NCBI GenBank assembly: GCA_011911785.1
Contig: GCA_011911785.1_4084.1
Reading direction: 5' to 3' (one strand)
Length of the DNA: 64,000 nt
Origin: a phage
Shown here: positions 1 to 64,000 of the stretch, in pieces
How the letters are laid out: every line of letters begins with the position of its first letter
Numbering within the stretch: position 1 is the stretch's first letter
Notes under the pieces: generated by a model
What the model was told of the DNA's origin: nothing
Seen by the model: the letters and a program-made list of their open reading frames with translations, nothing else
Database searches by the model: none
Program-made: the position numbers and the translations under genes

Positions 1-2
1 TT

Positions 3-209
3 AATGAAGACCACATAAAATACTACGATAATAAAATGGCAGAAGATGATGATGTTATAATCCCAGTAGATATAGACGAAGCTTCATTTTTTCAGTTATC
101 ATTGATTTATGATCTATCTAACATTACTTATGATAATGTGAAAGACCTTTTTATATTGTACAATAAAATGTATAATTACTTTTTAAGACCTTTTTATATT
201 GTACAATAA
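3..209 (+). CDS. 3' end of a gene running off the window start (partial, 68 codons in window)
   Basis: Open frame 3 from window edge to TAA at 207-209; not in ORF track because no start codon of sufficient length lies inside the window. Confidence 0.3.
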   Translation, partial: NEDHIKYYDNKMAEDDDVIIPVDIDEASFFQLSLIYDLSNITYDNVKDLFILYNKMYNYFLRPFYIVQ

Positions 210-227
210 AATGTATAATTACTTTTT
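143..227. repeat. Tandem direct repeat, 2 copies of a 42-bp unit (period 43 bp), each with a TGTATAAT -10-like box
   Basis: agacctttttatattgtacaataaaatgtataattactttt occurs at 143-184 and again at 186-227; second copy ends ~18 bp before the ATG at 245. Confidence 0.8.
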
Positions 228-244
228 ATAACAGAGGTATAGTG

Positions 245-430
245 ATGGAATATACAATAGGTGCAGTTATATGTATCATAGCCTTACTCGGTGGCATTGG
301 TGTGATGATTTACTTTGATGCAGAACCCAGTACTGAAATGGGTACAACCCTGGAACTCAAACCTGGCATTAAGGTGAACGACTCTTACTGTTACGATCCA
401 CATAGTAATAAGTATGTGATTTGCTTATGA
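245..430 (+). CDS. Small single-pass membrane protein (hypothetical)
   Basis: ORF track 242..430; ATG at 245 preceded by GAGGTA; hydrophobic N-terminal segment IGAVICIIALLGGIGVMIYF. Confidence 0.5.
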   Translation: MEYTIGAVICIIALLGGIGVMIYFDAEPSTEMGTTLELKPGIKVNDSYCYDPHSNKYVICL

Positions 431-837
431 AAAAGTTTAATATTAAACCGATATTTGATGCTATCGAAATTAAATTGAAAGACCAACGAAAACCCGATGG
501 TACTGGTTTATTCTTTAGTTTAGATAGAACCTACGTTGAAACACATGTATCAAGTTTTGATAGAACTGGTAATCTTTTCATCCGTTCATATAACATGTTT
601 TATAGTGAAGATGTTTTTATGATAGATATCACTTTAGATGAAAGTATAGGTTTGATGTACATTGAAGATGTTCAATCAAACGATCAACGAAACGGCACAC
701 TTCCTATTGGTGCTACCGAGGAAGAGTTTATGCAATATCAGTTCATTGATGATACCTTTGGTATTGACTTTGTGACATATCAGAGTATAATGCGTGTATA
801 CGAACAGTATGAGGATTACGTAATTGGACGTTACTAA
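427..837 (+). CDS. Hypothetical protein, paralog of the following gene
   Basis: ORF track 421..837 (ATG at 427); C-terminal motif QYQFIDDTFGIDF...YEQYE shared with next ORF. Confidence 0.55.
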   Translation: MKKFNIKPIFDAIEIKLKDQRKPDGTGLFFSLDRTYVETHVSSFDRTGNLFIRSYNMFYSEDVFMIDITLDESIGLMYIEDVQSNDQRNGTLPIGATEEEFMQYQFIDDTFGIDFVTYQSIMRVYEQYEDYVIGRY

Positions 838-1246
838 AATACCCAAATTCAACGAAACGTTAAAGTACTTTTCTGAACAAGAGTTCAGTACTGAAAGACG
901 TGGTTTAGTCACATACAACCAATATCGCGTAATGTATACTAACCAGTTACAAGGAACAGTACGTATTAAAATCCGTAATGCATATGATGATGGTGATGAA
1001 TTATTAATTATACTAAGAAAAAGTAAGATAGAACTACAATACCATAGATTTGATACTTCCGATGAGTTTGCATGGAATGTGTTAGAAAAGAAAGTAGGTT
1101 CATTGCCTGTAGTTGATGATGGACCTGAAACACTTGATCAGTACATGTTCATTGATGATACATTTAGTATTGACTATTCTTCATTTCAGTATATACTATC
1201 TATACATAAACAATATGAATCCCGCTTGCGTGACAGATTAATTTAA
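824..1246 (+). CDS. Hypothetical protein, paralog of preceding gene
   Basis: C-terminal motif QYMFIDDTFSIDY...HKQYE matches preceding ORF; tandem duplication. Confidence 0.55.
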   Translation: MDVTKIPKFNETLKYFSEQEFSTERRGLVTYNQYRVMYTNQLQGTVRIKIRNAYDDGDELLIILRKSKIELQYHRFDTSDEFAWNVLEKKVGSLPVVDDGPETLDQYMFIDDTFSIDYSSFQYILSIHKQYESRLRDRLI

Positions 1247-1257
1247 TTGGAGGCTTT

Positions 1258-1380
1258 ATGATTGCAATGTTAGAAGAAGATTGGGGTGTTTCTGAACAAG
1301 GAACCGACGAATATCAAGTTCCAGAATACAAGCCAAAAGGCTTCTGGGAAAGTCTGCGTGATTGGTTGATGGGAGAATAA
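1258..1380 (+). CDS. Small ORF (40 aa), hypothetical
   Basis: ATG at 1258 directly after GGAGG; translation MIAMLEEDWGVSEQGTDEYQVPEYKPKGFWESLRDWLMGE; below the length cut-off of the ORF track. Confidence 0.3.
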   Translation: MIAMLEEDWGVSEQGTDEYQVPEYKPKGFWESLRDWLMGE

Positions 1381-1382
1381 GA

Positions 1383-2495
1383 ATGAAAAAATACCTTGTT
1401 GGTGGATACTGCCGCGACCGTCTAATGGGCATTCGTGCAAAGGACAAAGATTATGTCATTGTTGGTGCAACTGAATCTGATATAAAATACTTAGAAAGTA
1501 TTGGATATAAACAGGTTGGTAAAGATTTTCCAGTTTATCTAAGCCCAGAAGGTAACGAACACGCATTAGCCCGTACTGAACGAAAAACTGGTACTGGATA
1601 CGGTGGCTTCGAAGTGGATACAAAAGGTGTAACACTGGAACAAGATTTGTATCGTCGTGATCTTACAATTAATGCAATCGCGTATGATCCAGTACTGCAA
1701 ATTCACATCGACCCATACGGTGGTAAAGCTGATATCAAGAATAAAGTACTACGTCATGTATCCGAACACTTCAAAGAAGATCCATTGCGTGTATTACGTC
1801 TAGCTCGCTTTGCTACGCGTTATTCTGATTTCTCTATACACGAGACTACTGAAGCACTTGCAATCGATATGGTAGCGTCTGGTGAGCTAAATCACCTTGT
1901 TCCAGACCGTGTTTATGTTGAATTTGAAAAAGCACTGTCAGAAGAAAAGCCAGCTAAGTTCCTTAAAACACTAAGTAAGTTTGGTTACTATGAAAAAGCA
2001 TTTAATGCTACATTAACCAAAAAGTCATTGGAACTCATTGATCATATCTCTGATAATTGTACTGAAGCATATAAGCCATATTTCTTATGGTCTGTGCTTC
2101 TTGAGAAAGAAGAAGTTGGCGAGGATTCAGTACTGAATGGTGCTATTAAAATGCCCGTTAAGTACGTTAAATTCAGTAATTACATCAAACGTTTCCGTGA
2201 TGATATCAAGGCATTCCGTAAAAAGACCCCAAATGAAATGGGACAATTATTACTGGATATGAATATCAAGAATAACGGCGGTGAAGAATTCCTTTACAAA
2301 GTACTGGAATATTTTATTCTACGTAAAGAGATTGATTTAGACCTTGAAGATTTAATCATTAAGGTATATGATCGTTACACTGATGTAGTACTTCCAGATA
2401 TTCAACAACTGGTAAAAGACGGTGAGTTAGAAGCATCTGAAATCCGTGATTTTGTTTCAGTTTTACGTTGTGAAGCAATTCAACAAATGTTTTAA
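1383..2495 (+). CDS. cca: CCA-adding tRNA nucleotidyltransferase (class II)
   Basis: N-terminal signature VGGYCRDRLMGIRAKDKDYVIV (GGxxRDxLxG...DxD); ATG at 1383 after GGGAGA; ORF track 1362..2495. Confidence 0.9.
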   Translation: MKKYLVGGYCRDRLMGIRAKDKDYVIVGATESDIKYLESIGYKQVGKDFPVYLSPEGNEHALARTERKTGTGYGGFEVDTKGVTLEQDLYRRDLTINAIAYDPVLQIHIDPYGGKADIKNKVLRHVSEHFKEDPLRVLRLARFATRYSDFSIHETTEALAIDMVASGELNHLVPDRVYVEFEKALSEEKPAKFLKTLSKFGYYEKAFNATLTKKSLELIDHISDNCTEAYKPYFLWSVLLEKEEVGEDSVLNGAIKMPVKYVKFSNYIKRFRDDIKAFRKKTPNEMGQLLLDMNIKNNGGEEFLYKVLEYFILRKEIDLDLEDLIIKVYDRYTDVVLPDIQQLVKDGELEASEIRDFVSVLRCEAIQQMF

Positions 2496-2501
2496 AACTC
2501 T

Positions 2502-2529
2502 GGGACAAGAGAACGACTTCTGATATAAT
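2502..2529 (+). promoter_or_regulatory. Sigma70-like promoter (GGGACA - 16 nt - TATAAT with TGn)
   Basis: gggaca at 2502-2507, tataat at 2524-2529, 40 bp upstream of ATG 2569. Confidence 0.5.
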
Positions 2530-2568
2530 AATTGTATCTGGGCATCATTGCTATTAAGAGATAAGATT

Positions 2569-2998
2569 ATGCGTTATAGTTGTGGCATTATATTTTATCG
2601 TGATGGTCAGATACTTGTTGGACACACAACACGGACAGAAGCATTGGGATTTACCAAAAGGTAAAACCGAGGGCAATGAAACATTTGCTGAAGCTGCTGT
2701 TCGTGAGTGCTATGAAGAAACAGGATTTGAGATTGATGAAAAGGATCTTCTCTTATTAGGTGATGTATCATACAGGAAAGGGAAAAGATTAGTTTTATTT
2801 TTCTATACAGCTAAATACAAACCCGAACCGGATGAACTGAAGTGTAACAGTACTTATACCAATCGATATGGTAAAAGCCATCCAGAATTGGATAAATTCA
2901 TGTACATTGATGTTCAAGATTGTCAAAAGTATTTGACCGAACGAATGTGTAACAGTATAATTAAAGCTGTTAAATTGTTTCAAAAAAATAAAGGATAG
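2569..2998 (+). CDS. Nudix hydrolase, reading frame split by an apparent +1 frameshift near 2630-2660
   Basis: Frame 1 from ATG 2569 encodes MRYSCGIIFYRDGQILVGHTT... and stops at 2662; frame 2 (ORF track 2582..2998) continues with HWDLPKGKTEGNETFAEAAVRECYEETG = Nudix box Gx5Ex7REUxEExGU. Confidence 0.75.
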
Positions 2999-3002
2999 TT
3001 AT

Positions 3003-3251
3003 ATGAAAGTGAAAATTTATGGTCGCACGACTGGTTGTAATTTCTGTGATACAGCAAAAGCAATTTGTGAGAACAATTCATTTGAAATGGATTTTATCGA
3101 TGTGGTTTCTGAAGGTATTGATGGTGCTAAACTATCAGAAATTTGCGGTGAGCCAGTTCGTCAAGTTCCACAAATTTTCGTAAATGATGAGTATGTTCCT
3201 GGTGGATGTACTGGTTTTGTTAACGGGCTAAAAGAAGGTCGCTGGAACTAA
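3003..3251 (+). CDS. nrdC: Glutaredoxin/thioredoxin-like protein (T4 NrdC-like)
   Basis: 82 aa, N-terminal CxxC motif GCNFC and overall layout like T4 glutaredoxin (from memory). Confidence 0.75.
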   Translation: MKVKIYGRTTGCNFCDTAKAICENNSFEMDFIDVVSEGIDGAKLSEICGEPVRQVPQIFVNDEYVPGGCTGFVNGLKEGRWN

Positions 3252-3490
3252 TGAATATCGATAAGGTATCATCACGAGCACGTGCATTGGCTGACAGTTT
3301 GGGAGTTAAATTTGAAACTCCAGATATCAACCAATCAAAACAAAAAGCTCAAAAGAAAATTCATGAAATGAAAGAATACACATCAAGACGTGAAGAATAC
3401 GATGCTGCTATTTCTCACATTATTGAAGTGTTTAGTAAAGATGATATTTTAGCATTTATTGCTTCACATGAGGTTGTAAAAAACCCCTAA
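3251..3490 (+). CDS. Hypothetical protein (79 aa)
   Basis: ORF track; start overlaps stop of upstream gene. Confidence 0.5.
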   Translation: MNIDKVSSRARALADSLGVKFETPDINQSKQKAQKKIHEMKEYTSRREEYDAAISHIIEVFSKDDILAFIASHEVVKNP

Positions 3491-3540
3491 ATAATATTGA
3501 AGAACAACAAGTTCTTCTTAACAATTTGGGAGATACTATT

Positions 3541-3783
3541 ATGCTCAGTTTTCGTGAACAATTAGCAAAAGGTCAATTTCAGACTAAAGCTCAAACAAAT
3601 ATTCCTAAAAAATCTGCATTCTTAGGAACAATTACGGAAGATGGTTATTGTGACTTCAATCCACCAGAAGATAGCTGGTATATTGAAAAAGACACAAAAC
3701 GTAGTAATAGACTTCACAAAAGTACAATAGCAAGAAAGCATCGAAAAGAATTGAAGAAAATTCGTTTCGGTGAAGAAGAATAA
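3541..3783 (+). CDS. Hypothetical basic protein
   Basis: ORF track 3526..3783; ATG at 3541 after GGGAGA. Confidence 0.5.
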   Translation: MLSFREQLAKGQFQTKAQTNIPKKSAFLGTITEDGYCDFNPPEDSWYIEKDTKRSNRLHKSTIARKHRKELKKIRFGEEE

Positions 3784-3795
3784 CCTAATAATATA

Positions 3796-3827
3796 AAGGA
3801 CTTGAGATTATCGAGTCCTTTTCTTTT
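3796..3827 (+). terminator. Rho-independent terminator
   Basis: Hairpin aaggacttga/tcgagtcctt (one G-U) with 5-nt loop followed by ttcttttc. Confidence 0.6.
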
Positions 3828-3838
3828 CGGAGCACTAA

Positions 3839-4315
3839 ATGATACATGAACATAGCGGCAATCTGTTTGATTTATTCAGTACTGTAACTGATGATCATAC
3901 AGCATTACATATTATAGCTCATGGTTGTAACGCACAGGGTAAGATGGGTTCCGGTTTTGCAAAAGAACTCAGAATGCAGTACCCAAAGGCATATGATGAT
4001 TATAAAGAATATGAAAAGAGAATGGGTTTTCTAAGAACCGGACAAATTGCATATTCAGCAATTAATGATGATTTGATTATCGCAAACTGCATTACTCAAA
4101 AATGGTACGGAACTGATGGTGCAAAATACGTAAGCTATGATGCCATTGACGACGTTTTCATGCATTTGAATTTTTTCTGTAAAATTGAACGAAATGTTCA
4201 TGTACACTTTCCGAAAATTGGAGCCGATTTGGGCGGTGGTAACTGGAACGTTATCAAAGAAATCATTGACCACAGGCTGGTTAATGCTGAAAAACATTTA
4301 TATATTCTCAAATAA
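3839..4315 (+). CDS. Macro-domain (ADP-ribose binding/processing) protein
   Basis: Motif HIIAHGCNAQGKMGSGFAKEL resembles the macro-domain NxxGxMGxGxA signature. Confidence 0.55.
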   Translation: MIHEHSGNLFDLFSTVTDDHTALHIIAHGCNAQGKMGSGFAKELRMQYPKAYDDYKEYEKRMGFLRTGQIAYSAINDDLIIANCITQKWYGTDGAKYVSYDAIDDVFMHLNFFCKIERNVHVHFPKIGADLGGGNWNVIKEIIDHRLVNAEKHLYILK

Positions 4316-4334
4316 ACAAAAGGACTTGACAAAA

Positions 4335-4643
4335 ATGACTATTACCGTTAAACTACTAAACATCAACAACGTTGGCCCAGTACTAGCAGTTCTACAAACC
4401 GATGCTCCAGAAGCAGTAGTAGTTAACTACCCAGCACAGCTAGGTACTGACGAAAAAGGTGAAATCATTCTACGTGATTATCTAGAATTTATTAGTTCAG
4501 AAAAAGGTGTTATTTTCTTCAAATCTAACATCATCAGTATCAGTGATGCAAACCCTGCACTGGTTGATGCTTATGTTGAAGCAATTAAGACTCTAGAAGA
4601 TAAGCCAGCGTTGATTGTCCCTGACAACAAAATCATCCTATAA
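4335..4643 (+). CDS. Hypothetical protein (~102 aa)
   Basis: ORF track 4185..4643 overlaps the macro gene; first non-overlapping ATG at 4335 after AAAGGA. Confidence 0.5.
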   Translation: MTITVKLLNINNVGPVLAVLQTDAPEAVVVNYPAQLGTDEKGEIILRDYLEFISSEKGVIFFKSNIISISDANPALVDAYVEAIKTLEDKPALIVPDNKIIL

Positions 4644-4655
4644 TAGAGGTATAAA

Positions 4656-5033
4656 ATGGCTGCTAATGAAGTGAAAGCAAAAACTATTCAAGCTATCGTA
4701 GTACTGAAAGGTAAAACCCCATCACCAAAAGAATTGGTTATGGCTGGCATGACTATGCTACATCAGTACAACCCAGCATCCCCTAACTATGTTCAAGAAT
4801 ATGAAGCCAAACAGTTTAAAGCTCATTGGGATTCATGGATTAAAGACAATGAACTGGAACAAGTTGTCTATGAAGCAGATGACATGGATGAAATGATGCA
4901 GATTGAATATCTTGCGAATCAGCAGTCAGTACCACTAAGTATGTTTGGTAATGGGGAAGAGGTTCTAGTACTCGGCCCCTTCACTAAAAAAGATATTGAA
5001 CACATTGTCACTAACTGTACAAAGATAAGTTAA
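4656..5033 (+). CDS. Hypothetical protein (125 aa)
   Basis: ORF track; ATG after GAGGTA. Confidence 0.55.
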   Translation: MAANEVKAKTIQAIVVLKGKTPSPKELVMAGMTMLHQYNPASPNYVQEYEAKQFKAHWDSWIKDNELEQVVYEADDMDEMMQIEYLANQQSVPLSMFGNGEEVLVLGPFTKKDIEHIVTNCTKIS

Positions 5034-5245
5034 TGAGCGATCATCTTTTAACAGGTGTTTATAATCATAAATTAATAGTCGGGAATACTCATTACTGGAT
5101 TGAGCCAAATCAAGACTATATAATATACTATCATGATGGGAAACATATATATTCAGTTAGTATATTTGGTTTCCTTGATATGATAGATACTGAACACTTT
5201 GTTAACTTAGTTTATTTGCGTTGTTGGTACGATAGACTAAGCTAA
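5033..5245 (+). CDS. Hypothetical protein (70 aa)
   Basis: ORF track; start overlaps upstream stop. Confidence 0.5.
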   Translation: MSDHLLTGVYNHKLIVGNTHYWIEPNQDYIIYYHDGKHIYSVSIFGFLDMIDTEHFVNLVYLRCWYDRLS

Positions 5246-5296
5246 ATCAATAGCACCTCTAAATAATGTATATAAACATTAAAGAGGTGCTTTTTT

Positions 5297-6088
5297 ATGT
5301 CATATGACTATATGGGTGGAAATCCAGATGCCCCAAATTACGATCACCGTGAAAAATTAAAAGATGTGATTACACAAATGTTGGGTGCTGGTGCTGTTGA
5401 AGTTGAAATTACTGATGGACAATTAGAAATCGCAATCGATAATGCGGTATCAAACTACAGAGCATGGAGTTCTGCGTCAAAAGAAGAAGCTTTTTTAAGC
5501 ATGAAATTCTATGATTCTCAATCAGTTTACATGCTACCAACTGAAGTGGAAATTGTTAAGAAAATTTATCGTTATGGTAATGGTTATTTGAGTTCTGGTA
5601 GTGGTAACTCAGTTGATCCATTTTCAATTGCATTTACAAACACATATCTACTAACGTCTGCTCGCAACGCTGGTGGTTATGATTTAACAACCTATGACTT
5701 CAGCTTCCAGTTTCAGGAATTAGTAGGTCGTATGTTTGGACGTGAGATTATTTTCCAGTTTAACCCTATGACTAAGAAACTGGTTATTGACCGTGATATT
5801 CGCGGCACAGAAGAAGTACTGGTTCATGTGTATCATAACATCCCAGAACCACTACTATTCCAACGTCAAATGAGTTATCCGTGGCTTCGTGATTGGGCTT
5901 TATCGGAAGCGATGATTATGTTAGGTCGCAACCGTGCTAAGTTTGCTTCTTTGCCTGGACCACAAGGAACATTTTCAATGGATGGTGATACACTTCGTAA
6001 TGAAGGTATGCAACTCCAGGAACAACTTAAAGAACAGTTGAAGAGATACAAAGATGGTGGTGAACCACTTGGTATGATTATTGGTTAA
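5297..6088 (+). CDS. Neck protein, T4 gp13-like
   Basis: N-terminal KLKDVITQMLGAGAVEVEITDGQLEIAIDNAVSNY and C-terminal WLRDWA...LPGPQGTFSMDGDTL resemble T4 gp13 as recalled from memory. Confidence 0.55.
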   Translation: MSYDYMGGNPDAPNYDHREKLKDVITQMLGAGAVEVEITDGQLEIAIDNAVSNYRAWSSASKEEAFLSMKFYDSQSVYMLPTEVEIVKKIYRYGNGYLSSGSGNSVDPFSIAFTNTYLLTSARNAGGYDLTTYDFSFQFQELVGRMFGREIIFQFNPMTKKLVIDRDIRGTEEVLVHVYHNIPEPLLFQRQMSYPWLRDWALSEAMIMLGRNRAKFASLPGPQGTFSMDGDTLRNEGMQLQEQLKEQLKRYKDGGEPLGMIIG

Positions 6089-6096
6089 AATAAAAA

Positions 6097-6121
6097 AAGA
6101 CTCCATGTTGGGGTCTTTTTT
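6097..6121 (+). terminator. Rho-independent terminator
   Basis: Hairpin agactcc/ggggtct followed by T6. Confidence 0.55.
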
Positions 6122-6137
6122 CATATACGGTGATATA

Positions 6138-6395
6138 ATGACAATTGAATATGCAAAATTCAGATGTGGAAAATTAAGCGACAATTATTTCGAATCAGAA
6201 CAGTACTGGCGATTTATCAAAAATGCATTAGTAGATGTATTCACCAGGGATGTAATTAACGCATGGGCAAGTATATGCAGGGATGATAATGGAAAAACAT
6301 TTTATGTTGTATATGTGTCAGTATACAACGGTAATGAAACTATTATTGATATAGTTAGAAGCTTAGTTGGTGATGAATATATGAAGGAAGTGTAA
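6138..6395 (+). CDS. Hypothetical protein (~85 aa)
   Basis: ORF track 6081..6395 begins inside the upstream terminator; ATG 6138 is the first start after it. Confidence 0.45.
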   Translation: MTIEYAKFRCGKLSDNYFESEQYWRFIKNALVDVFTRDVINAWASICRDDNGKTFYVVYVSVYNGNETIIDIVRSLVGDEYMKEV

Positions 6396-6397
6396 CT

Positions 6398-7024
6398 ATG
6401 GAAAGAAAAATCGTAGCCATCAATGGCTCAATAGGAAGTGGTAAAGATACATACGCTAAAACATTCATCGATAATGGATATACCCGTATGTCGTTTGCAA
6501 AGAACCTGAAAGATTCAGTTGCAGCTATTTTTGGCTGGGACAGAGAAATGCTTGAAGGAACTACTAAAGAAGGTCGTGCTATTCGTGAACAACCGGATCA
6601 GTACTGGTGTAATAAATTAGGACGTGATGATGTTTCACCACGTTGGGTACTGCAAAATTACGGTACTAATGTAGTTCGTCGTTATTTGCATAATGACATT
6701 TGGGTATTCAGTTTAGAACGTTCTATGATGGAAATAGAAGGTAACATTATCATTACTGATTGTCGTTTTCCAAATGAATTGAAAATGATTCGTGAAAATA
6801 ACGGTATCATCATTGAAGTTCAACGTAATTTACCATTCTGGTATGGTCTAGCAGCATCATACAATAAAGGTGATATCCAAATGAAACCAGTTGAACTGGA
6901 ATCAGTACATGAATCTGAATGGGCATGGATTGGTATTAACAACCCACATTATATTATCAAGAATAATGGAACTATAAAAGACCTAGAAAACAAAGCACTG
7001 GATATTATTTATACGAAAAACTGA
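6398..7024 (+). CDS. Deoxynucleoside monophosphate kinase (T4 gene 1-like)
   Basis: P-loop AINGSIGSGKDT; size and layout like T4 dNMP kinase. Confidence 0.6.
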   Translation: MERKIVAINGSIGSGKDTYAKTFIDNGYTRMSFAKNLKDSVAAIFGWDREMLEGTTKEGRAIREQPDQYWCNKLGRDDVSPRWVLQNYGTNVVRRYLHNDIWVFSLERSMMEIEGNIIITDCRFPNELKMIRENNGIIIEVQRNLPFWYGLAASYNKGDIQMKPVELESVHESEWAWIGINNPHYIIKNNGTIKDLENKALDIIYTKN

Positions 7025-7118
7025 TAAAAAATCAATTAGCTCAAGTCAATTAAATCCACCAATAAATAAGACTATACGAAATATATTCGAATAACCAATT
7101 ATTTTTGGAGGATTTAAT

Positions 7119-9782
7119 ATGGCAGGAGAACTCCTATCGCCTGGCGTTTCCATTTCAGTTACTGATGAAAGTATGAGCACTGCTTCCGCACCTGGAACAG
7201 TACCACTATTCATCATTGCTACCGCAGAAGATAAATTAGTACCAGGTAGCAACACAATCGCTGCTGGAACCACAAAAGCAAATGCTGGTAAGTTGCAACT
7301 TCTAACTTCTCAGAAAAGTTCACTAGACACTTACGGCACACCGATTTTTCAATCAAGTAATGGTTCAGTTGTTCAAGGTGACGAACTAAACGAATACGGC
7401 CTACATGCTGCTTATTCTTACCTTGGTATTACTAACCGTGCTTATGTTGTACGTGCAGATATCGACTTAGCACAACTATCACCTTCTGCTACTGCTCCAA
7501 CTGGTCCAGTACCAAACGGTACATTGTGGCTAGATGTTGCTCAATCACAAGTTGAAGCATATGTTTCTAAAGTGGATTCACCAACCAGTTTCTATGACTG
7601 GCAACTAAAACCAGTAACTATTGTTAGTGCTGAAGAAGTTAGTGATGTTAGCCTAGTTGGTATTAACGTTGACGATCTAGTACTACGTTATAAGCCAAGC
7701 AATGGTCAAATGCTAATGTACAAACGTGCAGCATCTGGTCTAGTTCAAGTTGAAACTTACCTTTCACCAATCAACAAAGTACCAGTAGGTAATACAGTTG
7801 AGAAAGGTAATATCTGGATTCGTGATGGTTACACTCAAAATGGTGCTAATTACTTCGGTACTCGTTTTGTTATTAAACGTTATGCATCCCTAACTCAAGT
7901 TTGGAATCAAGTACAAGCATTCACTGGTAACAGTTTCCAAGAAATTGAATCCAAAAGTGGTGTTCTAAATAACAGCTTCATCGCTACTCGTTTTGACTGG
8001 GATAGTAAGAGTTTCTCTTTCTATATTCAAAGTGCAAAATTACCAGCACTAAGTGCTCCAGCGATTCCAGTTGGTGAAACTGTAGTTGTTCAAGCAGACC
8101 AAGATTCTTACTTGACTTTCTCTTATTTGACCAAAACTGTTAAAGTACTAGCAGTTGCACTAGGTGGTGTTATTAACACTCAAACTATTCTTGACAATCT
8201 AAATGCTTCATCTGAACTAATCAATGATGGCTTTAAATTTAAAAGAGAAAGTAATGGTGGCCTAGTAATTAATAGTTCTAAAGGTTATAGTTTCAAAACT
8301 GCACAAAGTGGTAGTGTACTATTTGATGAAGATGAATTTGCAAAACTAACTGTTGATAGTAATAACTATGCTTTGATTAACGTTAACAATTTCCGTGTTG
8401 ATAGTAACGTTCCACGTAGTATCGCTAAAGAAGGTACTCTATGGTATGATTTCAGTAATTCTGATAATCTAAATGTTACCATGTATCTAGCTGATGTTGC
8501 TAATGACAAATGGGTTGAAGTTGACGAAGCTAACAAATATGTGCAAGTTGACGAACCTGCTGCTGACCGTACAATCTGGGTTTCTCCTAAATCACAAGGT
8601 ATTGATGGCTACGATTTCTATCGTAATGTTAATGGTGAGTGGGTTAAACTTGACAGTACTGACCAAAGTACACTAAACGGTATGATCTTCAAGGACTTTA
8701 ACTTCCCTGAACAAGTTCCTGCGGCTGCTCTATACCAAAACGGTATGCTCGCAATCGACCTTGGAAATACTGAAGGTGTGGTTAAGAAAATGATCGATGG
8801 ATTTTGGCATGTTGTCAGTGGTGTTGGTCTTGATGGGAATGGCTTGTTTGGTCGTGCTGCTCAACGCCAATTGGTAGTAGAAGCACTAAATGCAGTTATC
8901 GTTGGAAACGATGATATCCGTTCTGAATTCATTGACTTTAACCTAATTTCTGTTCCTGGTTATGTTGAATGTTTAGATGAGTGTGTGACCCTAAACACCG
9001 ACCGTAAAGAAACTGCTTTCATCGTAACTGATGTTCCAGCACGTTTGAACCCAACTGGTAACGGTAATGCTGTTCAACAATGGGCAACTAACGCAAATAA
9101 CGCACCAAGTAATGGTGATGTTGGTCGTACTACTGCATATGATTATGCTGCTCAATATATGGGCTGGTGCTTAAGTACTAACGTTGATGGTGAAGAAGTT
9201 GCAGTTCCTGGCAGTACTATTGCAATGCGTACCTATGCATACAGCGACAGCGTAAGTTATGTATGGTATCCACCTGCTGGTACTACTCGTGGTGTTGTAA
9301 CAAACGCTGCATCTGTAGGCTTCATCAATGATGAAGGTGAATATCAGCCAGTGGTTTATAACCAAGGTCAACGTGATGTAATGTACACCAACAACATTAA
9401 CCCAATTGCAATGCGTCCAAATCGTGGTTTGCTAGTATATGGTGATAAAACACTATCTCCTAACCAAACTTCCGCATTAAGCCGTGTTAACGTTGCACGT
9501 TTAGTTGTTTATATTCGTCGTCAACTAGAAATTATTTCTGAACCATTCCTATTCCGTTTGAATACTCCAAGTACTCGTCAGGAATTCAGTGGTGTAGTTA
9601 ATAGCTTCCTAGCTGAAATCGTTCAACAACAAGGTCTATATAACTTCGCAGTTGTTTGTGATGAAAGTAACAACACCTCCGAGCGTATTGACCGTAACGA
9701 ACTTTGGATGGATATCGCAATCCAACCTACTAAGTCTATCAACTTCATTTACGTACCGATTCGTATTGAAAAGACTCAATAA
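7119..9782 (+). CDS. Tail sheath protein (gp18-like)
   Basis: N-terminal LLSPGV and C-terminal VVCDESNNTSERIDRNE...IQPTKSINFIYVP match conserved T4 gp18 termini; strong GGAGGA SD. Confidence 0.9.
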   Translation: MAGELLSPGVSISVTDESMSTASAPGTVPLFIIATAEDKLVPGSNTIAAGTTKANAGKLQLLTSQKSSLDTYGTPIFQSSNGSVVQGDELNEYGLHAAYSYLGITNRAYVVRADIDLAQLSPSATAPTGPVPNGTLWLDVAQSQVEAYVSKVDSPTSFYDWQLKPVTIVSAEEVSDVSLVGINVDDLVLRYKPSNGQMLMYKRAASGLVQVETYLSPINKVPVGNTVEKGNIWIRDGYTQNGANYFGTRFVIKRYASLTQVWNQVQAFTGNSFQEIESKSGVLNNSFIATRFDWDSKSFSFYIQSAKLPALSAPAIPVGETVVVQADQDSYLTFSYLTKTVKVLAVALGGVINTQTILDNLNASSELINDGFKFKRESNGGLVINSSKGYSFKTAQSGSVLFDEDEFAKLTVDSNNYALINVNNFRVDSNVPRSIAKEGTLWYDFSNSDNLNVTMYLADVANDKWVEVDEANKYVQVDEPAADRTIWVSPKSQGIDGYDFYRNVNGEWVKLDSTDQSTLNGMIFKDFNFPEQVPAAALYQNGMLAIDLGNTEGVVKKMIDGFWHVVSGVGLDGNGLFGRAAQRQLVVEALNAVIVGNDDIRSEFIDFNLISVPGYVECLDECVTLNTDRKETAFIVTDVPARLNPTGNGNAVQQWATNANNAPSNGDVGRTTAYDYAAQYMGWCLSTNVDGEEVAVPGSTIAMRTYAYSDSVSYVWYPPAGTTRGVVTNAASVGFINDEGEYQPVVYNQGQRDVMYTNNINPIAMRPNRGLLVYGDKTLSPNQTSALSRVNVARLVVYIRRQLEIISEPFLFRLNTPSTRQEFSGVVNSFLAEIVQQQGLYNFAVVCDESNNTSERIDRNELWMDIAIQPTKSINFIYVPIRIEKTQ

Positions 9783-9790
9783 CACACTAA

Positions 9791-9816
9791 GGGAACCATA
9801 TGGTTCCCTTTTTTAT
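9791..9816 (+). terminator. Rho-independent terminator
   Basis: Perfect hairpin gggaacca-ta-tggttccc followed by T-run. Confidence 0.75.
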
Positions 9817-9860
9817 TGTTTAAATTAAATACCATATATTCAGTAAGGTGAGAGGGATAT

Positions 9861-10031
9861 ATGGACGAAATAATTAAAAGTATCCTACAAGAATTGGCCT
9901 TTAATTCAGAATCACAAGAAGAAGCCCAAAATCTTATAGAAGCCTTAATGGAAGTATTAAAAGATGTGGGTATTGTGAGTGATTTTTCTGCTTATACAAA
10001 TGGCAGATGGTCAGTTCGGTGTAAGGTTTAA
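9861..10031 (+). CDS. Small acidic ORF (56 aa), hypothetical
   Basis: ATG at 9861 after GGTGAGAGGGA; below ORF-track length threshold. Confidence 0.3.
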   Translation: MDEIIKSILQELAFNSESQEEAQNLIEALMEVLKDVGIVSDFSAYTNGRWSVRCKV

Positions 10032-10132
10032 GCTATATACTGGTGAATTCCAGTACACATATTGTATTAATATGGATTGGTTCCCTATAGATAAAACATA
10101 TCATTAAGTACTACATAAAGTATGTTAATTTT

Positions 10133-10140
10133 TATAAATA
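10133..10140 (+). promoter_or_regulatory. Candidate T4-type late promoter box TATAAATA
   Basis: Only exact TATAAATA I found upstream of a structural gene, ~38 bp before tube gene ATG 10178. Confidence 0.3.
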
Positions 10141-10177
10141 ATATAAAGATCTCATTTCCTAATAGGAGAATTAATTA

Positions 10178-10861
10178 ATGGCTACTATGCTAGATCGATA
10201 TGGCGTTCCGCTTGCTGGTGGTGGTCGTATTTCAATGAAACAACCAAAAGCAAAATATAAATTCCGTGTAATTTTCTTTGGTTTTGGTGCCAATGATGAT
10301 GGCAACATGATTACACTAGATACAAACACTGTTGGTGCAGTATCTGTATCGCATGAAAACGTAACTGTTCATAGTTATAACAGTTCCGCACACTATAAAG
10401 GCAAATATACTTGGGATGCGATTGAAGTTGCTTTCCGTGATTCAGTTGGTAATGCTTCAGCAAAAGCACTTTACAACCAAATGCGTAAAGAATTCAACTA
10501 CTATAGTCAAGAATCTCGTATGACTGATTCCCAGTTTAAATTTGAAATGTGGATTCAAGAACTAGATGGTTCTAACAGCGAAAATGCAACAAACCTTTTT
10601 GAAGGTACTCTAAGTACTTGGGTTTGTCAGGGTTGCTTTATTGAATCCAGCAACTTTGGTGATTGGGATTATTCTTCAAGCGAAGCACAAGTTATTACTA
10701 TGACTGTTCAACCAGATGGTTGTGCTAAGTTGGGTCCAAACGGTGAAGCATTCGGTGATGAAGTTACTGGTTTCGGTAATCCAAGTACTGCATCTTCTAT
10801 TAGTGGTGCACAAACCAACATTAGTAGTACTACACTACCTGATACAAACTTCTTTGATTAA
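10178..10861 (+). CDS. Tail tube protein (gp19-like), paralog A
   Basis: N-terminus YGVPLAGGGRISMKQPKAKYKFRVIFFGFG and core YTWDAIEVAFRDSVGNASAKAL; position immediately after sheath. Confidence 0.6.
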   Translation: MATMLDRYGVPLAGGGRISMKQPKAKYKFRVIFFGFGANDDGNMITLDTNTVGAVSVSHENVTVHSYNSSAHYKGKYTWDAIEVAFRDSVGNASAKALYNQMRKEFNYYSQESRMTDSQFKFEMWIQELDGSNSENATNLFEGTLSTWVCQGCFIESSNFGDWDYSSSEAQVITMTVQPDGCAKLGPNGEAFGDEVTGFGNPSTASSISGAQTNISSTTLPDTNFFD

Positions 10862-10877
10862 TTAAAGATACTTCTAA

Positions 10878-10907
10878 AGCCTCGAAACTATTTCGGGGCT
10901 TTTTTTA
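10878..10907 (+). terminator. Rho-independent terminator between the tube paralogs
   Basis: Hairpin agcctcgaaa/tttcggggct followed by T6. Confidence 0.6.
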
Positions 10908-10948
10908 TGCTAAATAAAGTATAATACCTTAAATTAAAAGAGGTTGCT

Positions 10949-11725
10949 ATGGCAAAAAACATGATTAGTAAATATGGCGTTCCATTACCATCAGGAAGAA
11001 ATAAAACAATGCTACAACCTAAAGCGAAGTATAAATTTAGAGTTATTGTTTATAATTTCGGTACTGATATCGATGAGCGTGATCACATCGCATTAGATGT
11101 TGATAAAGTTGATAGACCAACAGTAACATTCAGCACTCATAAATTGAACCATTTTACTACCAATACTACATATATTGGTAATCATAACTGGGAACCCATC
11201 ACACTAACAATTCGTGATTCAATTGGCAATGAAAGTGCTAAAGCATTGTCTAGACAGTTACAAAAACAATTAGATTTTCAAAGACGTATTACCTCCAGAA
11301 GTGAACAAGACTATGGTTCGTATAAATTTGGTATGGTTATTCAAATGCTAAATGGACGTAACACAGATGATAGTATTGAAGATTTGGCAAGAAATACTGC
11401 TGTTTCTGCTGCTACCGCTGTGACAAATAATGGTGGGTTAGTTAATGCAGTAGATCAGTTCATTGGTGGCTCAAACTATAACAGTGCTGGTGTAATGGAA
11501 TACTTTGTTCTTACAGGGTGTATCATCACCAATATCAGTTACGATACATTGGAATATAGCTCTAGTGCACCAGTAACTATGGATATTACAATTAAGCCTG
11601 ATAATTGTATTCAATTTGATAATATTGAAGAAATGTATAGTACTCGCATTAATTCATTACTACCAGAAAAAGTTAATCAGGGACTAGATATCATTGACCG
11701 TGTATTCGGTAATATAGGTTTTTAA
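10949..11725 (+). CDS. Tail tube protein paralog B
   Basis: N-terminus YGVPLPSGRNKTMLQPKAKYKFRVIVYNFG and NWEPITLTIRDSIGNESAKAL parallel paralog A. Confidence 0.6.
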   Translation: MAKNMISKYGVPLPSGRNKTMLQPKAKYKFRVIVYNFGTDIDERDHIALDVDKVDRPTVTFSTHKLNHFTTNTTYIGNHNWEPITLTIRDSIGNESAKALSRQLQKQLDFQRRITSRSEQDYGSYKFGMVIQMLNGRNTDDSIEDLARNTAVSAATAVTNNGGLVNAVDQFIGGSNYNSAGVMEYFVLTGCIITNISYDTLEYSSSAPVTMDITIKPDNCIQFDNIEEMYSTRINSLLPEKVNQGLDIIDRVFGNIGF

Positions 11726-11735
11726 GGAGAGTACT

Positions 11736-13849
<2,114 letters not shown>

Positions 13850-13877
13850 CTTAAACGACCATTAATGGAGTTATTAA

Positions 13878-14408
13878 ATGAACAAACTACAACAAATTCT
13901 AACAGAAAATAAACCTGTATATGAATATCGTGTCAAATTTGCATTTGAACCTAGTACTGAACAATTGAGTAAAGTTACCCAACGTCTAGTAGATCGCTAT
14001 GATGCTTTCGAAGTTGGTGCTCTGAAGAAAACTATTTTCATGGAAAAACCACTAGACTTTTATGAACTAGATTGTGGTGAAATCTGGATGTTTGATTTCA
14101 AATGCAATCGTGGTGTACAGTCTAATGTACTAATGTATGAAATTGGAAACCTTCTATCTGTTACTGAAGCACTTATTCGTGTTCGCGGTAAAGATGAACC
14201 ACGTCAGATTGAAATGTCCATCAGTGAAGATGACGTTGATTTTGACGAAATTCGTGTTATCGGGAAAGATTTCGGTGATGCAGTAGATAGTACTGGTATT
14301 TCTGGTCAAGAACGTGCTGATAAAGCAGTTGAAGACGCAAAAGAAGAGATTAAACGTGATAATAAATACTCTCAATATATGAGTGCTGGTTTTGGTAAAA
14401 AGGAATAA
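13878..14408 (+). CDS. Hypothetical protein (176 aa)
   Basis: ORF track. Confidence 0.5.
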   Translation: MNKLQQILTENKPVYEYRVKFAFEPSTEQLSKVTQRLVDRYDAFEVGALKKTIFMEKPLDFYELDCGEIWMFDFKCNRGVQSNVLMYEIGNLLSVTEALIRVRGKDEPRQIEMSISEDDVDFDEIRVIGKDFGDAVDSTGISGQERADKAVEDAKEEIKRDNKYSQYMSAGFGKKE

Positions 14409-14411
14409 ACG

Positions 14412-14960
14412 ATGAGTATACTTAATGAAATGTTTGAGTATGAGGACAATGAACTGAATGAAGCTCGTCCTTATAGTCGTTCTCAAAGTGCTATTGATAG
14501 TGCTAAAGGGAAAGTAAAAGGTATGTTCGGTAGTGGGCAGATTGAGCAAGGTGCACAGGAAGTTGGTGCAGAAGCTAACCGCCTATGGGCTGAATTTAAA
14601 CGATATATTGGTAAAAAATATGGCAAAGCACAAAGCTCTGTTCCATATGCTGATGTTGCACAATTCTTCAAAGGTAATCAATTGGATGTGAAATTCCTCG
14701 GTAATAATCAACGCCGTTCTTTTACACCAAAAGATGTTGGTAACGCTCTATTACAGGCTGCTCGTGAATACATGAACACATATCGTGATCAAGAAGAGCC
14801 AGCACCAGCTAAACCACAAAGTGAACCAGCAGCACCACAAGCTTCAAATGAACCACCACAACCAGCGGCGAATCCATCTACCCAATCACAAGGTATTGCT
14901 GGTATTCTACAAGGTCTAAGTCCTGCTGAACGTGAGCAACTACTTCGAATGATTTCGTAA
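14412..14960 (+). CDS. Hypothetical protein with Pro/Ala/Gln-rich C-terminus
   Basis: ORF track. Confidence 0.5.
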   Translation: MSILNEMFEYEDNELNEARPYSRSQSAIDSAKGKVKGMFGSGQIEQGAQEVGAEANRLWAEFKRYIGKKYGKAQSSVPYADVAQFFKGNQLDVKFLGNNQRRSFTPKDVGNALLQAAREYMNTYRDQEEPAPAKPQSEPAAPQASNEPPQPAANPSTQSQGIAGILQGLSPAEREQLLRMIS

Positions 14961-14972
14961 GGGGATAATACA

Positions 14973-16445
14973 ATGCTTAAATTATTCAGTACTGAAAGTA
15001 CGGTAGTTCCTAATGGGTATATCTATACTTCCCATACTGGAGCAAAATATGTCTTCTTAGAAGGTATGTGGTTCAATGATAGTAATATGATGATGGTTGA
15101 TCCACAAAAATATCCAAATATGTATGCTTGTGCTCGACAACAAATTGTTGAGCACAACAATAAATCAAACACTGCATTTAAAATTGGCGAAAACTATCTT
15201 CACAATGGAAAAGAGTGTACGTTCATCGGTGAAAGCCGCTTCCATAGTGATGACGGTACTATTCTTTCTGAAAGTGAAGTTATTACAGAACTAATGGGTG
15301 ATGAACAACGTGTATATCAAGTTTCCAAAGAAACTCTACAAAAAGAGTGGAGTACTTTGAAATTTTATATTCTACCCCCACATGCACAAGATATTTCTAT
15401 CCCAGCAGGTATGGTAGTTCAAGGATATAAGTTTATTCCTAACAGTCATCGCTTTGTTGAACTAAAAAGCGGTCGCCCTGTAAGCCCAGAAATGACACGT
15501 AAGCTAAGTGAAGAAGGTCTTCGCATTGCTCGCCAATTATCTACAAACAATAAGCTAATCCCATTGAAATCTGTATTGATTCAAGGTAATGTTCGTTCTG
15601 AATGGAACGGTAAAGAATTTTGCGATAATGACGGTAATGTGGTAGTATCTGAACAAGGCTCGAAAGCTATTTTCCAAGCATATTCACAGTTCGTTAAGGC
15701 AAATCCTGAAGATTTTCCTTCTTTAACTGGTGCTAGTACTGGTGAAGAACAACGTTTTGGTTCTGTACCGAAGCCAGAAAAAGTTACCGAAGCTGAAGAT
15801 GAACCAGCAGTTGGTGTACCAGATGGATACCGTTTTACTTCTGGTAAAAACAAAACTTATGCTAAACAACGTGGTGCTTGGTTTGATGTTGAAACTAAAA
15901 AACAACTAAATTCAGGTGCTGCACAAAGTATTGAGCGTGCTGCACAACAAGCTATTCTTAAACATAACGAATCCGGTGCAATGAAAATCGGAACAAAAGT
16001 TACTTCTAAGAAAGGCAAAGAATATGTATACGTTGGTGGTGATCGATTCATTGGTCCAGATGGTAAAATGATTCCAAAAAGTGCTGCACAAGCTATTCTG
16101 GATCGTTTTGAATCTTCTAAATCAGAGAATGAACCTAAACCAAATGACGCACCACAAGAAGAACCAAAAGCACAAGAAGAACCTAAACCTGAAGCACAGG
16201 CTGAACCGAAAGAAGAACCAAAGGAAGAGCCTAAACCAGAACCGACCCCTGAACCAGAAGTTGAGCAAGGGAATGGTATGGAAGCACTTGCATCACAAAT
16301 TAAATCTTCTCCTTATGCGAAAAAGATTACAGTACTGCTAACCCGTGGTGATAAGGTTTCTTTACTAGCCGCTGACATTCTATTAGCTGGTAATAAAGAT
16401 GAAGTAGTGCAGATTTTAAAATCATTAAATAATAATGATGAATAA
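14973..16445 (+). CDS. Hypothetical protein with internal ~35-aa repeats and a PE/PK-rich linker
   Basis: Repeated pattern G-x-K-E/Y...RF...DG in four places; linker EPKPNDAPQEEPKAQEEPKPEAQAEPKEEPKEEPKPEPTPEPE. Confidence 0.55.
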   Translation: MLKLFSTESTVVPNGYIYTSHTGAKYVFLEGMWFNDSNMMMVDPQKYPNMYACARQQIVEHNNKSNTAFKIGENYLHNGKECTFIGESRFHSDDGTILSESEVITELMGDEQRVYQVSKETLQKEWSTLKFYILPPHAQDISIPAGMVVQGYKFIPNSHRFVELKSGRPVSPEMTRKLSEEGLRIARQLSTNNKLIPLKSVLIQGNVRSEWNGKEFCDNDGNVVVSEQGSKAIFQAYSQFVKANPEDFPSLTGASTGEEQRFGSVPKPEKVTEAEDEPAVGVPDGYRFTSGKNKTYAKQRGAWFDVETKKQLNSGAAQSIERAAQQAILKHNESGAMKIGTKVTSKKGKEYVYVGGDRFIGPDGKMIPKSAAQAILDRFESSKSENEPKPNDAPQEEPKAQEEPKPEAQAEPKEEPKEEPKPEPTPEPEVEQGNGMEALASQIKSSPYAKKITVLLTRGDKVSLLAADILLAGNKDEVVQILKSLNNNDE

Positions 16446-16458
16446 CTAAAAGGATTTA

Positions 16459-17409
16459 TTGAAAATGGCAAAAAAAATTAATGAAGCACAGGTTAAAATT
16501 GATATTGCTGGTCTAGAATCTGATGATCTAGAAGCACTATCCCGTATGCTTGCACTAGCTGGTCAAGCTGAAAAGCAATCATCCGTAGCACCTACTGTTT
16601 CTCCAATCGCTCCACTTGACTTCGGTTCTTTTGGTGGTTCAGCGGAAGAACCAGAAGTTGTTGCTCCAGAAATGGGTGCTGATGTAGCACCTGTTCCAGA
16701 AATTGGTGAAGAAGACCCACTAGCACAAGCTGTTGATGATCTATCTGGTTCAGTAACTGATTTCGGTGCTGATGCAGAAGGTGAAGCTGACATTCCAGTT
16801 ATCGATGTTGAAGCTCCTGGTGAAGAAGATGAACTTTCTCTTGACATGAGTGGTCAACCTAAGCTAGAATCTACTCTATCAGATGAAGACGATGAAGTTA
16901 TTGAAGAAGAATTCGATTTCGGTCGTATGATGTCTCTAGCTGGTCTTCCTGTTACTGAAGCAGTAGATGAAGATGAAGAAGAAATTGAAGAAGAAGTTAC
17001 TGAATCTCAAATCCTTCCTGACCTAAGTCTAGAAGAAGAGAGTCCAGCACTTGACACAACTGATTTTGGTCCTTTCCGTTCTGAATACGATGCTGTTCAA
17101 GATGGTCAAGCTAAAACCAATGGTGTTGAAGGTGATAACTTCATCGTAGTTCCTAAAGGAAACCAATTCTACTGGAGACGTGTTGTTCAAGAAGAACTTG
17201 ACAATGTTCCAAATCCAGAAGAATATGATAATGAAGGTAATGTACATCGTGTACATGAATTCAAGCCAAAAGCACCTGGTACTGCTCTAGGTGATAACCC
17301 ACTTAATGTTTACGAAGCTGAAGAAGAAGAGTCTGAAGAAGACGAATCTGTAGAAGACATTTTTGAAAGTCTCCAAAGTAAGTACAATAAGTTTCTAGGA
17401 GATAAGTAA
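16459..17409 (+). CDS. Highly acidic protein (316 aa)
   Basis: Very high Asp/Glu content with runs such as EEEESEEDESVED. Confidence 0.55.
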   Translation: MKMAKKINEAQVKIDIAGLESDDLEALSRMLALAGQAEKQSSVAPTVSPIAPLDFGSFGGSAEEPEVVAPEMGADVAPVPEIGEEDPLAQAVDDLSGSVTDFGADAEGEADIPVIDVEAPGEEDELSLDMSGQPKLESTLSDEDDEVIEEEFDFGRMMSLAGLPVTEAVDEDEEEIEEEVTESQILPDLSLEEESPALDTTDFGPFRSEYDAVQDGQAKTNGVEGDNFIVVPKGNQFYWRRVVQEELDNVPNPEEYDNEGNVHRVHEFKPKAPGTALGDNPLNVYEAEEEESEEDESVEDIFESLQSKYNKFLGDK

Positions 17410-17410
17410 T

Positions 17411-17812
17411 ATGTCATACAACTATCGTGAACTAGTGGAATCACTAGATGCGATTATGGCAGAAGAAGAAGTTCCTCAAGAAGAAAATGGTATCGTTGTC
17501 CAAGAAGATTCGGACAACGTTATCGTTGATTTACTAAAGGAAATCACTACATCTTTAGTTGCTTTAGTTGATAAAGCAAAAGAAGAAGGTTCTGACCATA
17601 AAGAAATCGCAGAAAAACTTAAAAAAGCATGTGACATTTTGGCAGATGTGGAATATAATGATGACTTAGAAGCAAAAGACAGTACTAAAGAAATTGAAGA
17701 AGATTTCGGTACTGAAGATATGGCTCCTAAAGTTGACAGTGAAGGTCATCGTAGCTATAAAGTTAAAGATGCTCCTTCTTATGCTGCCAGACAAGGTTTT
17801 GTGGGGATGTAA
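17411..17812 (+). CDS. Acidic protein (133 aa)
   Basis: ORF track; start coupled to upstream stop. Confidence 0.5.
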   Translation: MSYNYRELVESLDAIMAEEEVPQEENGIVVQEDSDNVIVDLLKEITTSLVALVDKAKEEGSDHKEIAEKLKKACDILADVEYNDDLEAKDSTKEIEEDFGTEDMAPKVDSEGHRSYKVKDAPSYAARQGFVGM

Positions 17813-17814
17813 TT

Positions 17815-18159
17815 ATGATACCACAACCCACTAACAGCACTGAATTTCAAAATGAAGTACTTATAAAAGTTAAAGAAGTACATGAATCGGACGCTGAAAT
17901 CACTGACAGAATGCTTCTGATGTCTATTTTTGAAAACTTCAGAACTGGTGGTGGTTTGAGGCTTAGTAAGTATGGATTTATGATTTGTGAAGAAAATAAT
18001 CTTTATGAATTTACAAAAATCCCCTTGCTAAGAGAGTTCAAAAGCTCTATAATATTTACATCGCTTGATAGAATATGTAGAAGTCCTTATTATGTTGATG
18101 GCTACTACATATATCTCTCCGATGCAATGGTAGTTACTGAATTAACATTGTGTCGGTGA
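17815..18159 (+). CDS. Hypothetical protein (114 aa)
   Basis: ORF track. Confidence 0.5.
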   Translation: MIPQPTNSTEFQNEVLIKVKEVHESDAEITDRMLLMSIFENFRTGGGLRLSKYGFMICEENNLYEFTKIPLLREFKSSIIFTSLDRICRSPYYVDGYYIYLSDAMVVTELTLCR

Positions 18160-18223
18160 TGATTTCAAGCAGTTATTTTCGATGCATATGTAGAACGCTT
18201 CGAAAATAAAAATGAAAAAGATG

Positions 18224-18251
18224 TTGACAGTACAGATTAACGTGATATAAT
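18224..18251 (+). promoter_or_regulatory. Sigma70-like promoter P1 (TTGACA - 16 nt - TGaTATAAT)
   Basis: ttgaca 18224-18229, extended -10 tgatataat ending 18251. Confidence 0.6.
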
Positions 18252-18316
18252 GAACGTCACGAAGCAAGATTTCAAAATCACAAGATGTGAGATTGAAAAA
18301 GAAAGAAAAAAAGTTG

Positions 18317-18344
18317 TTGACAAGCCTGAACGATGTGATATAAT
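18317..18344 (+). promoter_or_regulatory. Sigma70-like promoter P2 (TTGACA - 16 nt - TGaTATAAT)
   Basis: ttgaca 18317-18322, tataat 18339-18344; near duplicate of P1 93 bp downstream. Confidence 0.6.
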
Positions 18345-18511
18345 GACCACATCAAGACGGCAAACAAGATTGACCTTTTTAAACACACGGATGATTCACT
18401 GAAGATAAGGAACTGATAAGTTAAAATACTTTTAACACAGTTCCTTTACTTTTGCCAACGGATTGGTTATAATATAAACCTAGTTTTTTATCCAACAAAA
18501 GGAAAATACAC

Positions 18512-19837
18512 ATGAGCGAACAACAAGATATCCTGAACGTAAAACTGACTCCTAAGAAAGCAAAAATGGCTATGGCTCTGGCAGATAAAATTCAGGATAG
18601 TCTGATGATTTGGGGTAGCCCTGGTATCGGTAAGTCTGCGATTGCACGTCAATACGCTGACGAGAACTATCCTCTTCGTAAGGATAACTTGGCTAAAATC
18701 GAGTTCATGAAACAACAAATTGAAGTTGATACTGAAAATGCTGATGCACTTCGCCGCGAACTGGCAGCGTTTGAAGCAAAACTGATTGACCAAGACACTA
18801 ACTTCATCGACTTCCGTTTGTCACAGATTGAACCAAGTGACCTACGTGGTATCCCAGTCCCTGAAAAAGTGTTCCTGGATATGGATGGCAAACAACTGAT
18901 TGAATCTGAACTGGAAACAGCTAAAGATTACATTGCTGAAACAGCAGTTGTATGGGCAGCACCTAAAGTACTGAAACTGTCTCCAGATTGGAAAGGTGTT
19001 ATCCTGTTTGACGAAATTAACTCTGCTATGCCGATTGTACAGGCAGCGTCTTATCAGCTAATCCTCGACCGTTGTGTTGGTGAGATGAAGCTACCTAAGA
19101 CTGCACTGATTCTCGCAGCAGGTAACCGTGAAACTGATGGCGGCGTAACGTTCTCTCTGGCAACGCCACTACGTGACCGTATGACCCACATCGAAATGGT
19201 TCCTTACCATCAAGATTGGATTGACGATTACGCGATTGCTAAGCGTTTGAACCCAGGTACTGTTGCGTTCATCAACAACACTGGTGCTAAGTACTTCAAC
19301 ACCCTTAGCCCACAAGATCCTTCTCACAGTGGTGGTACTTCTCCACGTTCATGGGAAGCAGTAGCACGCTACGAAGACCTGAAGAAAGGCAACAACATTG
19401 ATAAAGAAGTGTTCCGTGCTCTAATCGCTGGTCGTGTTGGTGAAGGTGTAGCAACTGAATATATCGAATACGTAGAAAACGTATCTAAACTACCAGATAC
19501 TATGTCCATCCTACAGGGTGAGATTAAAGAGATTGATGCAACGCTGGATATTTCTGCGAACTACTTCATCTCTCTGAATCTGGTTTATAAAATTATCGAC
19601 CTGTACAATGAGAAGCAAGAACAACGTCTTCCAGTTGAAGAGTGGGGCAAGCTGTGCAACAACTTCATCACCTTCCTGGACCGTAACTTCTCCGAAACTC
19701 AGGCAGAACTGGCAGTACTAGCAATTCGTACCATCACTCAACATAAGGTAGCGATTGCGTACAAAGATGTTCCAGCGTTCAAAGACTTCGTTATGAAGTA
19801 CTCTGACCTAGTACGCAAAGCACGTTCTCTTGGTTAA
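18512..19837 (+). CDS. MoxR-like AAA+ ATPase
   Basis: Walker A GSPGIGKS, Walker B ILFDEIN, single AAA module, 441 aa. Confidence 0.85.
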   Translation: MSEQQDILNVKLTPKKAKMAMALADKIQDSLMIWGSPGIGKSAIARQYADENYPLRKDNLAKIEFMKQQIEVDTENADALRRELAAFEAKLIDQDTNFIDFRLSQIEPSDLRGIPVPEKVFLDMDGKQLIESELETAKDYIAETAVVWAAPKVLKLSPDWKGVILFDEINSAMPIVQAASYQLILDRCVGEMKLPKTALILAAGNRETDGGVTFSLATPLRDRMTHIEMVPYHQDWIDDYAIAKRLNPGTVAFINNTGAKYFNTLSPQDPSHSGGTSPRSWEAVARYEDLKKGNNIDKEVFRALIAGRVGEGVATEYIEYVENVSKLPDTMSILQGEIKEIDATLDISANYFISLNLVYKIIDLYNEKQEQRLPVEEWGKLCNNFITFLDRNFSETQAELAVLAIRTITQHKVAIAYKDVPAFKDFVMKYSDLVRKARSLG

Positions 19838-19911
19838 TAACTAAAAGAATGTTTGACAAGAAGGATGCCACATGGTATCCTTCTTTTATCTTAACTAAAC
19901 GAGGAAATATC

Positions 19912-21315
19912 ATGTCCGATAAGAAATTTAGCGACGTAACACCACAACTCCAGAAAGAATGCCAAGACCGTTTGATTCTTGCTCGTACTTCTCTGATGTT
20001 AACTGCTCCATTCTTTGGTGTACTGGCTTCACGTCTGCGTCCAGTTGCAAACAATACATGGTGTCGTACCTTAGCAGTAGATGGTAAACATTTATTCTAT
20101 AACGTAGAATTTATCATGGGTATTCAAGACCCAAGCAAGAAAGAAGCATACGAAGAAGCAATTCGTGAGAAGCATCCTGAAGTAACTGAAGAACAATTGA
20201 AAGAAATGACCGAAGGTTTGACTGATGAAAACCTGATTGCAGTTATCTGTCATGAAATTCTTCACTGTGCATACGATCACTTCCTTCGTCGTGGTATGCG
20301 TGACCCACAACGCTACAACCGTGCAGCAGACTACGCAATCAACCAAATTATTGTTCGTGAAAAAATTGGTAAGATTCAAAGTCAATGGTTGTATGATAAG
20401 AAGTATGATGGTATGACCGCCGAAGAGATTTATATTCTTCTAGAAGAAGAAGATAAACAAGATCAAGATGAAGGTGAAGGACAACCACAATCTGGTAGTG
20501 GTGAAGGTGAAGGTAAATCACGCGGTACTTTTGGTGATATCCAAAATGGTAAAGGCAAAGGCACTACCATTGACCAACACGATGTACCACAAGATGGTGA
20601 AGGTGGTGCATCTGAAGCACAAAAACGTGAATACATGGACGATTTCAAAACAGCAATGATGAATGCTGCTCGTGCAGGTGGTACTCCTGCTGAAATCGCT
20701 CGTATGATCAATAACTTTAAAGAACCAAAAATTGACTGGCGTTCTAAACTTCAACGTACTCTTCGTAGCTGGTTGAAGTCCGATGCGACCTATCAAAGCC
20801 CAAGCCGCCGTTCGTGGGGTGCTGGTTTTGGTTCTAACGGTTCATTCTACGGGAATCCAATCTTCCCAGGTATGAAACCAGATGACGATATTGATATTGC
20901 AATTGCACTCGATGCATCAGGCTCTATCAGTGAAGATATGCTTCGTGATTTCATCAGTGAAGTACTAGGCATCACTAAACAATTCAAGCAGTTTAAAATT
21001 CGTATCATGACATTTGATACTGAAGTTTATACTGTGATGGATTATAAAACTGGTGAAGAACGTAAGATTCTTGAATATCCAGTTAAAGGTGGTGGCGGTA
21101 CTGACTTTGAAGCAGTTTGGGTTCACATGAAGCATGACAATTATAAGCCTAAACAGCTTATCATGTTTACCGATGGTGAACCGTGGCAGTCATGGGGTGA
21201 TCCTAACTACTGTAAAACACTGTTTGTGATTCACAGTAACCCGAACAAAGTAGCACCATTTGGTGAAACTGTTCACTACGAATATGAAGCGGACAAAAAA
21301 CGCCAACGTTCGTAA
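19912..21315 (+). CDS. VWA-domain protein with N-terminal HExxH (DUF2201-type putative metallopeptidase) domain
   Basis: HEILHCAYDH motif; MIDAS motif DASGSIS; ORF track 19849..21315, ATG 19912 after GAGGA. Confidence 0.8.
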   Translation: MSDKKFSDVTPQLQKECQDRLILARTSLMLTAPFFGVLASRLRPVANNTWCRTLAVDGKHLFYNVEFIMGIQDPSKKEAYEEAIREKHPEVTEEQLKEMTEGLTDENLIAVICHEILHCAYDHFLRRGMRDPQRYNRAADYAINQIIVREKIGKIQSQWLYDKKYDGMTAEEIYILLEEEDKQDQDEGEGQPQSGSGEGEGKSRGTFGDIQNGKGKGTTIDQHDVPQDGEGGASEAQKREYMDDFKTAMMNAARAGGTPAEIARMINNFKEPKIDWRSKLQRTLRSWLKSDATYQSPSRRSWGAGFGSNGSFYGNPIFPGMKPDDDIDIAIALDASGSISEDMLRDFISEVLGITKQFKQFKIRIMTFDTEVYTVMDYKTGEERKILEYPVKGGGGTDFEAVWVHMKHDNYKPKQLIMFTDGEPWQSWGDPNYCKTLFVIHSNPNKVAPFGETVHYEYEADKKRQRS

Positions 21316-21325
21316 AAATAAATAT

Positions 21326-21355
21326 AGAGAACGATTCGTCGTTCTCTTTTATTTT
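21326..21355 (+). terminator. Rho-independent terminator
   Basis: Perfect 9-bp stem agagaacga/tcgttctct, loop ttcg, followed by tttatttt. Confidence 0.75.
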
Positions 21356-21361
21356 ATAATT

Positions 21362-21389
21362 GGGACAACCCAATTAACTATGATATAAT
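21362..21389 (+). promoter_or_regulatory. Sigma70-like promoter (GGGACA - 16 nt - TGaTATAAT)
   Basis: gggaca 21362-21367, tataat 21384-21389; -35 lies inside palindrome aattgggacaacccaatt (21358-21375). Confidence 0.5.
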
Positions 21390-21422
21390 GGAAATTGTAA
21401 TAACATACATGGAGAGTAATAT

Positions 21423-21665
21423 ATGAGTACTGAAAACAATGCACAAGACGAAGTAATCCTAGACCTAGTTGACCTAATCAACGCTGCTCGTATTATGGAA
21501 TCTGCGGTTGCACGTAATGCGTTTCAAGTTGATGAACTAGTGAACGTAGCACCAATTGTTTCCAAGTTCGTTAAATTTGCTGATAAAGCACTTGCTGATA
21601 TCAAAGAACGTGAAGAAGCTGCTGCTCAAGCACAAGATACCGCTGGTACAGAAGGGGAAGAATAA
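21423..21665 (+). CDS. Hypothetical protein (80 aa)
   Basis: ORF track; GGAGAG SD. Confidence 0.5.
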   Translation: MSTENNAQDEVILDLVDLINAARIMESAVARNAFQVDELVNVAPIVSKFVKFADKALADIKEREEAAAQAQDTAGTEGEE

Positions 21666-22321
21666 TGGCTGCTATTCGTCACACAGGTGTAATTCGTAAT
21701 ACTGGTTCTCGTGTTTTCGTTGTTTGGCGTTCACTTCCAGATGATCATGATCATTGTCTAGTTGTGTATCGTGACTCACTTCCAGAAGCATATGTATCTG
21801 CTGTAACCGATTTAGTTATGGGTCGTGGACAAGCTTCTGTTGAACTTTGGGAAGTTATGCATCAAGTAGGTTATCTCGATGGTCGTAAAATGCTAGATGT
21901 TCTTCACAATCTACAATATCTACGTAAAGTCCGTACTTGTGATATTGACATGCACACTGGCGGTAACAACAAGATTTCACTTGATGTACTGAATGATGCA
22001 ATCGACGGTAATGAAAGTAAAAAACATGAAGATGGTAAAGTAAAAGATTACAACCCATTCAATCCACAAGTTCAAGATACAAAAGTCGAAGATGAAACTA
22101 TTGTTGATGAACTACTAAAAACTGCTGCAAAATATGATCAACTAGCTAAAGAGCATTATGAGCGTGCTTATAACCTAGAACCTTCTCTTCGTCCCAACGA
22201 AACGATTGTGAAAACTGATTCTGATAAGAAAGTTTTTTACATTGAACTTCCAGAAGGTATTTCTCAAACCAAAGCAATTGAGAAACTAAAACTTGTTTTT
22301 GCAGAGCGTAAGAATGGCTAA
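21665..22321 (+). CDS. Hypothetical protein (218 aa)
   Basis: ORF track. Confidence 0.5.
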   Translation: MAAIRHTGVIRNTGSRVFVVWRSLPDDHDHCLVVYRDSLPEAYVSAVTDLVMGRGQASVELWEVMHQVGYLDGRKMLDVLHNLQYLRKVRTCDIDMHTGGNNKISLDVLNDAIDGNESKKHEDGKVKDYNPFNPQVQDTKVEDETIVDELLKTAAKYDQLAKEHYERAYNLEPSLRPNETIVKTDSDKKVFYIELPEGISQTKAIEKLKLVFAERKNG

Positions 22322-22619
22322 AGTTACTAGAGAAGATATCATTCTCAAAATAACTGAAGAAAGACAGAAACAAATAGATAATCCAAATACATTATCTGAT
22401 ACACTTAAAACAAAGAATGATTGGGCTTCCTTATGTGCCTATTATCTCTTCGAAGGGGCAACTCGCCCCGATAAGCATGTATCATTCGATGAATTTAGAG
22501 AGTCCTTAATCAAAGCTGGTGCTGTCATTTTGGCAGCCCTTGAAACCAGTTTCGCATTAGAGGATGAGAAATTACAAGAATTAATGTCTGCTTTGGAACA
22601 TAAGAATGACGATAAATGA
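22314..22619 (+). CDS. Hypothetical protein (~101 aa)
   Basis: ORF track 22293..22619; ATG 22314 overlaps upstream stop. Confidence 0.5.
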   Translation: MAKVTREDIILKITEERQKQIDNPNTLSDTLKTKNDWASLCAYYLFEGATRPDKHVSFDEFRESLIKAGAVILAALETSFALEDEKLQELMSALEHKNDDK

Positions 22620-23196
22620 ACTTGATGAAGCAATCAAGGGATTAACTAATACATTTTATAGCGGTGGTGCACAAGGTGCAGACCGCTTTTTCACTTTATA
22701 TGCTATGGAAAATGGTTTTAATGTAATTAACTTTTCATTCAAAAATCATAATCATAGTGTTGATGAAAGTACTATATTAGAAATCCCATCTTATATTTTG
22801 AATGATAGTTCTATTCTACATCAACTAAACATGGCATGTTATTCATTACAACGCCGTGTACCTAAACCTGGCTCGTATGTTTATAATCTATTAGCTCGTA
22901 ATAGATATCAAATTTTAAACACAGAGAGAGTTTATTGTATGGCTTCACTGGCTTCACCTACTCAAGTTAGTGGTGGTACTGCATGGGCTGTACAAATGTA
23001 TATTGACAGTACTGATAATCCTGAAATATACTGCTATGACATTAATGACAGAAAAGTATATTCATATAATCCAGTACTAAAAGAATTCGAAGAAACCGCA
23101 TCAGTACCTAAGCCGCATGGAAATTGGACGGGAATAGGCTCAAGAAATGCACAAGAAAAGCATATGATGCACTTTACAACATTTTTTCAAGGATGA
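22606..23196 (+). CDS. Hypothetical protein, possible Rossmann-like nucleotide-binding (SLOG/DprA-like) fold
   Basis: Motifs YSGGAQGADRFF and VSGGTAWAVQMY; assignment tentative. Confidence 0.4.
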   Translation: MTINELDEAIKGLTNTFYSGGAQGADRFFTLYAMENGFNVINFSFKNHNHSVDESTILEIPSYILNDSSILHQLNMACYSLQRRVPKPGSYVYNLLARNRYQILNTERVYCMASLASPTQVSGGTAWAVQMYIDSTDNPEIYCYDINDRKVYSYNPVLKEFEETASVPKPHGNWTGIGSRNAQEKHMMHFTTFFQG

Positions 23197-23199
23197 ACA

Positions 23200-24129
23200 A
23201 TGAAACAACTACAAGAACTATATCAAAAAATTCTGGATGAAGGCGTAGAAAGTACTGATCGTACAGGTGTAGGTACTATCAAACTAATCGGTCAACAAAT
23301 GCGTTTTGACCTTCAACAAGGCTTTCCAGCAGTGACAACCAAACGTTTAGCTTGGAAAGCAATGACTTCAGAATTATTATGGTTCATTGAAGGTTCTCAT
23401 GATGAGCGTCGCTTGTGTGAAATTCTACACGGCACTCGTGATTGGGAAAAGAAAACAATTTGGACAGACAACTACCTTAATCAAGGTGTAGCTCTTGGAT
23501 ATTCTAATGGTGAGCTTGGACCAGTTTATGGTAAGCAATGGCGTGAATGGGAAGATTATAAATTCAGTGCCAGTACTGTAGAAATTCAGGAATTGAAAGA
23601 TAAAGGTTATAAAGTAATTGATTATACTGGTTCACATGGTGTTGTTATGCGTCGTGTTACTGACCAACTAAAACAAGTCATTGAAGGTATCAAAGCAGAT
23701 CCATACGGTCGTCGTCACATTCTAAGTGCCTGGAACGTTGGTGAGCTTGATGATATGACTTTACCACCCTGTCATAGCTTCGTACAGTTTTGTGTCGTAC
23801 AGGGTAAGCTAAGCTGTATTCTGCATCAACGTTCAGCAGATCTATTTTTGGGCGTACCATTTAACATTAGTAGCTATTCACTACTAACACATATGATTGC
23901 TCAAATTACAGGTTTAGATGTTGGTGAGTTTATTTGGAATGGTGGTGATTGTCACATTTACAAAAACCACGTTGAACAAGTAAAAGAACAACTTCAACGT
24001 GAACCACGTGAATTACCAGAACTATGGCTAGATCCTTCAATTACCGATATTGAAGATTTTACAATGGATTCTTTCAAACTTTTGAATTACAATCCAATGC
24101 CAACAATTAAAGCACCAATGGCTGTATAA
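23200..24129 (+). CDS. thyA: Thymidylate synthase
   Basis: Signature ELLWFIEGS and active-site region PPCHSFVQFCV...SCILHQRSADLFLGVPFNISSYSLL. Confidence 0.95.
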   Translation: MKQLQELYQKILDEGVESTDRTGVGTIKLIGQQMRFDLQQGFPAVTTKRLAWKAMTSELLWFIEGSHDERRLCEILHGTRDWEKKTIWTDNYLNQGVALGYSNGELGPVYGKQWREWEDYKFSASTVEIQELKDKGYKVIDYTGSHGVVMRRVTDQLKQVIEGIKADPYGRRHILSAWNVGELDDMTLPPCHSFVQFCVVQGKLSCILHQRSADLFLGVPFNISSYSLLTHMIAQITGLDVGEFIWNGGDCHIYKNHVEQVKEQLQREPRELPELWLDPSITDIEDFTMDSFKLLNYNPMPTIKAPMAV

Positions 24130-24136
24130 TAGAAAA

Positions 24137-24162
24137 GGGAGACAAATGTCTCCCTTTTTTTT
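24137..24162. terminator. Bidirectional rho-independent terminator between convergent genes
   Basis: Hairpin gggagac-aaat-gtctccc flanked by A-run upstream and T8 downstream. Confidence 0.75.
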
Positions 24163-26134
24163 ATTTCACGGTTACTAATGTTCTTCCTGCAAAACGAACA
24201 TCAGGAGAAGAAGGAATACTATAAACTACACCAGTTAATGTAAACTTAACACTATCAACATCAACTTTAACAAATTCATCAGTTGCTACTTGTTCTTGAA
24301 TTTCAGCATTAACTATATCAGTTTCTGGAACTGTCAGTCTGTAATATGCACCATCAAGTACCCAATTATCAACAGTGAATAATGTAGTTCTTACTGTACC
24401 AGAACCAATCGGAACCCATTTACCATCAACTTTCTGCATTGATGTTCTATTCTGTTCAGAGTACGCAATCATACCATCAACACCTTCACTGTCATTAACA
24501 GTTGTTAGTACTGGTAATTGGATACCATAACGGTTAATACGTGTACGCAACACATTACTGTCATATATAGATAAATCCGCATAACCACGAACATCCATAC
24601 GCAATTCACCGTTTAGTAGTTTCATATTAATATCGTTGGTAACGTGTGCAAATCTAAATGAATTACCACTGGTTAGCAGGATTCCATTAAAATTATTATT
24701 AGCATTGTTAAAATTAGTTTCTTTATTAAACGTGGACACCGAGTTAACTGTTAATAAATTAGTTGAACTACCAGTTCCTAATATAGTATTCCCTTTAACG
24801 TTCAAATTACCATTAGTTGTAACATTTGAAACCGCCGTAACATCACCCGTTAAAGTACTAATACCATCAACTTCTAAGTTTCCATGTAATTTGGTTACAC
24901 CATTTTGCATTTCAACTTGTACTTTGTTCATAGAACTAAATGACAAAATATTATTTTCCCCACTAATACCAACATTTGTATTAGAATTATTAGCAAAACG
25001 TAATGTTGGTGCGGTTGCGGGTGCAGTGGTGCTTTGATATAAATTCAAAGAACCGTTTGTTACTCGCACACGTTCAACACCTGCTGTGGTTAAACCAATA
25101 GCGGCATCTGCTGGGTGGAAAATACCAGTTTTTGTGTCAGTCCATTTACTTGGATCGTTTCCTGGGTTAGTATTTGGGTCATATGGAGCGTTATTAAAGC
25201 CTATAGCTGGCTCTGTAGCACTACCATAAGTTACCCCTAGTCTTCCTTTGCCTATCAGTCCATCATCAACCATAGAGTCACCAGTGCGGCGTAAGCCCTC
25301 TAATACGAGGTTATCTAAGGTAGTTTGAACTGTACCTGCGTTGGTACTGAATTGACGTTGACTACCAACCATGATAGTGTTATCATACAGTACTGAAGAA
25401 GCTGAAATACTAGCTCTTGACTGACGTAGGCGAATGTTTTTAGTTTCAGTGATGATAATCCAGTCACTATCAGCTAATGCAGTTTGGCCTTGTGGTGTCA
25501 AAGATGTATCAAAAGGTGTAGTGATTGATTCGTCTTGTGCCAAATTCACAAGACCTTCATGACCACTTGCTGGGATTGCAGTTGTTACAATACGAGCAAA
25601 CGCATAACTTACCAATTTTTTAGTTGGTTCAATTGGGTTTTGATCTATATAATATAGAATTTCAATCCAATCACCTTGACCAGTTGGGTTCACTGGTGTG
25701 AATTTAACTGGGCTGGTTGTAGGGGTATTTTGTGTATAGTGCTCTTGTGCGGCATCCATAATACCACGAACTACATAATAATCACCATTCAAAGAAACTG
25801 ATGGTGCAGGTAATGCAGCATAGGATGCTGGTGGGTTTGTATCATCTTCAATTGCATCATATGTACCAAGGAATTGCAATCCACTTGTTACAGAATCTGG
25901 TAATTGAGATGACAATAGTTTACCATTTGCATCTAGGTTTGCAAAACGTCTATACGCAACTGAACCATCTTCAAATTCGAGAACACCTTCGAATGCTTTC
26001 CATTCAGTGTTGTATCGAATCATACCTGTACGCATTTGGTCTGCTGTTACTATCGTTGGGGCTTTTGGTAGTTCAAGGAATGCTTTGCTATCTATGATAA
26101 CACCACCATCACCACGAATTCTATTAATTGACAT
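24161..26134 (-). CDS. Tail fibre protein (657 aa)
   Basis: ORF track; Thr/Asn/Gly-rich repetitive C-terminal half typical of fibre shafts; first gene of the fibre block. Confidence 0.5.
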   Translation of the reverse strand: MSINRIRGDGGVIIDSKAFLELPKAPTIVTADQMRTGMIRYNTEWKAFEGVLEFEDGSVAYRRFANLDANGKLLSSQLPDSVTSGLQFLGTYDAIEDDTNPPASYAALPAPSVSLNGDYYVVRGIMDAAQEHYTQNTPTTSPVKFTPVNPTGQGDWIEILYYIDQNPIEPTKKLVSYAFARIVTTAIPASGHEGLVNLAQDESITTPFDTSLTPQGQTALADSDWIIITETKNIRLRQSRASISASSVLYDNTIMVGSQRQFSTNAGTVQTTLDNLVLEGLRRTGDSMVDDGLIGKGRLGVTYGSATEPAIGFNNAPYDPNTNPGNDPSKWTDTKTGIFHPADAAIGLTTAGVERVRVTNGSLNLYQSTTAPATAPTLRFANNSNTNVGISGENNILSFSSMNKVQVEMQNGVTKLHGNLEVDGISTLTGDVTAVSNVTTNGNLNVKGNTILGTGSSTNLLTVNSVSTFNKETNFNNANNNFNGILLTSGNSFRFAHVTNDINMKLLNGELRMDVRGYADLSIYDSNVLRTRINRYGIQLPVLTTVNDSEGVDGMIAYSEQNRTSMQKVDGKWVPIGSGTVRTTLFTVDNWVLDGAYYRLTVPETDIVNAEIQEQVATDEFVKVDVDSVKFTLTGVVYSIPSSPDVRFAGRTLVTVK

Positions 26135-26215
26135 TATTGACTATCCTCATACAATTATATCAAGTATTTATTTTAAGAAAAAGAAAAGGCCAACCATAGT
26201 TGACCTTAGTGTTTA

Positions 26216-27004
26216 TTAATTACGTACTGGGATCTTAGATTGATCTGGATATACAAAAGTTGCTGCTTTTTGTGCATCAAAAATAGTAGTTGCTGCATCA
26301 ATTGCAGTTTGTTGTGCAGTTGCTGCATCAAAGTAACCGTCGATTTGTGCCAATAGACCATTGAAAATTTCAACCATCTCATCACCATCAACTGTTACAA
26401 TCTCACCACTATCTAGATAGATATTAATAGTTTGGGAGCCATTAATCGCTTGTGTATAATAGTTGTTTAACATCTGACGACCATTAACATCACTAGGGAA
26501 TGTTACATCAACTGTTCCGTCAGCATTTTTATAATGATAACCACTATTAATTAAATTATCTCGTTCATATGCGGTTCTTTGCTTCAAATCAGCTTTAACA
26601 TCAGCCAAATCCATATCAATGTAGGTTTGTGTTTTTACTGCTGTTAATGCTGCATATGGTGCTACTTCGGTTTCGTTAAATGTAACTACTGCATCACCTT
26701 CAATTTTGCGATATTCAAGGTATTCACCCTTTGAATTTCTATCACCAACAGATACATATTCTAACCACCAAAATCCTTCTTTCTTGCGAACTTCATCAGC
26801 ATTTTGTGGGATTACTGCATTTGGGGTTATTTTTATTCCATACAATGGTCTAATATCACTATATGTGTAATGATATTTACCATTAGGATCATTGGGTGGT
26901 TGTGGACTAAATGAAAGACCTTTTACATTTTTTGGATTTGAAATAATGCTTCCTAGTTTATAATCTGCTGTTGAACTACCACTTACATATGTAAATTGAG
27001 CCAT
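26216..27004 (-). CDS. Hypothetical tail-fibre-associated protein (262 aa)
   Basis: ORF track; embedded between fibre genes. Confidence 0.4.
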   Translation of the reverse strand: MAQFTYVSGSSTADYKLGSIISNPKNVKGLSFSPQPPNDPNGKYHYTYSDIRPLYGIKITPNAVIPQNADEVRKKEGFWWLEYVSVGDRNSKGEYLEYRKIEGDAVVTFNETEVAPYAALTAVKTQTYIDMDLADVKADLKQRTAYERDNLINSGYHYKNADGTVDVTFPSDVNGRQMLNNYYTQAINGSQTINIYLDSGEIVTVDGDEMVEIFNGLLAQIDGYFDAATAQQTAIDAATTIFDAQKAATFVYPDQSKIPVRN

Positions 27005-27075
27005 AATATTACCTCATTAAAAATTAAATTATTTACAAAGAGGTACAGGAAAAATCCTGTACCAATTATTTTATA

Positions 27076-30000
27076 TTAAGCAGTACGTTGAGCAATAAAC
27101 ATATCTACTACTGGACTGTATCCATCATAAATCAACTGAACGATACTCACTCCACCTGGATTTGTGTTAATTTCACCACCAACGTTTGCATAAGTTCCGT
27201 CCCAATCAAAACTATGTCCACCAGTTGTATCTTGTGCGACATAGATATAATAAGAACCAGCTTTACCACTACCAATTAAACCAGTTATTGGTGTCATCAT
27301 TACGTTTTGATCTAGTGTTATATAATACACATTTGATAGACCATCTGGTGTCCAATTACCACCAACAGCAGCAGTACTTGCAGTAACTTTAGGTGATGGA
27401 GTAACAGCATACTTTTTAGTAGTTACACTTTCAGTTACTAAATCAGCAATATCTGTATGTAGTGTACCTTCAATAGTTACATCTTTAGCAAATGTTGCAT
27501 TTTCAGCAAATGAAGATGTACCAGTAACTGTGATTGCATCAGCAGACGCAGAACCTAGTGTTACAGCACCTTTAAGGTTAGTAGCACCAGTAATTGCTGC
27601 ACCACCCGCAACTACATTGAAGCCACCCGCAGTGATTTCGATACCACCAGTACTAACAGTTAGTTTCTTACCGATAGTAACAACATCAGATAGTGTAGTT
27701 GCACCAGTAACTGCTAGAGTTGTGTTAATCTTAGCACTTGCCATAGTTGCTAGGCCAGAAGTTGTAATAGTTGCAGTAGTTACTGCACCAGACGCACTAA
27801 CGTTTGCACCAGACACATCACCAGTTGTAGTGATTGCACCATCACCAGCGTTGATTGTAGCACCATTAGTTGCAATACCACCTTTCAAAGTACTCAAACC
27901 TTCAGCAGTGATTGTTGAACCAACTGTTAGGGTTGTACCAGCAGCGATAAAGGTTGTAGAAGTTAGAGATTTAACTTCGACTGCACTTGCAGATTGGTCC
28001 AGTGTACCAATAATCTTACCACTAACAGTAAAGTCGCCAGTAGTTACTGCGTTACCATTAACAGTTAGGCTGTTAGCTGTTGAACCTTGTGCACCGAATG
28101 TTGCAGCACGTGCGTGCATATCTTCATCAGTAGTAATATTCTCAACTGCGTGAATTGTGGTATTAGAAGTTAATGAGTTCAGGGAAATATCCTGACCACC
28201 CAAATCTACTGCACCGTTAATATTACCAGCAACAAATAGGTTACTACCAATATAAGTATCACCAACAAATTGGATAGTTTCCGGTCTTGAACTAACTTTA
28301 GGACCGATGATAATACCTTTCGCAGAAATATCAGCTTTAGGCATAGTCACAGTAGAAGCATCAGAGATGTTCACGGATGCACCATTAACAACCAAAGCAC
28401 CACCAACAGTCAAACCAGTAGTTACCGCTGCACTACCAAATGTACCTTTACCAGTTGTGGTAATTGAAGTACCAGTAATGTCACCAGCAGCAGTGATTGC
28501 GGTATTTGCACTAACAGCCAAACCACCAGTTAGAGTGCTTAGACCAGTAACTTCTAGTGTTTCTCTGGATTTCAAGCTTTTCGCATCAACTGGAGTAGTA
28601 GATAGATCCAATGTTCCAGGGTTTAGTGTTCCATTAATGGTAACATCACCAGAAACTGTTAGTGAACTGAGAGCAGCTTCACCAGCGGTTAGTTTTCCAG
28701 TTAGATTTGTAGTACCAGTAACAGCCAAAGCACCACCAGCACTTAGAGCACCAGTAACTTCCGCACTACTTAATGTAGCTTTACCACTTGTTGAAAGAGT
28801 AGTAGTGTTAGTACCACCATTTAGAGTTGAAACACCAGTAACAGTTAGTGTAGTACCAGCAGTTACAGAACCGAGTGCAGTTAAGTTAGCACTTGCATCA
28901 ACACCTTCAACGTTTAGAACAGCAGAACCTAAGTTTAGGCTACCTTCAGGTGTAAATGCACCTTTAACAGTTAGGTCACCAGTAACAACTGCATCACCTG
29001 AAACATCAACACTTGCTAGTGTTGCTTTACCAGAAGTTTGAAGAGTTGCGGATTGAACTTCACCAGTAGTTTTGATTAATGCAGAACCTGCATCAACACC
29101 ACCAGATAGAGTACTTAGTCCAGTAACACCTAATGTTTCACCAATTGTCAAATAACCACCAACAGTTGCATCATTATCAACAGCTACACCAACACCAGTA
29201 GCACTTACTTGGATTGATTTAGAAGTAATTTTACCACCAACATCAACAGTACCATCAAAAGTTGCAGCACCTACAGTATGTAGGGTTGAACTTAGTGTAG
29301 TTGCACCAGAAATTGTTGGAGCACCAGTAATTGTACCAGTAGTTAGAATTAGGTCAGTACCAACAGTAGTACTTGTAGTACTTGCTAATGAGTTAGTTTC
29401 CAAATCAGCATTTGTGATAGTCAAGTTACCATCGATAGTAACGTCATTATCAACTTGTAGTGATTTAACAGTCAAATCAGTTGTACTAAAATCAACGGAA
29501 GTTGCAGTGAAAGCACCTTCAACGTGCAAATCACCAGTAACATCTGTTGGTTTAGCTAGTGTTATTTTATCTCCAGCACTTGTGTATGAACCAGCACTTA
29601 CTGAACCATCAACCACTGCCGCAGCAGCAACTTTCAAGTTTCCAGAAGCAACAGTCAAGCCACCTTTAGCAGTAATACCACCGACGTTTACAGTTACTGC
29701 GTTACCAAATGTTGAAGCACCAGTAACTTCAAGTGCACCAGAAACGGTCGCTTTACCACCGACTGTTGCATCACCAGTAACATTCAATTTACCAGCGGTT
29801 GCTTCAGTACTTGTTAGTTTTGGTAGAATACTTGGTTCAGTATTTTCAGTAACAGTAATAACACCAGAAGAAGTTAGTGATTTAACAGTTAGATCTGCCG
29901 CAGCAGCATTAATTGCACCATCAACAGTTAAGCTTCCACCAATGGTTGCACCTTCAGTTGTTGTTAATGATTTAGAACTGATATCAACTGGGCTTAAATC

Positions 30001-32613
30001 TAATCCACCTTCAGGTGTAAATGTACCTTTAACAGTTAGGTCACCATGTGCAACTGTATCATTTTCTAAATTAATACCATCGGTATTAACAATAGAAGGA
30101 GTAGTTACAGAAACAGCAGAAACAGCAGCCAATGTACTTTCACCAGTAACATTTAATGTAGAAATGTTTGCTGTAGTTACTGTTGCTGTACCAGTTGTAC
30201 TGTTAGTTGTAGTAATATCAGTACTTTGTAATTTTGGTAGAATGTTAGTTCCAGTAGCATCATTACTAATCACAGGACCAGCACTAGTTAAAGATTTAAC
30301 ACTTACATCTGCTGCACTTAAATCTACAGTACCATCAACAGTTAGGTTTCCACCTACATGTGCACTTTCAGATACATCAAGTGTTTTAACAGTTACATCA
30401 GCCGCACTTAGGTCAATAACACCAGCCGTTAAAGTTCCAGTAACATTCAAATCACCACCAACTGATGCATTATGATCTACACTTAGACCAGTTCCGGTTC
30501 CGGTAATTTGTGCGGAAGCTGCGGTCACTTTAGTAGTTGCTGTGATATTTGGGGCAGTGATAGTACCGTCAGATTCAATTGAACCAGTTTCTAATGCATC
30601 AGAACCAACACCAGTAACTTTACCAGTAACTTCAACTTTCAAGCCACTAAAGAGTGCGTTTCCACCAACACTTAGATCAGTCCCCACTGCAACTTCTTCA
30701 GTTGTGGTTACAGAATTAGGTAGAATGTCTAGACCATCAACGTTTGCTTTAATTGCAGCACCAGATAGTGTACCAGTAACGTTTAAATCTTTAACAGTGG
30801 TTGTTTGACCAACAACTTCAAATAAACCATCAACTACCGTGTTACCAACCAATGTGGTAGTACCGTCAACGGTTAGGTTTCCAGATGCAGTTACGTCAAC
30901 ACCTTTAACATTACCAGATGCAGTTACATCTTTAGGAGTAATGTCTTGACCAGCTAGTGTAATACCAGTTGTAGTTCCAGTAACAGTCAAATCAGTTATA
31001 GTTGTGCCTTTTAGAACGGAATCCCCATCAACTGTTAGTGTACCAGAAGCATCTAGATTAACACCACTAATATTACCAGAAGCAGTTACATCTTTAGGTG
31101 TAATATCTTGACCAGAAATGTCAGGAACAAAACCAGTAACTGTACCAGTGAAATTAACGTCTTTGAATTGAGCCTTACCATCCACATCTAGAGTTAATGT
31201 ATTTGGATCTTGTACCGCATTACCAGTTATTTTCAAATAATCAAATAGGTTCAAACCTTTTGCTGTAATACCGTAGGTAGATGCAGATACATCACCAAAT
31301 GTAGCAGTTTTCAGTACTGTTAGATTTGCTGGGGTCATTAATTCGGACTGTACTTCGTTTTGTAGAATTACAGTTGGACGTAAACCAGGAGCAGTATATG
31401 TAAAGTTAACTTTAGCATTCGTGTCTGCTACGTTTCCACCTAAAGTGACAGATTTTAAATTAGCATTCGCAGTTGAACCAACAATATTAGATTCTAGGTT
31501 TAATGCACCTTTTAGTGTAGTTAGTTTTTCAACAACTAAATTATCCGCAGTAATATCACTTAGTACAAAGTTACCTGATAGTGTTCCAGTAATATCCAAA
31601 TCACCAACAGTAGTTTTACCAGTAATATTAGTAGTTCCATCAACTTGTAGGTCAGTTAATTGTGTTTTACCTTTAGTTACACGTAGAATTGGTGTGGTTG
31701 GATCTTGTATTGAGTTACCAGAAAGTGTTAGGTAATCAAATAGGTTCAAACCTTTTGCGGTAATACCATTGGTTGCTGCTGATACATCACCAAATGTAGC
31801 AGTTTTAAGTACTGTTAGATTTGCTGGAGTCATTAGCTCTGACTGTACTTCGTTTTGCAGAATTACAGTTGGGCGTAATCCTGGAGCAGTGTATGCAAAG
31901 CCTAGGCGTGCAGTCGAGTCCGCTGCATTAGAACCCAAAGATACAGCTTTTAGGTTTGCTACAGTATTAGTACCAATGATGTTTGATTCTAGGGTTACAG
32001 CACCTTTTAATGTAGATAGTTTTTCAACAACTAAATTATCGGTATTAACATCCCCTAATGTGAAATCACCATCTAATTTACCAGTTACAGTTAGATTCTC
32101 AACGGTTGCACCAGTTGCAGTAATATCAGTTGCTGATACAGTTGCAATGGTTGCTTCATTAGCAGTTAATTTATCAAAGCTTGCAGTGGTTGCTGCCGCA
32201 GCAGTGAGGTTACCATTTAATGTTGTTGTACCATTAACTTCTAATGCAGAAGTGGTGGTATCTTGAAAAATTGCTTTTCCTGATGTTTGTGTAATATCTT
32301 TGGCAAAAGTAGAAGTGCCATTAAAAGTAGCATTGGAATTAATAGTTGCTGTATCGGAACCAGCAGTAGTATTACCAATAACTGTATTGCCAAGTACATC
32401 CATTCCACCCTTAAGTGACGCTTTGCCTGTAACATCGAGTGTTGTGTTGATTGTTGCTTGATCTACTGTAATTGCAGTGAAGGTAGCATCAGCGAAACTA
32501 ACGGTCCCCTTAATGGTTACGTTTTTATCGAAGACCGCATTACCTTTAACTGATAATTCTTTACCAACATTAGTATTACCAGTTACTGCTAGATCTGTTT
32601 TTATCGAGTACAT
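27076..32613 (-). CDS. Giant repetitive tail fibre/adhesin-like protein (1845 aa)
   Basis: ORF track; T/G/S/V/A-rich beta-strand repeats, internal tandem duplications. Confidence 0.6.
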   Translation of the reverse strand: MYSIKTDLAVTGNTNVGKELSVKGNAVFDKNVTIKGTVSFADATFTAITVDQATINTTLDVTGKASLKGGMDVLGNTVIGNTTAGSDTATINSNATFNGTSTFAKDITQTSGKAIFQDTTTSALEVNGTTTLNGNLTAAAATTASFDKLTANEATIATVSATDITATGATVENLTVTGKLDGDFTLGDVNTDNLVVEKLSTLKGAVTLESNIIGTNTVANLKAVSLGSNAADSTARLGFAYTAPGLRPTVILQNEVQSELMTPANLTVLKTATFGDVSAATNGITAKGLNLFDYLTLSGNSIQDPTTPILRVTKGKTQLTDLQVDGTTNITGKTTVGDLDITGTLSGNFVLSDITADNLVVEKLTTLKGALNLESNIVGSTANANLKSVTLGGNVADTNAKVNFTYTAPGLRPTVILQNEVQSELMTPANLTVLKTATFGDVSASTYGITAKGLNLFDYLKITGNAVQDPNTLTLDVDGKAQFKDVNFTGTVTGFVPDISGQDITPKDVTASGNISGVNLDASGTLTVDGDSVLKGTTITDLTVTGTTTGITLAGQDITPKDVTASGNVKGVDVTASGNLTVDGTTTLVGNTVVDGLFEVVGQTTTVKDLNVTGTLSGAAIKANVDGLDILPNSVTTTEEVAVGTDLSVGGNALFSGLKVEVTGKVTGVGSDALETGSIESDGTITAPNITATTKVTAASAQITGTGTGLSVDHNASVGGDLNVTGTLTAGVIDLSAADVTVKTLDVSESAHVGGNLTVDGTVDLSAADVSVKSLTSAGPVISNDATGTNILPKLQSTDITTTNSTTGTATVTTANISTLNVTGESTLAAVSAVSVTTPSIVNTDGINLENDTVAHGDLTVKGTFTPEGGLDLSPVDISSKSLTTTEGATIGGSLTVDGAINAAAADLTVKSLTSSGVITVTENTEPSILPKLTSTEATAGKLNVTGDATVGGKATVSGALEVTGASTFGNAVTVNVGGITAKGGLTVASGNLKVAAAAVVDGSVSAGSYTSAGDKITLAKPTDVTGDLHVEGAFTATSVDFSTTDLTVKSLQVDNDVTIDGNLTITNADLETNSLASTTSTTVGTDLILTTGTITGAPTISGATTLSSTLHTVGAATFDGTVDVGGKITSKSIQVSATGVGVAVDNDATVGGYLTIGETLGVTGLSTLSGGVDAGSALIKTTGEVQSATLQTSGKATLASVDVSGDAVVTGDLTVKGAFTPEGSLNLGSAVLNVEGVDASANLTALGSVTAGTTLTVTGVSTLNGGTNTTTLSTSGKATLSSAEVTGALSAGGALAVTGTTNLTGKLTAGEAALSSLTVSGDVTINGTLNPGTLDLSTTPVDAKSLKSRETLEVTGLSTLTGGLAVSANTAITAAGDITGTSITTTGKGTFGSAAVTTGLTVGGALVVNGASVNISDASTVTMPKADISAKGIIIGPKVSSRPETIQFVGDTYIGSNLFVAGNINGAVDLGGQDISLNSLTSNTTIHAVENITTDEDMHARAATFGAQGSTANSLTVNGNAVTTGDFTVSGKIIGTLDQSASAVEVKSLTSTTFIAAGTTLTVGSTITAEGLSTLKGGIATNGATINAGDGAITTTGDVSGANVSASGAVTTATITTSGLATMASAKINTTLAVTGATTLSDVVTIGKKLTVSTGGIEITAGGFNVVAGGAAITGATNLKGAVTLGSASADAITVTGTSSFAENATFAKDVTIEGTLHTDIADLVTESVTTKKYAVTPSPKVTASTAAVGGNWTPDGLSNVYYITLDQNVMMTPITGLIGSGKAGSYYIYVAQDTTGGHSFDWDGTYANVGGEINTNPGGVSIVQLIYDGYSPVVDMFIAQRTA
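31205..32060. repeat. Internal tandem duplication (~494-bp period, 2 copies) inside the 1845-aa fibre gene
   Basis: tcaaataggttcaaaccttttgc...gtactgttagatttgctgg...cttcgttttg recurs at ~31241 and ~31735 with high identity; protein segments TAPGLRPTVILQNEVQSELMTPANLTVLKTATFGDVSA duplicated. Confidence 0.7.
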
Positions 32614-32687
32614 TCATTTCCCTCCATTTGGGTAAAATTAAAATACTTATTAACTGTGTTAATATGTAATTATTTATTTGTATATAT

Positions 32688-32720
32688 GAAAAAGCCAGGC
32701 ACTAAGACATCATACCTGGC
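32688..32720 (-). terminator. Candidate terminator on minus strand
   Basis: Stem gccagg/cctggc at 32695-32720 with long loop, U-run on minus strand. Confidence 0.4.
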
Positions 32721-32727
32721 ATAAATC

Positions 32728-33630
32728 TTATTTCCCAGCGATAACAATCTTACCACTGAATTGTTCATCAGATACAAAAGTAACATTACCATCTGTATCA
32801 ATTTGTGTATCCACGAATACCAAATCAAACGGTGCAGATGCTGTTGAACCAGGTACATCATTACCATAGATTGCCACGTACAAAGAATCAGGACTTTGTT
32901 TATGTGTATCAGCAGTGACAGTGTAAGTGAATTTATCAGCAGCAGCAATCCAGTCTGCTTTGTTAATCAATTTTCCGTATGGGGTAGTCATAGCGGTTGC
33001 TCCTATAATATTAACTTTAACCTCAGTAATACCATCTGGGAGGCCAAGCATTTTAATTGTAATATCCCCAAATCCAGACACTGTAATTTCGGAATTAACC
33101 ACACTACGAATATTTGGATTACCGTCTGTTGGTGTATCTTCCATTTGAACTAAAATGTCACGACCACGGTCATGTTGTGATTCAGGAATGGTATATGTAT
33201 ATTCATCGACTGTTCCAGGAATAAGAACAAATGCTGCAACTGGGACAGAGAATGAAGTTACATAAGGACTATCGGTTACTGGACCACCACCATTAAATGG
33301 TTTCCAAATCCCAAGGTCTTTAATATATATTTGAACGATGTTGGTTGCATCAACCATAAAATAAACATCACCATCAGTTCCTAGTGTATCAGCAGGAGCG
33401 ATATCACCACGCAAAATACCACTTGCACCACTACCACCATGAGCATTAAAATATGCTAAGGTTACTAGGTGTGTGTTTGCGGTTGGGTCACCAGCAGAAA
33501 CCGGAAGAAGTCTTGTTCCAGAATAATCTTGGATTTGCACAATATCACCATTTGTTGTGAATTGTGCACCATTTTTACCTAGAATAAATTTCTTCTTCAA
33601 AGTTCCTTCTAAATTAGAAAAAACTGCCAT
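32728..33630 (-). CDS. Receptor-binding tail fibre/spike protein (300 aa) sharing N-terminal adaptor with next gene
   Basis: N-terminus MAVFSNLEGTLKKKFILGKNGA nearly identical to that of 33648..35819. Confidence 0.5.
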   Translation of the reverse strand: MAVFSNLEGTLKKKFILGKNGAQFTTNGDIVQIQDYSGTRLLPVSAGDPTANTHLVTLAYFNAHGGSGASGILRGDIAPADTLGTDGDVYFMVDATNIVQIYIKDLGIWKPFNGGGPVTDSPYVTSFSVPVAAFVLIPGTVDEYTYTIPESQHDRGRDILVQMEDTPTDGNPNIRSVVNSEITVSGFGDITIKMLGLPDGITEVKVNIIGATAMTTPYGKLINKADWIAAADKFTYTVTADTHKQSPDSLYVAIYGNDVPGSTASAPFDLVFVDTQIDTDGNVTFVSDEQFSGKIVIAGK

Positions 33631-33647
33631 TTTGAAATATCTCCTTA

Positions 33648-35819
33648 TTATGGAAGTGTAATGTATGTAATTGGGGATTCGGCTAACAATGGAGTCCCAT
33701 CAGGGAAAGCAGTTTTTATTTCGTCTGCTATATCAATGCAAAATACCGAGTTGACCACGTATGTAGCTCGTGTTATATGAGTGTGGAGATCAGTCCCATT
33801 TTCACCAGCACCAGGAATTACAATTCTTGTACCTGCTGCTTTAGCATATTGGTTTGTACCCCATGCAGTGTTATGTGTTCTAATAGTTTTAGCACCAACT
33901 ACTGCTGCTTTAAGCTGTTCATATTTTCCTACGAATGCACCAGCTACTGTTACTACATATTTACCCCCAGATTGTTTGTGTAAAATTGTTCCTTTGGGGA
34001 AATATCTACCACCTGGGAATTCATCATAAGGTAGATAATATTGCTCCGTGACTGGTATCAGTACTGGGCCACGGTGACCAGTTCCATCTATTTCAGTTGT
34101 TACCGTGAAGTTATTACCAGATTGATCTATTCTATCAACATACATTCGTGAGAATGAATAATTTGATATATTAGCGTCATCTTGAACTATATTACCAATC
34201 CAACTGGTATATGTATAATTAGTTCTGGTATAAACGCCACCACCTTCACCATCTTGATATTGACCAATTACATCTAAATTTTTTGTATAAATTTTACTGA
34301 ATTTTGATGATGATGGTAATCCACGCCAATATAATTTTTCACAAGTTATATTGTGCATATCAGTTTCGTTAGTCCATGCGTTTGCACCGGATGTGTATAT
34401 TTCTATACTAGATTCAGGAATGAAAACGTTTTGAACTTTAAAATCTTTTGGTGGACCTGCATACCATGCATATTGGTGTGTTGCATCAGCAGGGTTAACA
34501 CCCCATGTAAATTTAATCATTCTGTTTGTTGGTGCAGTTGCTGGATCATCCAAATAGCGACCAGTTAATCCGTCAACAACAAAATCTTGACATCCATAAG
34601 TGATGATACCTGCGGCAGTTAAGCCAGTTCCAGTTGATATTGTGGTTGATGGAAATGTCTCATTATCTATTATATTAAAATTCTTACCGACTTCAACGTG
34701 TATACATTGACGACAGTTATATACTCTATTTCGAGCAATAGTGAAGTTTTTAACATATTGACTATCTGGAATATCAACTCCATATGGACCTTTACCAGCA
34801 ACACCGATACCGATACCCCAGTTTGATAATGGGATTGGAGCGTTAGTACCATCAACGTTTTCAATATGGTTTCCTTCAATGATTAGACCATCAGTGAAGT
34901 GTCTTGAAACTACGTTTAATTCAATACCATCACCATAGATATCGTGAATATGGTTATATGCATAGCGAGCATATTTTACTATCTCACCACTACCACCTTG
35001 CTGTAGAACACCAAAGTTAACATCGTACATTTCATTGAAACAAAAGTCGAGAATACCTTCTGAAGTTAAATCACGCATAAAGAATGCACAGGTGAATGTT
35101 GTACCATAGAAGCGGTTGAAATAGAACTTACCATTACCACCAGAAAACTGAATATAACTACGAGCAATGTTTGCCCCTTGTATTTTACAGTTGGTTGCTG
35201 ATATCATTGTTTTACCAGTGCCAGTTAATGTGCCACCATACCATTCAATATTTTCAAAATATATTGCTTTGGATAAACGATAAACACCTTTACCTTGTAT
35301 TTGGATATCATGAGCTTTAGCGTAATCAGCACAAGCTTGAACTGCGTCAGTATCATCAGCAATACCATCACCGATAGCACCAAATTCTTCAGGTGTTATA
35401 TAATACAAAGCTTGTTGTAGTGTTCCACCAGAAACCAAACCAATATAATCAGAACCATTAGTACTGGATAATACTTTAGTATTAACATACATTGATTTTA
35501 TCCATGCACCATTCTTCTTAGCGAAAATATCTAGGATACCACCACTTTCTTGGTCTAATTGCAAATAAGTATAATTATTCTTACCAAGACTATTATCTGG
35601 GATTTCATTCCCAAATAATACGGTTGGGTGGTCAGCGAGATACTTTGCAGTAATCGCTGAATTATCATTAATCGGTTCACCAACTTGTACGGGCAATAAG
35701 ATGCTTCCGAAACTATCTGTAATAGACAGGGAATTGTTAGCATAATTAATTAATGCCCCATTTTTACCAAGTATAAACTTGGTTTTCATTGTCCCTTCAA
35801 AGTTAGAAAAAACTGCCAT
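33648..35819 (-). CDS. Tailspike with parallel beta-helix, depolymerase-like (723 aa)
   Basis: N-terminus MAVFSNFEGTMKTKFILGKNGA; central repeats with NHIHDIYGDGIEL, IIEGNHIENVDG, RNRVYNCRQCIHVE typical of pectate-lyase-fold spikes. Confidence 0.6.
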   Translation of the reverse strand: MAVFSNFEGTMKTKFILGKNGALINYANNSLSITDSFGSILLPVQVGEPINDNSAITAKYLADHPTVLFGNEIPDNSLGKNNYTYLQLDQESGGILDIFAKKNGAWIKSMYVNTKVLSSTNGSDYIGLVSGGTLQQALYYITPEEFGAIGDGIADDTDAVQACADYAKAHDIQIQGKGVYRLSKAIYFENIEWYGGTLTGTGKTMISATNCKIQGANIARSYIQFSGGNGKFYFNRFYGTTFTCAFFMRDLTSEGILDFCFNEMYDVNFGVLQQGGSGEIVKYARYAYNHIHDIYGDGIELNVVSRHFTDGLIIEGNHIENVDGTNAPIPLSNWGIGIGVAGKGPYGVDIPDSQYVKNFTIARNRVYNCRQCIHVEVGKNFNIIDNETFPSTTISTGTGLTAAGIITYGCQDFVVDGLTGRYLDDPATAPTNRMIKFTWGVNPADATHQYAWYAGPPKDFKVQNVFIPESSIEIYTSGANAWTNETDMHNITCEKLYWRGLPSSSKFSKIYTKNLDVIGQYQDGEGGGVYTRTNYTYTSWIGNIVQDDANISNYSFSRMYVDRIDQSGNNFTVTTEIDGTGHRGPVLIPVTEQYYLPYDEFPGGRYFPKGTILHKQSGGKYVVTVAGAFVGKYEQLKAAVVGAKTIRTHNTAWGTNQYAKAAGTRIVIPGAGENGTDLHTHITRATYVVNSVFCIDIADEIKTAFPDGTPLLAESPITYITLP

Positions 35820-35832
35820 TAATCAATCCCCC

Positions 35833-36960
35833 TTAGATGTTGTTTTCAATTGGTTGGATTGGTGCTTGCCATGCTAGAGTACAAATTACTTTCATTTGAC
35901 CATAATTACTGTTATTAACTGATTCATTAAAAACACAAGCAATGATTTCATCTTCTGCTGACGGTTCATGGTTTGTTTCATTAACGATAAAGCGTAGTGC
36001 ACGGTTGATATCAAAATAATCAACTGGTGCAATAATAGTACCACCGATATCTTCTTGTGCTTCCCCACCTACACGAATGTGCATTTCAGTTACAGGGTCA
36101 ATATAAGCTTGGGTGATATCAACTTCAATATTAGTTACTACATAACCTGCTGGGCATGTACCGATTACCAATACTGCGTTGGTCCATGAATGATCAATCG
36201 TGTTTACAACGATAATTGAATCTTTACCATTCTGACCCGGATCACCTTGCTTACCTTCTGGACCAGGTTCACCATCTTTACCACGGAACTCAATACCTTC
36301 ACTCCATTCTTTTGTTGGAGGGGTGGTTTGCTTATTAATATCTACGTAATATAGTTTTCCATCAGTCGTGTTATAGAAGCAATAATCTTCTGGTAAGTTA
36401 TCAATACTTGGGAAAGCAGGACCATCACTGTCAATATGGAAACGACCACGTGGACCTTGTTCACCACGGAAATCAATACCATTACTCCATGAACCAGCTT
36501 TTTGATTATAAAAATACACTTTACCATCGGAAGTATTATAGAAAGTGTATTGGTCAAATAGACCAGTGGTTGGGAAAACAGGACCAGAAGAATCAATTTT
36601 AAATGATTTACCTGGTGCACCAGTATCACCTTTACCAAATTCTACTGTGTTCCAAGTACTTGGTGCTACACCAGCATCATTTGTTTTAAAATATAGTTTT
36701 GCAGTTCCATTTGCTAGACTTAAATAACACCAACCTTCTGGTTTATCAACTGCAAATGTACCGTCTGGTATTTCCATACCAACATCATCAGGATAGAAAT
36801 TTTTACCATTAGTACCGTCATGTCCAACGACTAGACCCAAATCTTGTATTGTATTATCAGCGAATGTTACAATCAAATGACCAGCAGAGTTAATTACTAA
36901 ACTCTTAATACCAGAATTGTTACATGAACCGCCAGACCCATTGTTGAATGAAATTGTCAT
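35833..36960 (-). CDS. Tail fibre protein with short collagen-like Gly-X-Y segments (375 aa)
   Basis: GEQGPRGRF, GKDGEPGPEGKQGDPGQNGKD. Confidence 0.5.
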   Translation of the reverse strand: MTISFNNGSGGSCNNSGIKSLVINSAGHLIVTFADNTIQDLGLVVGHDGTNGKNFYPDDVGMEIPDGTFAVDKPEGWCYLSLANGTAKLYFKTNDAGVAPSTWNTVEFGKGDTGAPGKSFKIDSSGPVFPTTGLFDQYTFYNTSDGKVYFYNQKAGSWSNGIDFRGEQGPRGRFHIDSDGPAFPSIDNLPEDYCFYNTTDGKLYYVDINKQTTPPTKEWSEGIEFRGKDGEPGPEGKQGDPGQNGKDSIIVVNTIDHSWTNAVLVIGTCPAGYVVTNIEVDITQAYIDPVTEMHIRVGGEAQEDIGGTIIAPVDYFDINRALRFIVNETNHEPSAEDEIIACVFNESVNNSNYGQMKVICTLAWQAPIQPIENNI

Positions 36961-37069
36961 AATTATTCCCTTTATGAATTGTTATCATATAGGAATATTT
37001 ATCTGTTCAATGCAGCAACGAAGACCAATAATAAATAAATGAAAGTTCACTACACAAAAGGGCTTAACA

Positions 37070-37567
37070 ATGGCTTTAAGATCAAAGAATTTTCTTTTCA
37101 AACGCAAAGGAAAAGATGGAGCTATTCAGGATTTTCCAGATTCTGATAGTTGGTATCCATCAAATGACGATTATCACTGGAACGAAGTGACATTACCAAT
37201 GGCAAGCGGTGGCTACTATGGTAGTACAACTGGTCTACATACAATTTCCTTCACATTACGTGAATTTATTGGAAGAATTTATGTGTTAGCAACATTAGCT
37301 AGTAACCCAACTGATGATGATTGGTTCCCGATTAAATTTACCGAATCATGTAATTATTATCTGGAATTTACTGATACCAGAATTTACAACCCAAATAATG
37401 GCGATAGTATGCTTGAGCATGGTACAACTGGCACATTTGCAGAAACACTAACTGGTAATTTTACATATTTGAAAGTTGGTATCGACCGTAATTACATTAG
37501 TCAGAATCCAACTGATATTCAAAAGAGTATGGCTGGAAAAATTGAAGAAATTTTAATAAACTTTTAA
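37070..37567 (+). CDS. Hypothetical protein (165 aa)
   Basis: ORF track. Confidence 0.5.
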   Translation: MALRSKNFLFKRKGKDGAIQDFPDSDSWYPSNDDYHWNEVTLPMASGGYYGSTTGLHTISFTLREFIGRIYVLATLASNPTDDDWFPIKFTESCNYYLEFTDTRIYNPNNGDSMLEHGTTGTFAETLTGNFTYLKVGIDRNYISQNPTDIQKSMAGKIEEILINF

Positions 37568-37576
37568 GGATTGGAA

Positions 37577-38185
37577 ATGAAATTAGAAACAGAACAACCA
37601 AAACTGTTCGTTAAGGGTCATGTACTAATTACTGACGTTACTGATCCTGCGAATGAAAAAATTGTGCTCGATAAATCGAACGCAATTCACCCAGAAAACA
37701 TGAGTACTGCAATCGCTAACGCACTAGCATATAACCAAGATAGTTCTGGTATCCCAGTTGGTTCAATATCAGAAATGCGTTTTGGTAACGGTGGTACTGT
37801 AGTATTGAGTACTGGACGTGTAACATACAAAAAACCACGTGTAACTTCATTTGGTGGTCTATATTCACAAACATATTTGAAGAAAATAAACCCACGAATC
37901 TCAAGTAGCATTGATTCACAATATAATAACATCACAACTGTTCATATTCCAGGTCAAGCATACACCGATATCGTTTGTATTTGTACTTTGGGACTAGGTG
38001 AACCAGTAGACCAGAATACAAGTTCAAGTACTAACATGGACGGTACTTACGTATTTGATGAATTGGGTTTATATACTGATGGTGATAATGGTATGCCGTT
38101 ATCTCATATTATTTTCCACCCAGTAGAGAAAAGTGCGAACCGTGTTTTACAAATAAAATATACTGTTCGTGTACAACTACAGTAA
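37577..38185 (+). CDS. Hypothetical protein (~202 aa)
   Basis: ORF track 37571..38185; ATG 37577 after AAGGA. Confidence 0.5.
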   Translation: MKLETEQPKLFVKGHVLITDVTDPANEKIVLDKSNAIHPENMSTAIANALAYNQDSSGIPVGSISEMRFGNGGTVVLSTGRVTYKKPRVTSFGGLYSQTYLKKINPRISSSIDSQYNNITTVHIPGQAYTDIVCICTLGLGEPVDQNTSSSTNMDGTYVFDELGLYTDGDNGMPLSHIIFHPVEKSANRVLQIKYTVRVQLQ

Positions 38186-38195
38186 GGAGTGGTAA

Positions 38196-39293
38196 ATGAA
38201 TAATTATACTATATATCGCAGTGATGGAAGCGTTTATGCTTCCATTCCAAACAACGTTATCCTTGGTCCTAACCAACCAGGTACTAACCCAGTTCCTATT
38301 AACTTAGTTGGGCGTAATAAGGTTGGTTATGGTCAAGCATGGAACGAAAACTTTCTACACTTAGTTGAGCATTTTAGTGGTCCATCTGCACCACGTGGTA
38401 GTGTTAAAGGACAAATTTGGTATAAAAACACTGGTAACATTGGTGAACTACTTATTTCTCTAGTAGATAACGCTCGTCAACCAATAGATACTGCTTCTGA
38501 AGCAGATTGGGCATCAATCCCAATGATCACAATTTTCAATACCATCCCAGATGGCGAAAGTAGTGTTATGGGTCGTATGGTTTTGACAAATAACGGTGAT
38601 TCACTCCGTGTTTTGATGAAAAACAAAGAATGGCGTGAAATTCAAACATCTCGTCCTGAAAACAAAGAATATTCATCACTATTGGATATAAACTATGATT
38701 TAGGTAAAAAATATATTGAATTTACCCAAACTGAAAGTACTAAGACACTTGCATATTTCAACTTAGGTGGTGGTTCTAAGGTAGATCCAGACAACTGGAC
38801 ATCATTTAGTAATGGTAATGGTGTTTTCCAATTCGGAAGTAACTATTTCTATGATTTGAAGATTATGATTCGTGAAGTACAGGATAGTACTGGTGAAGTT
38901 GTTTCTTTACCATTCAACTCCAAGACATTTATCATTAAAGGTCAATTCTATATTGACAATGAAGGTGCTTTTGTGCCAGGTTCTATACCATGTAGTGAGA
39001 TTCCAGACCCACGTCGAATTACAAGTCTGGAAGTTATTAAAGATGTTATTACCAGTTCACAACCAACTTGGGATGTTAATATGGTAGTTAATGGTGTGGA
39101 CCCAACAATTCCAAATCCAGGTGGAATGACGAAGACTGATTATGAAGCATGGGTTATCAACTCACTCAATACTAATAAACATTTAGGTTTCCGTGTTGAT
39201 GGTTCAATTTCCGGTTTAGGAACTGGTCAAAGTGTTAAGCTTCAGGCTTCAGTACTGCTTAATATAACTGGTATTCCTATTATTGGTGTGTAA
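38196..39293 (+). CDS. Hypothetical structural/fibre-associated protein (365 aa)
   Basis: ORF track; AGGAG SD. Confidence 0.45.
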   Translation: MNNYTIYRSDGSVYASIPNNVILGPNQPGTNPVPINLVGRNKVGYGQAWNENFLHLVEHFSGPSAPRGSVKGQIWYKNTGNIGELLISLVDNARQPIDTASEADWASIPMITIFNTIPDGESSVMGRMVLTNNGDSLRVLMKNKEWREIQTSRPENKEYSSLLDINYDLGKKYIEFTQTESTKTLAYFNLGGGSKVDPDNWTSFSNGNGVFQFGSNYFYDLKIMIREVQDSTGEVVSLPFNSKTFIIKGQFYIDNEGAFVPGSIPCSEIPDPRRITSLEVIKDVITSSQPTWDVNMVVNGVDPTIPNPGGMTKTDYEAWVINSLNTNKHLGFRVDGSISGLGTGQSVKLQASVLLNITGIPIIGV

Positions 39294-39305
39294 TACAAAA
39301 GAAAA

Positions 39306-39329
39306 AGGAGCCATTGGCTCCTTTTTTTT
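39306..39329. terminator. Bidirectional rho-independent terminator
   Basis: Hairpin ggagcc-att-ggctcc with A-run upstream and T8 downstream, between convergent genes. Confidence 0.75.
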
Positions 39330-39792
39330 AATATCTATATGGTAGACTATTGACAAATTGTGTACCAGCGTTTATACTTTCCCATAAAGAATAAAAATCT
39401 TTCATCAAATTAACATTTAATAATGTATTTTTAGCTCCAGGGTGAAGAGGTTTAGGCCATGAGCCAATTTTAACCCAAGCATATCCAGAGCTTTCCTTAT
39501 TGAGAATAGGAACAAACTCATTTTCAACAACAACAACGAAAGAATAATATTTGAACTTACCATTCTTAGTACAAAATACATCAAAGGGTATAATATCAAT
39601 TATATCAGGTAACGAATCTCCCAATTCTTCTCGTATTTCACGATGCAAAGCTTGCAAAGGGGATTCGTTGTATTCGAGTTTTCCACCAACAAAAGCCCAG
39701 TTGTTTGAATAGGTACTGCTTTCAGATCTAAGATTGAGCATCATATGACCAGTACTTTTAGATAAAAATATTGCTCCTACTGCCTCATTCAT
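39328..39792 (-). CDS. Nudix hydrolase (second copy, 154 aa)
   Basis: Nudix box GGKLEYNESPLQALHREIREELG. Confidence 0.8.
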   Translation of the reverse strand: MNEAVGAIFLSKSTGHMMLNLRSESSTYSNNWAFVGGKLEYNESPLQALHREIREELGDSLPDIIDIIPFDVFCTKNGKFKYYSFVVVVENEFVPILNKESSGYAWVKIGSWPKPLHPGAKNTLLNVNLMKDFYSLWESINAGTQFVNSLPYRY

Positions 39793-39801
39793 ACATCCTC
39801 C

Positions 39802-41145
39802 TTATTTGTCAGTGAATGATATCTTCCAATATCCCTGACGGTATTGCGACATAATACTCTTATGCCATTTGAATTTTTCATTGTATCTATAATAGTGACT
39901 ATCTTGACGATTGTAAACATAATTAAGTACTGAAGACGGTTCAATTAGTTCAGCACCTTCATTTGTTATTTTGAACAAATAATTTGGTGGAATAACTGTG
40001 TCTTTGTAAATTAAATCTCTTGCACTATTATTTACATAATATTGTTCAGGTATAGCTGAATACAATTCTGAATCTTTGGATATCAACGCTATGATAGAGT
40101 AATCGACAACATAATTACTACTATCCAATTGAACAACAATCTTGTTTGCCTTATCTTCGTGTCCCATTGATATTATAGTTCCACGCAAAGGATTACTTTC
40201 TTCGATTGCTTGTTGGAATTTAATACCGAGTTTCTTATCTTTGTATTCAGGCTCTAAGTACTGAATATATTTCTCCCAAGAATATATACCACCGTTGGAT
40301 GTTCTCTCACTCATACTTTGACTTACCAATGTAAGGACATAAGTATCTGCGTTTTTATCCGATGCTTCTGTTATTTCTTCAACTTTGATGCATAAATTTT
40401 TAGGAGTGAATACATCAGTAATTATATCCTGATAGTTTCCTATTTCAAAATCCAATTCATCACGACCACTTTCTATATTAGTTGTTATCTGTTGTATAAG
40501 CTTTGGCTTTTCAACGATAGCAGGTAATGATAACCATATAGTTGTTTCAAATGTAAGAACCATAATATCAAGTTCAGTATCAGTTCCTTGTGGAAATCCA
40601 CGAGTACTGAATTGACAGTCAATTAATTCCACATCACTTTGTGCCGTCCAGTCTAATGGGTTATCAGATAGTTGCAATTGAACACTTGGAGCAAACAATG
40701 TACTGATTTGCTCATATAATTCCATTTTTGTTTGCAGTTGTGTAACCCATATGTTTAAATCAAATGTAAATGTCCAAGGTACAGGGTTATGTCTTGTTAT
40801 TTTATACTGCTTATCCAACTCAGGAGTGAATTCATTTGGTGCAGGGGACTTATTTGTCCCCATAATAATAGTTTCGTTCGCATTTGAACGAATACTTTTA
40901 CGATCCAATTTCAATTGATTCACACTAATAGTCATGATCGGTGCAGTAGGCATTACGTTCTCACTGTTACCATTGATAACAGCAGCAGCCAAACGTGAAA
41001 TATCTGCATATCTACATGGAACTTGCTTGTATCTTGGTTTACCTTCGTCATCAACTCCATTTTGTACTTGAAACCCACCAAAAATCCTGATAAGATGTTT
41101 CAGTACTCGACGAAATTGACCATCATAGTAGTATTCTACTTTCAT
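39802..41145 (-). CDS. Tail sheath stabiliser/tail completion protein, T4 gp15-like
   Basis: N-terminus YYYDGQFRRVLKHLIRIF...KQVPCRYA resembles T4 gp15 N-terminus as recalled from memory. Confidence 0.55.
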   Translation of the reverse strand: MKVEYYYDGQFRRVLKHLIRIFGGFQVQNGVDDEGKPRYKQVPCRYADISRLAAAVINGNSENVMPTAPIMTISVNQLKLDRKSIRSNANETIIMGTNKSPAPNEFTPELDKQYKITRHNPVPWTFTFDLNIWVTQLQTKMELYEQISTLFAPSVQLQLSDNPLDWTAQSDVELIDCQFSTRGFPQGTDTELDIMVLTFETTIWLSLPAIVEKPKLIQQITTNIESGRDELDFEIGNYQDIITDVFTPKNLCIKVEEITEASDKNADTYVLTLVSQSMSERTSNGGIYSWEKYIQYLEPEYKDKKLGIKFQQAIEESNPLRGTIISMGHEDKANKIVVQLDSSNYVVDYSIIALISKDSELYSAIPEQYYVNNSARDLIYKDTVIPPNYLFKITNEGAELIEPSSVLNYVYNRQDSHYYRYNEKFKWHKSIMSQYRQGYWKISFTDK

Positions 41146-42650
41146 TCTTTATCCCCTTTTGCACGGTATAGAGTGTTTGGTTTTGCCGCGTCGTGTAATG
41201 GGACACGATTAGGACTGTTAACGAACTCGGTTAGGGCTAAATCTGCACCTTCCCACGGTTTACGTCCACCATAATCAAAGATTACCCAAGACTTTTTAAC
41301 TTCACTGTATTCCCAAAGAGTTACAGGGTTGTAATCAGTGCGATAGAAGTATTCACCATCAGTTGGATCAGATGGGAACGTGTCCCCTTCTTGCACAGTA
41401 CCGCGAGCAGGTGGAATTTTAGGTCTTGAATCTTGTTGCGAGTCTATGTTACCATATACACTGTTAGAACTGAAAGGTAAGTTAACATGTGTATCTGGTG
41501 GAACTTGCCATGTACCATCTAAGTACTGGTACATTGTTGGTTTTTCATATTGAATGTAAAAATCCTCAGCATTTTTCGGTGGAACGTCACCAGTTGAGTA
41601 TTCAACGTCACAATTAAGCCACTTTTTGAGAGATTTGTCATATTGATACAGGGAATATCCAGTAACATCTGAATCATTCTCTTTATAGAAGAAATCACCG
41701 TCAGATGGTTTACGTGGAAACGTTGTTCCATACGGAACTGAAACATTTTCCCAAGAATTGTTGACTTTCTCTTTCAGTACTGGTAAAGTTTTCTTCAAGA
41801 AGTACATTTTGTTAGCTGGTTCTTCTGGGAAGTCATATCCATTAAGAACAAACTTTGACAAATCGGTTGTATCTGGTCTATCATCGTATATATGTTCATT
41901 TGTGAAGTGGATGTAAGGGACTTCATCATCAGCTTGCATTATAATACGGTTCATGATATCCATTTCGTTATCATAACTGCTGTTTGGTGAAGAACCATTG
42001 GAACCACTGTTACCATTACCATTATTTGGGTCATCTGGGTTGTCTGGATAATCATTATTAGTAAGTAAGTCCGCGTACTCAGGTGAATCGGTAATAGGTT
42101 TGACACGAATTTTGTAAATGTGATGTTGCCATGTTGCAGAGTAACCTTCAGATGTTCTAAAGCCGTCCTGAACTACGTAAAAACGGTTTAAACCTGAATC
42201 TTTACCAACAACATCGAAATCACGAAGGTTTGGAAGTTCAATTACATCACCAGGCATAATTTTTCTTCCCAATCGCTGCATCATTGTGTTATAATGAACT
42301 GTAATGTCCATTGTGTTGAAGTTAAAGAACAACCCAGGAATTTTTAAATCAGGTGTTGCTTCTTGTACTTGATAAACACAACTAAGTGTGATAGCCTCTA
42401 GATTGTAACTACGATTTGAGGTTTCACCAAAAATTAGGTCACCAATACTTGACGCAGCGGAACCATCAGTGATATAATCACCACCGTAAGAATAGTCGTT
42501 AGGAGTTGATGATGGTTTAGCACCGACAAAGGCATAAAGCCACATGTCTACGCCACCAATATTGTATTGTTCAGCAATGGCAGAATCTATGAATTTATAA
42601 TCATTGGTTCTACCTTTTTTCCACATTCTGTATGCCATTTTGTTCTCCAA
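41142..42650 (-). CDS. Hypothetical neck/tail-associated structural protein (502 aa)
   Basis: ORF track; translationally coupled upstream of gp15-like gene. Confidence 0.4.
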   Translation of the reverse strand: MENKMAYRMWKKGRTNDYKFIDSAIAEQYNIGGVDMWLYAFVGAKPSSTPNDYSYGGDYITDGSAASSIGDLIFGETSNRSYNLEAITLSCVYQVQEATPDLKIPGLFFNFNTMDITVHYNTMMQRLGRKIMPGDVIELPNLRDFDVVGKDSGLNRFYVVQDGFRTSEGYSATWQHHIYKIRVKPITDSPEYADLLTNNDYPDNPDDPNNGNGNSGSNGSSPNSSYDNEMDIMNRIIMQADDEVPYIHFTNEHIYDDRPDTTDLSKFVLNGYDFPEEPANKMYFLKKTLPVLKEKVNNSWENVSVPYGTTFPRKPSDGDFFYKENDSDVTGYSLYQYDKSLKKWLNCDVEYSTGDVPPKNAEDFYIQYEKPTMYQYLDGTWQVPPDTHVNLPFSSNSVYGNIDSQQDSRPKIPPARGTVQEGDTFPSDPTDGEYFYRTDYNPVTLWEYSEVKKSWVIFDYGGRKPWEGADLALTEFVNSPNRVPLHDAAKPNTLYRAKGDKE

Positions 42651-42679
42651 AATAAATCGGTATATCTGTATTTACTAGG

Positions 42680-42707
42680 TAGACAAACTGAAAGAATGTG
42701 ATATAAT
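42680..42707 (+). promoter_or_regulatory. Sigma70-like promoter (TAGACA - 16 nt - TGaTATAAT)
   Basis: tagaca 42680-42685, tataat 42702-42707, 40 bp upstream of ClpA-like ATG; flanked by inverted repeat atgtgat/atcacat. Confidence 0.55.
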
Positions 42708-42746
42708 GATTTTAATGACAGTGAGAAGAATCACATAGGAGAGAAC

Positions 42747-45032
42747 ATGAATTTAACACAGCTATTCAAAAGCAGCGACGACCTTGCAACCTCTATGGGT
42801 CATACTTTCTTGACAATCGATCACATCAGTGCTACAGTGCTGACAGTGGATAGCATTATTGATGTATTTGGGACAATGAACGTTGACGCAACGAAAGTGC
42901 GTGATCGCTTGATTGAATATCTGAAAAATACCAATGTTCCACACGCACCACGCAGCACTATGGGGGAAGAAGTTAATCGCACTACACTAATCGTCAATCG
43001 TGTAATGCAAGAACTATCTAAGAAATCTGTCATCGAACAACTCAAACGTGACGATTTCTCAATTGATGCATTCTTTGTACTGTTTGAATGTTTGTCATTC
43101 CCAAACACTGCATTAGAAGCAGCATTGTTGGAAGAGGGTGTAACTCGTACTGAAGCGGCCCGTACTCTTCAGAAATATGTAGAATCTCTTGATTCTGAAA
43201 TTAACCTACAAAGCATCGCTGATGAACCTACTGGGGAGAAAAAGGTGGCTCAACAACAACCTGCATCAAAACAGAAATCAATCGAAGATTACACGACCAA
43301 CCTAACACAGTTGGCTAAAGATGGTAAACTGGACCCAATGATTGGTCGTCAAAAAGAACTGGACGCACTAATTGAAACTCTGGCTCGTAAAACTAAGAAA
43401 AATGCTATTCTGACTGGTGAAGCTGGTGTTGGTAAAACTCAGATTGTTGACGGTCTAGCACAAGCCATTGTTGATGGTAATGTACCAGAACATCTACAAA
43501 ACATTGAGATTTTATCTCTTAACGTTGGTGCACTAACTGCTGGTACTAAGTATCGTGGTGAATTCGAAGAACGTATTGATAATCTTCTCAAAGAACTGAA
43601 GAAACGTGAAAATACAATCGTGTTCATTGACGAAATCCATATCATGGTAGGTGCAGGTTCTGCAAGCAACGGTTCAATGGATATGAGTAACATGTTGAAA
43701 CCAGCACTATCTCGTGGTGAGATTCGTGTAATCGGTGCAACTACTTATGATGAATATCGTAAAAACATCGAGAAAGATAGTGCATTGACTCGTCGTTTCA
43801 TGAAAATTGACGTAGTTGAGCCAACTATTGAAGAAACTCGTGCGATTGTAAATGGTCTGCAAGGTACATATGAGAAATTCCATAACGTAACTTTCAGTAC
43901 TGAAGCAATGGATGCGATTGTGTCTTTGAGTGATAAGTTCCTGAAGAACAAACACTTCCCAGACAAAGCAATCGACCTTATGGATGCAGCAGCAGCTAAG
44001 AAACGTTCACGCGATGAATCTGATAATGTGATTTCACTACGCACAATTCAAGAAGTTGTTGCGGGAATTGCAAACTTGGATATCAACGTAGTAGCTTGTA
44101 CTGAAACTGAACGTATGAAGTCACTACCAGCAGCACTTCGTAGTCGTGTATTCGGTCAAGAAGAAGCAGTGGAGAAATTGGTTGATAACGTAATGGTTGC
44201 ACGTGCAGGACTTCGTGAGAAAGCAAGTGTTCAGGGTGCATTCATGTTTGTCGGTCCGTCTGGTACTGGTAAAACTGAAATCACTAAAGCACTAGCCGAT
44301 GCAATGGGTTCTGAACTGATTCGCTTCGATATGTCTGAATTTTCACAAGAACATACCGTTGCAAAACTAATTGGTTCACCTCCTGGCTATGTTGGTCACG
44401 ATACTGGTAATGGTCTGCTACTCGACAAAATTGAGCAATTCCCGAATGCAGTTCTACTGCTGGACGAAATTGAAAAAGCACACCCTAAAGTACTGCTAAC
44501 CTTCCTACAGGTTCTGGATGAAGGTCACCTAACTGGTTCACAGGGTAAAACTGTATACTTTAACAACGTAACAGTTATTATGACAACCAACTTGGGTGCA
44601 GCAGATGCAAATAAACGTAGTCTGGGTTTGAGTGGTGGTGAAACAGCACAGGAGAAGGCAGTGAAAGCTTTCCTACCACCTGAATTCCTAAACCGTATCG
44701 ATAGCATCGTGAAGTTTAATGAGCTATCCAGTGAAGCTATCCAGAGCGTTATTGATAAGTTCATGGCTGGTCTAAATGAGCAAATCAAAGAGCGTGGCGT
44801 GAAAGTAACACTGACTAAAGCGGCTCGTGAATGGTTAGAAGCAAATGGTGTTCAGCCTGGAATGGGTGCACGTCCAATGAAACGTACAATCGAGCAGAAC
44901 ATCCGTGTTCCTCTGGCTAAAGAAATGCTATGCGGTTCACTGGTAAATGGTGGTAACGTAACATTTGATGTGATTAACGGAAAGTTGGGTATCAAACCAA
45001 AACGTCAAGTTAAAACCCCATCTGTAGTGTAA
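42747..45032 (+). CDS. ClpA/Hsp100-family double AAA+ ATPase (761 aa)
   Basis: Clp N-domain-like repeats, D1 Walker A GEAGVGKT, D2 Walker A GPSGTGKT, sensor GARPMKRTIE, and LGL tripeptide where ClpA has the ClpP-docking IGL. Confidence 0.85.
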   Translation: MNLTQLFKSSDDLATSMGHTFLTIDHISATVLTVDSIIDVFGTMNVDATKVRDRLIEYLKNTNVPHAPRSTMGEEVNRTTLIVNRVMQELSKKSVIEQLKRDDFSIDAFFVLFECLSFPNTALEAALLEEGVTRTEAARTLQKYVESLDSEINLQSIADEPTGEKKVAQQQPASKQKSIEDYTTNLTQLAKDGKLDPMIGRQKELDALIETLARKTKKNAILTGEAGVGKTQIVDGLAQAIVDGNVPEHLQNIEILSLNVGALTAGTKYRGEFEERIDNLLKELKKRENTIVFIDEIHIMVGAGSASNGSMDMSNMLKPALSRGEIRVIGATTYDEYRKNIEKDSALTRRFMKIDVVEPTIEETRAIVNGLQGTYEKFHNVTFSTEAMDAIVSLSDKFLKNKHFPDKAIDLMDAAAAKKRSRDESDNVISLRTIQEVVAGIANLDINVVACTETERMKSLPAALRSRVFGQEEAVEKLVDNVMVARAGLREKASVQGAFMFVGPSGTGKTEITKALADAMGSELIRFDMSEFSQEHTVAKLIGSPPGYVGHDTGNGLLLDKIEQFPNAVLLLDEIEKAHPKVLLTFLQVLDEGHLTGSQGKTVYFNNVTVIMTTNLGAADANKRSLGLSGGETAQEKAVKAFLPPEFLNRIDSIVKFNELSSEAIQSVIDKFMAGLNEQIKERGVKVTLTKAAREWLEANGVQPGMGARPMKRTIEQNIRVPLAKEMLCGSLVNGGNVTFDVINGKLGIKPKRQVKTPSVV

Positions 45033-45041
45033 AAAAGAAAA

Positions 45042-45066
45042 GGAGAGCCAATGGCTCTCCTTTTTT
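45042..45066. terminator. Bidirectional rho-independent terminator
   Basis: Hairpin ggagagcc-aat-ggctctcc with A-run upstream and T6 downstream. Confidence 0.75.
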
Positions 45067-45067
45067 G

Positions 45068-48000
45068 TTATTGAATATTCAATAGATTTTCGATATCAGT
45101 TCCAGTAATTGACAATCCATTTCTGAATGTATCTAATGGAATTGGTGGATAGAAGTTTTGATATTGAGTAAACTTATCAATGCTCCCCAAGTTCAATCCA
45201 TTAAAGCTATAAGACGTTCCTTTAGTAAAATTATGTTCCGCACTATACATGACACCACGTAATAGACGGTCAGTGTTTCTTACCTGAACCTTCTCATATC
45301 CAACCACAATAATATCATCATTCTGTGCCGCAGCACCTGACAGTACTGAATCAGTAATGATATATGGGCTTATTGAACGAGGTTTAGCAACATAAGTGAT
45401 TGCCTCATCTTCAACGGTTGTAATGTTAATTACACTACATCCTACTTCTTTGATGAACGTGTTATTGACCACAGGTTGTGCATACTGCCACACGCGATCA
45501 TAACTTAGTACTGGTTGAATAACATCAACATCGTATTCAAATACAGTGATTTCAATACCATCAGTCATTTTAGCTCGTACTAGTTCACCCAGGACACCTT
45601 TACCAGAGATTGGCTGATTGTAACCATTATCAATTGTAATACCATCAACTTCAAAAATCTCATTGGAAACTAACCACAAATCAATTTCATCAGGTGTGAT
45701 ACCATCATTGAATTTACCACCATATAATGTTTCGTCATAGAATACTTCATAGTTCAATGCATGTATACTGTAATGACGATTATTTTCATATAGTTTAAGT
45801 CCATTGTCATCAAACTCAGGGTCTTGGAAAGTGCGGATTCTAACTAAGTTCATTGATAATGTATAAAAACGCTCATTACTTTCACGCTTAGTTATACTAT
45901 CAAACATTAACACTACACCATTACTATCAACCAACTCTACGTTACCATTACCCAATACACGTACTGTGTATAGTTTTGGTTTTTTAGAGGATTGGATTTT
46001 ACTAGCACTTAATATAGTTACCCAGTTACCGTCTTGGAATCGTACATAATCTTCACCATCTGGCGTGAAAATCATAACCTTATCACCATCTTTCAAACCT
46101 TCATCGTGAACTTTGATTTCAGTAATTGTTTTAATTTCTGAAATTGGGAAGAAGTATTTTTCAGATTCTTTGAACACATCTTTACCCATATTCTCAATGA
46201 CAATATCATATGATGGAATACTTACAACTGCTTCTGACATATTGTAAGGGTTTTGTACGATCATACCCTCAATCTGGAATCTACTTGTGTCTTTTAATTG
46301 CTCTTGAGCAACTTCATCGAAACCGTAACCATCAACAGTGAAACGTAATTGTGCCATTGTTCTTCCTGATGGGTTTAGTTCAGAAATGTCGATGATATAA
46401 GGATCAATCTCACTATCTTTAACTTCCCATTTAATGGATTTGGTTTGTGATTCCAATGCCAAGTTATCGAATGCATTCATATCATTGAAATATTTTGCAG
46501 TATTGATACTTTCCAGTACTTCAACATATGCAGAATACATTGGATTATTCTGGTCTTGTGGTAAATCATTTAAATCAATTTCAGCCAATACAACTGATTC
46601 TCCGGTTGTTATGAATAAGTCTTCCATGAAATCAGATATGCTGTAACTTTCAGGAATCGGTAGATATTCACCTGCCGCATTCACAACATACACATATTTC
46701 CTTGGCATCATAACAAAAGCATACTTATCAACTGCACGATTACTTAAGATTTCTCTAGCAACATAATAATGATCTAGAATATTCTTATTAAATGTTTGTC
46801 GCATTGCAGATAACACATGAACGGTATCAGAATAATAACGGTCATTTAATGTGGTATCATACTTGTAGCAATAAACACCATATTCTATCTCTAGTATATT
46901 ACGAACTTGGTCTTCATTAGTAAACTCAGGGTGATTTTTCTTGATCATATCGACATATTTTTCATATAGTTCAATACTAATCTCAAAATAACCATAGTTG
47001 TAATCACTACTTGCACTGAACCCAAAAGGTAGGCGAGTATTAGGATTATCATTATAGTTCGTACCCTTAAATGGACAACCAATCTCATTAGAAACCATGT
47101 CATCAGATATATTCTTAAACATTTTCACACGAGTTGCTAATGTATTGTATTGAATATATTTCTTAACGTCTTCTAAAATGTTACTGTTGTTTGTATCAGT
47201 AGTTACCTGCTCCAAATCAGCAGTAAATTGGTCAGTCATTGCAATATCAGTTGAATGGGCTTTATACCATGCATCAATTCCTTTAATGACACCATTACTA
47301 ATATCCAAATCTGAATATTTGGTAGTCATTTCAATACCAATCTGTGAAATTAAGGTATTATTATCATATTCAGGGAATGTATAAACATATCTCTGTAATT
47401 CATAATCATTTCCTATATCCGAAGCATTAGATTGATACTTACTATTGGTTGATTTCAACTCATCAATTGTATAATTACTATCATACGGGTCACATTGAAT
47501 ATTATCATAATGCATAATAACGTCGATTTCTTGGAATCGTCTGTTAGGTGTGATAAAGTCACTTGGTAGTGAACCAATCTTTTCCCAACGTTGGGTTACG
47601 TCATTAAATTGTGCATATTCTAAATCCCAAATGTCTTTTTCAGTCTTAACCCACACACCATCAACTAAAATATAGCCATCTGGGTCAAGGTCATTACTGA
47701 TACCATTAATCAAATCATCATCAGAAGTTTTCTGTTCTATTTGAGAACGGATTTTGGTTCTGTATGGTTTAACTTCTTCGAAGTACTCAACAATTTGATT
47801 AATCAAGTTGTCATTTGAGTAGTTTTGTACGAGAGATTGTTCTAAACCTACAATATAGATATATGAGGTTTTGAATACCCAGTCAACAACACTTTGTTCA
47901 GTGTGTACGTACTTAACCATATCAAAAACAATATTACTTTGATATAAGTTGAATGAATTTTTCAACAACGCTAACGCATTACGAACGTTAACCTCATGAG

Positions 48001-51000
48001 AATTCAAAGAACCATCATCATTGTAAACATTGTACCCAGAATATAACATTGAATTCAATTCAACTGTACTATTCTCACGTCCAATAGCTTTCCAGTATAT
48101 ATTATTACGAGATGCAGTCTTGATGTATAATGTCCAAACACCATCACTATCAGTTACACGGATAATATCACCAATTTGGTAATTTTTAGTGTTTGCGTCA
48201 TCTAAACTAACTTCTTGTGTATATTCAGTGTTGCTATCGTATCCAGTATCGTACCAATCAGCCAGATTCCAGTACTGGGTCATATCCAAAGATGTACCAA
48301 GTGATTCTATGAAGTCAGCTTGTTTAATCATCTTGTGTTGACCTTCACCTCTATTTTCTAGAGTGATTGTAACAGTACTTCCAACTGTACTTGGACTGTT
48401 CATCAATTGAATGTATCCATTTGGATCAATGTGAACAAAATATACTGAACTAGAAGATAATGGTGCTGGCAGAGTTCCGATGGAACTTACAAATACTGCA
48501 TCATTCTCTTTAAAGCGGTTATCTTCTGGTGCAATTACCAATTCATTGTTAAATGATAGAACACGGAATGTAATATCATTTGGGTTCATTTTTAATGTTT
48601 TCACATTAAACACATCATTCATAACAACACTGTTAGTTGTGATGTTCTGTGAACGGTAAAAGTTATTTGCACTCTCAACAAACGCACGACGAGCTTCAAT
48701 GACATTCTGGAACCAAGTTTTATTAGAACCTAAACCAGTTTCAACTTTAGGATAAATTATTTCATTTACAACACCAGTTGAAGTAGTTTCTTGACCAATT
48801 AGTGAGTTCCATAGTGAATTCCAAATATCTGGGTTAAAGTCATAACTATCACCTTCTTTACAGAGTTGATATTGATCATGCTTCAGTACTTCGATATTGT
48901 CATTTCTATATGAAATTGTCAAAATGCTTGTATCATCATTAACTTCAAATTGCATATTACTTAGAATGAAACTATTTTCATTAATAGGTGCAAACCAAGG
49001 AACATTCAATTGTGTTGGATCTTGAATAATACGTGCAATATCAGTACAAGACTTACTACGAGTAGTCATTGGTGGAACATAAATGGTATTACGAACCCAG
49101 AAATAATAACGAACTACATATGTATCAGTGATTGGATCATATTCCATAGATGAACTGTAGTTCTCATCCATTGCAATCCCACTTGGGAGATACATAGTAT
49201 TGTTTTTATTTTTATTGGCTTGTTCTGCACAATATTTTTCCCAGTTGTATGGTTCTACTGGTGAACTAACCCATTCTAGAACATCAATAACACTGTGTGG
49301 TAATAATTTACCCCAATTATAACGCTTATATTCATTAGTTGCTTTTACATCAACGTTACCATCCTCATCAAAGATTGGACGGGTATAATCCAGATAGAAT
49401 GCAGTGCTAGTGTTCCACCACACTTTACCTACCTTTTCAGCACCCCATGCTTGTAATAGTTCACCGTTACTGCTATACTGTGCTGGGTCCACTGGAGAGA
49501 TGAAATCAACATCTTGCATTGCAACCCCAGGAATAACACCGTTAATTGGGTCAAACACATTCAAATACAATGCAGTAATGTTTGTTCTTTCATCATACGT
49601 AGTAGGACGGTCAAACAAAGTGCTTTCAGGTGCACTGTAACTATATTTTTTAGCAATATATTCATCGCGTTCTTGTTGAGTACTAAATCTACTAACATAA
49701 CGATACAAACGTGGTGCTGATTCTACTGTTGAAAAGTCAATAGTAATGGAAGTGTCAAATGGCACTACCATAACTTTTGGATCTAGTCCAGAAGTGTAGT
49801 ATTGGCATTCATCACGTAGGGCATCAGGCATAAAGTTTGTTTCATCAACAAAATAATAATAATCACCATCATTGAGTGGGATATCATCAGACAATAGTAC
49901 TTTACAATATTGCTCAGCATATGGATCTTCACTTTCAATTGGTGTAATAGAAACCATTGTAATACCAGTATCTACTAAATCATACACATTCCATTCGTTA
50001 TTGATATCTTGGAACATCCAAACAGATGTTGGGATTTTACCAGAATTATTCATATAACTAATGCGGTCTTGATTTGCAGTTTCGTAATTTAATGTGGTAT
50101 AATCAATTTCATCTAGGGTTACTGGTCCAATATTAGGTAATTGGATATTCTCACTTCTCCCATTACGCATAGGGAATGAGAATTTACCTTTTGGACGACT
50201 AATCCAGCGTGAATCTTCACCAATTTCACCATAATATACAATTTCATTCTCAGATTCAACCTTATCGGAATAACGGTCAAACGTAATCATTTGTGGTTGT
50301 TGTTTAAACTCATTATTAATTAGTTTAAATTGAAGATTTTTAACACCATCAATGTTACCATAAGAACCAACACGGAATGCCCATTCTTGTAATGCTTTAT
50401 ACTCATCAGTATTATATGATTTAGATACACGTAATACTTTTTCTAGTACTTGGTTAGTGCCTTTATCATGAATAAAACCTTTATAGAAATCAATTCGACC
50501 AGGCTCATTAGTGATCATACGTTGTAAGTAATCACGAGACTGATAGCCAATTAAGTGGTTTGAAAGTTCATTTAATTGAACATCACTAACTGGGGTTTCA
50601 TTATCATAATACTGTTGGAAATTAGACACCAAAGTTTCAAATGATGGTAATGTACCAGCTTCTAGGATGATAAATCCAGGAGCTTGTAAACGTCCAGACC
50701 ATGAACCAGTGATATATCCATACAATTTAATCAATTCTTGAACTGCACCATAGGTTGGTTCATAGATATAATCACCGAAAATCGTCTGATCATCAAAAAT
50801 AACAGCATGTTCATAAGAACTGATACTTAAACGAATAAGTGCCATGCGTTTATTTGATTCTTCAGTTGTTCTTACCGTGAATATGTTACCAATACGAGAT
50901 GTTTCAATCTCAAATTGACGTATACCCTGGTTTGAATCATCTAACAATGACCAAACACCACCACTATTTTGTGCAATTGACTGTACTGAACCAAAATCTG

Positions 51001-54000
51001 TACCAAATTTAGCATTAATTGCTGATGGGGTACAAGAAATGAATTCACCAGTACTCAATTGTTGTTGACTCCAGATTAAAAAGTCTTTTGCAATTGTATT
51101 CCAGTCCTGTTGGATACCAGATTCATCAACTTCTTCAAAAATCCAACCATGTTGCTTGAGATACTCACCATAACCACAAATAAATGTGTAAACTTCCTGG
51201 AAGGTATTCATCAAAGTTCCGTAAGGAATGGATGCATCATTTTTCCACTCATTATAATGAACAACATTACGATTATCAACTTTCAAAGATACTTTATGAC
51301 CGTTTTTAACAGGCAATTTATAATTGAATGTTGCAGAAACTAAATCATAACCATCAATTTGGTAAGCACTACCAGTCCAAGTAATTTTAATTGCACTCAT
51401 TTGCTCATTTCTAATATTATTAGAACGAACTAAACCGATAGATTGGTTTTCTTGTGAAATTAGACCAGTTGCTTCTGATGTAAATGTTAATTGATCAGCT
51501 TTAGTGAATCCACCTAGTTTATGACCCACATTAATATGAGAAGAACGAACAATTTCACCGTACTTAGTTGTAATATTTTTGTTTTGATACATCAAATAAT
51601 CACTAACAATCATTTGATAACCAATAACGCGAGTACTATTCTCACCATGTACGATTGTATCACTATTAAAGTTCAAACGTAAACGAGTATCACCATATAA
51701 AAACTGTGGTTCATTACCAGATACAGTTTTTAATGTATTATTTCGGGTATCCCAGAAATAGTTTGTGAACTGTGCAGGTTTAGCTTTGAATAACATCAAT
51801 AATTCATCATATGCAAACATTGCTGTATTCATATAAGTGAATTCCATATCACCCATATCACCATAAGTCCACGGTTCAGCACGATGATTTAGACTACCAT
51901 ATACAAGACCTAAAACTTCAGGAGCAATGTACTCAATGACACAAATATCAACACCAGATGCTGTCTGCTTGCCTGTTTTAGTGATCTTAAATGGTTGTGT
52001 ACCAAAACGTTTGTACTTGTCATATTGACCTTTACGTGCACCAAACAAGATAGTACCAGTTGAGCTATCACCTTTCTCGTTACCAACGTCCCATAACCCA
52101 CTAGGAACCATGTTACCTTGTTCGTTGATAACTAATGCCTCATATACATAAACAACATCACCATCACGTTCGCCAACTTGAACTGCGGTAGGTTCATATT
52201 CCTGGTTCCACCAAACTGGACGTTGGGAGAAACCAAACATTTCCCACGGATGGGTTGCTGGGCGATATGTACCAAATTGGTCAGTGTAGATTGCTCGCCA
52301 TGAACCACGGGCTGCTATTTGTGTTTGTTGACCATTAACCATGTAATGTGTTCCAGTATAGTTCCAAGTCATCCAGTTATTTGGATCATAATCATGTGAA
52401 CTATTACTGATACCATTGGTTGCGATGAAGTTAATATAACCACGTAGTAGTAAGTTCTTTTTCTCTTCGTCATTATACTCTGTATCTCTGTAATACGGAG
52501 TTGGGAAAAGATCAGAAGCATCTAGCTTAGGTTGGTAATCTTCATCTTTGAAAATAACATCAATACTATTGAAAATTCTATTTTCTAACTCATATATAAC
52601 GTCATCCATTTTATCAACACCGTTTATTACACGGTATGCTTTAGTGATTGCACCTGTATGACTGATGTTATAACAGCTTTGCTTACTACCAGCATTCAAA
52701 AATGTTGCTTTTTCTGGAACGTGTGCTTTCAAAATACCCAAAAACTGTGGAGTTGGTGGTACAAACGCACGAATGAAGCCAGAAGTACTTGCTACGTTAT
52801 CATAATAGAATGGGAAAGTATTATCATGACCCATATTAATAATTGTTAGAATTTCATCAACAATATTAGAAGCATTATTAGCTAAGAAGTTTGCTGGGTT
52901 CTCATTGTACAAACGGATCATTTGTGTATTGAACTTGTTTACGAAACGGAAATATTCGGATTGCATAAACAATACAGATTCAAATAGGTCAATATCTTCA
53001 TTTGCAGAATGTGCCATTAACGGTAGCATTGATGCTTCGTTTTGAATAATCTTAGTACCAACGGAGTTATCCACTAATCCTTTAGACAAACGATCTTCGT
53101 AGTCGTTGAAATCATCAACGGAACCACTGGTGATATTCTTTTGAATGATATCTTTAAAATGTAATGTAAAATTACTTTGGTTGATATAAAGAATATTATC
53201 GTTGTATGGGTTATTTTGTAAGTTGATTGGGATTTCATATGCACCCAACTCTTTATTTGGTACTTCAGTACTGCTGTATGTTCTAATTTGAATCACTGAT
53301 TCATCTTTAAGAGCTACATCTTCACCTAAAGTGATGCTTTGAACCTTGTTATTATATACATGACGTGTATAATCGGTTACATCCACACCATCAACTTGAA
53401 TTTCAATGATTTCAGTACTCTTACCATCAATAATTTTCTGGGCCAATTCAAATGTGCGATTGAAACGTTCACTTTGAATACCTTCACCACTAATTACATG
53501 CCAATCCATATAGGTTTGACGTTCTTCTTTGTAATATTGATAGGTACGATCCACTTCAGTAACATATGCATACATACCTTCTAATGGATTTTTAAAGTTT
53601 TCCATTTCGAATACAGTATTGAATACACGATACATATCAGTGTGTTCTATTTGTGGCGTTTGTTTAACGAATTGCTTTGAATCTTCCTTAGAACGAACCC
53701 AATCGGTCTTAAGGTGTAGTTCATTATCTTTACCAACTACATTATAGTAGTACAATCCAGAAATTTCAGTTTCAACACCCAAATGATCATATGTATAACG
53801 AACACTTTGTAGGAAGTTTTCGTACATATAGTAATTATAATTACCTAGTTCGATATTATAACCATATACTTTATCAGTGCCGTAATTATAGTTGATTTTA
53901 AAACCAAATAGGGATGAACCAACAAAGTTACTTGATGGATAAATTGTAGAATCATTTAATTTAACACCATCACGGTCATATAATTGGAATTGTGGGAATA

Positions 54001-55075
54001 CGTTTACACCAGATTTTGTTTGTGCTCTAATCCAGTTAACACCATTCCAGTACATGGATGTATTTTTATATACATTACCATCACGCACCAAAATAACATC
54101 ACCATTATGTGGCTCACCACTTGGGCGGTCATCAGTTTCTTCATCTGGGTCCAATGCTAGACCATATGTGCGAGAACCATCTTGCATTTTCTTAATAAAA
54201 ACTTTATAAATGCGGTTGTTTTCACCAACGTTACCTATACTAGTGAAAAGAATACGCATACCATCTTGTGGAATAATCCCGTCAATACGAATACCATCAT
54301 TTACGTCTTTTTGGACGATATCTTCTGGTTTAATTGTATCAGAGAAAAGATCCACAACACCACGGAAATGTGTCCCGTAGTTAATTAATTCGATATTTTT
54401 ATTGTACTCGATGATTGGTGCTTGTGCACGAATAAAACGAGTATCTTGTGTCATGTCAGCAGTTAGTACTGTTCCATCTTCTAGTGTTTGACCAATAGTA
54501 TACCAAAAGTTCTGTAGGGACCATGTGTTTCCGTTATCAGCACCACGTTCCATAACAATAAAGTCAGGAGTTGTGATACCATAACTATTTTTACTATCCC
54601 ACAAATAGGAACTGTAGTTGGTCATTTTGTTTGGGTTAATTGGTGGTGTCCAAGAATAGAACTTACCAGAAAATAGACGGCTCTCGTTTGAAGTTAACGT
54701 GCCGTAGTGTTCCATGTAGCCAACCAAATCATCATAAAATTGAAGCGAACGAATGCTTGTGTCATCATTACGAGACACATATGCTGTTGATAATTGATAT
54801 AGCTGACGTTCAACGGTTGCTTCGTCAAGGAAAATCTTAGCAGATGCAGCAGGAGAACCCATATCACCAATATATCCATCAACGATTTCATTATCCGCTG
54901 GATTGAACCATTGTTGAATTACATCATCACTAACCTTTTGAATGTCTTCTAAGCCTTGCATCCATTCAGGTAATCTTTTAATGAAAAGCTTCTGTTGTAC
55001 TGCTTCTGCCGTTTTAGTTGGTAGAAACTTAAAATTATTAGTCATGTATAGGACTCCATAAATTCGTTCATTCAT
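45068..55075 (-). CDS. Giant protein (3335 aa), putative baseplate wedge/fibre-network component
   Basis: Single uninterrupted 10-kb ORF; follows gp25-like and 1154-aa genes in the baseplate operon order. Confidence 0.6.
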   Translation of the reverse strand: MNERIYGVLYMTNNFKFLPTKTAEAVQQKLFIKRLPEWMQGLEDIQKVSDDVIQQWFNPADNEIVDGYIGDMGSPAASAKIFLDEATVERQLYQLSTAYVSRNDDTSIRSLQFYDDLVGYMEHYGTLTSNESRLFSGKFYSWTPPINPNKMTNYSSYLWDSKNSYGITTPDFIVMERGADNGNTWSLQNFWYTIGQTLEDGTVLTADMTQDTRFIRAQAPIIEYNKNIELINYGTHFRGVVDLFSDTIKPEDIVQKDVNDGIRIDGIIPQDGMRILFTSIGNVGENNRIYKVFIKKMQDGSRTYGLALDPDEETDDRPSGEPHNGDVILVRDGNVYKNTSMYWNGVNWIRAQTKSGVNVFPQFQLYDRDGVKLNDSTIYPSSNFVGSSLFGFKINYNYGTDKVYGYNIELGNYNYYMYENFLQSVRYTYDHLGVETEISGLYYYNVVGKDNELHLKTDWVRSKEDSKQFVKQTPQIEHTDMYRVFNTVFEMENFKNPLEGMYAYVTEVDRTYQYYKEERQTYMDWHVISGEGIQSERFNRTFELAQKIIDGKSTEIIEIQVDGVDVTDYTRHVYNNKVQSITLGEDVALKDESVIQIRTYSSTEVPNKELGAYEIPINLQNNPYNDNILYINQSNFTLHFKDIIQKNITSGSVDDFNDYEDRLSKGLVDNSVGTKIIQNEASMLPLMAHSANEDIDLFESVLFMQSEYFRFVNKFNTQMIRLYNENPANFLANNASNIVDEILTIINMGHDNTFPFYYDNVASTSGFIRAFVPPTPQFLGILKAHVPEKATFLNAGSKQSCYNISHTGAITKAYRVINGVDKMDDVIYELENRIFNSIDVIFKDEDYQPKLDASDLFPTPYYRDTEYNDEEKKNLLLRGYINFIATNGISNSSHDYDPNNWMTWNYTGTHYMVNGQQTQIAARGSWRAIYTDQFGTYRPATHPWEMFGFSQRPVWWNQEYEPTAVQVGERDGDVVYVYEALVINEQGNMVPSGLWDVGNEKGDSSTGTILFGARKGQYDKYKRFGTQPFKITKTGKQTASGVDICVIEYIAPEVLGLVYGSLNHRAEPWTYGDMGDMEFTYMNTAMFAYDELLMLFKAKPAQFTNYFWDTRNNTLKTVSGNEPQFLYGDTRLRLNFNSDTIVHGENSTRVIGYQMIVSDYLMYQNKNITTKYGEIVRSSHINVGHKLGGFTKADQLTFTSEATGLISQENQSIGLVRSNNIRNEQMSAIKITWTGSAYQIDGYDLVSATFNYKLPVKNGHKVSLKVDNRNVVHYNEWKNDASIPYGTLMNTFQEVYTFICGYGEYLKQHGWIFEEVDESGIQQDWNTIAKDFLIWSQQQLSTGEFISCTPSAINAKFGTDFGSVQSIAQNSGGVWSLLDDSNQGIRQFEIETSRIGNIFTVRTTEESNKRMALIRLSISSYEHAVIFDDQTIFGDYIYEPTYGAVQELIKLYGYITGSWSGRLQAPGFIILEAGTLPSFETLVSNFQQYYDNETPVSDVQLNELSNHLIGYQSRDYLQRMITNEPGRIDFYKGFIHDKGTNQVLEKVLRVSKSYNTDEYKALQEWAFRVGSYGNIDGVKNLQFKLINNEFKQQPQMITFDRYSDKVESENEIVYYGEIGEDSRWISRPKGKFSFPMRNGRSENIQLPNIGPVTLDEIDYTTLNYETANQDRISYMNNSGKIPTSVWMFQDINNEWNVYDLVDTGITMVSITPIESEDPYAEQYCKVLLSDDIPLNDGDYYYFVDETNFMPDALRDECQYYTSGLDPKVMVVPFDTSITIDFSTVESAPRLYRYVSRFSTQQERDEYIAKKYSYSAPESTLFDRPTTYDERTNITALYLNVFDPINGVIPGVAMQDVDFISPVDPAQYSSNGELLQAWGAEKVGKVWWNTSTAFYLDYTRPIFDEDGNVDVKATNEYKRYNWGKLLPHSVIDVLEWVSSPVEPYNWEKYCAEQANKNKNNTMYLPSGIAMDENYSSSMEYDPITDTYVVRYYFWVRNTIYVPPMTTRSKSCTDIARIIQDPTQLNVPWFAPINENSFILSNMQFEVNDDTSILTISYRNDNIEVLKHDQYQLCKEGDSYDFNPDIWNSLWNSLIGQETTSTGVVNEIIYPKVETGLGSNKTWFQNVIEARRAFVESANNFYRSQNITTNSVVMNDVFNVKTLKMNPNDITFRVLSFNNELVIAPEDNRFKENDAVFVSSIGTLPAPLSSSSVYFVHIDPNGYIQLMNSPSTVGSTVTITLENRGEGQHKMIKQADFIESLGTSLDMTQYWNLADWYDTGYDSNTEYTQEVSLDDANTKNYQIGDIIRVTDSDGVWTLYIKTASRNNIYWKAIGRENSTVELNSMLYSGYNVYNDDGSLNSHEVNVRNALALLKNSFNLYQSNIVFDMVKYVHTEQSVVDWVFKTSYIYIVGLEQSLVQNYSNDNLINQIVEYFEEVKPYRTKIRSQIEQKTSDDDLINGISNDLDPDGYILVDGVWVKTEKDIWDLEYAQFNDVTQRWEKIGSLPSDFITPNRRFQEIDVIMHYDNIQCDPYDSNYTIDELKSTNSKYQSNASDIGNDYELQRYVYTFPEYDNNTLISQIGIEMTTKYSDLDISNGVIKGIDAWYKAHSTDIAMTDQFTADLEQVTTDTNNSNILEDVKKYIQYNTLATRVKMFKNISDDMVSNEIGCPFKGTNYNDNPNTRLPFGFSASSDYNYGYFEISIELYEKYVDMIKKNHPEFTNEDQVRNILEIEYGVYCYKYDTTLNDRYYSDTVHVLSAMRQTFNKNILDHYYVAREILSNRAVDKYAFVMMPRKYVYVVNAAGEYLPIPESYSISDFMEDLFITTGESVVLAEIDLNDLPQDQNNPMYSAYVEVLESINTAKYFNDMNAFDNLALESQTKSIKWEVKDSEIDPYIIDISELNPSGRTMAQLRFTVDGYGFDEVAQEQLKDTSRFQIEGMIVQNPYNMSEAVVSIPSYDIVIENMGKDVFKESEKYFFPISEIKTITEIKVHDEGLKDGDKVMIFTPDGEDYVRFQDGNWVTILSASKIQSSKKPKLYTVRVLGNGNVELVDSNGVVLMFDSITKRESNERFYTLSMNLVRIRTFQDPEFDDNGLKLYENNRHYSIHALNYEVFYDETLYGGKFNDGITPDEIDLWLVSNEIFEVDGITIDNGYNQPISGKGVLGELVRAKMTDGIEITVFEYDVDVIQPVLSYDRVWQYAQPVVNNTFIKEVGCSVINITTVEDEAITYVAKPRSISPYIITDSVLSGAAAQNDDIIVVGYEKVQVRNTDRLLRGVMYSAEHNFTKGTSYSFNGLNLGSIDKFTQYQNFYPPIPLDTFRNGLSITGTDIENLLNIQ

Positions 55076-55091
55076 TTGATTTATTTATGCT

Positions 55092-55117
55092 ATAAAAAAG
55101 GCGACCCGAAGGCCGCC
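55092..55117 (-). terminator. Minus-strand terminator with UUCG tetraloop
   Basis: On minus strand ggcggcc-uucg-ggucgcc followed by UUUUUUA. Confidence 0.6.
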
Positions 55118-55126
55118 ACGATTTTA

Positions 55127-58100
55127 TTAAAAACCAATATTAATATTACTTTTAGCTAGAGAGTTAACGATTTGTACGTTATCAACGGTAGCAGTACTAA
55201 TGAATATTTGGTCAGGTCTTGAAGGTATCTCAAACAATGAACCAAACTTAGAATTAGGGTTTTGAGCTACAATTACAACAGTACTAATGTGTCTACCAAG
55301 TTGGGTATGAAGGTACGTACACAAGTCAGTATAATAGAAACTTTCACCAAAATCCCAGTTCTCAACTGCAAAGTACTGGTTAGTTAATGAAACAATATTT
55401 TGACGAATTTCATCATCACTCATTGTACTATTAGGTAATTTCACTACTTTGAAATCAGCTTTATAATCCGGTGCTGCACTATTACCAAATAAAGGCAAAT
55501 ATTCAGCACTATGCCATATCAAACTATCACTAATTACAGTTTTCTTCTCAACATCCTTGAAGATATCTTGTAATTCAACCGATGTTGGTGGTTTAGGCAT
55601 ATCACCTTTAGCACCATTCTTCAACCAAATATCAACTTCTGTCTTATATGAGTTTGTTAAAACATACATATCAATTAAGTTGGTTCTGCTTGGGTCGATT
55701 CGATTATCATCTGGTGCATAATGCTTCCAGTGGAAGTTAATAGACGTTCTAGCATTAGTTTTTATAGTAAGTTCAGATGTAATATCCTTATAACCATAAT
55801 AATTAAGCTTTTTATTAGCGTCAACACTTGTACCCATGTTTTTAATACAACGATAGAAAGCAGTTTCTGGAGTAGCCGCACTTGGGTCTGTAACTTCAGT
55901 CATGTTCTGAATTAGAACACCCAAACGGTCATTGTTATTACCAACTGTTTGTTCGATGAAGTAATATTGCCCTTCGTATTGGAATGCAATAATAAAACCA
56001 GTACCTTTACTATATAGTTCACTCAGTGTAGTTGAGCGAATTTCATTATTACGAATGAATTCTTGTCTCTTGTACGCATTAGTTTCAGCTAATGCCTGAT
56101 CCATTGTGTAATTCCATGTTGAATCCATGATAGTGAATGATGAATTTGGTAATGTCAATGAAGAAATAGTAAAATCTTCATTTTGTTGAAATACCAATAT
56201 ACCACCATATTTTCTAGAATCTTCACCTGTCCAATCAGGAACAATAGATTGGAATTGGTTAGGATTTAATGGAATACCATTACTATCCATACTTTCTGAT
56301 GTAATTACAACTCTTGAACCATCCAAATAACCATTTTCTTGTTTTATTGTATCCAGAATCTGGAAATCAATGTTATTGGTTAGACCCACGTTACTAGTAC
56401 TGGTAGAGTTTGATGAAAGAATCTCAATTTTATCACTTTGCACTGAACCAGAACTAATATCAGTGATTTTCTTAGAGCTTACAAAGTAAAAACGAACTTT
56501 TTCTCCACCAACAAATACATACTCAACACCATTGGAATCAAATTCCCATGTTTCAGCAGTGTATTGGATGTTAACCATCACCTGTACTAACGAACCATTG
56601 TATGTTATAGTATCACTAGTGGTTGTCATTTCCAAAGGAACCCATGTAGTGGATACAATATCATAAATTAGAATAAAGTTAGTTTTCTTATCTAACATTG
56701 CAGCAATATTTTGTACTTCAACTGTATTGAAACGAGTTCTATATGGGCTAATGTACTCCTGAATCTGCATAGAGGAAGAAATCGGCGTACTTAGAACATA
56801 AAAACCGTTAGGTAACACGCTAACAATACTAGCCCATACGATATTATTTGAACTACTACCGAATTTAATTAATGTACCAACTTTATAATCACCATAAATT
56901 GTACCAGTTGCCCCAATAATACGACCATATGTATTAGTTGCATAGCTTGAACTATATGATGGAACCCAGTTTTGTTGTAATTCAACACGTACTGTATTCT
57001 GCGGATATGCTTGATACTTCTGAATAACAGCATTTTCACCAATTAATGGTTGTATATCATCGATAACAATACTAGAATTAGATTTAGTACTTGGTAAATT
57101 AACAGATTTATTGTATTTGGTGACATTTTTGTACATTGCACCATCATCACTAAACACATCAGTGTTTTGATACTTACCAGTTGGGTCATTTATGTCAATA
57201 AATCGTGATTGTCCACTGTAAATTCGGTTAATCGCTTTAGATTTCAGTACTGCATTACCTTGACTCAACGGAGCAATGTTATAATCTTCACCATTCACAA
57301 AACGGTTTTGAGTATAATACATTTGTGGTGCACGAGCTTTAATTTGTTCAAGGGTTTCTGCACTTTGTGCACGGTCTGATTCAAATTGTAAACTAAATTT
57401 AATATCTAATGTACTATTCTCATAGTTAGATTGTGATTTAGTTCTGTAAATGTACTTAACACTTTTGTTTTGAATGTCAGCAGTTTTGATGTTGTATGTT
57501 TCGCCATTACTAACACGATACCAAACGCGATATGTACCACGTGGAACAACACCACTACGTGAATCAGGGAACTTAATACTGATTTGGTCACGATCACGAG
57601 TAGTTACCGCATAAATTGTTTTAAGTTGGCGTGTTACAGTGTTATATGCGATACTTTCCATCGATGGAACCTTAGTCCATTTAGTACGAACTATACCATC
57701 TTCAGTGATTTCCTGTACCCATACGTCAGTTTCGTTAATATTGTCTACGTTTATATCCTGAATACGGTTTTCTTGTCTTACATCGTATTGGAAATCTTGA
57801 TATTGTAATGTTCCTTGAATAAAATAAACAAAGAATCCAGTATTAGGTGAACTAAAACCATTACCATCATTCTGATACACAATATATTTCTGTTCTTGTG
57901 GCTCAGGGTGTCTTTCATCAACACCAATAACGTTAATATCTGGGTTTACGACTTCAAATGTCATCGATTCACCATTTACTGTTGCGGTGAATGGTAAATT
58001 AGGTGCAGACATAGGTAAAGTGTTCATTCTATACAAATGACGAGACACACCATTAATATCTAAACGTTTTACTGGATTACCAAACTGGTTAGTACTGACA

Positions 58101-58591
58101 AATGCACTATTCATCACCAGAATAAAGTTTTCATACCAGTTAGAGTCCATTGGGTCATTCCAACGGATAATTTTATCTTTAAGAGATTCGTTATAGCTGT
58201 TGCGAACGTCTTGGTTAGTTTTAATTTCAGTTAGTTTTGCTGTTGCTCGCCCTGGATATGCACGACGAGGTGAATATGAGATCATTTTAGCTAATTTAAG
58301 TACAGATGCACGACGACTAGCAGTATCTAGGAAGTTTTCACGCGTGTTTAAATCCATACGAAATGCTAAGTTTTGTCCAAGCATCGCAATGGTATCTAAA
58401 ATGAAGATAAACTGGTCATTCTCAATCCAGTCATTGAATGAATCAGGATATGTTTGACGCAAATAATCAATCATACTTTGACGTATTGTATCGAAGTCAT
58501 AAGCCGTCAGATTTATTTTATAGAAACTTTCATATACCTGGGTCCAGTCTTCCCCCGCGTATAAATTAGATTGTCTTTTTTGTTGTGACAT
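55127..58591 (-). CDS. Large baseplate protein (1154 aa), possibly gp6/baseplate-J-like
   Basis: ORF track; assignment from synteny directly downstream of gp25-like gene, no motif confirmed. Confidence 0.45.
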   Translation of the reverse strand: MSQQKRQSNLYAGEDWTQVYESFYKINLTAYDFDTIRQSMIDYLRQTYPDSFNDWIENDQFIFILDTIAMLGQNLAFRMDLNTRENFLDTASRRASVLKLAKMISYSPRRAYPGRATAKLTEIKTNQDVRNSYNESLKDKIIRWNDPMDSNWYENFILVMNSAFVSTNQFGNPVKRLDINGVSRHLYRMNTLPMSAPNLPFTATVNGESMTFEVVNPDINVIGVDERHPEPQEQKYIVYQNDGNGFSSPNTGFFVYFIQGTLQYQDFQYDVRQENRIQDINVDNINETDVWVQEITEDGIVRTKWTKVPSMESIAYNTVTRQLKTIYAVTTRDRDQISIKFPDSRSGVVPRGTYRVWYRVSNGETYNIKTADIQNKSVKYIYRTKSQSNYENSTLDIKFSLQFESDRAQSAETLEQIKARAPQMYYTQNRFVNGEDYNIAPLSQGNAVLKSKAINRIYSGQSRFIDINDPTGKYQNTDVFSDDGAMYKNVTKYNKSVNLPSTKSNSSIVIDDIQPLIGENAVIQKYQAYPQNTVRVELQQNWVPSYSSSYATNTYGRIIGATGTIYGDYKVGTLIKFGSSSNNIVWASIVSVLPNGFYVLSTPISSSMQIQEYISPYRTRFNTVEVQNIAAMLDKKTNFILIYDIVSTTWVPLEMTTTSDTITYNGSLVQVMVNIQYTAETWEFDSNGVEYVFVGGEKVRFYFVSSKKITDISSGSVQSDKIEILSSNSTSTSNVGLTNNIDFQILDTIKQENGYLDGSRVVITSESMDSNGIPLNPNQFQSIVPDWTGEDSRKYGGILVFQQNEDFTISSLTLPNSSFTIMDSTWNYTMDQALAETNAYKRQEFIRNNEIRSTTLSELYSKGTGFIIAFQYEGQYYFIEQTVGNNNDRLGVLIQNMTEVTDPSAATPETAFYRCIKNMGTSVDANKKLNYYGYKDITSELTIKTNARTSINFHWKHYAPDDNRIDPSRTNLIDMYVLTNSYKTEVDIWLKNGAKGDMPKPPTSVELQDIFKDVEKKTVISDSLIWHSAEYLPLFGNSAAPDYKADFKVVKLPNSTMSDDEIRQNIVSLTNQYFAVENWDFGESFYYTDLCTYLHTQLGRHISTVVIVAQNPNSKFGSLFEIPSRPDQIFISTATVDNVQIVNSLAKSNINIGF

Positions 58592-58655
58592 TTATTAATC
58601 CTTTAAGCCAATAAAGTACTGGGTCAGTACTGAAATTTTATATAGAAATATTTAT

Positions 58656-58684
58656 CCAAAAGAAAAGCACTCCGAAGAGTGCTT
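58656..58684 (-). terminator. Minus-strand terminator with UUCG tetraloop
   Basis: On minus strand aagcacuc-uucg-gagugcuu followed by UUCUUUUGG. Confidence 0.6.
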
Positions 58685-58690
58685 AGTAAA

Positions 58691-59086
58691 TTATAATTTA
58701 GATGTTGTGAATGTCGCCATTCTATTATTACTTCTGGCATCAAACACTATAGTTAGTTGTTCTAATTTATCAAGCATTACATACTCTAAAATTATATCCA
58801 AACGATAACCATATTCAACATTACTAACTGTTAGATTTTTTAAATTCAAACGTGGGTCTAATGAAATAATTCTACGAGCGTCAGCTTCTAAAAGATTTTT
58901 TGTATTATAACCATCAAGTTCAAAAATCAAATCCCAAGCAATGAAACCATAATCAGCATCAAATGCTCTTTCACCTTTCTTTGTATTGAAGTGGTTCATC
59001 AAATCCTGTCTCACCAACTCAGCATCATACAGAGTTTGTGTTTTACCCACAACAGGAGTAGAGAAACCTTTAAAAACTATTGCCAT
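58691..59086 (-). CDS. Baseplate wedge protein, gp25/GPW-like
   Basis: 131 aa; motif KKGERAFDADYGFIAWDLIFE matches the gp25-family GER...FG...L.FE signature. Confidence 0.65.
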   Translation of the reverse strand: MAIVFKGFSTPVVGKTQTLYDAELVRQDLMNHFNTKKGERAFDADYGFIAWDLIFELDGYNTKNLLEADARRIISLDPRLNLKNLTVSNVEYGYRLDIILEYVMLDKLEQLTIVFDARSNNRMATFTTSKL

Positions 59087-59099
59087 AGACTTTCCTCAT

Positions 59100-59588
59100 T
59101 TATACGGATTCAACAATCCTTGCCATTTTTTCAGCACGAGAAGTTGTTTGACGATACCAAGCGGAATCACGCATTTCTTTGCCAGCGGTTTTATAATCAC
59201 CACGACCCAATGCTGCCATTGCTTTCTTAAAGTTCAATACACGAGATTTACCCATTTGGAATACCATCATCCAAAGTACACGTTGTACTTGAATAGGTGC
59301 AGTCATTCCGAATTGATCGTAAATCTCTTTTGCTTCTCTGTATGCATTTAGGGAATCTTTTTGAAGTAATGCTTCAGCTTCAGCTTCCGTTAGCCCTGCA
59401 CTGAAATTTTCACCTTTTAGTACTAAGTGACCATATCCAATGGTATCTAGTCCTAGGCTATCTTTATAAACTCTGAATTTACCATTCTTGAAATAACCTA
59501 ATTTAGTTTGGAAAGCAATAGTACCTTCAAACTCTTTAATTTCTTTCAAATACTGTGCATCATCAGGTTTAATTTCCCATTTACTCAT
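59100..59588 (-). CDS. Lysozyme, GH24 (T4 e-like)
   Basis: EFEG...YKDSLGLDTIGYGHL...MVFQMG...SAWYRQT matches T4 lysozyme catalytic region. Confidence 0.9.
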   Translation of the reverse strand: MSKWEIKPDDAQYLKEIKEFEGTIAFQTKLGYFKNGKFRVYKDSLGLDTIGYGHLVLKGENFSAGLTEAEAEALLQKDSLNAYREAKEIYDQFGMTAPIQVQRVLWMMVFQMGKSRVLNFKKAMAALGRGDYKTAGKEMRDSAWYRQTTSRAEKMARIVESV

Positions 59589-59622
59589 ATACTTCTCCTA
59601 TAATATTTATTGGATAAAATAT

Positions 59623-62286
59623 TTATTGACATGCCTCAATTCTACGTGCCATTAACTCTGCACGACGAGTTGTTTGACGATACCAAGCGGAACTACGTAT
59701 ATGAGCAGCAGCACCACGATAATCACCTTTAGCTAAACATCCAAGCATACCCTTGAATTTTTGAACTTTGTATTTGCCCATTTGGAATACCATTTGACAT
59801 AGTACTTGTTGAGCAATAACAGGTGTTTTTAAATCCCAGGCCGCATATATTGATTTGGCATCATTAATTGCTTGCGTACTGTCTCGTACTAATATTGCTT
59901 CAGCTTCTGCTTCAGTTATGCCACCAGAAAAATCTTCACCTCCGGCAATAAGGTGTCCATATCCAATTGTAGGGAATCCACGGCTATCAATATAACGCCA
60001 GAATTTTCCATTTCTGAAATATCCAAGTGCTGTTTGATATTGGATAGTACCTTCGTGTTCTTTAAGTTCGGATATAAATTGGGAATCACCCGGAGCAACT
60101 TTCCATCCAACGGCAGTTTTATCAACATTACCTACATTATAATTTTGTTCAACTTTTGGAGCGGTTCCTGCATTTCGAGGCTTACGTTCTCTACGACGAG
60201 GAACATGACGAGAACCACGTTGTGAATAACCAGTTCCAATAGTTCGTATGCGAGTTGATATTACCAATTCATCACTATCAGCAGATGGTCTGACCACATC
60301 TTTAGGGTTATTTTGTGTTGATGGTTGACCACCAATTAATGTTTTATTCGCCGCAGCAGAACCCTGACCAGTTACAGTTGTGTAGAATAATCCAGGATCA
60401 ACTGAACCACTAAAACCATAGATATTAGATGAGCGAACTCTTATTTCAAATCGTAATATACCATTAGCAGTTCCTATTACTTGTCCTTTTTCAACAACAT
60501 CTTTATTGAATAGGTCAGAAGTTAAACCATAGAAAACAGATTTATAACCAGATTTATGCTCAACAATAAGAGCATCACCACTGATACCAACAATCCCACC
60601 ATCTGGTGCAACCACACTTCCACGGGCTTGAATTTCCCATCCACTACTATCACGCTTGGTTCCATTCTCGGTCGTTACACCCTTACCCCAATAACCATTC
60701 TGGCGAATAGTACCGCTACATGGCATAAGCATATGCAAACCTTCAAACGTCTGCGAATAACCAGTCATTCCTGGTTCAGCCGCCATTAAATCTTGTGTTT
60801 GAACTTCACTAGTCTCTGGGGCATAATTTACAAATTGAATTGCTTCTGTTTCTTGTTGCTCTGCAAGTGTAGGTTGAACATCATTTGCTGGTTGTGGCTC
60901 AACTGGAGATGTTGTACTACCTTGACCACCACCACTTATACCAGGATCAACCCTATCACCGTGGTTTTCTGCATCTTTCCAGTTAGCAATCATATGAATG
61001 TGGTCATTAAGACCCACTGATGGAGTTTTGAAGTCAGGAGCCATGAATGCAGCACTACCACTATTACCTGCACTATCAACCGTTAGGTTTTGACCACCAC
61101 CACTAATGTTAACGGATGAACCACCAATAACGTTTGCAGAGGATGAACCTTTAATAGATGCAGTTGACCCAGCCGTAATATCAGTACTGCTACCACTTTG
61201 AAGACGTAATGAAGCACCAGTAACCAAACGAAGATCAGCACCAGAATTAATTACAACCTGACCATTGACCTTAGCATCCAAATTACCGACCAATTCCAGT
61301 TTGGTATTTCCACCAACACGAGTATTGAAGTCTTGCCCACTTTCAATATTATAAGAACGACCTGCAACCATGTTAATATCTTGACCTGCACGAATGTTTA
61401 TGTTTTTATCACAGTGCATTTCAATATCACCATCGCCAGTGAATTTAATACGAGCCGTACCATCACGGTTAATTAATAAAACATTACCAGTGGCTTCAGA
61501 AATAAGAAGTTGTGCACCACTACGTGTTTTAATAACAATACCTTCATTCTTTCTGGAACCAACACGAGTGTCATTAACTGGGTTGTTAAATTGTGTGTCT
61601 TGGTATCCATCAGGGTCTTGATCCCATGTTGGCTTGGTCAATTCTTCTTCTGTATATCCATCATCAAGAATAAAACTATTACCACGAGGTGTACTCATAC
61701 CATATACAGTACTGGTTGTTTGACGAGTACTGCTGCGGTTTGCAACACCTGCTTCATCATCGTATAATAAGTTTTGTTTTTTCAATCCTTCAACAGCAGG
61801 AACGTTAATATATTTGTCTTGCATGTCAGTTGTGATTGTGTTACGATCATAATCAGTTACTGGTAATGGCATATCAGTACCATTGTAATTGGTATCCGCA
61901 GTTGCCATTCCAGGAACCATTGTATTCATACGTTGGTCATAAACACATCCAATCCAGTAAGCTTGGAATGTACGTGCTTGTGCAAAAATAACAACAACAG
62001 TACATCCCACATCTGGTGGAACGGCCCAAAAACCATAACCCTTTGGATATTGTCCATAACTATCTGCACTCGGTATTCCTGGAGTTTTGCCAGCAAACGG
62101 AGCCATATAAGAAGCTTCAATCCATGAATCTTTAGAGTTTTTATCACTTTGTGAACCTTGTATCCATACTTTTAGCTTACCAGATTTCGTAGGATCACGG
62201 TTATCCATAACGGTTGCTAATTGTGGATAAGATGGGTCAAAACGACCCAACTGTTCCTTTGCATACTTTTTACTTGTATCTGCCAT
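59623..62286 (-). CDS. Baseplate central spike, gp5-like, with C-terminal GH24 lysozyme domain
   Basis: N-terminal DPTKSGKLKVWIQG like gp5/VgrG OB-fold motif; beta-helix-like repeats; M23-like segment; C-terminal ~150 aa colinear with the adjacent lysozyme. Confidence 0.75.
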   Translation of the reverse strand: MADTSKKYAKEQLGRFDPSYPQLATVMDNRDPTKSGKLKVWIQGSQSDKNSKDSWIEASYMAPFAGKTPGIPSADSYGQYPKGYGFWAVPPDVGCTVVVIFAQARTFQAYWIGCVYDQRMNTMVPGMATADTNYNGTDMPLPVTDYDRNTITTDMQDKYINVPAVEGLKKQNLLYDDEAGVANRSSTRQTTSTVYGMSTPRGNSFILDDGYTEEELTKPTWDQDPDGYQDTQFNNPVNDTRVGSRKNEGIVIKTRSGAQLLISEATGNVLLINRDGTARIKFTGDGDIEMHCDKNINIRAGQDINMVAGRSYNIESGQDFNTRVGGNTKLELVGNLDAKVNGQVVINSGADLRLVTGASLRLQSGSSTDITAGSTASIKGSSSANVIGGSSVNISGGGQNLTVDSAGNSGSAAFMAPDFKTPSVGLNDHIHMIANWKDAENHGDRVDPGISGGGQGSTTSPVEPQPANDVQPTLAEQQETEAIQFVNYAPETSEVQTQDLMAAEPGMTGYSQTFEGLHMLMPCSGTIRQNGYWGKGVTTENGTKRDSSGWEIQARGSVVAPDGGIVGISGDALIVEHKSGYKSVFYGLTSDLFNKDVVEKGQVIGTANGILRFEIRVRSSNIYGFSGSVDPGLFYTTVTGQGSAAANKTLIGGQPSTQNNPKDVVRPSADSDELVISTRIRTIGTGYSQRGSRHVPRRRERKPRNAGTAPKVEQNYNVGNVDKTAVGWKVAPGDSQFISELKEHEGTIQYQTALGYFRNGKFWRYIDSRGFPTIGYGHLIAGGEDFSGGITEAEAEAILVRDSTQAINDAKSIYAAWDLKTPVIAQQVLCQMVFQMGKYKVQKFKGMLGCLAKGDYRGAAAHIRSSAWYRQTTRRAELMARRIEACQ

Positions 62287-63983
62287 TACTCACCACCTGG
62301 GTTTATTATACTATCTTTACGTTTAAGTGCACGAGCGACAATAGCACCTTGAATTTGTTGCGTGAAAGTACCGTTTGTACCAAAATCATGAATTATTTTG
62401 TTTACGCGATAGATTGTTTCGTTGAATGTGGTTGGCGTGGTTATGTCCAAAATACCAGTATTATCATTAATTGAAACTACTGGTTGTAATTTCAATAACA
62501 AATATGCTTCAGTTGAAATATAATTTGCATATTTGAAATCCTCTGGATTTATATATAATGCTTCACCATTTACCAACATATCCAAATATTGAAGATATGC
62601 ATGATCACCCCACCCCAACCAATATGGGTCACCAATTACACGCATATCCAACTTACACATAAATGGACGGTTATAATAGTTGTCGCGTATTTTACGTCTG
62701 TCCATTTCATACGTACTACTATTATCGTTATCAGATGCCGATAAAGTTGTATGGTTGTTTGTAGCTTCAGTTGGTATAGTGAATATTTCACCCCTACGAT
62801 CACCAATTCCATCAGCACCCATGTCATTTTCTTCATATACACTACGATAATCTTCAATGTATTCAGGAAGGACATGAACTTTGTAATTCATATAAGCATC
62901 TTGTTCTTCTTGATTACCCACACCCATCGCATTTTTTAATTGCTCATCTACTTCATTTAGTAATGCAGTTTGAGCTTGTGTTATAATTTCCCCTTTACTT
63001 CGTGCTTTTCTTATATCACTAGTCTTATTCCACGCATCTAATGGGTTACTATATTGAACCCCTTGTATGGTTAATTCCTGTGATGCATGTGTACCACTTC
63101 TGTTACCTTGGTCTTGTATTGGACCTGGGTTACGTGTTGTAGCTACATAAAATTGCTGATCGAAATTCATATCCAAATCTAATATTTCATTATTCAATCC
63201 ACTGAATTGATAATTGTATATTTTCATTCTTAACTTTTCTTCATTATCTCTAGGGTCAAGATAACGTTCAGAGTTTTCTAGGAACGTTTCGAAGTTAAAG
63301 TTTTCTGGTTGTAAATCCGATTCATGAACAACATCACCAATTCGAAAACGAACAATATTAAAAATAACTTTATATACTGATGTATTACGTAAATTATCAA
63401 AACCAACATATTGTTTAAGTGGGATTATATTAACAAATTGGCGAACGCTAGTACTATCACCTTCACGAACAGTACATGCATCAATAACATCATCAATTAT
63501 TCTTGATATTGGTGTACTTGGATTCCATGAAAAGTTTTTAGAACCCTGTGAACCATTTTTTGTTGAAGTTACTTCAGTCATTTGTTTAGAATCATAGTTT
63601 ATGAACATATCAGCAAGTTCAGGTGCAACTTTAAATTCAAAAAATTTACCTTCTGCCAGTTCTGGAAATTTCATACACAAATAACCATACTGTTGTTCTG
63701 ACATTTCATTTAACTTATCTTCCAAATCATAACAAAATGCTCCAAATTGTGCAGCAGTACATGAGAATGTTTCTTTTAATGTCCATTCTACGTTATCAAC
63801 CAATGCAGCACGATTGTGTACTAAGTTAATGGTATATAACATTGTACTACCAGTTGCACTGGCACTTGCTTTAACGTTGTTAATCTTCACTGACCAACGT
63901 TTTGTAGTGTTTGGTATGACTTGAGGAACACCATCTTCATTATAACCAATGAACTTTAGTTCAAGGATTAATGGTAAATCCAT
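62286..63983 (-). CDS. Putative baseplate hub protein (gp27-like by position)
   Basis: 565 aa; stop overlaps spike start (TAATG); assignment from synteny only. Confidence 0.35.
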   Translation of the reverse strand: MDLPLILELKFIGYNEDGVPQVIPNTTKRWSVKINNVKASASATGSTMLYTINLVHNRAALVDNVEWTLKETFSCTAAQFGAFCYDLEDKLNEMSEQQYGYLCMKFPELAEGKFFEFKVAPELADMFINYDSKQMTEVTSTKNGSQGSKNFSWNPSTPISRIIDDVIDACTVREGDSTSVRQFVNIIPLKQYVGFDNLRNTSVYKVIFNIVRFRIGDVVHESDLQPENFNFETFLENSERYLDPRDNEEKLRMKIYNYQFSGLNNEILDLDMNFDQQFYVATTRNPGPIQDQGNRSGTHASQELTIQGVQYSNPLDAWNKTSDIRKARSKGEIITQAQTALLNEVDEQLKNAMGVGNQEEQDAYMNYKVHVLPEYIEDYRSVYEENDMGADGIGDRRGEIFTIPTEATNNHTTLSASDNDNSSTYEMDRRKIRDNYYNRPFMCKLDMRVIGDPYWLGWGDHAYLQYLDMLVNGEALYINPEDFKYANYISTEAYLLLKLQPVVSINDNTGILDITTPTTFNETIYRVNKIIHDFGTNGTFTQQIQGAIVARALKRKDSIINPGGE

Positions 63984-64000
63984 AAATTTATGATAACGAA

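Follow-up and report, generated by a model that had tools for sequence, protein, structure and literature searches.

A conserved accessory block of Asteriusvirus jumbo coliphages with a candidate +1 frameshift in its Nudix gene

Gene order and putative transcription signals

The window, a 64,000-nucleotide stretch of phage DNA, belongs to an Asteriusvirus jumbo coliphage of the 121Q/A4-like type, with 98% identity to phage A4 and 83% to 121Q. Genes for a CCA-adding enzyme, a Nudix hydrolase, a glutaredoxin and a macrodomain protein lie within positions 1383-4315, all on the plus strand, where a sequence-only reading of this DNA had placed them, and Pfam, NCBIfam and PDB matches bear out all four domains. 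Small ORFs are interspersed among them, as that reading had described, with those at 3251-3490 and 3541-3783 located between the domain genes. GenBank annotation of these genes already exists (A4, 121Q, PBECO4 and others); the four-gene cluster is no new sighting, and its helper genes are ordinary for large phages.

The accessory block is bounded by the lysozyme/HPF genes on one side and the neck/sheath genes on the other. Phages of Klebsiella, Salmonella, Erwinia and Xanthomonas, as well as metagenomic phages, retain its order, lysozyme-(HPF)-CCA-Nudix-glutaredoxin-small ORFs-macrodomain-ORF-PTH2-like-gp13-dNMP kinase-sheath, with the CCA-Nudix-glutaredoxin-macrodomain series persisting out to Xanthomonas phage XaC1. 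Because this collinearity extends to the lysozyme, neck, kinase and sheath genes on either side, the conserved order is general genome collinearity, with no specific linkage among the four genes. Relatives place HPF, a YqeY-domain protein, a 2H phosphoesterase and a PTH2-fold protein in the same neighbourhood; the neighbourhood showed no KptA. T4 has counterparts of three of the four genes, namely the Nudix (NudE.1), the macrodomain (Tk.4/AdfM) and the glutaredoxin (GrxA/NrdC-like), and these homologues occupy scattered loci in T4. The macrodomain had been described as falling outside the T4 set, which is wrong, T4 tk.4 being its homologue as T4 nudE is of the Nudix gene.

A sigma-70-like promoter match with an extended -10 element (GGGACA-16-TGaTATAAT; 2502..2529, plus strand; 10/12 with TG in a consensus scan) is located between the CCA and Nudix genes and is kept in the A4, 121Q, CMSTMSU-type and Turkey5-type lineages. 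An intrinsic-terminator-like hairpin with an 11-bp stem and a T-run (3795..3821, plus strand), identified by an automatic scan, follows the small ORFs directly 5' of the macrodomain gene. It is present in all eight phages compared, its stem varying in sequence while compensatory changes keep the complementarity. The second hairpin (AGCACCTCT...AGAGGTGCT) with its T-run (5252..5296, plus strand), just ahead of the neck gene (gp13-like, 5297-6088), was read from the sequence by eye, the automatic scan having missed it because of its long loop. These are the two terminator-like hairpins counted, and both are conserved. Promoters and terminators were called by consensus matching, and promoter-like matches overall are no commoner than in shuffled sequence, so the operon boundaries are ones that we infer. 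With 2502..2529 as a putative promoter and 3795..3821 and 5252..5296 as putative terminators, the stretch appears to comprise about three transcription units, each with a job of its own, instead of a single system. The promoter-led unit would encode the NudE.1-type Nudix, the GrxA/NrdC-like glutaredoxin and two small proteins; the unit past the conserved terminator would comprise the ALC1-like macrodomain, an acidic ORF and the PTH2-fold protein.

The CCA-adding enzyme and the smaller genes

A small conserved ORF of 40 aa (1258..1380, plus strand; phrog_34272, 6.7e-30), with orthologues in 121Q, XaC1, Hallingskeid and Munch, ends 2 nt ahead of the ATG of the CCA gene. The latter (1383..2495, plus strand) encodes a class II tRNA nucleotidyltransferase of the CCA-adding type, 370 aa in length and lacking an HD phosphohydrolase domain. 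It matches Pfam PolyA_pol (6.6e-18), PolyA_pol_RNAbd (1.7e-7) and phrog_2244 (1e-113); its PDB matches are CCA-adding enzymes and poly(A) polymerases, and the motifs GGYCRDRLMG, DKD, RRD and EDPLRVLRLARF are readable in the sequence. The head and neck domains align with E. coli multifunctional Cca (PRK10885), with which the enzyme shares the class II motifs, but the NCBIfam Cca match (5e-81) covers only N-terminal residues 1-201 and scores 272 bits, under the 451-bit equivalog cut-off. Unlike E. coli Cca, the phage enzyme has no HD-domain match in its C-terminal 170 residues, and the dipeptide HD is absent from it. The "multifunctional ... phosphatase" label carried in A4 and Sharanji is unsupported, given the missing HD domain and motif and the sub-cut-off score; the 121Q annotation gives just a "phosphatase" note.

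Encoded CCA is missing in three of the seven annotated tRNA genes of 121Q (Gly-UCC, Ser-ACU and Thr-UGU; six of the seven confirmed by ARAGORN) and in two of six in A4 (Asn-GUU and Thr-UGU). Because several phage tRNA genes lack encoded CCA, the enzyme has a simpler, ordinary explanation than counter-defence. Composed of head and neck only, it would complete and repair tRNA 3' ends, its first clients probably being tRNAs of the phage itself, some of which are encoded with a terminal ...C instead of ...CCA. As the host possesses a Cca of its own, a phage copy would meet a quantitative need at best.

The glutaredoxin (3003..3251, plus strand; 82 aa) has a CNFC active site and is GrxA/NrdC-like, matching Pfam Glutaredoxin (4e-9) and, under the equivalog cut-off, NCBIfam GrxA (1.9e-18). 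In phages Hallingskeid and EJP2 it forms a single ORF with the Nudix. The following 79-aa ORF (3251..3490, plus strand; phrog_34640) is poorly conserved, with 59% identity to 121Q and about 30-35% to Munch/EJP2, its sole other signal being a sub-threshold glutaredoxin-like match. The small basic protein after it (3541..3783, plus strand; 80 aa, pI 9.5) is highly conserved, with 42 homologues at 59-93% identity, all confined to this jumbo-phage group. Alignment sets its start at 3541, not 3526. It gave no match in PDB or Pfam, and its AlphaFold model (pTM 0.33) shows a largely extended chain and a long helix at the C-terminus.

Past the macrodomain gene, a conserved acidic ORF of 102 aa (4335..4643, plus strand; phrog_527) has orthologues in 7/8 related loci compared, with none in XaC1. 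The 125-aa PTH2-fold protein (4656..5033, plus strand) has the archaeal/eukaryotic peptidyl-tRNA hydrolase Pth2 as a close known counterpart, but lacks the Pth2 catalytic loop.

The split Nudix reading frame

The Nudix gene (2569-2998) spans two frames. Codons 1-21 (2569..2631, plus strand; MRYSCGIIFYRDGQILVGHTT) lie in the zero frame behind an SD-like AAGAGA (2556-2561), and this segment aligns with the N-termini of intact orthologues, T4 NudE and the Aquifex Ap4A hydrolase. The remaining 121 codons and stop (2633..2998, plus strand), containing the Nudix box GKTEGNETFAEAAVRECYEETGF and the Pfam NUDIX match, lie in the +1 frame. Conceptually joined, the protein matches Pfam NUDIX at 2e-13 and T4 NudE (NudE.1) with 40% identity over 121 residues (E 5e-21, alignment from residue 4); by this comparison it is a NudE.1 homologue. 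T4 NudE.1 hydrolyses ADP-ribose, NAD, FAD, Ap3A and NAD-capped RNA in vitro and has an auxiliary phenotype. The two share the same Nudix box, with the N-terminal strand included in the 40% identity, but the gene in the window needs a +1 frame change past codon 21, and the Nudix of some relatives (Hallingskeid, EJP2) is fused to glutaredoxin. The phage also carries a second Nudix at 39328-39792.

The junction, ACA ACA C GGA (2626..2635, plus strand), carries one extra nucleotide relative to thirteen other relatives, in which the frame is intact. This insertion is fixed in the 121Q-like clade: it is present in 9/9 121Q-like phage genomes whose sequence was read through the site, as well as in one contig from a metagenome, and the junction sequence does not vary among four 121Q-like lineages. 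The zero frame continues into CGG (2632-2634), a codon used once in 19,164, and stops at TAA (2662-2664). Both halves are under purifying selection, each in its own frame, with pN/pS of 0-0.14 upstream of the site in frame 0 and ~0.13 in frame +1 downstream of it; read in frame +1, the part upstream of the site has radical changes.

This pattern points to a candidate programmed +1 frameshift in the Nudix gene of the 121Q-like clade, in which the full-length protein would most likely be made by ribosomal frameshifting at ACA-CGG-A. The nearly unused zero-frame Arg codon would stall decoding, and GGA would be read instead. The phage encodes tRNA-Thr(UGU) and tRNA-Gly(UCC), and ARAGORN found no CGG-reading tRNA in the tRNA regions scanned. 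Programmed +1 frameshifts driven by a slow A-site codon are established in E. coli prfB and in yeast Ty1 and Ty3. Like these, the Nudix gene has a short zero-frame ORF that terminates shortly past the site, and a conserved protein is recovered in the +1 frame. Its A-site codon in the zero frame is likewise one of extreme rarity, and different lineages have kept the site. It differs from prfB and Ty1 in that re-pairing of the P-site tRNA in the +1 frame is impossible (ACA to CAC), which brings it nearest to Ty3-type out-of-frame decoding. It differs from all three in that searches at the site found neither an upstream SD-like stimulator nor a covariation-supported downstream structure. With no P-site re-pairing and no stimulator found, the putative mechanism is atypical and unproven.

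The macrodomain and the role of the block

The macrodomain protein (3839..4315, plus strand; 158 aa) falls under the Pfam threshold (17.5 vs 22 bits), with matches to BT1257 (8.5e-14) and SCO6735 (1.5e-9) in PDB and to DarG in PADLOC (2.2e-10). The family profile matches BT1257 (2e-25), SCO6735 (4e-19), Poa1p (1.6e-15), DarG (3e-12) and TARG1 (2.5e-10), and its sole PDB matches are ALC1-like. These matches clearly indicate a macrodomain, assigned by sequence to the ALC1-like class (BT1257/SCO6735/DarG/TARG1). Residues H28, N31, Q87, G128, G133 and G134 are invariant.

T4 Tk.4 (AdfM, for anti-DarT factor macrodomain) is, like the window's protein, a stand-alone macrodomain of about 155 aa from a lytic coliphage, and the two share the active-site motifs IAHGCN, MGSG, N..TQ and P(K/R)IGA..G.GNW (BLASTP 9e-13; hhalign 99.5%, E 1e-22). 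They have only 31% identity, however, and the window's gene stands in another genomic context. Deletion of tk.4 (adfM) sensitises T4 to DarTG2 (bioRxiv 10.1101/2025.11.20.689424), so a role against ADP-ribosylating immunity is reasonable for this homologue, making it a plausible counter-defence candidate. PhiKZ AdfM (gp104), which strips DarT2 ADP-ribose from DNA, differs in being described as DarG2-like and imported into the phage nucleus, a structure the window's phage group is not known to build. SCO6735 and BT1257 (PDB 5E3B, 2FG1) are the best solved-structure relatives, and the HxCN His and Asn are conserved. SCO6735 uses Gln85 to take thymidine-linked ADP-ribose off DNA and rescues cells from DarT; this Gln, at the catalytic Lys position of DarG/TARG1, corresponds to phage Q87. 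In contrast, the DNA-positioning lysines K34 and K89 of SCO6735 align with Ser38 and Gly91, and the phage family is mildly acidic (median pI 6.0) vs about 9-10 for the aligned parts of SCO6735/BT1257. T4 AdfM, however, has the same MGSG as the window's protein at the K34 position. The most likely job of the macrodomain is to strip ADP-ribose off DarT2-modified thymidines of the phage DNA.

The replaced lysines and the acidity of the family would also suit a Poa1p-type ADP-ribose-1''-phosphate phosphatase or O-acyl-ADP-ribose deacylase rather than a DNA de-ADP-ribosylase, acting as partner of NAD-dependent RNA repair (KptA/Tpt1-type 2'-phosphate removal) or degrading ADP-ribose-derived signals. 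Poa1p is a strong match over the full length, a 2H phosphoesterase lies near the locus in relatives, and such roles were predicted by Iyer et al. (PMC7824862). Yet BT1257 and SCO6735 are closer than Poa1p, the neighbourhood is devoid of a visible KptA, and the homologue that was tested, T4 Tk.4/AdfM, protects specifically against DarTG2 with the same active-site motifs, and we judge the small-molecule role unlikely. Somewhat less doubtful is that the 121Q-like Nudix is simply disabled, the 1-nt insertion being inactivating and allowing no more than a protein truncated at its N-terminus (from ATG 2603), if anything functional at all. All 121Q-like genomes checked have the broken frame, GenBank annotators called the truncated ORF alone, the site has no canonical slippery sequence or stimulator, T4 NudE.1 is merely auxiliary and a second Nudix is present. 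Against a disabled gene stands strong purifying selection on both halves at synonymous divergence of up to ~0.6, with ~7 synonymous changes vs one conservative change in frame 0 upstream of the site, where the annotated frame shows L/S, D/G/V and T/I changes. Moreover, the zero-frame SD-like sequence and ATG are conserved whereas ATG 2603 has no SD, and the truncated form would lack a segment that makes up a core strand in the Nudix fold.

The sequence-only reading had proposed an RNA-repair/ADP-ribose counter-defence set, an idea already published for jumbo phages with CCA as tRNA repair and Macro plus Nudix as ADP-ribose processing (Iyer et al., PMC7824862). Its ADP-ribose part is plausible for the macrodomain, through homology to Tk.4/AdfM and the protection that tk.4 gives T4 against DarTG2, and for the Nudix as an ADP-ribose-type enzyme, through NudE.1 homology; the single coordinated set and the link to CCA find no support. 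A module of all four genes would mend nuclease-cut tRNA 3' ends and clear ADP-ribose/NAD-derived immune products, and the lasting adjacency of the genes across a wide phage group, the further RNA/tRNA-related genes nearby in relatives and the shared handling of ADP-ribose compounds by the macrodomain and Nudix speak for it, as does the proposal of Iyer et al. It is nevertheless improbable: the conserved promoter-like site and terminator hairpin separate the genes, synteny reaches unrelated structural genes equally, and the T4 homologues are dispersed. CCA-less phage tRNA genes explain the CCA enzyme, and a literature search turned up no demonstration of a phage CCA enzyme serving as counter-defence against any defence system.

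The accessory block of 121Q/A4-like Asteriusvirus is thus probably a conserved set of about three units with separate jobs: a CCA enzyme for tRNA ends, a NudE.1-type Nudix unit with a likely +1 frameshift, and an anti-DarT2-type macrodomain unit. The conserved candidate +1 shift in the Nudix gene is the one surprise of the stretch.

Gene composition and transcription of the cluster

The CCA-adding enzyme (1383-2495), Nudix hydrolase (2569-2998), glutaredoxin (3003-3251) and macrodomain (3839-4315) are all present on the + strand with small ORFs between them, as the sequence-only reading had proposed. The surrounding 4.1 kb shares 98.3% identity with Escherichia phage A4 and ~83% with 121Q, PBECO4, phAPEC6, Sharanji and some 30 further Asteriusvirus jumbo phages, the matching genomes measuring 320-386 kb. 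The window has a G+C content of 34-41% and contains no tRNA genes. The cluster itself is already known and annotated in dozens of GenBank records, its genes (121Q gp539-544) being labeled tRNA nucleotidyltransferase, nudix hydrolase, glutaredoxin and macro domain-containing protein. Roles for such genes in jumbo phages were predicted in 2021-2022, and the counter-defence idea is, in general terms, already in print (PMC7824862, PMC9503650). Because the genes are annotated and their predicted roles published, the cluster as originally described is of little consequence.

The gene order lysozyme-(HPF)-CCA-Nudix-glutaredoxin-small ORFs-macrodomain-ORF-PTH2-like-gp13 neck-dNMP kinase-sheath is shared by phages whose hosts range from Escherichia to Xanthomonas. 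A conserved extended -10 promoter-like site (2502-2529) occupies the gap between the CCA and Nudix genes. The gap between ORF 3541-3783 and the macrodomain holds a hairpin with a T-run (3795-3821) in all eight phages compared, its stem varying with complementarity kept, and a second hairpin with a T-run (5252-5296) is positioned just 5' of the gp13-like neck gene (5297-6088). As the promoter-like site and the two hairpin/T-run signals divide the stretch, we infer approximately three transcription units.

The glutaredoxin carries CNFC at residues 12-15, the CxxC active site of the thioredoxin fold. It matches Pfam Glutaredoxin (36.9; cut-off 22.9) and, below cut-off, the NCBIfam GrxA equivalog (66.4; cut-off 84), which classes it by sequence as GrxA/NrdC-like. 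In phages Hallingskeid (locus coordinates 3516-4199) and EJP2 (3515-4192), a single ORF of 225-227 aa contains both the Nudix and glutaredoxin Pfam domains, a fusion that hints at a Nudix-glutaredoxin link rather than a Nudix-macrodomain link.

Of the small ORFs, 3251-3490 is weakly conserved, has only a sub-threshold glutaredoxin-like match and is unrelated to the YqeY gene found at the same position in distant relatives. That gene, encoding a tRNA-associated YqeY domain, lies between glutaredoxin and macrodomain in loci L005 (4919-5326) and L007 (4689-5120) and is absent from the window, as is a 2H phosphoesterase present upstream of lysozyme in one of these relatives (L005 278-703). ORF 3541-3783, with its true start at 3541, encodes a basic protein of 80 aa (pI 9.5) that shares 59-93% identity across 42 homologues, all within this jumbo-phage group, and is better conserved than the adjoining enzymes. 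Its AlphaFold model (pTM 0.33) is non-globular and largely extended, with one long C-terminal helix, and searches of Pfam, NCBIfam and, by profile, the PDB returned no fold or family match.

Downstream, ORF 4656-5033 has a Pth2 fold, with a Pfam Pth2 score of 20.6, below the cut-off of 23. It lacks the Pth2 catalytic loop (DAGxTQ), where the alignment has a 9-residue gap, and no conserved Asp or Lys is found among eight orthologues; in structure it comes closest to Atu0240, a Pth2-like protein without an assigned function. Upstream, ORFs 421-837 (138 aa) and 824-1246 (140 aa) are tandem paralogues with ~40-44% identity in their C-terminal thirds and without any family match. An extra 1068-bp ORF of A4, A4_535 (A4 locus coordinates 3191-4258), encodes a DUF4379 treble-clef zinc finger, sits between a 40-aa ORF and the CCA gene (window ~1381), and is absent from the window and 121Q. 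It is probably a mobile element, for example a homing-endonuclease-like gene.

The macrodomain and its T4 counterpart

The macrodomain scores 17.5 bits against Pfam, below the threshold of 22 that many of its homologues pass, and matches BT1257 (8.5e-14), SCO6735 (1.5e-9) and Poa1p (6e-8) in the PDB by sequence. A family profile built from 33 sequences and searched against the PDB confirms the domain and places it solely in the ALC1-like class: all 16 matches are ALC1-like, not of the MacroD or PARG types, and include BT1257 (2e-25), SCO6735 (4e-19), Poa1p (2e-15), DarG (3-4e-12), TARG1 (2.5e-10) and ALC1 (0.01). The only PADLOC match is DarG (2.2e-10), through its macro part alone; unlike the DarG antitoxin, the 158-aa phage protein, which aligns to model positions 17-136 of 329, lacks the C-terminal DarT-binding domain. 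His28, Asn31, Gln87 and a glycine-rich loop are invariant in the 33 homologues. DarG and TARG1 use a catalytic Lys (K80 and K84, respectively) that the phage protein lacks, with Gln87 at the aligned position. This residue corresponds to Gln85 of SCO6735, as does its equivalent in T4 Tk.4, and SCO6735 Gln85 is essential for removal of thymidine-linked ADP-ribose from DNA (PMC9411070).

The sequence-only reading had set the macro/CCA combination apart from the canonical T4 set; for the macrodomain, a place outside the T4 repertoire is incorrect. A tblastn search recovers the family in 2,425 phage records, T4 tk.4 among them, and the homology is confirmed by BLASTP (9e-13) and hhalign (99.5% probability, E 1.2e-22), with the motifs IAHGCN, MGSG, TQ and P(K/R)IGA common to both proteins. 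Deletion of tk.4 sensitizes T4 to DarTG2, hence the name adfM, for anti-DarT factor macrodomain (bioRxiv 10.1101/2025.11.20.689424), and the AdfM of PhiKZ, gp104, strips DarT2-derived ADP-ribose from DNA, as established by biochemistry and genetics (PMC13309987). Evidence for DarT2 ADP-ribose removal or DarTG2 protection comes from these two proteins only, T4 Tk.4 contributing genetics. Given the Tk.4 homology, the shared motifs and the roles of Tk.4 and gp104, the protein is best filed as a putative AdfM-family member and a likely anti-DarTG2 factor.

Rejection of a DNA substrate was considered, because Lys34 and Lys89 of SCO6735, which position DNA, are replaced by Ser38 and Gly91 in the alignment, and because the phage family is mildly acidic. 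The objection is weak, since T4 AdfM shares the MGSG (at the Lys34 position), TQ and IGA motifs. The macrodomain is thus a credible candidate counter-defence gene against ADP-ribosylating immunity, and its naming as a likely AdfM-family member opens a direct and inexpensive way to test the host range of Asteriusvirus phages meant for therapy. The sequence-only reading had gone further, proposing that all four genes form one RNA-repair/ADP-ribose counter-defence set. The part concerning ADP-ribose retains its plausibility, through the macrodomain and a Nudix hydrolase predicted to hydrolyse ADP-ribose compounds; these two genes, the ones most tied to ADP-ribose, have studied T4 counterparts in Tk.4/AdfM and NudE.1. 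A single four-gene system is not borne out, and the CCA enzyme can be explained in ordinary terms.

The CCA-adding enzyme and phage tRNA genes

The product of 1383-2495 is a class II CCA-type tRNA nucleotidyltransferase, composed of Pfam PolyA_pol (65.7 bits; cut-off 23) and PolyA_pol_RNAbd (31.3; cut-off 22) domains and matching phrog_2244 (1e-113). The class II motifs GGxxRD, DxD, RRD and EDxxR are all legible in its translation. GGYCRDRLMG and KDKDY correspond to the GGxVRDxxLG motif and DxD carboxylates of the Pol-beta head domain; in the neck, YRRDLTINA provides motif B (RRD) and EDPLRVLRLARF is also present, motif D being EDxxR. Neck motifs B and D of class II enzymes select CTP and ATP. 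The nearest NCBIfam models are the Cca equivalogs (5e-81), ahead of PcnB (1e-25), with every score below cut-off, and the gammaproteobacterial Cca alignment covers only residues 1-201 (272 bits; cut-off 451). An E. coli-type multifunctional Cca was rejected, as the enzyme has no C-terminal HD domain: the C-terminal 170 residues contain neither a Pfam HD match nor an HD dipeptide. The name "multifunctional ... phosphatase" used for A4 and Sharanji, like the note "phosphatase" of 121Q, is thus an over-annotation.

The tRNA genes of the phage itself, some of which lack CCA, give the enzyme an ordinary role. In the ARAGORN-scanned tRNA regions of 121Q (72.6-78.0 kb) and A4 (304-307 kb), the latter a near-twin of the window, Gly(UCC), Ser(ACU) and Thr(UGU) of 121Q end in C followed by an A-rich spacer and do not encode CCA; Asn(GUU) and Thr(UGU) of A4 likewise lack it. 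CCA is encoded in the Ser(UGA), Met and Asn genes of 121Q and in an odd Arg/Leu-like gene. This last tRNA-like gene, following Ser(UGA), is missed by ARAGORN; its label is Leu(taa) in 121Q but Arg in Sharanji. To our knowledge, all E. coli tRNA genes encode CCA, and some T4 tRNAs need the host CCA enzyme. The CCA-less phage genes, together with the host dependence of these T4 tRNAs, make a phage-borne copy with predicted CCA addition activity fit maturation and repair of phage tRNAs. Such a role had been suggested by the RaK2 authors, and Iyer et al. list the phage enzyme under tRNA repair (PMC7824862). A literature search turned up no report in which a phage CCA enzyme overcomes a defence system.

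A conserved 1-nt insertion and probable +1 frameshift in the Nudix gene

The Nudix gene of the window has no uninterrupted reading frame. Its start, MRYSCGIIFYRDGQILVGHTT..., is read in one frame from the ATG at 2569 to 2631, and the remainder, from just before HWDLPKGK, continues in the +1 frame from 2633, owing to a 1-nt insertion after codon 21. At this site (2626-2635), the window, A4 and 121Q read ACA ACA C GGA, one nucleotide more than the ACx ACx GGx of intact orthologues (143-144 aa) in Klebsiella phage fENko-Kae01, Salmonella phage Munch, Erwinia phage Hallingskeid, Escherichia phage EJP2, a phiKp_21-like phage, a metagenomic phage and Xanthomonas phage XaC1. The insertion recurs in every further 121Q-like lineage read (CMSTMSU/Ecwhy_1/EC.P1/BF17 and Turkey5/JNE01). 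A flank-anchored metagenome scan added six intact alleles and one frameshifted allele, bringing the intact frame to 13 other phages or contigs in total; an IMG/VR scan returned only 121Q itself. Intact metagenome alleles include ...ACA ACC GGA..., which suggests insertion of a single A. All inspected 121Q-like GenBank records that annotate the Nudix gene give a truncated ORF only. A sequencing artefact is unlikely, as the site is not a homopolymer and the records were deposited separately from different countries.

Joining both frames across the conserved site restores a conserved protein, in which GKTEGNETFAEAAVRECYEETGF matches the Nudix box GX5EX7REUXEEXGU and which scores 50.9 bits against Pfam NUDIX. 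The joined protein is argued to be the real product on three grounds: the Pfam match begins at profile position 7, versus position 26 for the annotated truncated ORF; the alignment with the Aquifex Ap4A hydrolase starts at residue 3; and residues 4-113 share 40% identity with T4 NudE, the product of gene e.1 (NudE.1) (E 5e-21). An Ap4A/RppH-like identity, drawn from PDB and NCBIfam neighbours, was replaced by the direct T4 NudE comparison, which gives a better and broader assignment. In vitro, T4 NudE.1 acts on NAD, NAD-capped RNA, FAD, ADP-ribose and Ap3A, and its catalytic mutant merely delays lysis. A second Nudix hydrolase, located among tail genes on the - strand (39328-39792; 154 aa) and annotated as MutT-like in 121Q, is unrelated to the cluster enzyme and shows no detectable similarity to T4 NudE.

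Both halves of the gene are under purifying selection, each in its own frame. In the +1 frame, pN/pS is ~0.13 for the 120 codons after the site, spanning 0.12-0.23 for the C-terminal part, and in the zero frame it is 0-0.14 for the 21 codons before it, even though synonymous divergence of the C-terminal part stands at 0.35-0.7 between lineages (~0.06 for Turkey5 versus JNE01). Upstream of the site, the zero frame has accumulated ~7 synonymous changes and one Val/Ile change; read in the annotated frame, the same stretch shows Leu/Ser, Asp/Gly/Val and Thr/Ile changes. Beyond the site, 121Q and the window have zero-frame tails of unequal length.

A functional full-length Nudix is most likely produced by +1 recoding at ACA-CGG-A. 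Other routes to a joined product were rejected: transcriptional slippage for want of a homopolymer, and a -2 slip because the ACACA it would use is not conserved, 121Q having CATACA. Within +1 recoding, a quadruplet-decoding tRNA was rejected because the Thr and Gly tRNAs of the phage have normal 7-nt anticodon loops, and a stimulatory downstream RNA structure is not backed by covariation, the predicted fold (z -2.7) having no compensatory pairs among five sequences. Re-pairing of the P-site tRNA in the +1 frame is impossible (ACA to CAC), and no Shine-Dalgarno-like stimulator is seen at the site. Since P-site re-pairing, such a stimulator and compensatory support for the downstream fold are all missing, the +1 mechanism is not canonical; it would be closest to the Ty3 +1 event, which likewise involves no tRNA re-pairing. 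The zero-frame A-site codon at the junction, CGG, is used a single time among 19,164 codons of the long ORFs in the window, and ARAGORN found no CGG-reading tRNA in the scanned 121Q and A4 tRNA regions.

A fuller reading, which we regard as possible rather than probable, is that throughout the 121Q/A4-like clade a NudE.1-type Nudix is made only via this conserved programmed frameshift, Ty3-like and independent of tRNA re-pairing, driven by the almost unused Arg codon and tunable in output by phage tRNA supply, hence by the CCA enzyme. The ACA-reading tRNA-Thr(UGU) and the GGA-reading tRNA-Gly(UCC) are encoded by 121Q and A4 alike and would decode the P-site ACA and the +1 codon GGA. As CCA is encoded neither by the tRNA-Thr gene of either phage nor by the tRNA-Gly gene of 121Q, Nudix output could be tuned by phage tRNA supply and thereby by the CCA enzyme encoded directly upstream.

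The predicted +1 junction peptide is …DGQILVGHTTGQK in A4 and …ILIGHTTGQNHWDLPK in 121Q. The sole proteomic record of this Nudix concerns the intact orthologue of fENko-Kae01. In that phage, LC-MS/MS of a >300-kDa-filtered lysate flagged the CCA enzyme, the intact Nudix and an HPF-like protein; its authors caution that such detection is no proof of presence in the virion.

A literature search uncovered no published account of a frameshifted phage Nudix gene. The conserved frameshift thus appears to be unreported, and it is the only part of the cluster that merits a bench experiment in its own right. If true, it would represent a rare bacterial or phage case in which +1 recoding occurs at a sense codon with no tRNA re-pairing involved.

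Follow-up and report, generated by a model that had tools for sequence, protein, structure and literature searches.

A Nudix gene split between two reading frames throughout the Asteriusvirus jumbo phages and probably read by +1 ribosomal frameshifting

Ribosomes can enter the +1 frame with or without re-pairing of the tRNA in the P site. In yeast Ty3, GAG3-POL3 (GCG_AGU_U) is shifted +1 at a hungry A-site codon without P-site re-pairing; the frame is dictated by the aminoacyl-tRNA that enters on the +1 codon. In bacteria, P-site re-pairing underlies most of the proven +1 sites. To our knowledge, bacterial ribosomes read only a few natural +1 sites, P-site slippage is the basis of the proven ones (prfB and the genes of phage PSA), and +1 shifting without slippage is rare or unproven on bacterial ribosomes. 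The Listeria phage PSA capsid and tail genes undergo +1 frameshifting at CCC_UGA and ACA_CCC_UCC (PMC5009743). In glass-sponge mitochondria, +1 shifts occur at very rare CGG_(A) and UGG_(A) codons, where a C or T has been inserted just 5' of GGA, and these shifts are read as Ty3-like (PMC5009743, Atkins et al. review). E. coli itself offers a poorly supplied codon of this kind. Its tRNA-Arg(CCG) is scarce, at approximately 639 copies per cell, FSscan scores CGG in the A site as favourable to +1 shifting, and the +1 product of yehP (GTT_CGG_C) has been detected by mass spectrometry (PMC2790909).

The window, that is, the whole stretch of 64,000 nucleotides analysed here, comes from an Asteriusvirus jumbo phage of E. 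coli. Over positions 2450-3050 it shares 99.8% identity with Escherichia phage A4 and 82-83% nucleotide identity with phages TH47, UE-S1, JNE01 and Turkey5. Within this region lies a Nudix gene divided between two overlapping reading frames (Table 1). Frame 1 runs from ATG 2569-2571 through MRYSCGIIFYRDGQILVGHTT and RTEALGFTKR to TAA 2662-2664, a stop that sits two codons earlier in most relatives. Frame 2 stays open between GTG 2582 and a stop at 2996-2998 and, from GGA 2633 onwards, encodes GQKHWDLPKGK and an intact Nudix box. The zero-frame and +1-frame ORFs overlap at 2582-2664; joined, they give one homologous protein that is colinear with its single-frame relatives. An earlier note, made from the sequence of the window, had described a Nudix gene split in this way (frame 1 at 2569-2664, frame 2 with the intact box), and its coordinates and content are confirmed. 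The promoter it placed at 2502-2529 is present as a match to a pattern, of which CTGATATAAT and the GGACA hexamer are kept in relatives. The Shine-Dalgarno sequence it called good is there as well, in a form that is only moderate; GAGATAAGA(T)TATG is invariant in eight Asteriusvirus sequences.

Table 1. Features of the split Nudix locus, in positions of the window
Feature	Position	Strand	Details and basis
Sigma-70-like promoter pattern	2502-2529	+	GGGACA, 16-nt spacer, TATAAT, upstream TG (extended -10); 10/12 matches plus TG
Shine-Dalgarno-like AAGAGA	2556-2561	+	Moderate; 8 nt 5' of ATG 2569
Frame-1 coding segment, Nudix residues 1-21 (MRYSCGIIFYRDGQILVGHTT)	2569-2631	+	Homology to N-termini of intact relatives and to PDB 3i7u
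Frame-2 GTG, alternative start in the earlier note	2582-2584	+	An in-frame TAA comes after it in all relatives read but A4
Internal frame-2 ATG	2603-2605	+	Start chosen by GenBank annotators; annotated product ~131-132 aa
Proposed shift site ACA_ACA_CGG_A	2626-2635	+	E-site ACA; P-site ACA 2629-2631; zero-frame A-site CGG 2632-2634; +1 codon GGA 2633-2635
Extra C relative to single-frame relatives	2632	+	Base to be skipped; alignment against intact relatives
Frame-2 coding segment, Nudix residues 22-142 and stop	2633-2998	+	Translation; dN/dS 0.05-0.09 in six Asteriusvirus lineages
Nudix box GX5EX7REUXEEXGU (GKTEGNETFAEAAVRECYEETGF)	2660-2728	+	Translation; Pfam NUDIX match
Frame-1 stop TAA	2662-2664	+	Reached without a shift; 31-aa product

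By sequence, the joined product belongs to the Nudix superfamily and is homologous to the T4-type NudE, with predicted hydrolase activity. Frame 2 alone matches Pfam NUDIX (PF00293) with 47.6 bits over profile positions 24-100, and the joined protein matches with 52.9 bits (cut-off 21.1) over positions 7-100. All signature residues of the Nudix box are present in GKTEGNETFAEAAVRECYEETGF, with Cys at the first U position. The joined protein aligns with the Ap4A hydrolase PDB 3i7u from query residue 3, its residues 1-140 match phrog_1185 (E = 1.5e-52), and it is 36-40% identical to genes annotated nudE in T4-type phages. On these alignments, the N-terminus belongs to the Nudix fold. The match to phrog_1185, the similarity to nudE genes and the intact Nudix box tie the protein to the family of T4 NudE (gene e.1); unlike the locus studied here, the homologues in T4-type and other jumbo phages are all single ORFs. 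Known substrates of T4 NudE are FAD, ADP-ribose and Ap3A. Neighbouring genes encode a CCA-adding enzyme, a glutaredoxin and a product annotated as a macro-domain protein in related records, a neighbourhood that suggests a role for the enzyme in the metabolism of RNA or ADP-ribose during infection.

The same two-frame layout, with an invariant ACAACACGGACA, was found in 13 of 13 Asteriusvirus sequences read (the window, A4, TH47, UE-S1, JNE01, Turkey5, 121Q, ph0011, Ecwhy_1, G17, SD-1_S14, fEgEco12 and one metagenome contig). Apart from the metagenome contig, these originate from Ireland, the USA, Pakistan, China, the Czech Republic, Canada, Brazil, Germany, South Africa and Finland. When the joined protein was used as a tblastn query, all 35 Asteriusvirus records, representing 33 genomes, aligned only from residues 13-22, which implies that the split is common to these 33 genomes. 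The homologues in other phages, of which there are more than 1,200 and which include the closest intact relatives, aligned from residues 1-4 and are single-frame. A scan of metagenome contigs, run with a pattern from the N-terminal coding part that is blind to the shift site, returned 11 Nudix loci, of which only a 121Q-like locus is split; IMG/VR yielded only one Asteriusvirus locus, that of 121Q. An identical arrangement in every Asteriusvirus examined, at an identity of only 82-83%, is more than chance, and on this comparison the split is real, ancient and maintained. For the single-frame ortholog of Klebsiella phage fENko-Kae01, a GenBank note records detection by LC-MS/MS.

Comparison with intact relatives also places the junction. 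Homology follows frame 1 through ACA 2629-2631 and resumes in frame 2 at GGA 2633-2635, which leaves C2632 as the extra base; the frame switch, which the earlier note had located within the acacaacacgga tract, is thereby narrowed to a single nucleotide. The Asteriusvirus junction reads ACA ACA C GGA CAG, and that of intact relatives ACN ACN GGN CAR (ACA ACA GGT CAG in Serratia phage BF, ACA ACC GGA CAA in contig L048, ACG ACT GGT CAG in EJP2). Skipping C2632 yields GHTT-GQ(K/N/Q)HW exactly as in the relatives (GHTT-GQKHW in the window), with no residue lost or gained. At the site, the protein sequence leaves four positions free (A2628, A2631, C2632 and A2635), and none of them varies among the eight sequences compared. 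Of 37 comparable fourfold sites, only 14 are invariant, so that four invariant positions would arise by chance with a probability of approximately 0.38^4 = 0.02, which lends modest support to a signal at the nucleotide level.

The zero-frame codon created by the extra base is one that the phage hardly uses. CGG is the rarest sense codon in the 45 long ORFs of the window, accounting for 2 of 19,718 in-frame codons; out of frame, the same ORFs contain the CGG trinucleotide 68 times in one phase and 137 times in the other. In the window, no other pair of zero-frame and +1-frame ORFs linked by CGG has homology support. The tRNA clusters of 121Q, A4 and UE-S1 contain no tRNA-Arg(CCG). They do encode tRNA-Thr(UGU), which reads ACA, and tRNA-Gly(UCC), which reads GGA, and the published tRNA sets of Sharanji, UE-S1 and fEgEco12 agree with these results (PMC11895373 among the sources). 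Both tRNAs are common in phages, and their presence is permissive rather than specific. A dedicated suppressor tRNA was considered in a scan of the window, of A4 1-50 kb and of the 121Q, A4 and UE-S1 tRNA clusters; it was rejected, as the anticodon loops of the Thr and Gly tRNAs are of the normal size, 7 nt, and the sole tRNA with an 8-nt loop, in UE-S1, carries the wrong anticodon, UCAU.

The best-supported reading, and a probable one, is that full-length Nudix protein is made by +1 ribosomal frameshifting at ACA_CGG_A without P-site re-pairing. Re-pairing was evaluated for the P-site codon and failed: ACA shifted by +1 becomes CAC, which is unable to pair with the anticodon UGU, so any ribosomal shift at this position must be of the Ty3 type. 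The common ancestor of Asteriusvirus would have gained a single C (2632) between Thr21 (ACA) and Gly22 (GGA). Translation would begin in frame 1 at ATG 2569 and pause with peptidyl-tRNA-Thr on ACA 2629-2631 in the P site and CGG, readable only by the scarce host tRNA-Arg(CCG), in the A site. During the pause, a fraction of ribosomes would accept Gly-tRNA(UCC), which the phage supplies, at GGA 2633-2635, the +1 codon that overlaps CGG. Shifted ribosomes would thus skip C2632 and read frame 2 to 2996-2998, giving a 142-aa Nudix hydrolase with the junction GHTT-GQKHW; unshifted ribosomes would stop at 2662-2664 and release a 31-aa peptide. The junction peptide expected from the shift is DGQILVGHTTGQK in the window and A4, and DGQILIGHTTGQNHWDLPK in 121Q. 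Programmed +1 frameshifting was among the options raised in the earlier note, and it is the one that the evidence now favours, as a reading of the nucleotide record. Beyond what the sequences show, we infer that the event is ribosomal and takes place at the CGG codon with no re-pairing in the P site, and the same holds for its efficiency and for any role in regulation.

Elements that might stimulate such a shift were sought around the site. No upstream Shine-Dalgarno-like stimulator was found, and the GGN CAY 5' of the site varies. A predicted helix pairs the shift site (2630-2638) with the segment encoding AAVRE (approximately 2697-2705) and is present in split genomes and absent from intact ones, with z-scores of -3.6, -2.8, -1.7 and -1.1 in four split genomes and of -0.8 to +0.1 in three intact ones; these come from single-sequence folds and indicate a trend only. 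RNAalifold detected no covariation at this helix in eight sequences, and the helix has some breaks. Since it contains the shift site itself and shows no compensatory changes, the helix is treated as unexplained rather than as a stimulator.

The proposed decoding event would fit compensatory or programmed +1 frameshifting at a hungry codon and, by analogy, would stand closest to the glass-sponge and Ty3 cases. The mitochondrial genes of glass sponges (hexactinellids) share with it an inserted base 5' of GGA, a rare zero-frame CGG_A and a shift thought to restore the ancestral protein. They differ in that several respiratory genes are read by mitochondrial ribosomes with a mitochondrial tRNA set, whereas the present case is a phage gene on E. 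coli or Salmonella ribosomes. Ty3 shares the slow A-site codon and, as proposed here, a shift without P-site re-pairing, but it is eukaryotic, has a downstream stimulator and makes a longer product besides a functional zero-frame protein; the Asteriusvirus gene has a 31-aa zero-frame fragment and no stimulator that was found. E. coli prfB (CUU_UGA_C) and the FSscan CGG candidates yehP, pepP and cheA involve the same ribosomes and tRNA pool and a poorly decoded A-site codon (PMC2790909). Unlike the Nudix gene, prfB relies on an upstream Shine-Dalgarno sequence and on P-site re-pairing from CUU to UUU and is autoregulated by RF2, and the shift in yehP truncates the protein, whereas the shift here would complete it. 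Phage PSA likewise offers phage genes with a +1 ribosomal shift, but there tRNA-Pro slips on CCC and yields C-terminally extended variants of structural proteins beside the normal product; the Asteriusvirus site has no slippery P-site codon, and the gene encodes an enzyme whose sole full-length form would need the shift.

Selection upstream of the site follows frame 1. Eight sites vary in the 21 upstream codons; seven are frame-1 third positions, all synonymous, and the eighth is a V/I exchange, an excess of third positions with a binomial p of 0.0026. Relative to intact outgroups, the N-terminal segment has a pS of 0.26-0.77 and a pN of 0.02-0.17. Read in frame 2, the same changes produce non-conservative replacements and, in all relatives read but A4, a TAA just after GTG 2582. 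The earlier note had held that a split Nudix gene would be contradicted by orthologs with the same two-frame arrangement, a conserved GTG start at 2582 and no Nudix-like sequence in frame 1. The arrangement is indeed shared, but the GTG start is interrupted by the in-frame TAA in all relatives read but A4 and Nudix-like sequence is encoded in frame 1, so that this contradiction does not arise. The pattern of substitution argues that the N-terminal strands are still part of the functional product.

Frame-1 selection would also fit an independently functional peptide, and the alternative that survives best is a split gene without recoding. A frame-1 peptide of 27-31 aa and a Nudix protein of approximately 131 aa, started at ATG 2603 and lacking the first two strands, would then assemble non-covalently or act separately. 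This arrangement is unlikely. ATG 2603 occurs in all Asteriusvirus sequences and is the start in every GenBank annotation, but no Shine-Dalgarno-like sequence was seen upstream of it, and the triplet merely results from CGT GAT GGT, the codons for a conserved Arg-Asp-Gly, being present also in the intact genes of relatives such as Munch and Serratia phage BF. The frame-2 residues that such a start would add (2603-2632) vary non-conservatively, as VRYLLDTQH, VRYLSDIQH, VRYLLVIQH and GRYLSGIQH. Two gene products would also leave the indel lying exactly where joining of the frames recreates the ancestral sequence, and the N-terminal strands are covalently attached in more than 1,200 homologues.

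A full-length protein might also be made by a recoding route other than the +1 shift at CGG, given that the junction is placed from DNA and not from a sequenced product; the candidates, quite improbable even when taken together, are quadruplet reading of CGGA or ACAC, a tRNA-His hop from CAY 2623 to CAC 2630, a -2 shift and transcriptional slippage. The well-formed tRNA with an 8-nt anticodon loop in UE-S1 indicates that expanded-loop tRNAs exist in the genus, but its UCAU would match AUGA and neither CGGA nor ACAC, ARAGORN detected it in UE-S1 only and not in the 121Q or A4 clusters, and the loops of the Thr and Gly tRNAs are of normal size. CAC 2630-2632 is a possible landing codon for tRNA-His, but hopping would lose the conserved Thr-Thr. 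A -2 shift could re-pair onto ACA in no genomes but the window and A4 (CAC ACA), the others having CAT ACA, and the site has no homopolymer run on which a transcript could slip.

Downstream of the site, selection follows frame 2. Across six Asteriusvirus lineages, the 120 downstream codons contain no stop and no indel, with a dN/dS of 0.05-0.09 (approximately 0.06) at a dS of 0.2-1.7 (approximately 1). Purifying selection therefore changes frame at the site, from frame 1 upstream to frame 2 downstream, and this frame specificity indicates that both halves have long been translated and constrained, each in its own frame. Inactivated genes are usually recognized by a frameshifting indel followed by an early stop, and the earlier note had listed a decaying gene as one option. 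Decay after a 1-nt insertion is nevertheless very improbable, in view of the intact and constrained downstream codons, the synonymous frame-1 changes upstream, and the conserved promoter pattern and Shine-Dalgarno sequence. An error of sequencing or assembly in this record, another option of the note for which only the single-base nature of the change speaks, can be discarded for practical purposes, as C2632 recurs in 13 sequences obtained by independent laboratories in different countries, is deduced for 33 genomes and does not lie in a homopolymer. Frame-specific selection on both halves in effect excludes error and pseudogenisation alike.

The literature search found no paper mentioning the split or a frameshift, and no proteomic, ribosome-profiling or reporter data for the Asteriusvirus Nudix protein. 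As far as the searched literature shows, a phage gene decoded in this manner on enterobacterial ribosomes would be a new and unreported setting. If true, +1 shifting of the Ty3 and glass-sponge type would be brought into E. coli, where tRNA levels, tRNA modification and reporters are easily manipulated. If the frameshift is real, the Asteriusvirus Nudix annotations, which in every record inspected start at the internal ATG and give approximately 132-136 aa, are wrong, and the true product has approximately 142-147 aa, depending on the lineage.

A possible regulatory role of the shift is the throttling of Nudix output from a strong promoter. It is conceivable, if rather doubtful, that the split is used and not just tolerated: an obligatory Ty3-type +1 shift on E. 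coli ribosomes, without P-site re-pairing, would have its efficiency set by scarce host tRNA-Arg(CCG) against phage tRNA-Gly(UCC), and Nudix output would track the state of the host and phage tRNA pool in the course of infection. Tight control of dosage could matter for an enzyme of RNA or ADP-ribose metabolism during infection.

Predicted structure at the proposed +1 frameshift site differs between the genomes with a two-frame Nudix gene and those with a single-frame one. CACGGACAG arises through the inserted C and is complementary to CUGUUCGUG, which lies where the Nudix box codes for AAVRE. In the split genomes, predicted 121-nt folds exceed shuffled controls in stability, a difference that the intact relatives do not show; the pairing has no evident function. 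EJP2 is an Asteriusvirus by label, yet its Nudix gene is single-frame; it has no stop before the downstream glutaredoxin ORF, leaving one continuous frame within which the glutaredoxin could be independently initiated.

Beyond the shift-site CGG, the window ORFs of at least 100 aa contain only two in-frame CGG codons, each at the extreme 3' end of its own ORF. Past both codons the +1 frame is open for just 12-15 codons, and both are therefore rejected as further frameshift candidates.

UE-S1 encodes a well-formed tRNA whose anticodon loop, CUUCAUAA, has 8 nt; ARAGORN labels it tRNA-??? with anticodon (tcat), and the gene overlaps the annotated CDS UES1_111. It probably corresponds to the 'Undet' tRNA in the paper on UE-S1, and could be a decoder of the quadruplet AUGA or a CAU tRNA that a 1-nt insertion has disabled. 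In the 121Q and A4 clusters, ARAGORN did not detect this tRNA. In 121Q, a tRNA-like gene missed by ARAGORN has a long variable arm, and only 4 nt stand where the D-arm would be. Its anticodon loop carries UCU (Arg), and the whole anticodon stem-loop is almost the same as in the neighbouring tRNA-Ser(tga); the gene is annotated as tRNA-Leu(taa), and the equivalent UE-S1 position as tRNA-Arg. The tRNA-Gly(tcc) called in A4 is not annotated in the GenBank record. The second seryl tRNA is called as Ser(gct) in A4, whereas the calls for 121Q and UE-S1 are Ser(act), with A34 in the anticodon, which is unusual.

Features of the window and of related phage genomes
Feature	Sequence	Coordinates	Strand	Basis or detail
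Predicted pairing	window	2630-2638 with ~2697-2705	+	sequence complementarity
In-frame CGG	window	13244-13246	+	codon 139/152 of its ORF
In-frame CGG	window	18154-18156	+	final codon of its ORF, TGA next
CCA-adding tRNA nucleotidyltransferase, upstream of Nudix	window	1383-2495	+	Pfam PolyA_pol
Glutaredoxin, downstream of Nudix	window	3003-3251	+	Pfam Glutaredoxin
Two small ORFs between glutaredoxin and ORF 3839-4315	window		+	
ORF labelled macro-domain in related records	window	3839-4315	+	annotation of relatives
Nudix-glutaredoxin frame, 225 aa	EJP2 (OQ411014.1)	1501-2178	+	annotated 'glutaredoxin 1'
tRNA with 8-nt anticodon loop	UE-S1 (ON568341.1)	2875-2949	+	Rfam tRNA, 51.8 bits
tRNA-like gene	121Q (NC_025447.1)	18585-18663	+	Rfam tRNA, 32.6 bits
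tRNA-Gly(tcc)	A4 (ON286972.1)	9000-9075	+	ARAGORN

Annotation of the glutaredoxin region in A4 (A4_538 and A4_539, window 3003-3490) looks off by one: the ORF with the Pfam Glutaredoxin match is called 'hypothetical protein', and the next ORF (3251-3490), which has no Pfam match, is called 'glutaredoxin'. The Nudix gene itself lies in a conserved plus-strand block (window 1362-4315), in which the macro-domain label of the last ORF comes without a Pfam match at E <= 0.001. The content of this block suggests a role in RNA-end or ADP-ribose metabolism.

What the first reader, a model, noticed from the sequence alone, without database searches (positions are those of the whole stretch)
10178..11725. 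Two adjacent tail tube paralogs separated by a terminator
Both proteins start with YGVPL...(M/T)xQPKAKYKFRVI and share the tube-like core, but differ in length (227 vs 258 aa) and a hairpin terminator lies between them. This suggests a major tube protein plus a lower-abundance variant (initiator/terminator ring or alternative tube subunit) controlled by partial termination.
Basis: partly seen in the sequence, partly recalled or inferred. Interest (0 to 1): 0.4.

Follow-up and report, generated by a model that had tools for sequence, protein, structure and literature searches.

The report
Tail tube gene plus minor paralogues
A giant E. coli phage encodes its main tail-tube protein and then, after a conserved stop signal for transcription, two diverged copies that probably form single adaptor rings at an end of the tube, which is the ordinary layout of contractile phage tails.

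Summary
The window is a Rak2-like jumbo coliphage, 99.3% identical to Escherichia phage A4. ORFs 10178-10861 (227 aa, TTP1) and 10949-11725 (258 aa, TTP2) are true paralogues (29% identity, E=3e-37; both phrog_4542). A strong hairpin plus T7 lies between them.

- A third, more distant paralogue, TTP3 (11736-12830, 364 aa), starts 10 nt after TTP2.
- A conserved late-promoter-like motif, GCTAAATA, follows the terminator immediately.

The terminator is conserved in nine Rak2-like phages with compensatory stem changes.

TTP1 looks like the abundant tube subunit. It is the best conserved of the three, its codon use matches the sheath (CAI rank 8 of 57), and it has the canonical ATAAATA motif. TTP2 and TTP3 have codon use like the portal and baseplate proteins, and they stay adjacent even where TTP1 has been separated from them.

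Predicted structures of TTP2 and TTP3 have the contractile-tail tube fold. They match T4 gp19, gp54 and gp3 about equally, so which end of the tube they occupy is unresolved.

Published virion proteomes detect all three proteins.

"Major tube plus minor variant" is supported indirectly. "Controlled by partial termination" is not shown; a separate weaker promoter is at least as likely.

This is ordinary myophage architecture, and relatives already annotate "tail tube protein (x3)".

The parts
7119..9782 (+). Tail sheath gene (887 aa), with an ATAAATA late-promoter-like motif at 7062-7068
   Evidence: phrog_10581 tail sheath E=0; Pfam Phage_sheath_1C 1.6e-14; motif position
9789..9816 (+). Hairpin plus T-run terminator after the sheath gene
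   Evidence: Terminator scan. An equivalent hairpin with different stem sequences follows the sheath gene in 121Q, RaK2, CBB, GAP32 and Munch. It is annotated as a terminator in phage Munch.
10133..10140 (+). TATAAATA / ATAAATA late-promoter-like motif, 44 nt upstream of the TTP1 start codon
   Evidence: ATAAATA lies 42-50 nt upstream of TTP1 in nine Rak2-like phages. The CBB paper predicts ATAAATA as the late promoter of structural genes (PMC5259590).
10178..10861 (+). TTP1, 227 aa: the presumed major tail tube subunit
   Evidence: phrog_4542 1.3e-84. 95% identical to the 121Q orthologue, the best conserved of the three. CAI 0.655, rank 8 of 57 in 121Q. Preferred Arg/Gly/Leu codons 34 of 36, like the sheath. 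Orthologues detected in virions of RaK2, CBB and phAPEC6.
10876..10906 (+). Intrinsic terminator: 12-bp stem, loop CTA, T7
   Evidence: Conserved with compensatory changes in nine phages. Analogous hairpins follow the tube gene in Vibrio phage 2.275.O and PA5oct. Annotated as a terminator in phage Munch.
10909..10916 (+). GCTAAATA: variant late-promoter-like motif, 39 nt upstream of the TTP2 start codon
   Evidence: Invariant in all nine aligned phages, 39-45 nt from the ATG. The same CTAAATA variant lies 38 nt upstream of the neck gene at 5297.
10949..11725 (+). TTP2, 258 aa: diverged duplicate of TTP1 with a ~32-40 aa helical insertion (about residues 136-180) and an unrelated C-terminal tail
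11736..12830 (+). TTP3, 364 aa: distant third tube-fold paralogue with a disordered Gly-rich C-terminal ~90 aa. It starts 10 nt after TTP2, and its stop overlaps the start of the next gene.
   Evidence: phrog_13438 8e-222 plus a weak phrog_4542 hit at 4.5e-7. hhalign 97.1%. AF2 model and Foldseek tube fold, top hit T4 gp3. Detected in CBB and phAPEC6 virions.
12830..13285 (+). T4 gp4-like head completion gene, translationally coupled to TTP3
   Evidence: phrog_218 7.5e-39; Pfam Tn7_TnsA-like_N 5.4e-16

Best explanation
TTP1 (10178-10861) is the polymerising tail tube subunit. I estimate roughly 150 copies, because the related phage phAPEC6 has 25 hexameric sheath rings.

TTP1 is its own expression unit. 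A canonical T4-late-type promoter motif (TATAAATA) lies 44 nt upstream, and a strong conserved intrinsic terminator lies 15 nt after its stop codon. The sheath gene upstream is bracketed in the same way.

TTP2 is a diverged duplicate of TTP1. It keeps the N-terminal arm and the beta-sandwich core. It has gained a helical insertion and a different C-terminal tail.

TTP2 is made together with the more distant paralogue TTP3, and with the gp4-like head completion protein, from a separate downstream unit. That unit starts at a conserved non-canonical promoter motif (GCTAAATA). Any read-through of the terminator would add to it.

TTP2 and TTP3 are low-copy virion proteins. Each most likely forms one hexameric ring that adapts an end of the TTP1 tube to a non-tube partner. 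My preferred arrangement is hub - TTP3 - TTP2 - TTP1 tube, by analogy with T4 gp48-gp54-gp19 and Afp7-Afp5-Afp1. There the ring nearest the tube is the most tube-like, and the two adaptor genes are adjacent.

What is shown: paralogy, tube fold, conserved terminator, conserved motifs, codon-bias difference, and presence in virions.

What is inferred: relative abundance, promoter function, ring stoichiometry, and which end of the tube is involved.
For: Paralogy:
- TTP1 vs TTP2: BLASTP E=3e-37.
- TTP1/2 profile vs TTP3 profile: hhalign 97.1%, E=5.7e-11.
- The HMMs find each other, and no fourth paralogue turns up in about 140 kb.

Fold:
- TTP2 by Foldseek: KP1 tube 1.8e-8, T4 gp3 4.6e-8, T4 gp19 7.5e-8.
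- TTP3 by Foldseek: gp3 6.9e-8, gp54 6.6e-7.
- PDB chain identities were checked.

Expression proxies:
- CAI against MCP plus sheath in 121Q: TTP1 0.655 (rank 8 of 57), TTP2 0.538 (rank 35), TTP3 0.511 (rank 41), portal 0.549.
- Preferred Arg/Gly/Leu codons: 34 of 36 in TTP1 against 24 of 46 in TTP2, Fisher p=2e-5. TTP1 does not differ from the sheath, p=0.12.
- Identity to 121Q: TTP1 95%, TTP2 84%, TTP3 89%.

Regulatory signals:
- Terminator covariation and folding energy.
- 12 of the 14 ATAAATA copies in the window lie 13-64 nt upstream of a same-strand ORF start.
- ATAAATA precedes TTP1 and GCTAAATA precedes TTP2 in all nine phages.
- The late-promoter prediction and the gp55-like sigma factor come from the CBB paper and the 121Q annotation.

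TTP2 and TTP3 as one unit:
- The gap between them is 9-11 nt in every phage examined.
- They remain adjacent in Vibrio phage 2.275.O, where two inserted genes separate them from TTP1 and they have their own ATAAATA motifs.
- PA5oct has only the tube gene plus a TTP3-like gene.

Virion MS:
- phAPEC6: gp275c, gp274c and gp273c with 2, 3 and 7 peptides.
- RaK2: gp042 with 5 peptides and gp043 with 3.
- CBB: CBB_205 with 6 peptides and CBB_207 with 9.
Against: - No quantitative stoichiometry exists. Peptide counts are not proportional to copy number, and in phAPEC6 TTP1 has the fewest peptides (2).
- No transcript mapping exists for any Rak2-like phage, so neither promoter use nor terminator efficiency is known.
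- The preferred-codon set was chosen after looking at the sheath. CAI reflects expression only loosely.
- TTP1 itself was not modelled. Its tube fold is inferred from 29% identity to TTP2.
- Both AF2 models have only moderate confidence (mean pLDDT 65 and 62).
- Synteny with T4 and the top Foldseek hit of TTP3 point towards the head-proximal end instead. The T4 order is gene 1 (dNMP kinase), 3 (tube terminator), 2, 4.
- The RaK2 authors proposed other abundant proteins (gp106w/gp107w) as the tube.
Confidence: 0.62

Rival explanations
1. Head-proximal reading. TTP3 is the functional equivalent of T4 gp3, the tube terminator. TTP2 is an extra adaptor ring between the last TTP1 ring and TTP3. The regulation is the same as in the best explanation; only the end of the tube differs.
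For: - The top Foldseek hit of TTP3 is T4 gp3, the tube terminator (9mkb_AC, 6.9e-8).
- Gene order matches T4. In T4 it is 1 (dNMP kinase), 3, 2, 4. In the window it is dNMP kinase, sheath, TTP1, TTP2, TTP3, gp4-like, with a neck-protein gene at 5297 just upstream.
- In PA5oct the only tube-fold gene between the tube gene and the gp4-like gene is the TTP3-like one.
- No gp3 homologue is annotated elsewhere in 121Q or RaK2.
Against: - The lead of gp3 over gp54 is small: a tenfold difference in E-value with equal TM-scores.
- A two-ring graded series of tube paralogues is documented only at the baseplate end: T4 gp48/gp54, phiKZ gp88/gp182, and Afp7/Afp5 (the last from general knowledge).
- TTP2 and TTP3 are larger than the tube subunit, like gp54 and gp48, whereas gp3 is about the size of gp19.
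- The gp15-like gene lies far away, next to the baseplate genes, so neighbourhood is a weak guide.
Confidence: 0.25
2. TTP2 (and TTP3) have no promoter of their own. They are made only from transcripts that read through a leaky terminator, and the leak rate sets the ratio to TTP1.
For: - A terminator lies between the major tube gene and the next gene across the whole clade, including PA5oct.
- The motif before TTP2 deviates from the consensus at one position (C instead of A) in all nine phages, so it could be weak or non-functional.
Against: - GCTAAATA is invariant across at least six genera, in an intergenic region that otherwise averages 60% column identity. It sits at the same 39-45 nt distance from the ATG as canonical motifs do from other late genes.
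- In the Vibrio phage the TTP2-like/TTP3-like pair is 3 kb away from TTP1, behind an opposite-strand gene, and has two canonical ATAAATA motifs.
- The hairpin is strong (12 bp, T7, -14.9 kcal/mol), which does not suggest designed leakiness.
Confidence: 0.15
3. Alternative or co-polymerising tube subunit. TTP2 is built into the tube proper, either as mixed rings or as rings at defined heights. This would give the tube local variation, for example to mark the three annular positions where hairy fibres leave the tail in phAPEC6 and CBB.
For: - TTP2 keeps the TTP1 N-terminal arm almost unchanged: 11 of the first 30 alignment columns are invariant across both families.
- It keeps the tube core, and its top Foldseek hits are major tube proteins.
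Against: - Codon use and conservation place TTP2 with low-copy proteins.
- A 32-40 aa insertion and a different C-terminal tail would be hard to fit into a uniform helical lattice.
- PA5oct builds a tail without TTP2.
- No contractile tail solved so far has a mixed tube (general knowledge).
Confidence: 0.06
4. The real tube is a different protein: the abundant RaK2 gp106w/gp107w family (121Q_617/618), as the RaK2 authors suggested. On this reading, TTP1-3 are all minor tail components.
For: - gp106w and gp107w have the most MS peptides of the small RaK2 virion proteins (13 and 11 peptides, about 55% coverage).
- Their 121Q orthologues have the highest CAI in the set (0.70-0.78).
Against: - They show no similarity to TTP proteins, and have no PDB or Pfam hit.
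- PHROGs files them under head and packaging.
- The TTP family has a demonstrated tube fold and sits directly after the sheath gene.
- A capsid of 1620 major capsid protein copies (abstract of PMC7247149) leaves room for far more abundant head decoration proteins.
Confidence: 0.03

Closest known systems
T4 gp19 (tube) with gp54 and gp48 (baseplate tail-tube junction rings)
   Same: - One abundant tube subunit plus two larger, low-copy tube-fold paralogues.
- The two minor genes are adjacent and tightly coupled. T4 genes 48 and 54 share a stop/start overlap.
- TTP3 and gp48 are both 364 aa, which may be coincidence.
   Different: - There is no detectable sequence similarity (hhalign probability below 1%; no Pfam hit).
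- In T4 the initiator genes lie in the baseplate hub cluster, far from gene 19. Here they follow the tube gene directly.
- Here TTP2 is still clearly recognisable at the sequence level as a duplicate of the tube gene.
T4 gp3 tube terminator and the T4 gene order 1-3-2-4
   Same: - The flanking genes match: dNMP kinase upstream and a gp4-like head completion gene downstream.
   Different: - gp3 is 176 aa and a single gene.
- TTP2 and TTP3 are 258 and 364 aa with extra segments.
- The sheath and tube genes are also inserted in this interval, so the synteny is only partial.
Afp1/Afp5/Afp7 and Pvc1/Pvc5/Pvc7 of extracellular contractile injection systems
   Different: Those are bacterial systems, not phages. 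Afp7/Pvc7 carries a LysM domain (general knowledge), whereas TTP3 has a Gly-rich disordered tail instead. There is no sequence similarity.
PHROG families 4542 and 13438 ('tail tube protein') in Rak2-like phages: 121Q gp552-554, RaK2 ORF042-044, GAP32_199-201, CBB_205-207
   Same: Direct orthologues (57-96% identity) in the same gene order. Several GenBank records already annotate 'tail tube protein (x3)', and phage Munch annotates the terminator.
   Different: None in substance. The window's nearest record, phage A4, labels them only 'structural protein'. None of the papers I found and read assigns separate roles to the three.
phiKZ tube gp30 with tube initiator gp88 and spacer gp182
   Same: A jumbo myophage with two hexameric rings between the hub and the tube (PMC13250141).

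Membership tests
Contractile-tail tube fold superfamily (T4 gp19 / Hcp / Pvc1) | Two-sheet beta-sandwich tube fold with a long beta-hairpin | tested here: met
   [not shown]
Contractile-tail tube fold superfamily (T4 gp19 / Hcp / Pvc1) | Encoded next to the sheath gene and present in virions | tested here: met
   Gene order. Published MS of RaK2, CBB and phAPEC6 virions.
Contractile-tail tube fold superfamily (T4 gp19 / Hcp / Pvc1) | Assembles as stacked hexameric rings inside the sheath | not testable with these tools
   Needs cryo-EM or multimer modelling.
Pfam tail-tube families (sequence membership, e.g. the T4 gp19 family) | Pfam HMM hit above the gathering score | tested here: not met
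   No Pfam family at E<=0.1 for TTP1, TTP2 or TTP3. hhalign against the T4 gp19 sequence gives probability 0.1%.
PHROG 4542 'tail tube protein' | Full-length HMM match | tested here: met
   TTP1 1.3e-84 and TTP2 3e-78, both full length. TTP3 matches only weakly (4.5e-7) and belongs to phrog_13438.
Tube initiator / baseplate tail-tube junction proteins (T4 gp48, gp54) | Tube fold, larger than the tube subunit, low copy number | tested here: inconclusive
   Fold and size fit. Low copy number is suggested only by codon bias.
Tube initiator / baseplate tail-tube junction proteins (T4 gp48, gp54) | Location between the hub and the first tube ring | not testable with these tools
   No structure of any Rak2-like tail is available (PDB sequence searches empty; literature search).
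Tube initiator / baseplate tail-tube junction proteins (T4 gp48, gp54) | Sequence homology to gp48 or gp54 | tested here: not met
   hhalign of the A2 and A3 profiles against gp48 and gp54 gives probability <=0.1%.
Tube terminator (T4 gp3) | Tube fold capping the head-proximal end of the tube; T4 gene order 1-3-2-4 | tested here: inconclusive
   gp3 is the top Foldseek hit of TTP3 but is not separated from gp54 or gp19. Synteny is partial. There is no sequence homology.
Intrinsic (factor-independent) terminator | G+C-rich stem-loop followed directly by a U-tract, on the coding strand after a stop codon | tested here: met
   12-bp stem, T7, 15 nt after the TTP1 stop codon.
Intrinsic (factor-independent) terminator | Structure maintained by selection | tested here: met
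   98.6% of cells paired; 6 of 9 pairs with compensatory changes; 0 of 500 shuffles reach the score; slid controls give <=59% paired.
Intrinsic (factor-independent) terminator | Terminates transcription in vivo, and with what efficiency | not testable with these tools
   No RNA-seq exists for Rak2-like phages. The supplementary tables of the PA5oct paper are not held.
T4-type late promoter (gp55-dependent, TATAAATA) | Motif at the right distance upstream of late genes, and a gp55-like sigma factor in the genome | tested here: met
   - TTP1 has an exact TATAAATA at 10133-10140.
- 12 of the 14 ATAAATA copies lie 13-64 nt upstream of ORF starts.
- A late sigma factor is annotated in 121Q and CBB.
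- TTP2 has only the variant GCTAAATA.
T4-type late promoter (gp55-dependent, TATAAATA) | Mapped transcription start | not testable with these tools
   Needs 5'-RACE or dRNA-seq.

The most novel reading that the evidence does not exclude
TTP2 is not an end ring. It is a second tube subunit placed at defined heights in the tube, or mixed into rings. This would create local landmarks that position the three rings of 'hairy' fibres seen along the tails of phAPEC6 and CBB. That would be a heterogeneous tail tube, which has not been seen in any contractile system.
Probability: 0.05. Interest if true: 0.65.

Novelty: new member of a known kind. Interest (0 to 1): 0.2.

Why it matters
The main value is for annotation. 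The nearest record, phage A4, calls all three genes 'structural protein'. The original RaK2 paper could not identify the tube and guessed a different protein.

The evidence here identifies TTP1 as the tube subunit and TTP2/TTP3 as minor tube-fold ring proteins. It also defines the expression units: promoter, gene and terminator for the sheath; the same for the tube; then a weaker multi-gene unit.

TTP2 is still alignable with its parent tube gene at 29% identity. That makes it a clear example of a tube adaptor ring arising by tandem duplication of the tube gene. In T4 the same relationship is visible only at the fold level. PA5oct, which lacks TTP2, and the Vibrio phage, whose copy is less diverged, bracket that event.

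None of this changes what is known about how contractile tails are built.

Tried and rejected
- **Pfam.** No hit for any of the three proteins.
- **PDB by sequence.** No hit for any of the three proteins.
- **TATAAATA enrichment.** The 8-mer is not enriched in the window (2 copies against 8.2 expected). I therefore dropped simple enrichment as an argument. I used the position of the 7-mer ATAAATA relative to ORF starts instead.
- **hhalign against T4 proteins.** The TTP profiles against single T4 sequences (gp19, gp3, gp2, gp48, gp54, gp4) gave nothing.
- **PA5oct data.** The RNA-seq and MS supplementary tables are not held.
- **Recent Asteriusvirus papers.** fEgEco12 and Sharanji contain nothing on these genes.
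- **Literature search.** No cryo-EM work on a Rak2-like tail was found.
- **A fourth paralogue.** HMM searches of about 140 kb of A4 and 121Q sequence found none.
- **The RaK2 authors' tube candidates.** The gp106w/gp107w family showed no similarity to TTPs or to solved structures.
- **The second 887-aa ORF at 59623-62286.** I considered whether it was a sheath paralogue. It is the gp5-like hub/lysozyme.
- **TTP1 structure.** It could not be modelled, because both structure-prediction jobs went to TTP2 and TTP3.
Full report
**Identity of the window**

Megablast of 7000-13000 gives 99.3% identity over the full length to Escherichia phage A4 (ON286972, genus Asteriusvirus). It gives 81-83% identity to 121Q, PBECO4, phAPEC6 and other Rak2-like jumbo coliphages. 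In A4 the genes in question are annotated only as 'structural protein'. In several relatives they are annotated as 'tail tube protein (x3)'.

**The observation**

The ORFs are as described:

| Coordinates | Product | Length |
|---|---|---|
| 7119-9782 | tail sheath | 887 aa |
| 10178-10861 | TTP1 | 227 aa |
| 10949-11725 | TTP2 | 258 aa |

They align at 29% identity, E=3e-37. Both match phrog_4542 'tail tube protein' over their full length.

Between them lies a 12-bp hairpin (10876-10902) followed by seven T. It was the best terminator-like site in the surrounding 8 kb. Its centroid energy is -14.9 kcal/mol, z=-4.56 against shuffles.

- The next ORF, 11736-12830 (TTP3, 364 aa, phrog_13438 'tail tube protein'), is a third and more distant paralogue. 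It has a weak hit to phrog_4542 at 4.5e-7. The profile-profile comparison gives 97.1% probability, E=5.7e-11, over 206 columns, including the shared PK-K--F motif. The HMMs also detect each other.
- Immediately after the T-run comes a conserved GCTAAATA motif.

**Regulatory anatomy**

I extracted the same intergenic regions from 121Q, RaK2, CBB, GAP32, Munch, pEa_SNUABM_12, Hallingskeid and XbC2.

In all of them, TTP1 is followed by a GC-rich hairpin plus T6-7 whose stem sequence differs between lineages. On the nine-sequence alignment, 98.6% of stem cells pair and 6 of 9 pairs show compensatory double changes. None of 500 column shuffles reaches the covariation score, and sliding the partner by one column drops pairing to 56-59%. 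An analogous hairpin follows the tube gene in Vibrio phage 2.275.O and in PA5oct. The Munch GenBank record already annotates this terminator. The sheath gene has its own conserved terminator at 9789-9810.

The CBB paper predicted ATAAATA as the late promoter of structural genes in CBB and GAP32. It resembles the T4 TATAAATA motif, and a gp55-like sigma factor is present (PMC5259590). A late sigma factor is also annotated in 121Q.

In the window, the 8-mer TATAAATA is not enriched. However, 12 of the 14 copies of ATAAATA lie 13-64 nt upstream of a same-strand ORF start. I estimate that only about 2-3% of positions qualify, so this placement is far from random.

TTP1 has the motif 42-50 nt upstream of its ATG in all nine phages; in the window it is an exact TATAAATA at 10133-10140. 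TTP2 always has GCTAAATA 39-45 nt upstream. That is the same one-base deviation in every lineage, in an intergenic region that otherwise averages 60% column identity.

TTP2 and TTP3 are 9-11 nt apart everywhere. The TTP3 stop overlaps the start of the gp4-like head completion gene. No plus-strand terminator is predicted between 11725 and 14500.

In the Vibrio phage, two inserted genes separate TTP1 from a TTP2-like/TTP3-like pair. The pair remains adjacent and has two canonical ATAAATA motifs of its own.

The simplest reading is three late expression units:
- the sheath gene alone;
- TTP1 alone;
- TTP2, TTP3, the gp4-like gene and those that follow.

Read-through may add to the third unit, but it does not need to be the control point.

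**Which protein is abundant?**

No quantitative data exist, so I used proxies.

| Measure | TTP1 | TTP2 | TTP3 | Comparators |
|---|---|---|---|---|
| Identity, A4 window vs 121Q | 95% | 84% | 89% | sheath 89% |
| CAI in 121Q (rank of 57 genes) | 0.655 (8) | 0.538 (35) | 0.511 (41) | scaffold 0.648, portal 0.549, gp6-like 0.539 |
| Sheath-preferred Arg/Gly/Leu codons | 34 of 36 | 24 of 46 | 38 of 65 | sheath 134 of 161 |

TTP1 stays the most conserved of the three out to RaK2, CBB and Munch. The CAI reference was MCP plus sheath. For the preferred codons, TTP1 differs from TTP2 (Fisher p=2e-5) but not from the sheath (p=0.12). I chose the preferred set after looking at the sheath, so this test is indicative only.

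phAPEC6 has 25 hexameric sheath rings. That implies about 150 tube subunits.

**Are all three in virions?**

| Phage | TTP1 orthologue | TTP2 orthologue | TTP3 orthologue | Calls |
|---|---|---|---|---|
| phAPEC6 | gp275c, 2 peptides | gp274c, 3 peptides | gp273c, 7 peptides | 14, 49; mapping 17 |
| RaK2 (Table S3) | gp042, 5 peptides | gp043, 3 peptides | not listed | 54 |
| CBB | CBB_205, 6 peptides | not listed | CBB_207, 9 peptides | 39 |

Each protein has therefore been seen in at least two virion proteomes. Peptide counts do not give stoichiometry.

**Fold and role**

AF2 models were built from alignments of database homologues. Confidence is moderate: TTP2 has mean pLDDT 65 with a well-predicted core, and TTP3 has 62 with a disordered C-terminal 90 residues.

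Both models have the contractile-tail tube fold.

- TTP2, Foldseek: KP1 tube 1.8e-8, A-1(L) tube, PVC tube, T4 gp3 4.6e-8, T4 gp19 7.5e-8, KP1 gp54-like 4.1e-8.
- TTP3, Foldseek: T4 gp3 6.9e-8, gp54 6.6e-7.

Chain identities were confirmed by sequence search. The scores are too close to assign a tube, initiator or terminator role. There is no sequence-level similarity to any T4 protein and no Pfam hit.

Family alignments show three things:
- TTP2 keeps the TTP1 N-terminal arm (11 of the first 30 columns invariant across both families) and the core.
- TTP2 has a family-wide insertion of about 32-40 residues, predicted helical.
- TTP2 has an unrelated C-terminal tail.

hhalign places the 'NNG' part of this insertion opposite a segment of TTP3.

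PA5oct has a tube gene and a TTP3-like gene but no TTP2. So TTP2 arose by duplication of the tube gene within the Rak2-like/Vibrio branch, and TTP3 is the older paralogue.

**Mechanism proposed**

TTP1 polymerises as the tube. TTP2 and TTP3 each form one ring adapting a tube end.

I prefer the baseplate end, in the order hub - TTP3 - TTP2 - TTP1, for four reasons:
- A graded two-ring series, with the ring next to the tube being the most tube-like, is known at that end. Examples are T4 gp48/gp54, phiKZ gp88/gp182 and Afp7/Afp5 (general knowledge).
- The two adaptor genes are adjacent and coupled, as T4 genes 48 and 54 are.
- Both are larger than the tube subunit.
- No other initiator candidate is annotated or detectable.

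The main rival places them at the head-proximal end. TTP3's best fold match is gp3. The flanking genes (dNMP kinase upstream, gp4-like downstream, a neck gene nearby) also recall the T4 order 1-3-2-4. I cannot separate these two readings with the tools available.

**Other rivals**

- *Pure read-through control* is disfavoured by the invariant motif and by the Vibrio arrangement.
- *A co-polymerising second tube subunit* is disfavoured by codon bias, by the insertion, and by the absence of TTP2 from PA5oct.
- *The RaK2 authors' candidates* (gp106w/gp107w, corresponding to 121Q_617/618) are abundant and have the highest CAI. But they show no similarity to tube proteins, and PHROGs files them under head proteins. 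They are more likely capsid or fibre components.

**Novelty and verdict**

The three genes are already called tail tube proteins in several public records through PHROG-based annotation, and the terminator is annotated in one. A tube gene plus tube-fold adaptor paralogues is the rule in contractile tails.

This analysis adds:
- the assignment of TTP1 as the major subunit on several indirect grounds;
- the recognition of three rather than two paralogues;
- the conserved terminator-plus-variant-promoter architecture;
- the dating of TTP2 as a recent tandem duplicate of the tube gene.

It is a sound but ordinary finding.

Noticed in passing
window 9861-10107: A ~290-nt insert between the sheath terminator and the TTP1 promoter occurs only in Asteriusvirus; RaK2, CBB, GAP32 and Munch have 105-121 nt there. 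It holds a small ORF whose conserved C-terminal part (Y-YC-N--WFP-D) is in a different frame from the N-terminal part. The break is at different places in A4 and 121Q. It looks like a decaying small gene.
   Followed up: partly
window 12830-13285: The T4 gp4-like head completion protein matches Pfam Tn7_TnsA-like_N (endonuclease fold) at 5.4e-16. Its start codon overlaps the TTP3 stop codon.
   Followed up: no
window 5259-5265: The same CTAAATA variant of the late-promoter-like motif lies 38 nt upstream of the neck/adaptor gene at 5297-6088. It may therefore mark a class of weaker late promoters for low-copy tail and neck proteins.
   Followed up: no
window 6398-13285: The gene order dNMP kinase, sheath, TTP1, TTP2, TTP3, gp4-like resembles the T4 order 1-3-2-4, as if the sheath and tube genes had been placed inside it.
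   Followed up: partly
window 45068-55075 (- strand): A 3335-aa ORF, annotated only as 'virion structural protein' in 121Q, lies next to the gp6-like baseplate wedge gene. Its function was not examined.
   Followed up: no
window 59623-62286 (- strand): A second ORF of exactly 887 aa, the same length as the sheath. It is the gp5-like baseplate hub/lysozyme, so the equal length is coincidence.
   Followed up: yes
L011:27063-28366 (121Q_617/618, outside the window): Another adjacent pair of paralogues (phrog_9326, 35% identity over part of their length) has the highest codon adaptation of all 57 genes scored. These correspond to the RaK2 gp106w/gp107w proteins that the RaK2 paper guessed to be the tube. 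They show no similarity to tube proteins.
   Followed up: partly
L008:4775-7657 (Vibrio phage 2.275.O): A pectin-lyase-fold gene and an opposite-strand gene are inserted between the tube gene and the TTP2-like gene. The Vibrio TTP2-like protein (196 aa) lacks the insertion and is closer to its own tube protein (38%) than to enterobacterial TTP2 (30%).
   Followed up: partly
Salicola phage SCTP-2, MF360958: 367586-368779: Two adjacent tube-family genes (447 and 448), plus a third match elsewhere in the record. Tandem tube paralogues therefore recur in other jumbo phages.
   Followed up: no
proteins P0074-P0120: A large set of ~209-aa marine metagenome proteins (TARA, JGI; contigs up to 327 kb) is 32-34% identical to TTP2. 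They are presumably tube proteins of uncultured marine jumbo phages.
   Followed up: no

What the first reader, a model, noticed from the sequence alone, without database searches (positions are those of the whole stretch)
16459..17812. Two consecutive strongly acidic proteins (possible DNA mimics or internal proteins)
The 316-aa and 133-aa proteins are dominated by Asp/Glu with long acidic runs and few basic residues. Highly acidic phage proteins include DNA-mimic anti-restriction proteins (Ocr/ArdA-like) and prohead core/internal proteins. Their position between tail genes and the MoxR cassette, not next to head genes, leaves the role open.
Basis: inference. Interest (0 to 1): 0.5.

Follow-up and report, generated by a model that had tools for sequence, protein, structure and literature searches.

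The report
Acidic packaged head proteins, jumbo phage
Two very acidic, mostly disordered proteins of a 355-kb E. coli jumbo phage are already known virion components, and they most likely enter the capsid through a short T4-style leader that the head protease removes, rather than acting as Ocr/ArdA-type DNA mimics.

Summary
The window is Escherichia phage A4, a Rak2-like jumbo myovirus (99.8% identity). ORFs 16465-17409 (A, 314 aa; the real start is the ATG, not TTG 16459) and 17411-17812 (B, 133 aa) are the two most acidic of 46 long ORFs: D+E 27% and 26%, z = 4.7 and 4.4, net charge -66 and -20. Acidity is conserved in all 93 A and 36 B homologues, while the sequences diverge fast.

Homologues were found in purified virions of RaK2, CBB and phAPEC6 by mass spectrometry. 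AlphaFold models show disordered polyanions with short conserved helices and one 40-residue mini-domain. There is no Ocr or ArdA match by sequence or fold.

Both proteins start with a conserved leader ending in (L/I)-x-E (MAKKINE|A, MSYNYRELVE|S). That is the cleavage motif of the T4 gp21-type (Peptidase_S77) prohead protease, which this phage encodes, and the register of the T4 internal-protein targeting sequence MKTYQEFIAE|A. The motif occurs in 5/5 head-module proteins, 5/6 proteins of the A/B cluster and 3/53 others (none of the tail proteins).

Best reading: T4-type prohead-core or internal head proteins. Cleavage and location inside the head are inferred, not shown. This is a new member of a known kind, of modest interest.

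The parts
16465..17409 (+). Protein A (314 aa; A4_557; PHROG 15988): polyanionic, mostly disordered virion protein
   Evidence: ORF listing. The A4 annotation calls it 'structural protein'. PHROG 15988 matches at E = 6e-109. pI is 3.47 and net charge -66. AF2 mean pLDDT is 61, with 114 residues below 50. Virion MS of homologues: RaK2 gp050, CBB_213, phAPEC6 gp267c.
16465..16485 (+). A residues 1-7, MAKKINE|A: putative capsid-targeting/propeptide leader ending in an I-x-E prohead-protease site
   Evidence: [LIVM]xE followed by Ala is conserved in 92/93 homologues. The same motif is present in RaK2, CBB, XbC2 and PBECO4. T4 precedents are gp24 MAKINELLRE|S and IPII/III MKTYQEFIAE|A. Cleavage itself is inferred.
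16486..16575 (+). A residues 8-37: conserved N-terminal module AQVKIDIAGLESDDLEALSRMLALAGQAEK (helix 19-37, first 'RM..LAG' motif)
   Evidence: The columns are invariant or nearly invariant. The helix has pLDDT 73-83. About 30 distant proteins share only this module. By coverage arithmetic, the single peptide detected in RaK2 and phAPEC6 virions is residues 12-27.
16576..16911 (+). A residues 38-149: hypervariable acidic disordered region with a conserved island AVDDL.G.VTDFG (about residues 85-101)
   Evidence: pLDDT is mostly below 50. The region is rich in indels and poorly conserved. Residues 38-191 hold 48 D/E against 2 K/R. The homologues have a K/R-free stretch of 105-117 aa, which makes it invisible to tryptic MS.
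16912..16944 (+). A residues 150-160: second 'FDFGRMMSLAG' motif (short helix)
   Evidence: F150, R154, M155, L158, A159 and G160 are conserved in at least 90% of homologues. AF2 predicts a helix at 152-158. In the whole window the motif occurs only in A, twice. It recurs in distant relatives.
16996..17037 (+). A residues 178-191: conserved VTE|S ... LPDLSL(E/D)E| block, two candidate internal protease sites at the end of the acidic region
   Evidence: V178-x-E180 is conserved in 90/93 and L189-x-E191 in 92/93 homologues. P185, D186 and L187 are invariant.
17056..17184 (+). A residues 198-240: small beta-alpha-beta-beta domain (GPFRSE.EAV.D...TNG...F.V.P...G.YW.R), the only confidently folded part
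   Evidence: pLDDT is 93-96. The module occurs 1-3 times in different homologues. Foldseek found no significant PDB match; the best E-value was 2.1.
17350..17394 (+). A residues 296-310: C-terminal helix VEDIFE|SLQSKYNKF with an invariant I-x-E-S
   Evidence: I299-x-E301 is conserved in 93/93 homologues, with Ser following in 92. AF2 predicts a helix at 296-310. At motif level it resembles T4 gp22 SIFE|S and A4_6 DIFE|S.
17411..17812 (+). Protein B (133 aa; A4_558; PHROG 14971): acidic three-helix virion protein with a conserved neutral C-terminal tail
   Evidence: ORF listing. PHROG 14971 matches at E = 4e-37. pI is 3.98 and net charge -20. AF2 mean pLDDT is 68.7, with helices at 5-18, 36-57 and 63-79. 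Virion MS of homologues: RaK2 gp051 (2 peptides) and CBB_214 (1 peptide).
17411..17440 (+). B residues 1-10, MSYNYRELVE|S: putative targeting leader in the same register as the T4 IP CTS (hydrophobic 8, x, Glu 10)
   Evidence: E10 is invariant in 36/36 homologues and [LIVM]xE is aligned in 29/36. RaK2, CBB and XbC2 have LME|A or LME|S. T4 IPII/III read MKTYQEFIAE|A.
17708..17809 (+). B residues 100-133: conserved uncharged C-terminal tail G(T/A)..M.P..D..G...Y.....SY....GFVG
   Evidence: G100, P106, Y116, S123, G129, F130 and G132 are invariant. Net charge is 0. pLDDT is 72-74.
13289..16445 (+). Upstream co-oriented cluster A4_553-556 (186, 176, 182 and 490 aa). Three of the four share the N-terminal (L/I)-x-E leader, and three of the four are virion proteins by MS of homologues.
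   Evidence: The leaders are IDE|A, LTE|N and LNE|M. MS evidence: CBB_210 with 13 peptides and 60% coverage, RaK2 gp047-049, phAPEC6 gp268c and gp270c. Intergenic gaps are 3-28 bases, and no terminator-like site lies on the + strand between 10902 and 19858.

Best explanation
A and B are late-expressed virion proteins of a Rak2-like jumbo myovirus, and most likely belong to the T4-type class of prohead-core/internal head proteins.

Proposed mechanism, with each step marked as shown or inferred:
1. They are transcribed and translated together with the tail-tube, gp4-like and neighbouring structural genes. Inferred from tight spacing, translational coupling and the absence of terminator-like sites.
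2. A short N-terminal leader (A: MAKKINE|A; B: MSYNYRELVE|S) acts like the T4 capsid-targeting sequence and takes each protein into the scaffolding core of the prohead. Inferred.
3. The phage's Peptidase_S77 (gp21-type) prohead protease cuts after the (L/I)-x-E of the leader. In A it may also cut at the conserved sites E180, E191 and E301, which bracket the acidic region and the C-terminal helix. The protease family and the conserved motifs are shown; cleavage is inferred.
4. The processed proteins, or parts of them, stay in the DNA-filled head at modest copy number. Virion association is shown for homologues in three phages; a head location is inferred.
5. Inside the head they are disordered polyanions that cannot bind DNA. 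The conserved short helices (the two RM..LAG motifs and the C-terminal helix of A, and the C-terminal tail of B) would be docking motifs for core, portal or shell partners. The acidic linkers would act as space-filling, DNA-repelling spacers, like T4 gp67 and the acidic core peptides. They may contribute to the axial inner body seen in phAPEC6 and may leave with the DNA at infection. This step is speculative.
For: Identity and virion association:
- The window is phage A4 at 99.8% identity, and both genes are annotated 'structural protein'.
- A homologues in virion MS: RaK2 gp050 (1 peptide, 5.3%), CBB_213 (5 peptides, 18.9%), phAPEC6 gp267c (1 peptide, 4.9%).
- B homologues in virion MS: RaK2 gp051 (2 peptides, 18.7%), CBB_214 (1 peptide, 15.4%).
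- Low coverage is expected, because 105-117 central residues lack K/R.
- Bona fide core proteins of phAPEC6 show similar low coverage: scaffold 4.9%, protease 15%, gp228c 16.7%.

Protease and head module:
- A4_8 is Peptidase_S77 (E = 2.5e-21) and the major capsid protein is of the Gp23 family.
- The head module has T4 gene order.

N-terminal motif:
- (L/I)-x-E within 13 residues of the N-terminus occurs in 5/5 head-module proteins, 5/6 proteins of A4_553-558 and 3/53 other proteins. None of the tail, baseplate or fibre proteins has it. Fisher p = 6e-5 for the cluster.
- It is conserved in 92/93 A homologues. In B, E10 is conserved in 36/36.
- T4 shows the same pattern: gp67, gp68, gp21, gp22, gp24, Alt, Inh, IPII and IPIII have it, against 3/19 tail/neck proteins.
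- The literature gives gp21 specificity as L/I-X-E and describes 10-20-residue CTS leaders (PMC9026906; PMC5694885; PMC3012670).

Precedents for acidity and gene position:
- T4 gp67 is 44% D+E, and A4_7 (in the gp68 position) is 27.5% D+E.
- T4 ipI lies in the block dNMP kinase-gp3-gp2-gp4, not in the head module.

Structure and unresolved inner body:
- A and B are predicted to be disordered polyanions with short conserved motifs.
- phAPEC6 has an inner body whose proteins are unidentified.
Against: - No direct evidence places A or B in the head rather than the neck or tail. MS was done on whole virions.
- No semi-tryptic peptide or N-terminal sequence shows cleavage.
- Two of the three peptide combinations that reproduce the CBB_213 coverage figure include residues 4-11, which span the proposed E7|A8 site. 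If real, that would mean incomplete or no cleavage.
- There is no detectable homology to T4 gp22, the A4 scaffold, A4_7 or phiKZ inner-body proteins (hhalign probability below 1%). The weak PF12699 hits in some B homologues are below threshold.
- The genes lie in a tail-proximal operon. In a distant lineage (L019) an A-like gene lies between sheath-completion and baseplate genes.
- T4 internal proteins are basic, not acidic.
- (L/I)-x-E is a short motif that is likelier by chance in Glu-rich proteins, and the gene cluster used for the Fisher test was delimited after seeing the data.
- One cluster member, A4_556, lacks the motif yet is a virion protein.
Confidence: 0.55

Rival explanations
1. 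A and B are neck- or tail-associated components, or tail/neck assembly factors that co-purify with virions. Examples would be an acidic chaperone or spacer for the tube, tape measure or head-tail joining. On this view the N-terminal (L/I)-x-E is a coincidence of Glu-rich composition.
For: The genes follow the sheath, three tube paralogues and the gp4-like head-completion gene in one apparent operon. In L019 an A-like gene lies between a sheath-completion gene and a baseplate-wedge gene. Whole-virion MS cannot tell head from tail. Many tail assembly chaperones are acidic (general knowledge).
Against: None of about 25 tail, baseplate or fibre proteins of this phage has the N-terminal motif, while all five head-module proteins do. 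The motif is conserved in 92/93 A homologues with an invariant Ala after it, which composition alone does not explain. T4 also encodes internal proteins away from its head module, next to genes 1-3-2-4. Assembly chaperones are normally absent from virions, yet these proteins were detected in three phages.
Confidence: 0.2
2. A and B are packaged effectors. Their polyanionic chains are ejected with or ahead of the DNA and act as nucleic-acid decoys or inhibitors of host DNA-targeting defences. This is the functional logic of T4 IPI* or P1 Dar, using electrostatic DNA mimicry like Ocr. It is a functional extension of the best explanation, not an alternative location.
For: The proteins are virion-associated. 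A's charge density of -0.21 per residue is conserved across 93 homologues although sequence and length vary. A, B and the neighbouring 490-aa protein are the fastest-diverging genes of the block, at 50-63% identity to PBECO4 against 80-95% for neighbours, as expected for host-interaction proteins. In T4, internal proteins are a diverse set of anti-restriction factors that share only the CTS (PMC3012670).
Against: Fast divergence is equally expected from relaxed constraint on disordered linkers. Those linkers carry slippage-prone GAA-rich repeats. No similarity to any known anti-defence protein or DNA mimic was found. No ejection or anti-restriction data exist for this clade. The short motifs that are conserved look like assembly or docking motifs rather than enzyme-binding surfaces.
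Confidence: 0.15
3. A and B are classical Ocr/ArdA-type DNA-mimic anti-restriction proteins: folded, made early in the cytoplasm, and not structural.
For: Only the composition supports this: very low pI and high negative charge density, comparable to known DNA mimics.
Against: No Pfam hit to Ocr or ArdA appeared in the window proteins or in any of 93 + 36 family members, even at E <= 1. The AF2 models are mostly disordered (pTM 0.27 and 0.31) and have no PDB fold match. The acidic stretches vary in length and sequence, which does not fit a rigid phosphate-mimicking surface. The genes are in a structural operon, and the consensus sigma-70 promoters lie only downstream, in front of the MoxR gene. 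The proteins are found in virions.
Confidence: 0.03

Closest known systems
T4 prohead-core and internal head proteins (gp67, gp68, gp22; IPI-III, Alt): substrates of the gp21 (Peptidase_S77) prohead protease that carry N-terminal capsid-targeting/propeptide leaders
   Same: The phage has an S77 protease, a Gp23-family capsid protein and T4 head-gene order. A and B have a 7-10-residue leader ending in (L/I)-x-E followed by Ala or Ser, and B's is in the same register as MKTYQEFIAE|A. They are present in virions. Extreme acidity has a T4 precedent in gp67, at 44% D+E. The genes lie outside the head module, near the dNMP-kinase/gp4 block, as T4 ipI does.
   Different: There is no detectable sequence homology to any T4 core or internal protein tested. 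T4 IPs are small, basic, folded proteins, whereas A and B are polyanionic and largely disordered. A is much longer than gp67 and has a modular build: two RM..LAG motifs, a mini-domain repeated 1-3 times, and a C-terminal helix. Cleavage and head location have not been demonstrated.
phiKZ / SPN3US inner-body and ejection proteins (Pfam PF12699 phiKZ_IP and relatives)
   Same: These are jumbo-phage virion proteins processed by a gp21-related protease after Glu, packed inside the head with the DNA. A relative of this phage, phAPEC6, also has an inner body (PMC9026906).
   Different: PF12699 hits occur in only 5 closely related B homologues, at 12-20 bits against a cut-off of 27. The window's B has no hit. 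hhalign against phiKZ gp92-96 gives about 0.1% probability. phiKZ uses S/A-x-E sites and long propeptides, whereas these proteins have short T4-like L/I-x-E leaders.
Ocr (T7 gp0.3) and ArdA DNA-mimic anti-restriction proteins
   Same: Very low pI and a high density of surface carboxylates.
   Different: There is no sequence or fold similarity. A and B are disordered rather than rigid dimers, their acidic segments vary in length, and they are late, structural and virion-associated rather than early and cytoplasmic.
A4_7 / phAPEC6 gp228c (gene in the T4 gp68 position of the same phage's head module)
   Same: Equally acidic (pI about 4, D+E 27.5%), starts MANLKLLQE|A, has a long acidic low-complexity centre, and was detected in phAPEC6 virions.
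   Different: No homology to A (hhalign probability 0.1%). It has a basic C-terminal third and is encoded inside the head module.

Membership tests
T4-type CTS-bearing prohead core/internal proteins (gp21 substrates) | The phage encodes a gp21-family (Peptidase_S77) prohead protease and a T4-like head module | tested here: met
   A4_8 matches PF03420 at E = 2.5e-21. The major capsid protein matches PF07068 (Gp23) at E = 5e-90. Gene order is portal, small protein, acidic protein, protease, scaffold, MCP.
T4-type CTS-bearing prohead core/internal proteins (gp21 substrates) | A short (about 10-20 residue) N-terminal leader ending in L/I-x-E | tested here: met
   A has I5-N-E7|A, conserved in 92/93 homologues. 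B has L8-V-E10|S, with E10 conserved in 36/36. The motif is enriched in the head module and this cluster against other genes (p = 6e-5). The T4 comparator shows the same pattern.
T4-type CTS-bearing prohead core/internal proteins (gp21 substrates) | Protein present in purified virions | tested here: met
   Published MS of homologues in RaK2, CBB and phAPEC6. There are no data for phage A4 itself.
T4-type CTS-bearing prohead core/internal proteins (gp21 substrates) | Actual cleavage by the prohead protease at the leader | not testable with these tools
   No peptide-level MS data are available. Coverage arithmetic for CBB_213 is ambiguous: 2 of 3 solutions include peptide 4-11, which spans the site.
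T4-type CTS-bearing prohead core/internal proteins (gp21 substrates) | Location inside the capsid (core or DNA-embedded) rather than in the tail or neck | not testable with these tools
   All proteomes were of whole virions. No cryo-EM assignment exists for this clade.
T4-type CTS-bearing prohead core/internal proteins (gp21 substrates) | Sequence homology to a T4 core or internal protein | tested here: not met
   hhalign of the A and B profiles against T4 gp22 and the A4 scaffold gave probabilities below 1%. The class is functionally defined and sequence-diverse in T-even phages (PMC3012670).
Ocr / ArdA DNA-mimic anti-restriction proteins | Membership of the Ocr or ArdA sequence families | tested here: not met
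   No such Pfam hit at E <= 0.1 for A or B, or at E <= 1 for any of 93 + 36 homologues.
Ocr / ArdA DNA-mimic anti-restriction proteins | Compact folded structure presenting a rigid, DNA-like array of carboxylates | tested here: not met
   For A, AF2 gives pTM 0.27 with 220 of 314 residues at pLDDT below 70. For B, pTM is 0.31. Foldseek against PDB gave no hit at E <= 0.001 for A and none at all for B. The acidic segments are indel-rich.
Ocr / ArdA DNA-mimic anti-restriction proteins | Inhibition of type I restriction-modification enzymes | not testable with these tools
   This needs an experiment.
phiKZ-like internal head proteins (PF12699) | Significant match to the family profile or to its members | tested here: not met
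   Hits are below threshold (12-20 bits, cut-off 27) and occur in only 5 closely related B homologues. hhalign against phiKZ gp92-96 gives 0.1% probability.
Phage scaffolding protein (T4 gp22-like) | Long helical/coiled-coil protein encoded beside the protease and MCP, with homology to gp22 | tested here: not met
   A dedicated scaffold, A4_9 (372 aa), sits in the head module. A and B are not homologous to it or to T4 gp22. A is predicted to be disordered, not coiled-coil.

The most novel reading that the evidence does not exclude
A and B, with their cluster neighbours, are the so far unidentified building blocks or lining of the axial inner body of Rak2-like jumbo phages. They would also be ejected as disordered polyanionic 'DNA-like' chains that precede the genome into the cell and titrate DNA-binding host defences. 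That would be a packaged, intrinsically disordered form of DNA mimicry, distinct from the rigid Ocr/ArdA solution. The RM..LAG helices would serve as a portable docking motif, which would explain why that module recurs in otherwise unrelated proteins of distant large phages.
Probability: 0.12. Interest if true: 0.7.

Novelty: new member of a known kind. Interest (0 to 1): 0.3.

Why it matters
Rak2-like phages (Asteriusvirus, Alcyoneusvirus, Mimasvirus, Eneladusvirus) are common jumbo phages of enterobacteria and are being considered for therapy. Roughly half of their 55-60 virion proteins have no assigned place or role, and the proteins of their inner body are unknown.

A simple N-terminal (L/I)-x-E leader appears to separate head-core/internal proteins from tail proteins in this clade. 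That gives a cheap, testable rule for sorting the 'virion structural protein' annotations. It nominates a specific six-gene cluster (window 13289-17812) as packaged internal proteins. It also points to leader peptides that could be used, as in T4, to load foreign proteins into a very large capsid.

Beyond that, the finding is ordinary. The proteins were already known virion components, and the proposed class is well established in T4.

Tried and rejected
1. Ocr/ArdA-type DNA mimic. Rejected on Pfam scans of all family members, AF2 disorder, no Foldseek hit, the structural operon and virion MS.
2. phiKZ inner-body family. A weak PF12699 signal (best E = 3.6e-4) in five B homologues was followed up. 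All five are one PBECO4-type subclade, all score below the gathering cut-off, and hhalign against phiKZ gp92-96 was negative.
3. Homology of A to the equally acidic head-module protein A4_7, of A to B, and of A or B to T4 gp22 or the A4 scaffold. All negative. The apparent 'AQ.KID' resemblance to T4 gp22 after its first cleavage site was not supported.
4. PDB sequence search with the A profile. The only hit was a chance one, to a plant transcription factor at E = 0.68.
5. A weak STAS_2 hit to A's N-terminal helix in 27/93 members (best E = 0.0012, far below the cut-off). Treated as noise.
6. PADLOC gave nothing.
7. Genomic context of distant relatives. Single-sequence scans of IMG/VR found nothing. 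The alignment-based scan mostly returned Rak2-like genomes again. The one different locus (L019) placed the gene among tail genes, so context did not settle head versus tail.
8. The phiKp24 cryo-EM paper has no proteomics, and its capsid protein appears different, so it was no help.
9. No structural atlas of a Rak2-like virion was found in the library.
10. Biopython's pI of 4.05 is that routine's lower bound. pI was recomputed as 3.47 for A and 3.98 for B.
Full report
**Identity of the window.** The region 14000-22000 is 99.8% identical to Escherichia phage A4 (ON286972, 355,528 bp, genus Asteriusvirus). It is about 80% identical to the PBECO4/121Q/phAPEC6/G17 group of Rak2-like jumbo myoviruses. 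In A4 the two ORFs are A4_557 and A4_558, both annotated 'structural protein'. In the PBECO4 RefSeq record they are 'virion structural protein'.

**Observation.** Both ORFs exist as described.
- A is 314 aa from ATG 16465.
- A has 85 D/E against 19 K/R, net charge -66, pI 3.47.
- B (17411-17812, 133 aa) has 35 D/E against 15 K/R, net charge -20, pI 3.98.
- They rank 1 and 2 among 46 ORFs of 100 aa or more in the window, with z = 4.7 and 4.4 for D+E.
- The longest pure D/E run is only six residues. The acidity is diffuse and is concentrated in A residues 38-191, which hold 48 D/E and 2 K/R.
- Acidity is conserved in all 93 A homologues (net -47 to -87) and all 36 B homologues (net -16 to -33). 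The sequences themselves diverge fast: A and B are 59% and 50% identical to PBECO4, while the tube, MoxR and VWA proteins are 84-95% identical.
- The acidic linkers contain imperfect GAA-rich tandem repeats, consistent with slippage-driven length variation.

**What is already known.** PHROGs places A and B in families 15988 and 14971, both labelled 'virion structural protein'. Pfam has nothing. The label rests on mass spectrometry of purified virions.
- CBB: CBB_213 (5 peptides, 18.9%) and CBB_214 (1 peptide, 15.4%) (PMC5259590).
- phAPEC6: gp267c (1 peptide, 4.9%); gp266c was not detected (PMC7247149).
- The low coverage has a simple cause. The homologues have a central stretch of 105-117 residues without Lys or Arg, so trypsin yields no usable peptide there.
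- In RaK2 gp050 and phAPEC6 gp267c, the only tryptic peptide whose length matches the reported coverage is residues 12-27. This implies that the conserved N-terminal module is present in virions (an inference from arithmetic).
- The neighbouring genes are also virion proteins in one or more of these phages: orthologues of window 13878-14408, 14412-14960 and 14973-16445.

**Anatomy of A.** I aligned 93 homologues from a 5.8-billion-protein search. AlphaFold2 gave mean pLDDT 61 and pTM 0.27. A is a mosaic of these parts:
- an invariant N-terminus MAKKINEA;
- a conserved helix carrying LSRMLALAGQAE (residues 19-37);
- a hypervariable acidic disordered region with one conserved island (AVDDL.G.VTDFG);
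- a second FD(F/M).RM.SLAG motif (150-160);
- a conserved LLPDLSL(D/E)E block;
- one confidently folded beta-alpha-beta-beta mini-domain (198-240, pLDDT 93-96), present in one to three copies in different homologues;
- a conserved PGTALGDNPL segment;
- a C-terminal helix containing an invariant I-x-E-S.

The RM..LAG motif occurs nowhere else in the six-frame translation of the window. Foldseek against PDB found nothing significant.

**Anatomy of B.** B has a conserved N-terminus (M.YNYRELVE(S/A)LD.I) and three helices (5-18, 36-57, 63-79). It also has two acidic disordered linkers and a conserved, uncharged C-terminal tail ending SY....GFVG. Foldseek returned no hit at all. A and B are not homologous to each other.

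**Distant relatives.** An exhaustive profile search of 1.84 billion representatives found only 81 relatives. About 30 distant ones share only the N-terminal module and the second L(A/S)G motif, joined to different C-terminal domains. Where the module is internal, it is still preceded by M..K(L/I)NEA.

**The key lead: a T4-type leader.** The A4 head module lies about 60 kb downstream and has T4 gene order: portal, A4_6, A4_7, protease, scaffold, MCP.
- The protease is Peptidase_S77, the T4 gp21 family (E = 2.5e-21). The MCP is of the Gp23 family.
- T4 gp21 cuts after L/I-X-E. T4 core proteins (gp21, gp22, gp67, gp68) and internal proteins (Alt, IPI-III) are built into the prohead core. The internal proteins get there through a short N-terminal capsid-targeting sequence, which is then cleaved off (PMC9026906; PMC3012670; PMC5694885).
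- All five A4 head-module proteins begin with a leader ending in (L/I)-x-E: MLKDIFE|S, MANLKLLQE|A, MSMIRE|W, MSKLEKLLKE|S, MSQLLNE|S.
- So do A (MAKKINE|A), B (MSYNYRELVE|S) and three of the four proteins encoded just upstream (IDE|A, LTE|N, LNE|M).
- Among the other 53 annotated A4 proteins examined (140-224 kb), only three have such a motif in the first 13 residues. None of the sheath, tube, baseplate, fibre or other tail proteins does. Fisher p = 6e-5 for the cluster and 1e-5 for the head module.
- The motif is conserved in 92/93 A homologues, always followed by Ala. In B, E10 is invariant. It is present in RaK2, CBB, XbC2 and PBECO4.

**T4 comparator.** The real T4 genome shows the same dichotomy. 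These proteins have the motif: gp67 LIE|A, gp68 IPE|T, gp21 LIE|T, gp22 IAE|A, gp24 MAKINELLRE|S, Alt ITE|L, Inh IAE|L, and IPII/IPIII MKTYQEFIAE|A. Only 3 of 19 tail/neck proteins have it. B's L8-x-E10 is in exactly the register of the T4 IP targeting sequence.

**Further candidate sites in A.** A also has conserved (L/I/V)-x-E sites at E180 (90/93), E191 (92/93), E243 (93/93) and E301 (93/93). The first two close the acidic region and the last lies in the C-terminal helix.

**Precedents for acidity and gene position.** T4 gp67 is 44% D+E. A4_7, in the gp68 position, is 27.5% D+E with pI about 4, and its phAPEC6 orthologue gp228c is in virions. The scaffold and protease are also detected there at similarly low coverage. 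T4 encodes its internal proteins away from the head module. ipI lies in the block ipI-57B-57A-1 (dNMP kinase)-3-2-4. That resembles the arrangement here: dNMP kinase, sheath, tube genes, gp4-like gene, then the cluster.

**Transcription context.** The intergenic gaps from 12830 to 18159 are 0-28 bases, and no terminator-like hairpin lies on the + strand between 10902 and 19858. The 350-base gap before the MoxR gene contains two perfect 12/12 sigma-70 promoters with extended -10 TG (18224-18251 and 18317-18344). A and B therefore belong to the upstream structural unit, not to the MoxR/VWA cassette. These are consensus scans, not evidence of function.

**Interpretation.** The best-supported reading is that A and B are packaged head proteins of the T4 core/internal class. 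They would be targeted by a short leader, trimmed by the S77 protease, and retained in the capsid as disordered polyanions. Their short conserved helices would dock on core, portal or shell partners.
- Shown: the composition and its conservation, the domain and motif architecture, the protease family, the statistical association of the leader with head proteins in this phage and in T4, and virion association of the homologues.
- Inferred: targeting, cleavage, head location and any role inside the head.
- Speculative: a contribution to the phAPEC6 inner body, which is 91 x 18 nm with unknown composition, and ejection into the host.

**Caveats.**
- The proteomes were of whole virions.
- No cleavage has been observed.
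- Two of the three peptide sets that reproduce the CBB_213 coverage include residues 4-11, which span the proposed site.
- (L/I)-x-E is short and is favoured by Glu-rich composition.
- The cluster was delimited after seeing the pattern.
- There is no homology to T4 gp22, the A4 scaffold, A4_7 or phiKZ gp92-96.
- T4 IPs are basic, not acidic.
- In a distant lineage an A-like gene lies among tail genes.

**The DNA-mimic idea.** As an Ocr/ArdA-type protein it fails every test that could be run:
- no family match in 129 sequences;
- no rigid fold;
- no structural neighbour;
- acidic segments of variable length;
- a structural, virion-associated context.

A packaged, ejected polyanionic decoy remains possible but has no positive evidence beyond composition and fast divergence.

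**Verdict.** This is a real, non-random feature whose virion association is already in the literature. The new element is the argument that these proteins, and their cluster, are T4-type leader-bearing head-core/internal proteins. They are a new member of a known kind, of modest interest.

Noticed in passing
window 18224-18251 and 18317-18344 (+ strand): Two perfect 12/12 sigma-70 consensus promoters (TTGACA, 16 nt, TATAAT, each with an extended -10 TG) lie 93 bases apart in the 350-base gap upstream of the MoxR-type ATPase gene. This suggests the MoxR/VWA cassette is a separate unit transcribed by host RNA polymerase, probably early. Yet the phAPEC6 orthologue of the ATPase was detected in virions with 6 peptides.
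   Followed up: partly
window 14973-16445 (+), 490-aa protein A4_556: This upstream virion protein contains three internal repeats of about 90 residues (NGY.YTS..G..Y ... IG ... G). After the repeats come a Pro/Glu/Lys-rich low-complexity linker, which explains the spurious Pfam PARP hit and the 18/24-nt tandem repeats at 16153-16245, and then a small C-terminal domain. It is as fast-evolving as A and B: 63% identity to PBECO4, and the RaK2 orthologue is only 315 aa. It lacks the N-terminal (L/I)-x-E leader.
   Followed up: partly
L010 398-1240 (phage A4 212397-213239, outside the window): A4_7, in the T4 gp68 position of the head module, is a third strongly acidic protein (280 aa, D+E 27.5%). 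It has an MANLKLLQE|A leader and a basic C-terminal third. It is not homologous to A. Its phAPEC6 orthologue gp228c is in virions.
   Followed up: partly
P0176, P0178, P0184, P0194, P0199, P0181, P0202; L019 9650-11044: In distant large-phage proteins, A's N-terminal module (K(L/I)NEA...LSQ(M/I)LSLAGQAE) is internal, after an extra domain of 115-470 residues. It is still immediately preceded by Met plus 2-5 residues, as if a gene start had been fused. One protein, P0202, carries the module twice. These could be gene fusions, mis-called starts, or protease-separable polyproteins.
   Followed up: partly
window 13289-13849 (+), A4_553: This 186-aa protein has a conserved leader, MKPKQQIDE|ALGLP ((I/V)-x-E|A in PBECO4, RaK2, CBB and XbC2). 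It has never been reported in virion proteomes, so it may be a core protein that is fully removed, or it may simply have been missed.
   Followed up: no
window 19849-21315 versus A4 annotation (start at window 19912): The VWA/DUF2201 metallopeptidase-like gene can start at 19849 (488 aa) or at the annotated 19912 (467 aa). A 12-bp-stem terminator-like hairpin (19858-19885) sits between the MoxR stop and the annotated start. RefSeq propagates an 'HNH endonuclease' label for this family, which the Pfam domains (DUF2201_N plus a VWA-like domain) do not support.
   Followed up: no
window 14412-14960 (+), A4_555: The 182-aa virion protein is labelled 'Hsp70 heat shock protein' in PHROGs and RefSeq, but it has no Hsp70 domain in Pfam. 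The label looks like annotation drift. The protein has a Pro/Gln/Ala-rich disordered C-terminal half.
   Followed up: no
window 12830-13285 (+), A4_552: The gp4-like 'head completion' protein matches the TnsA-like endonuclease N-terminal domain (PF08722, E = 5e-16), which suggests a nuclease-fold origin for this neck or head-closure protein.
   Followed up: no
window 45068-55075 (-): A single ORF of 3,335 aa (A4_580, 'structural protein') is the phAPEC6 gp245 orthologue (382 kDa, 17 peptides in virions). It is a giant virion protein of unknown role next to the baseplate wedge gene.
   Followed up: no
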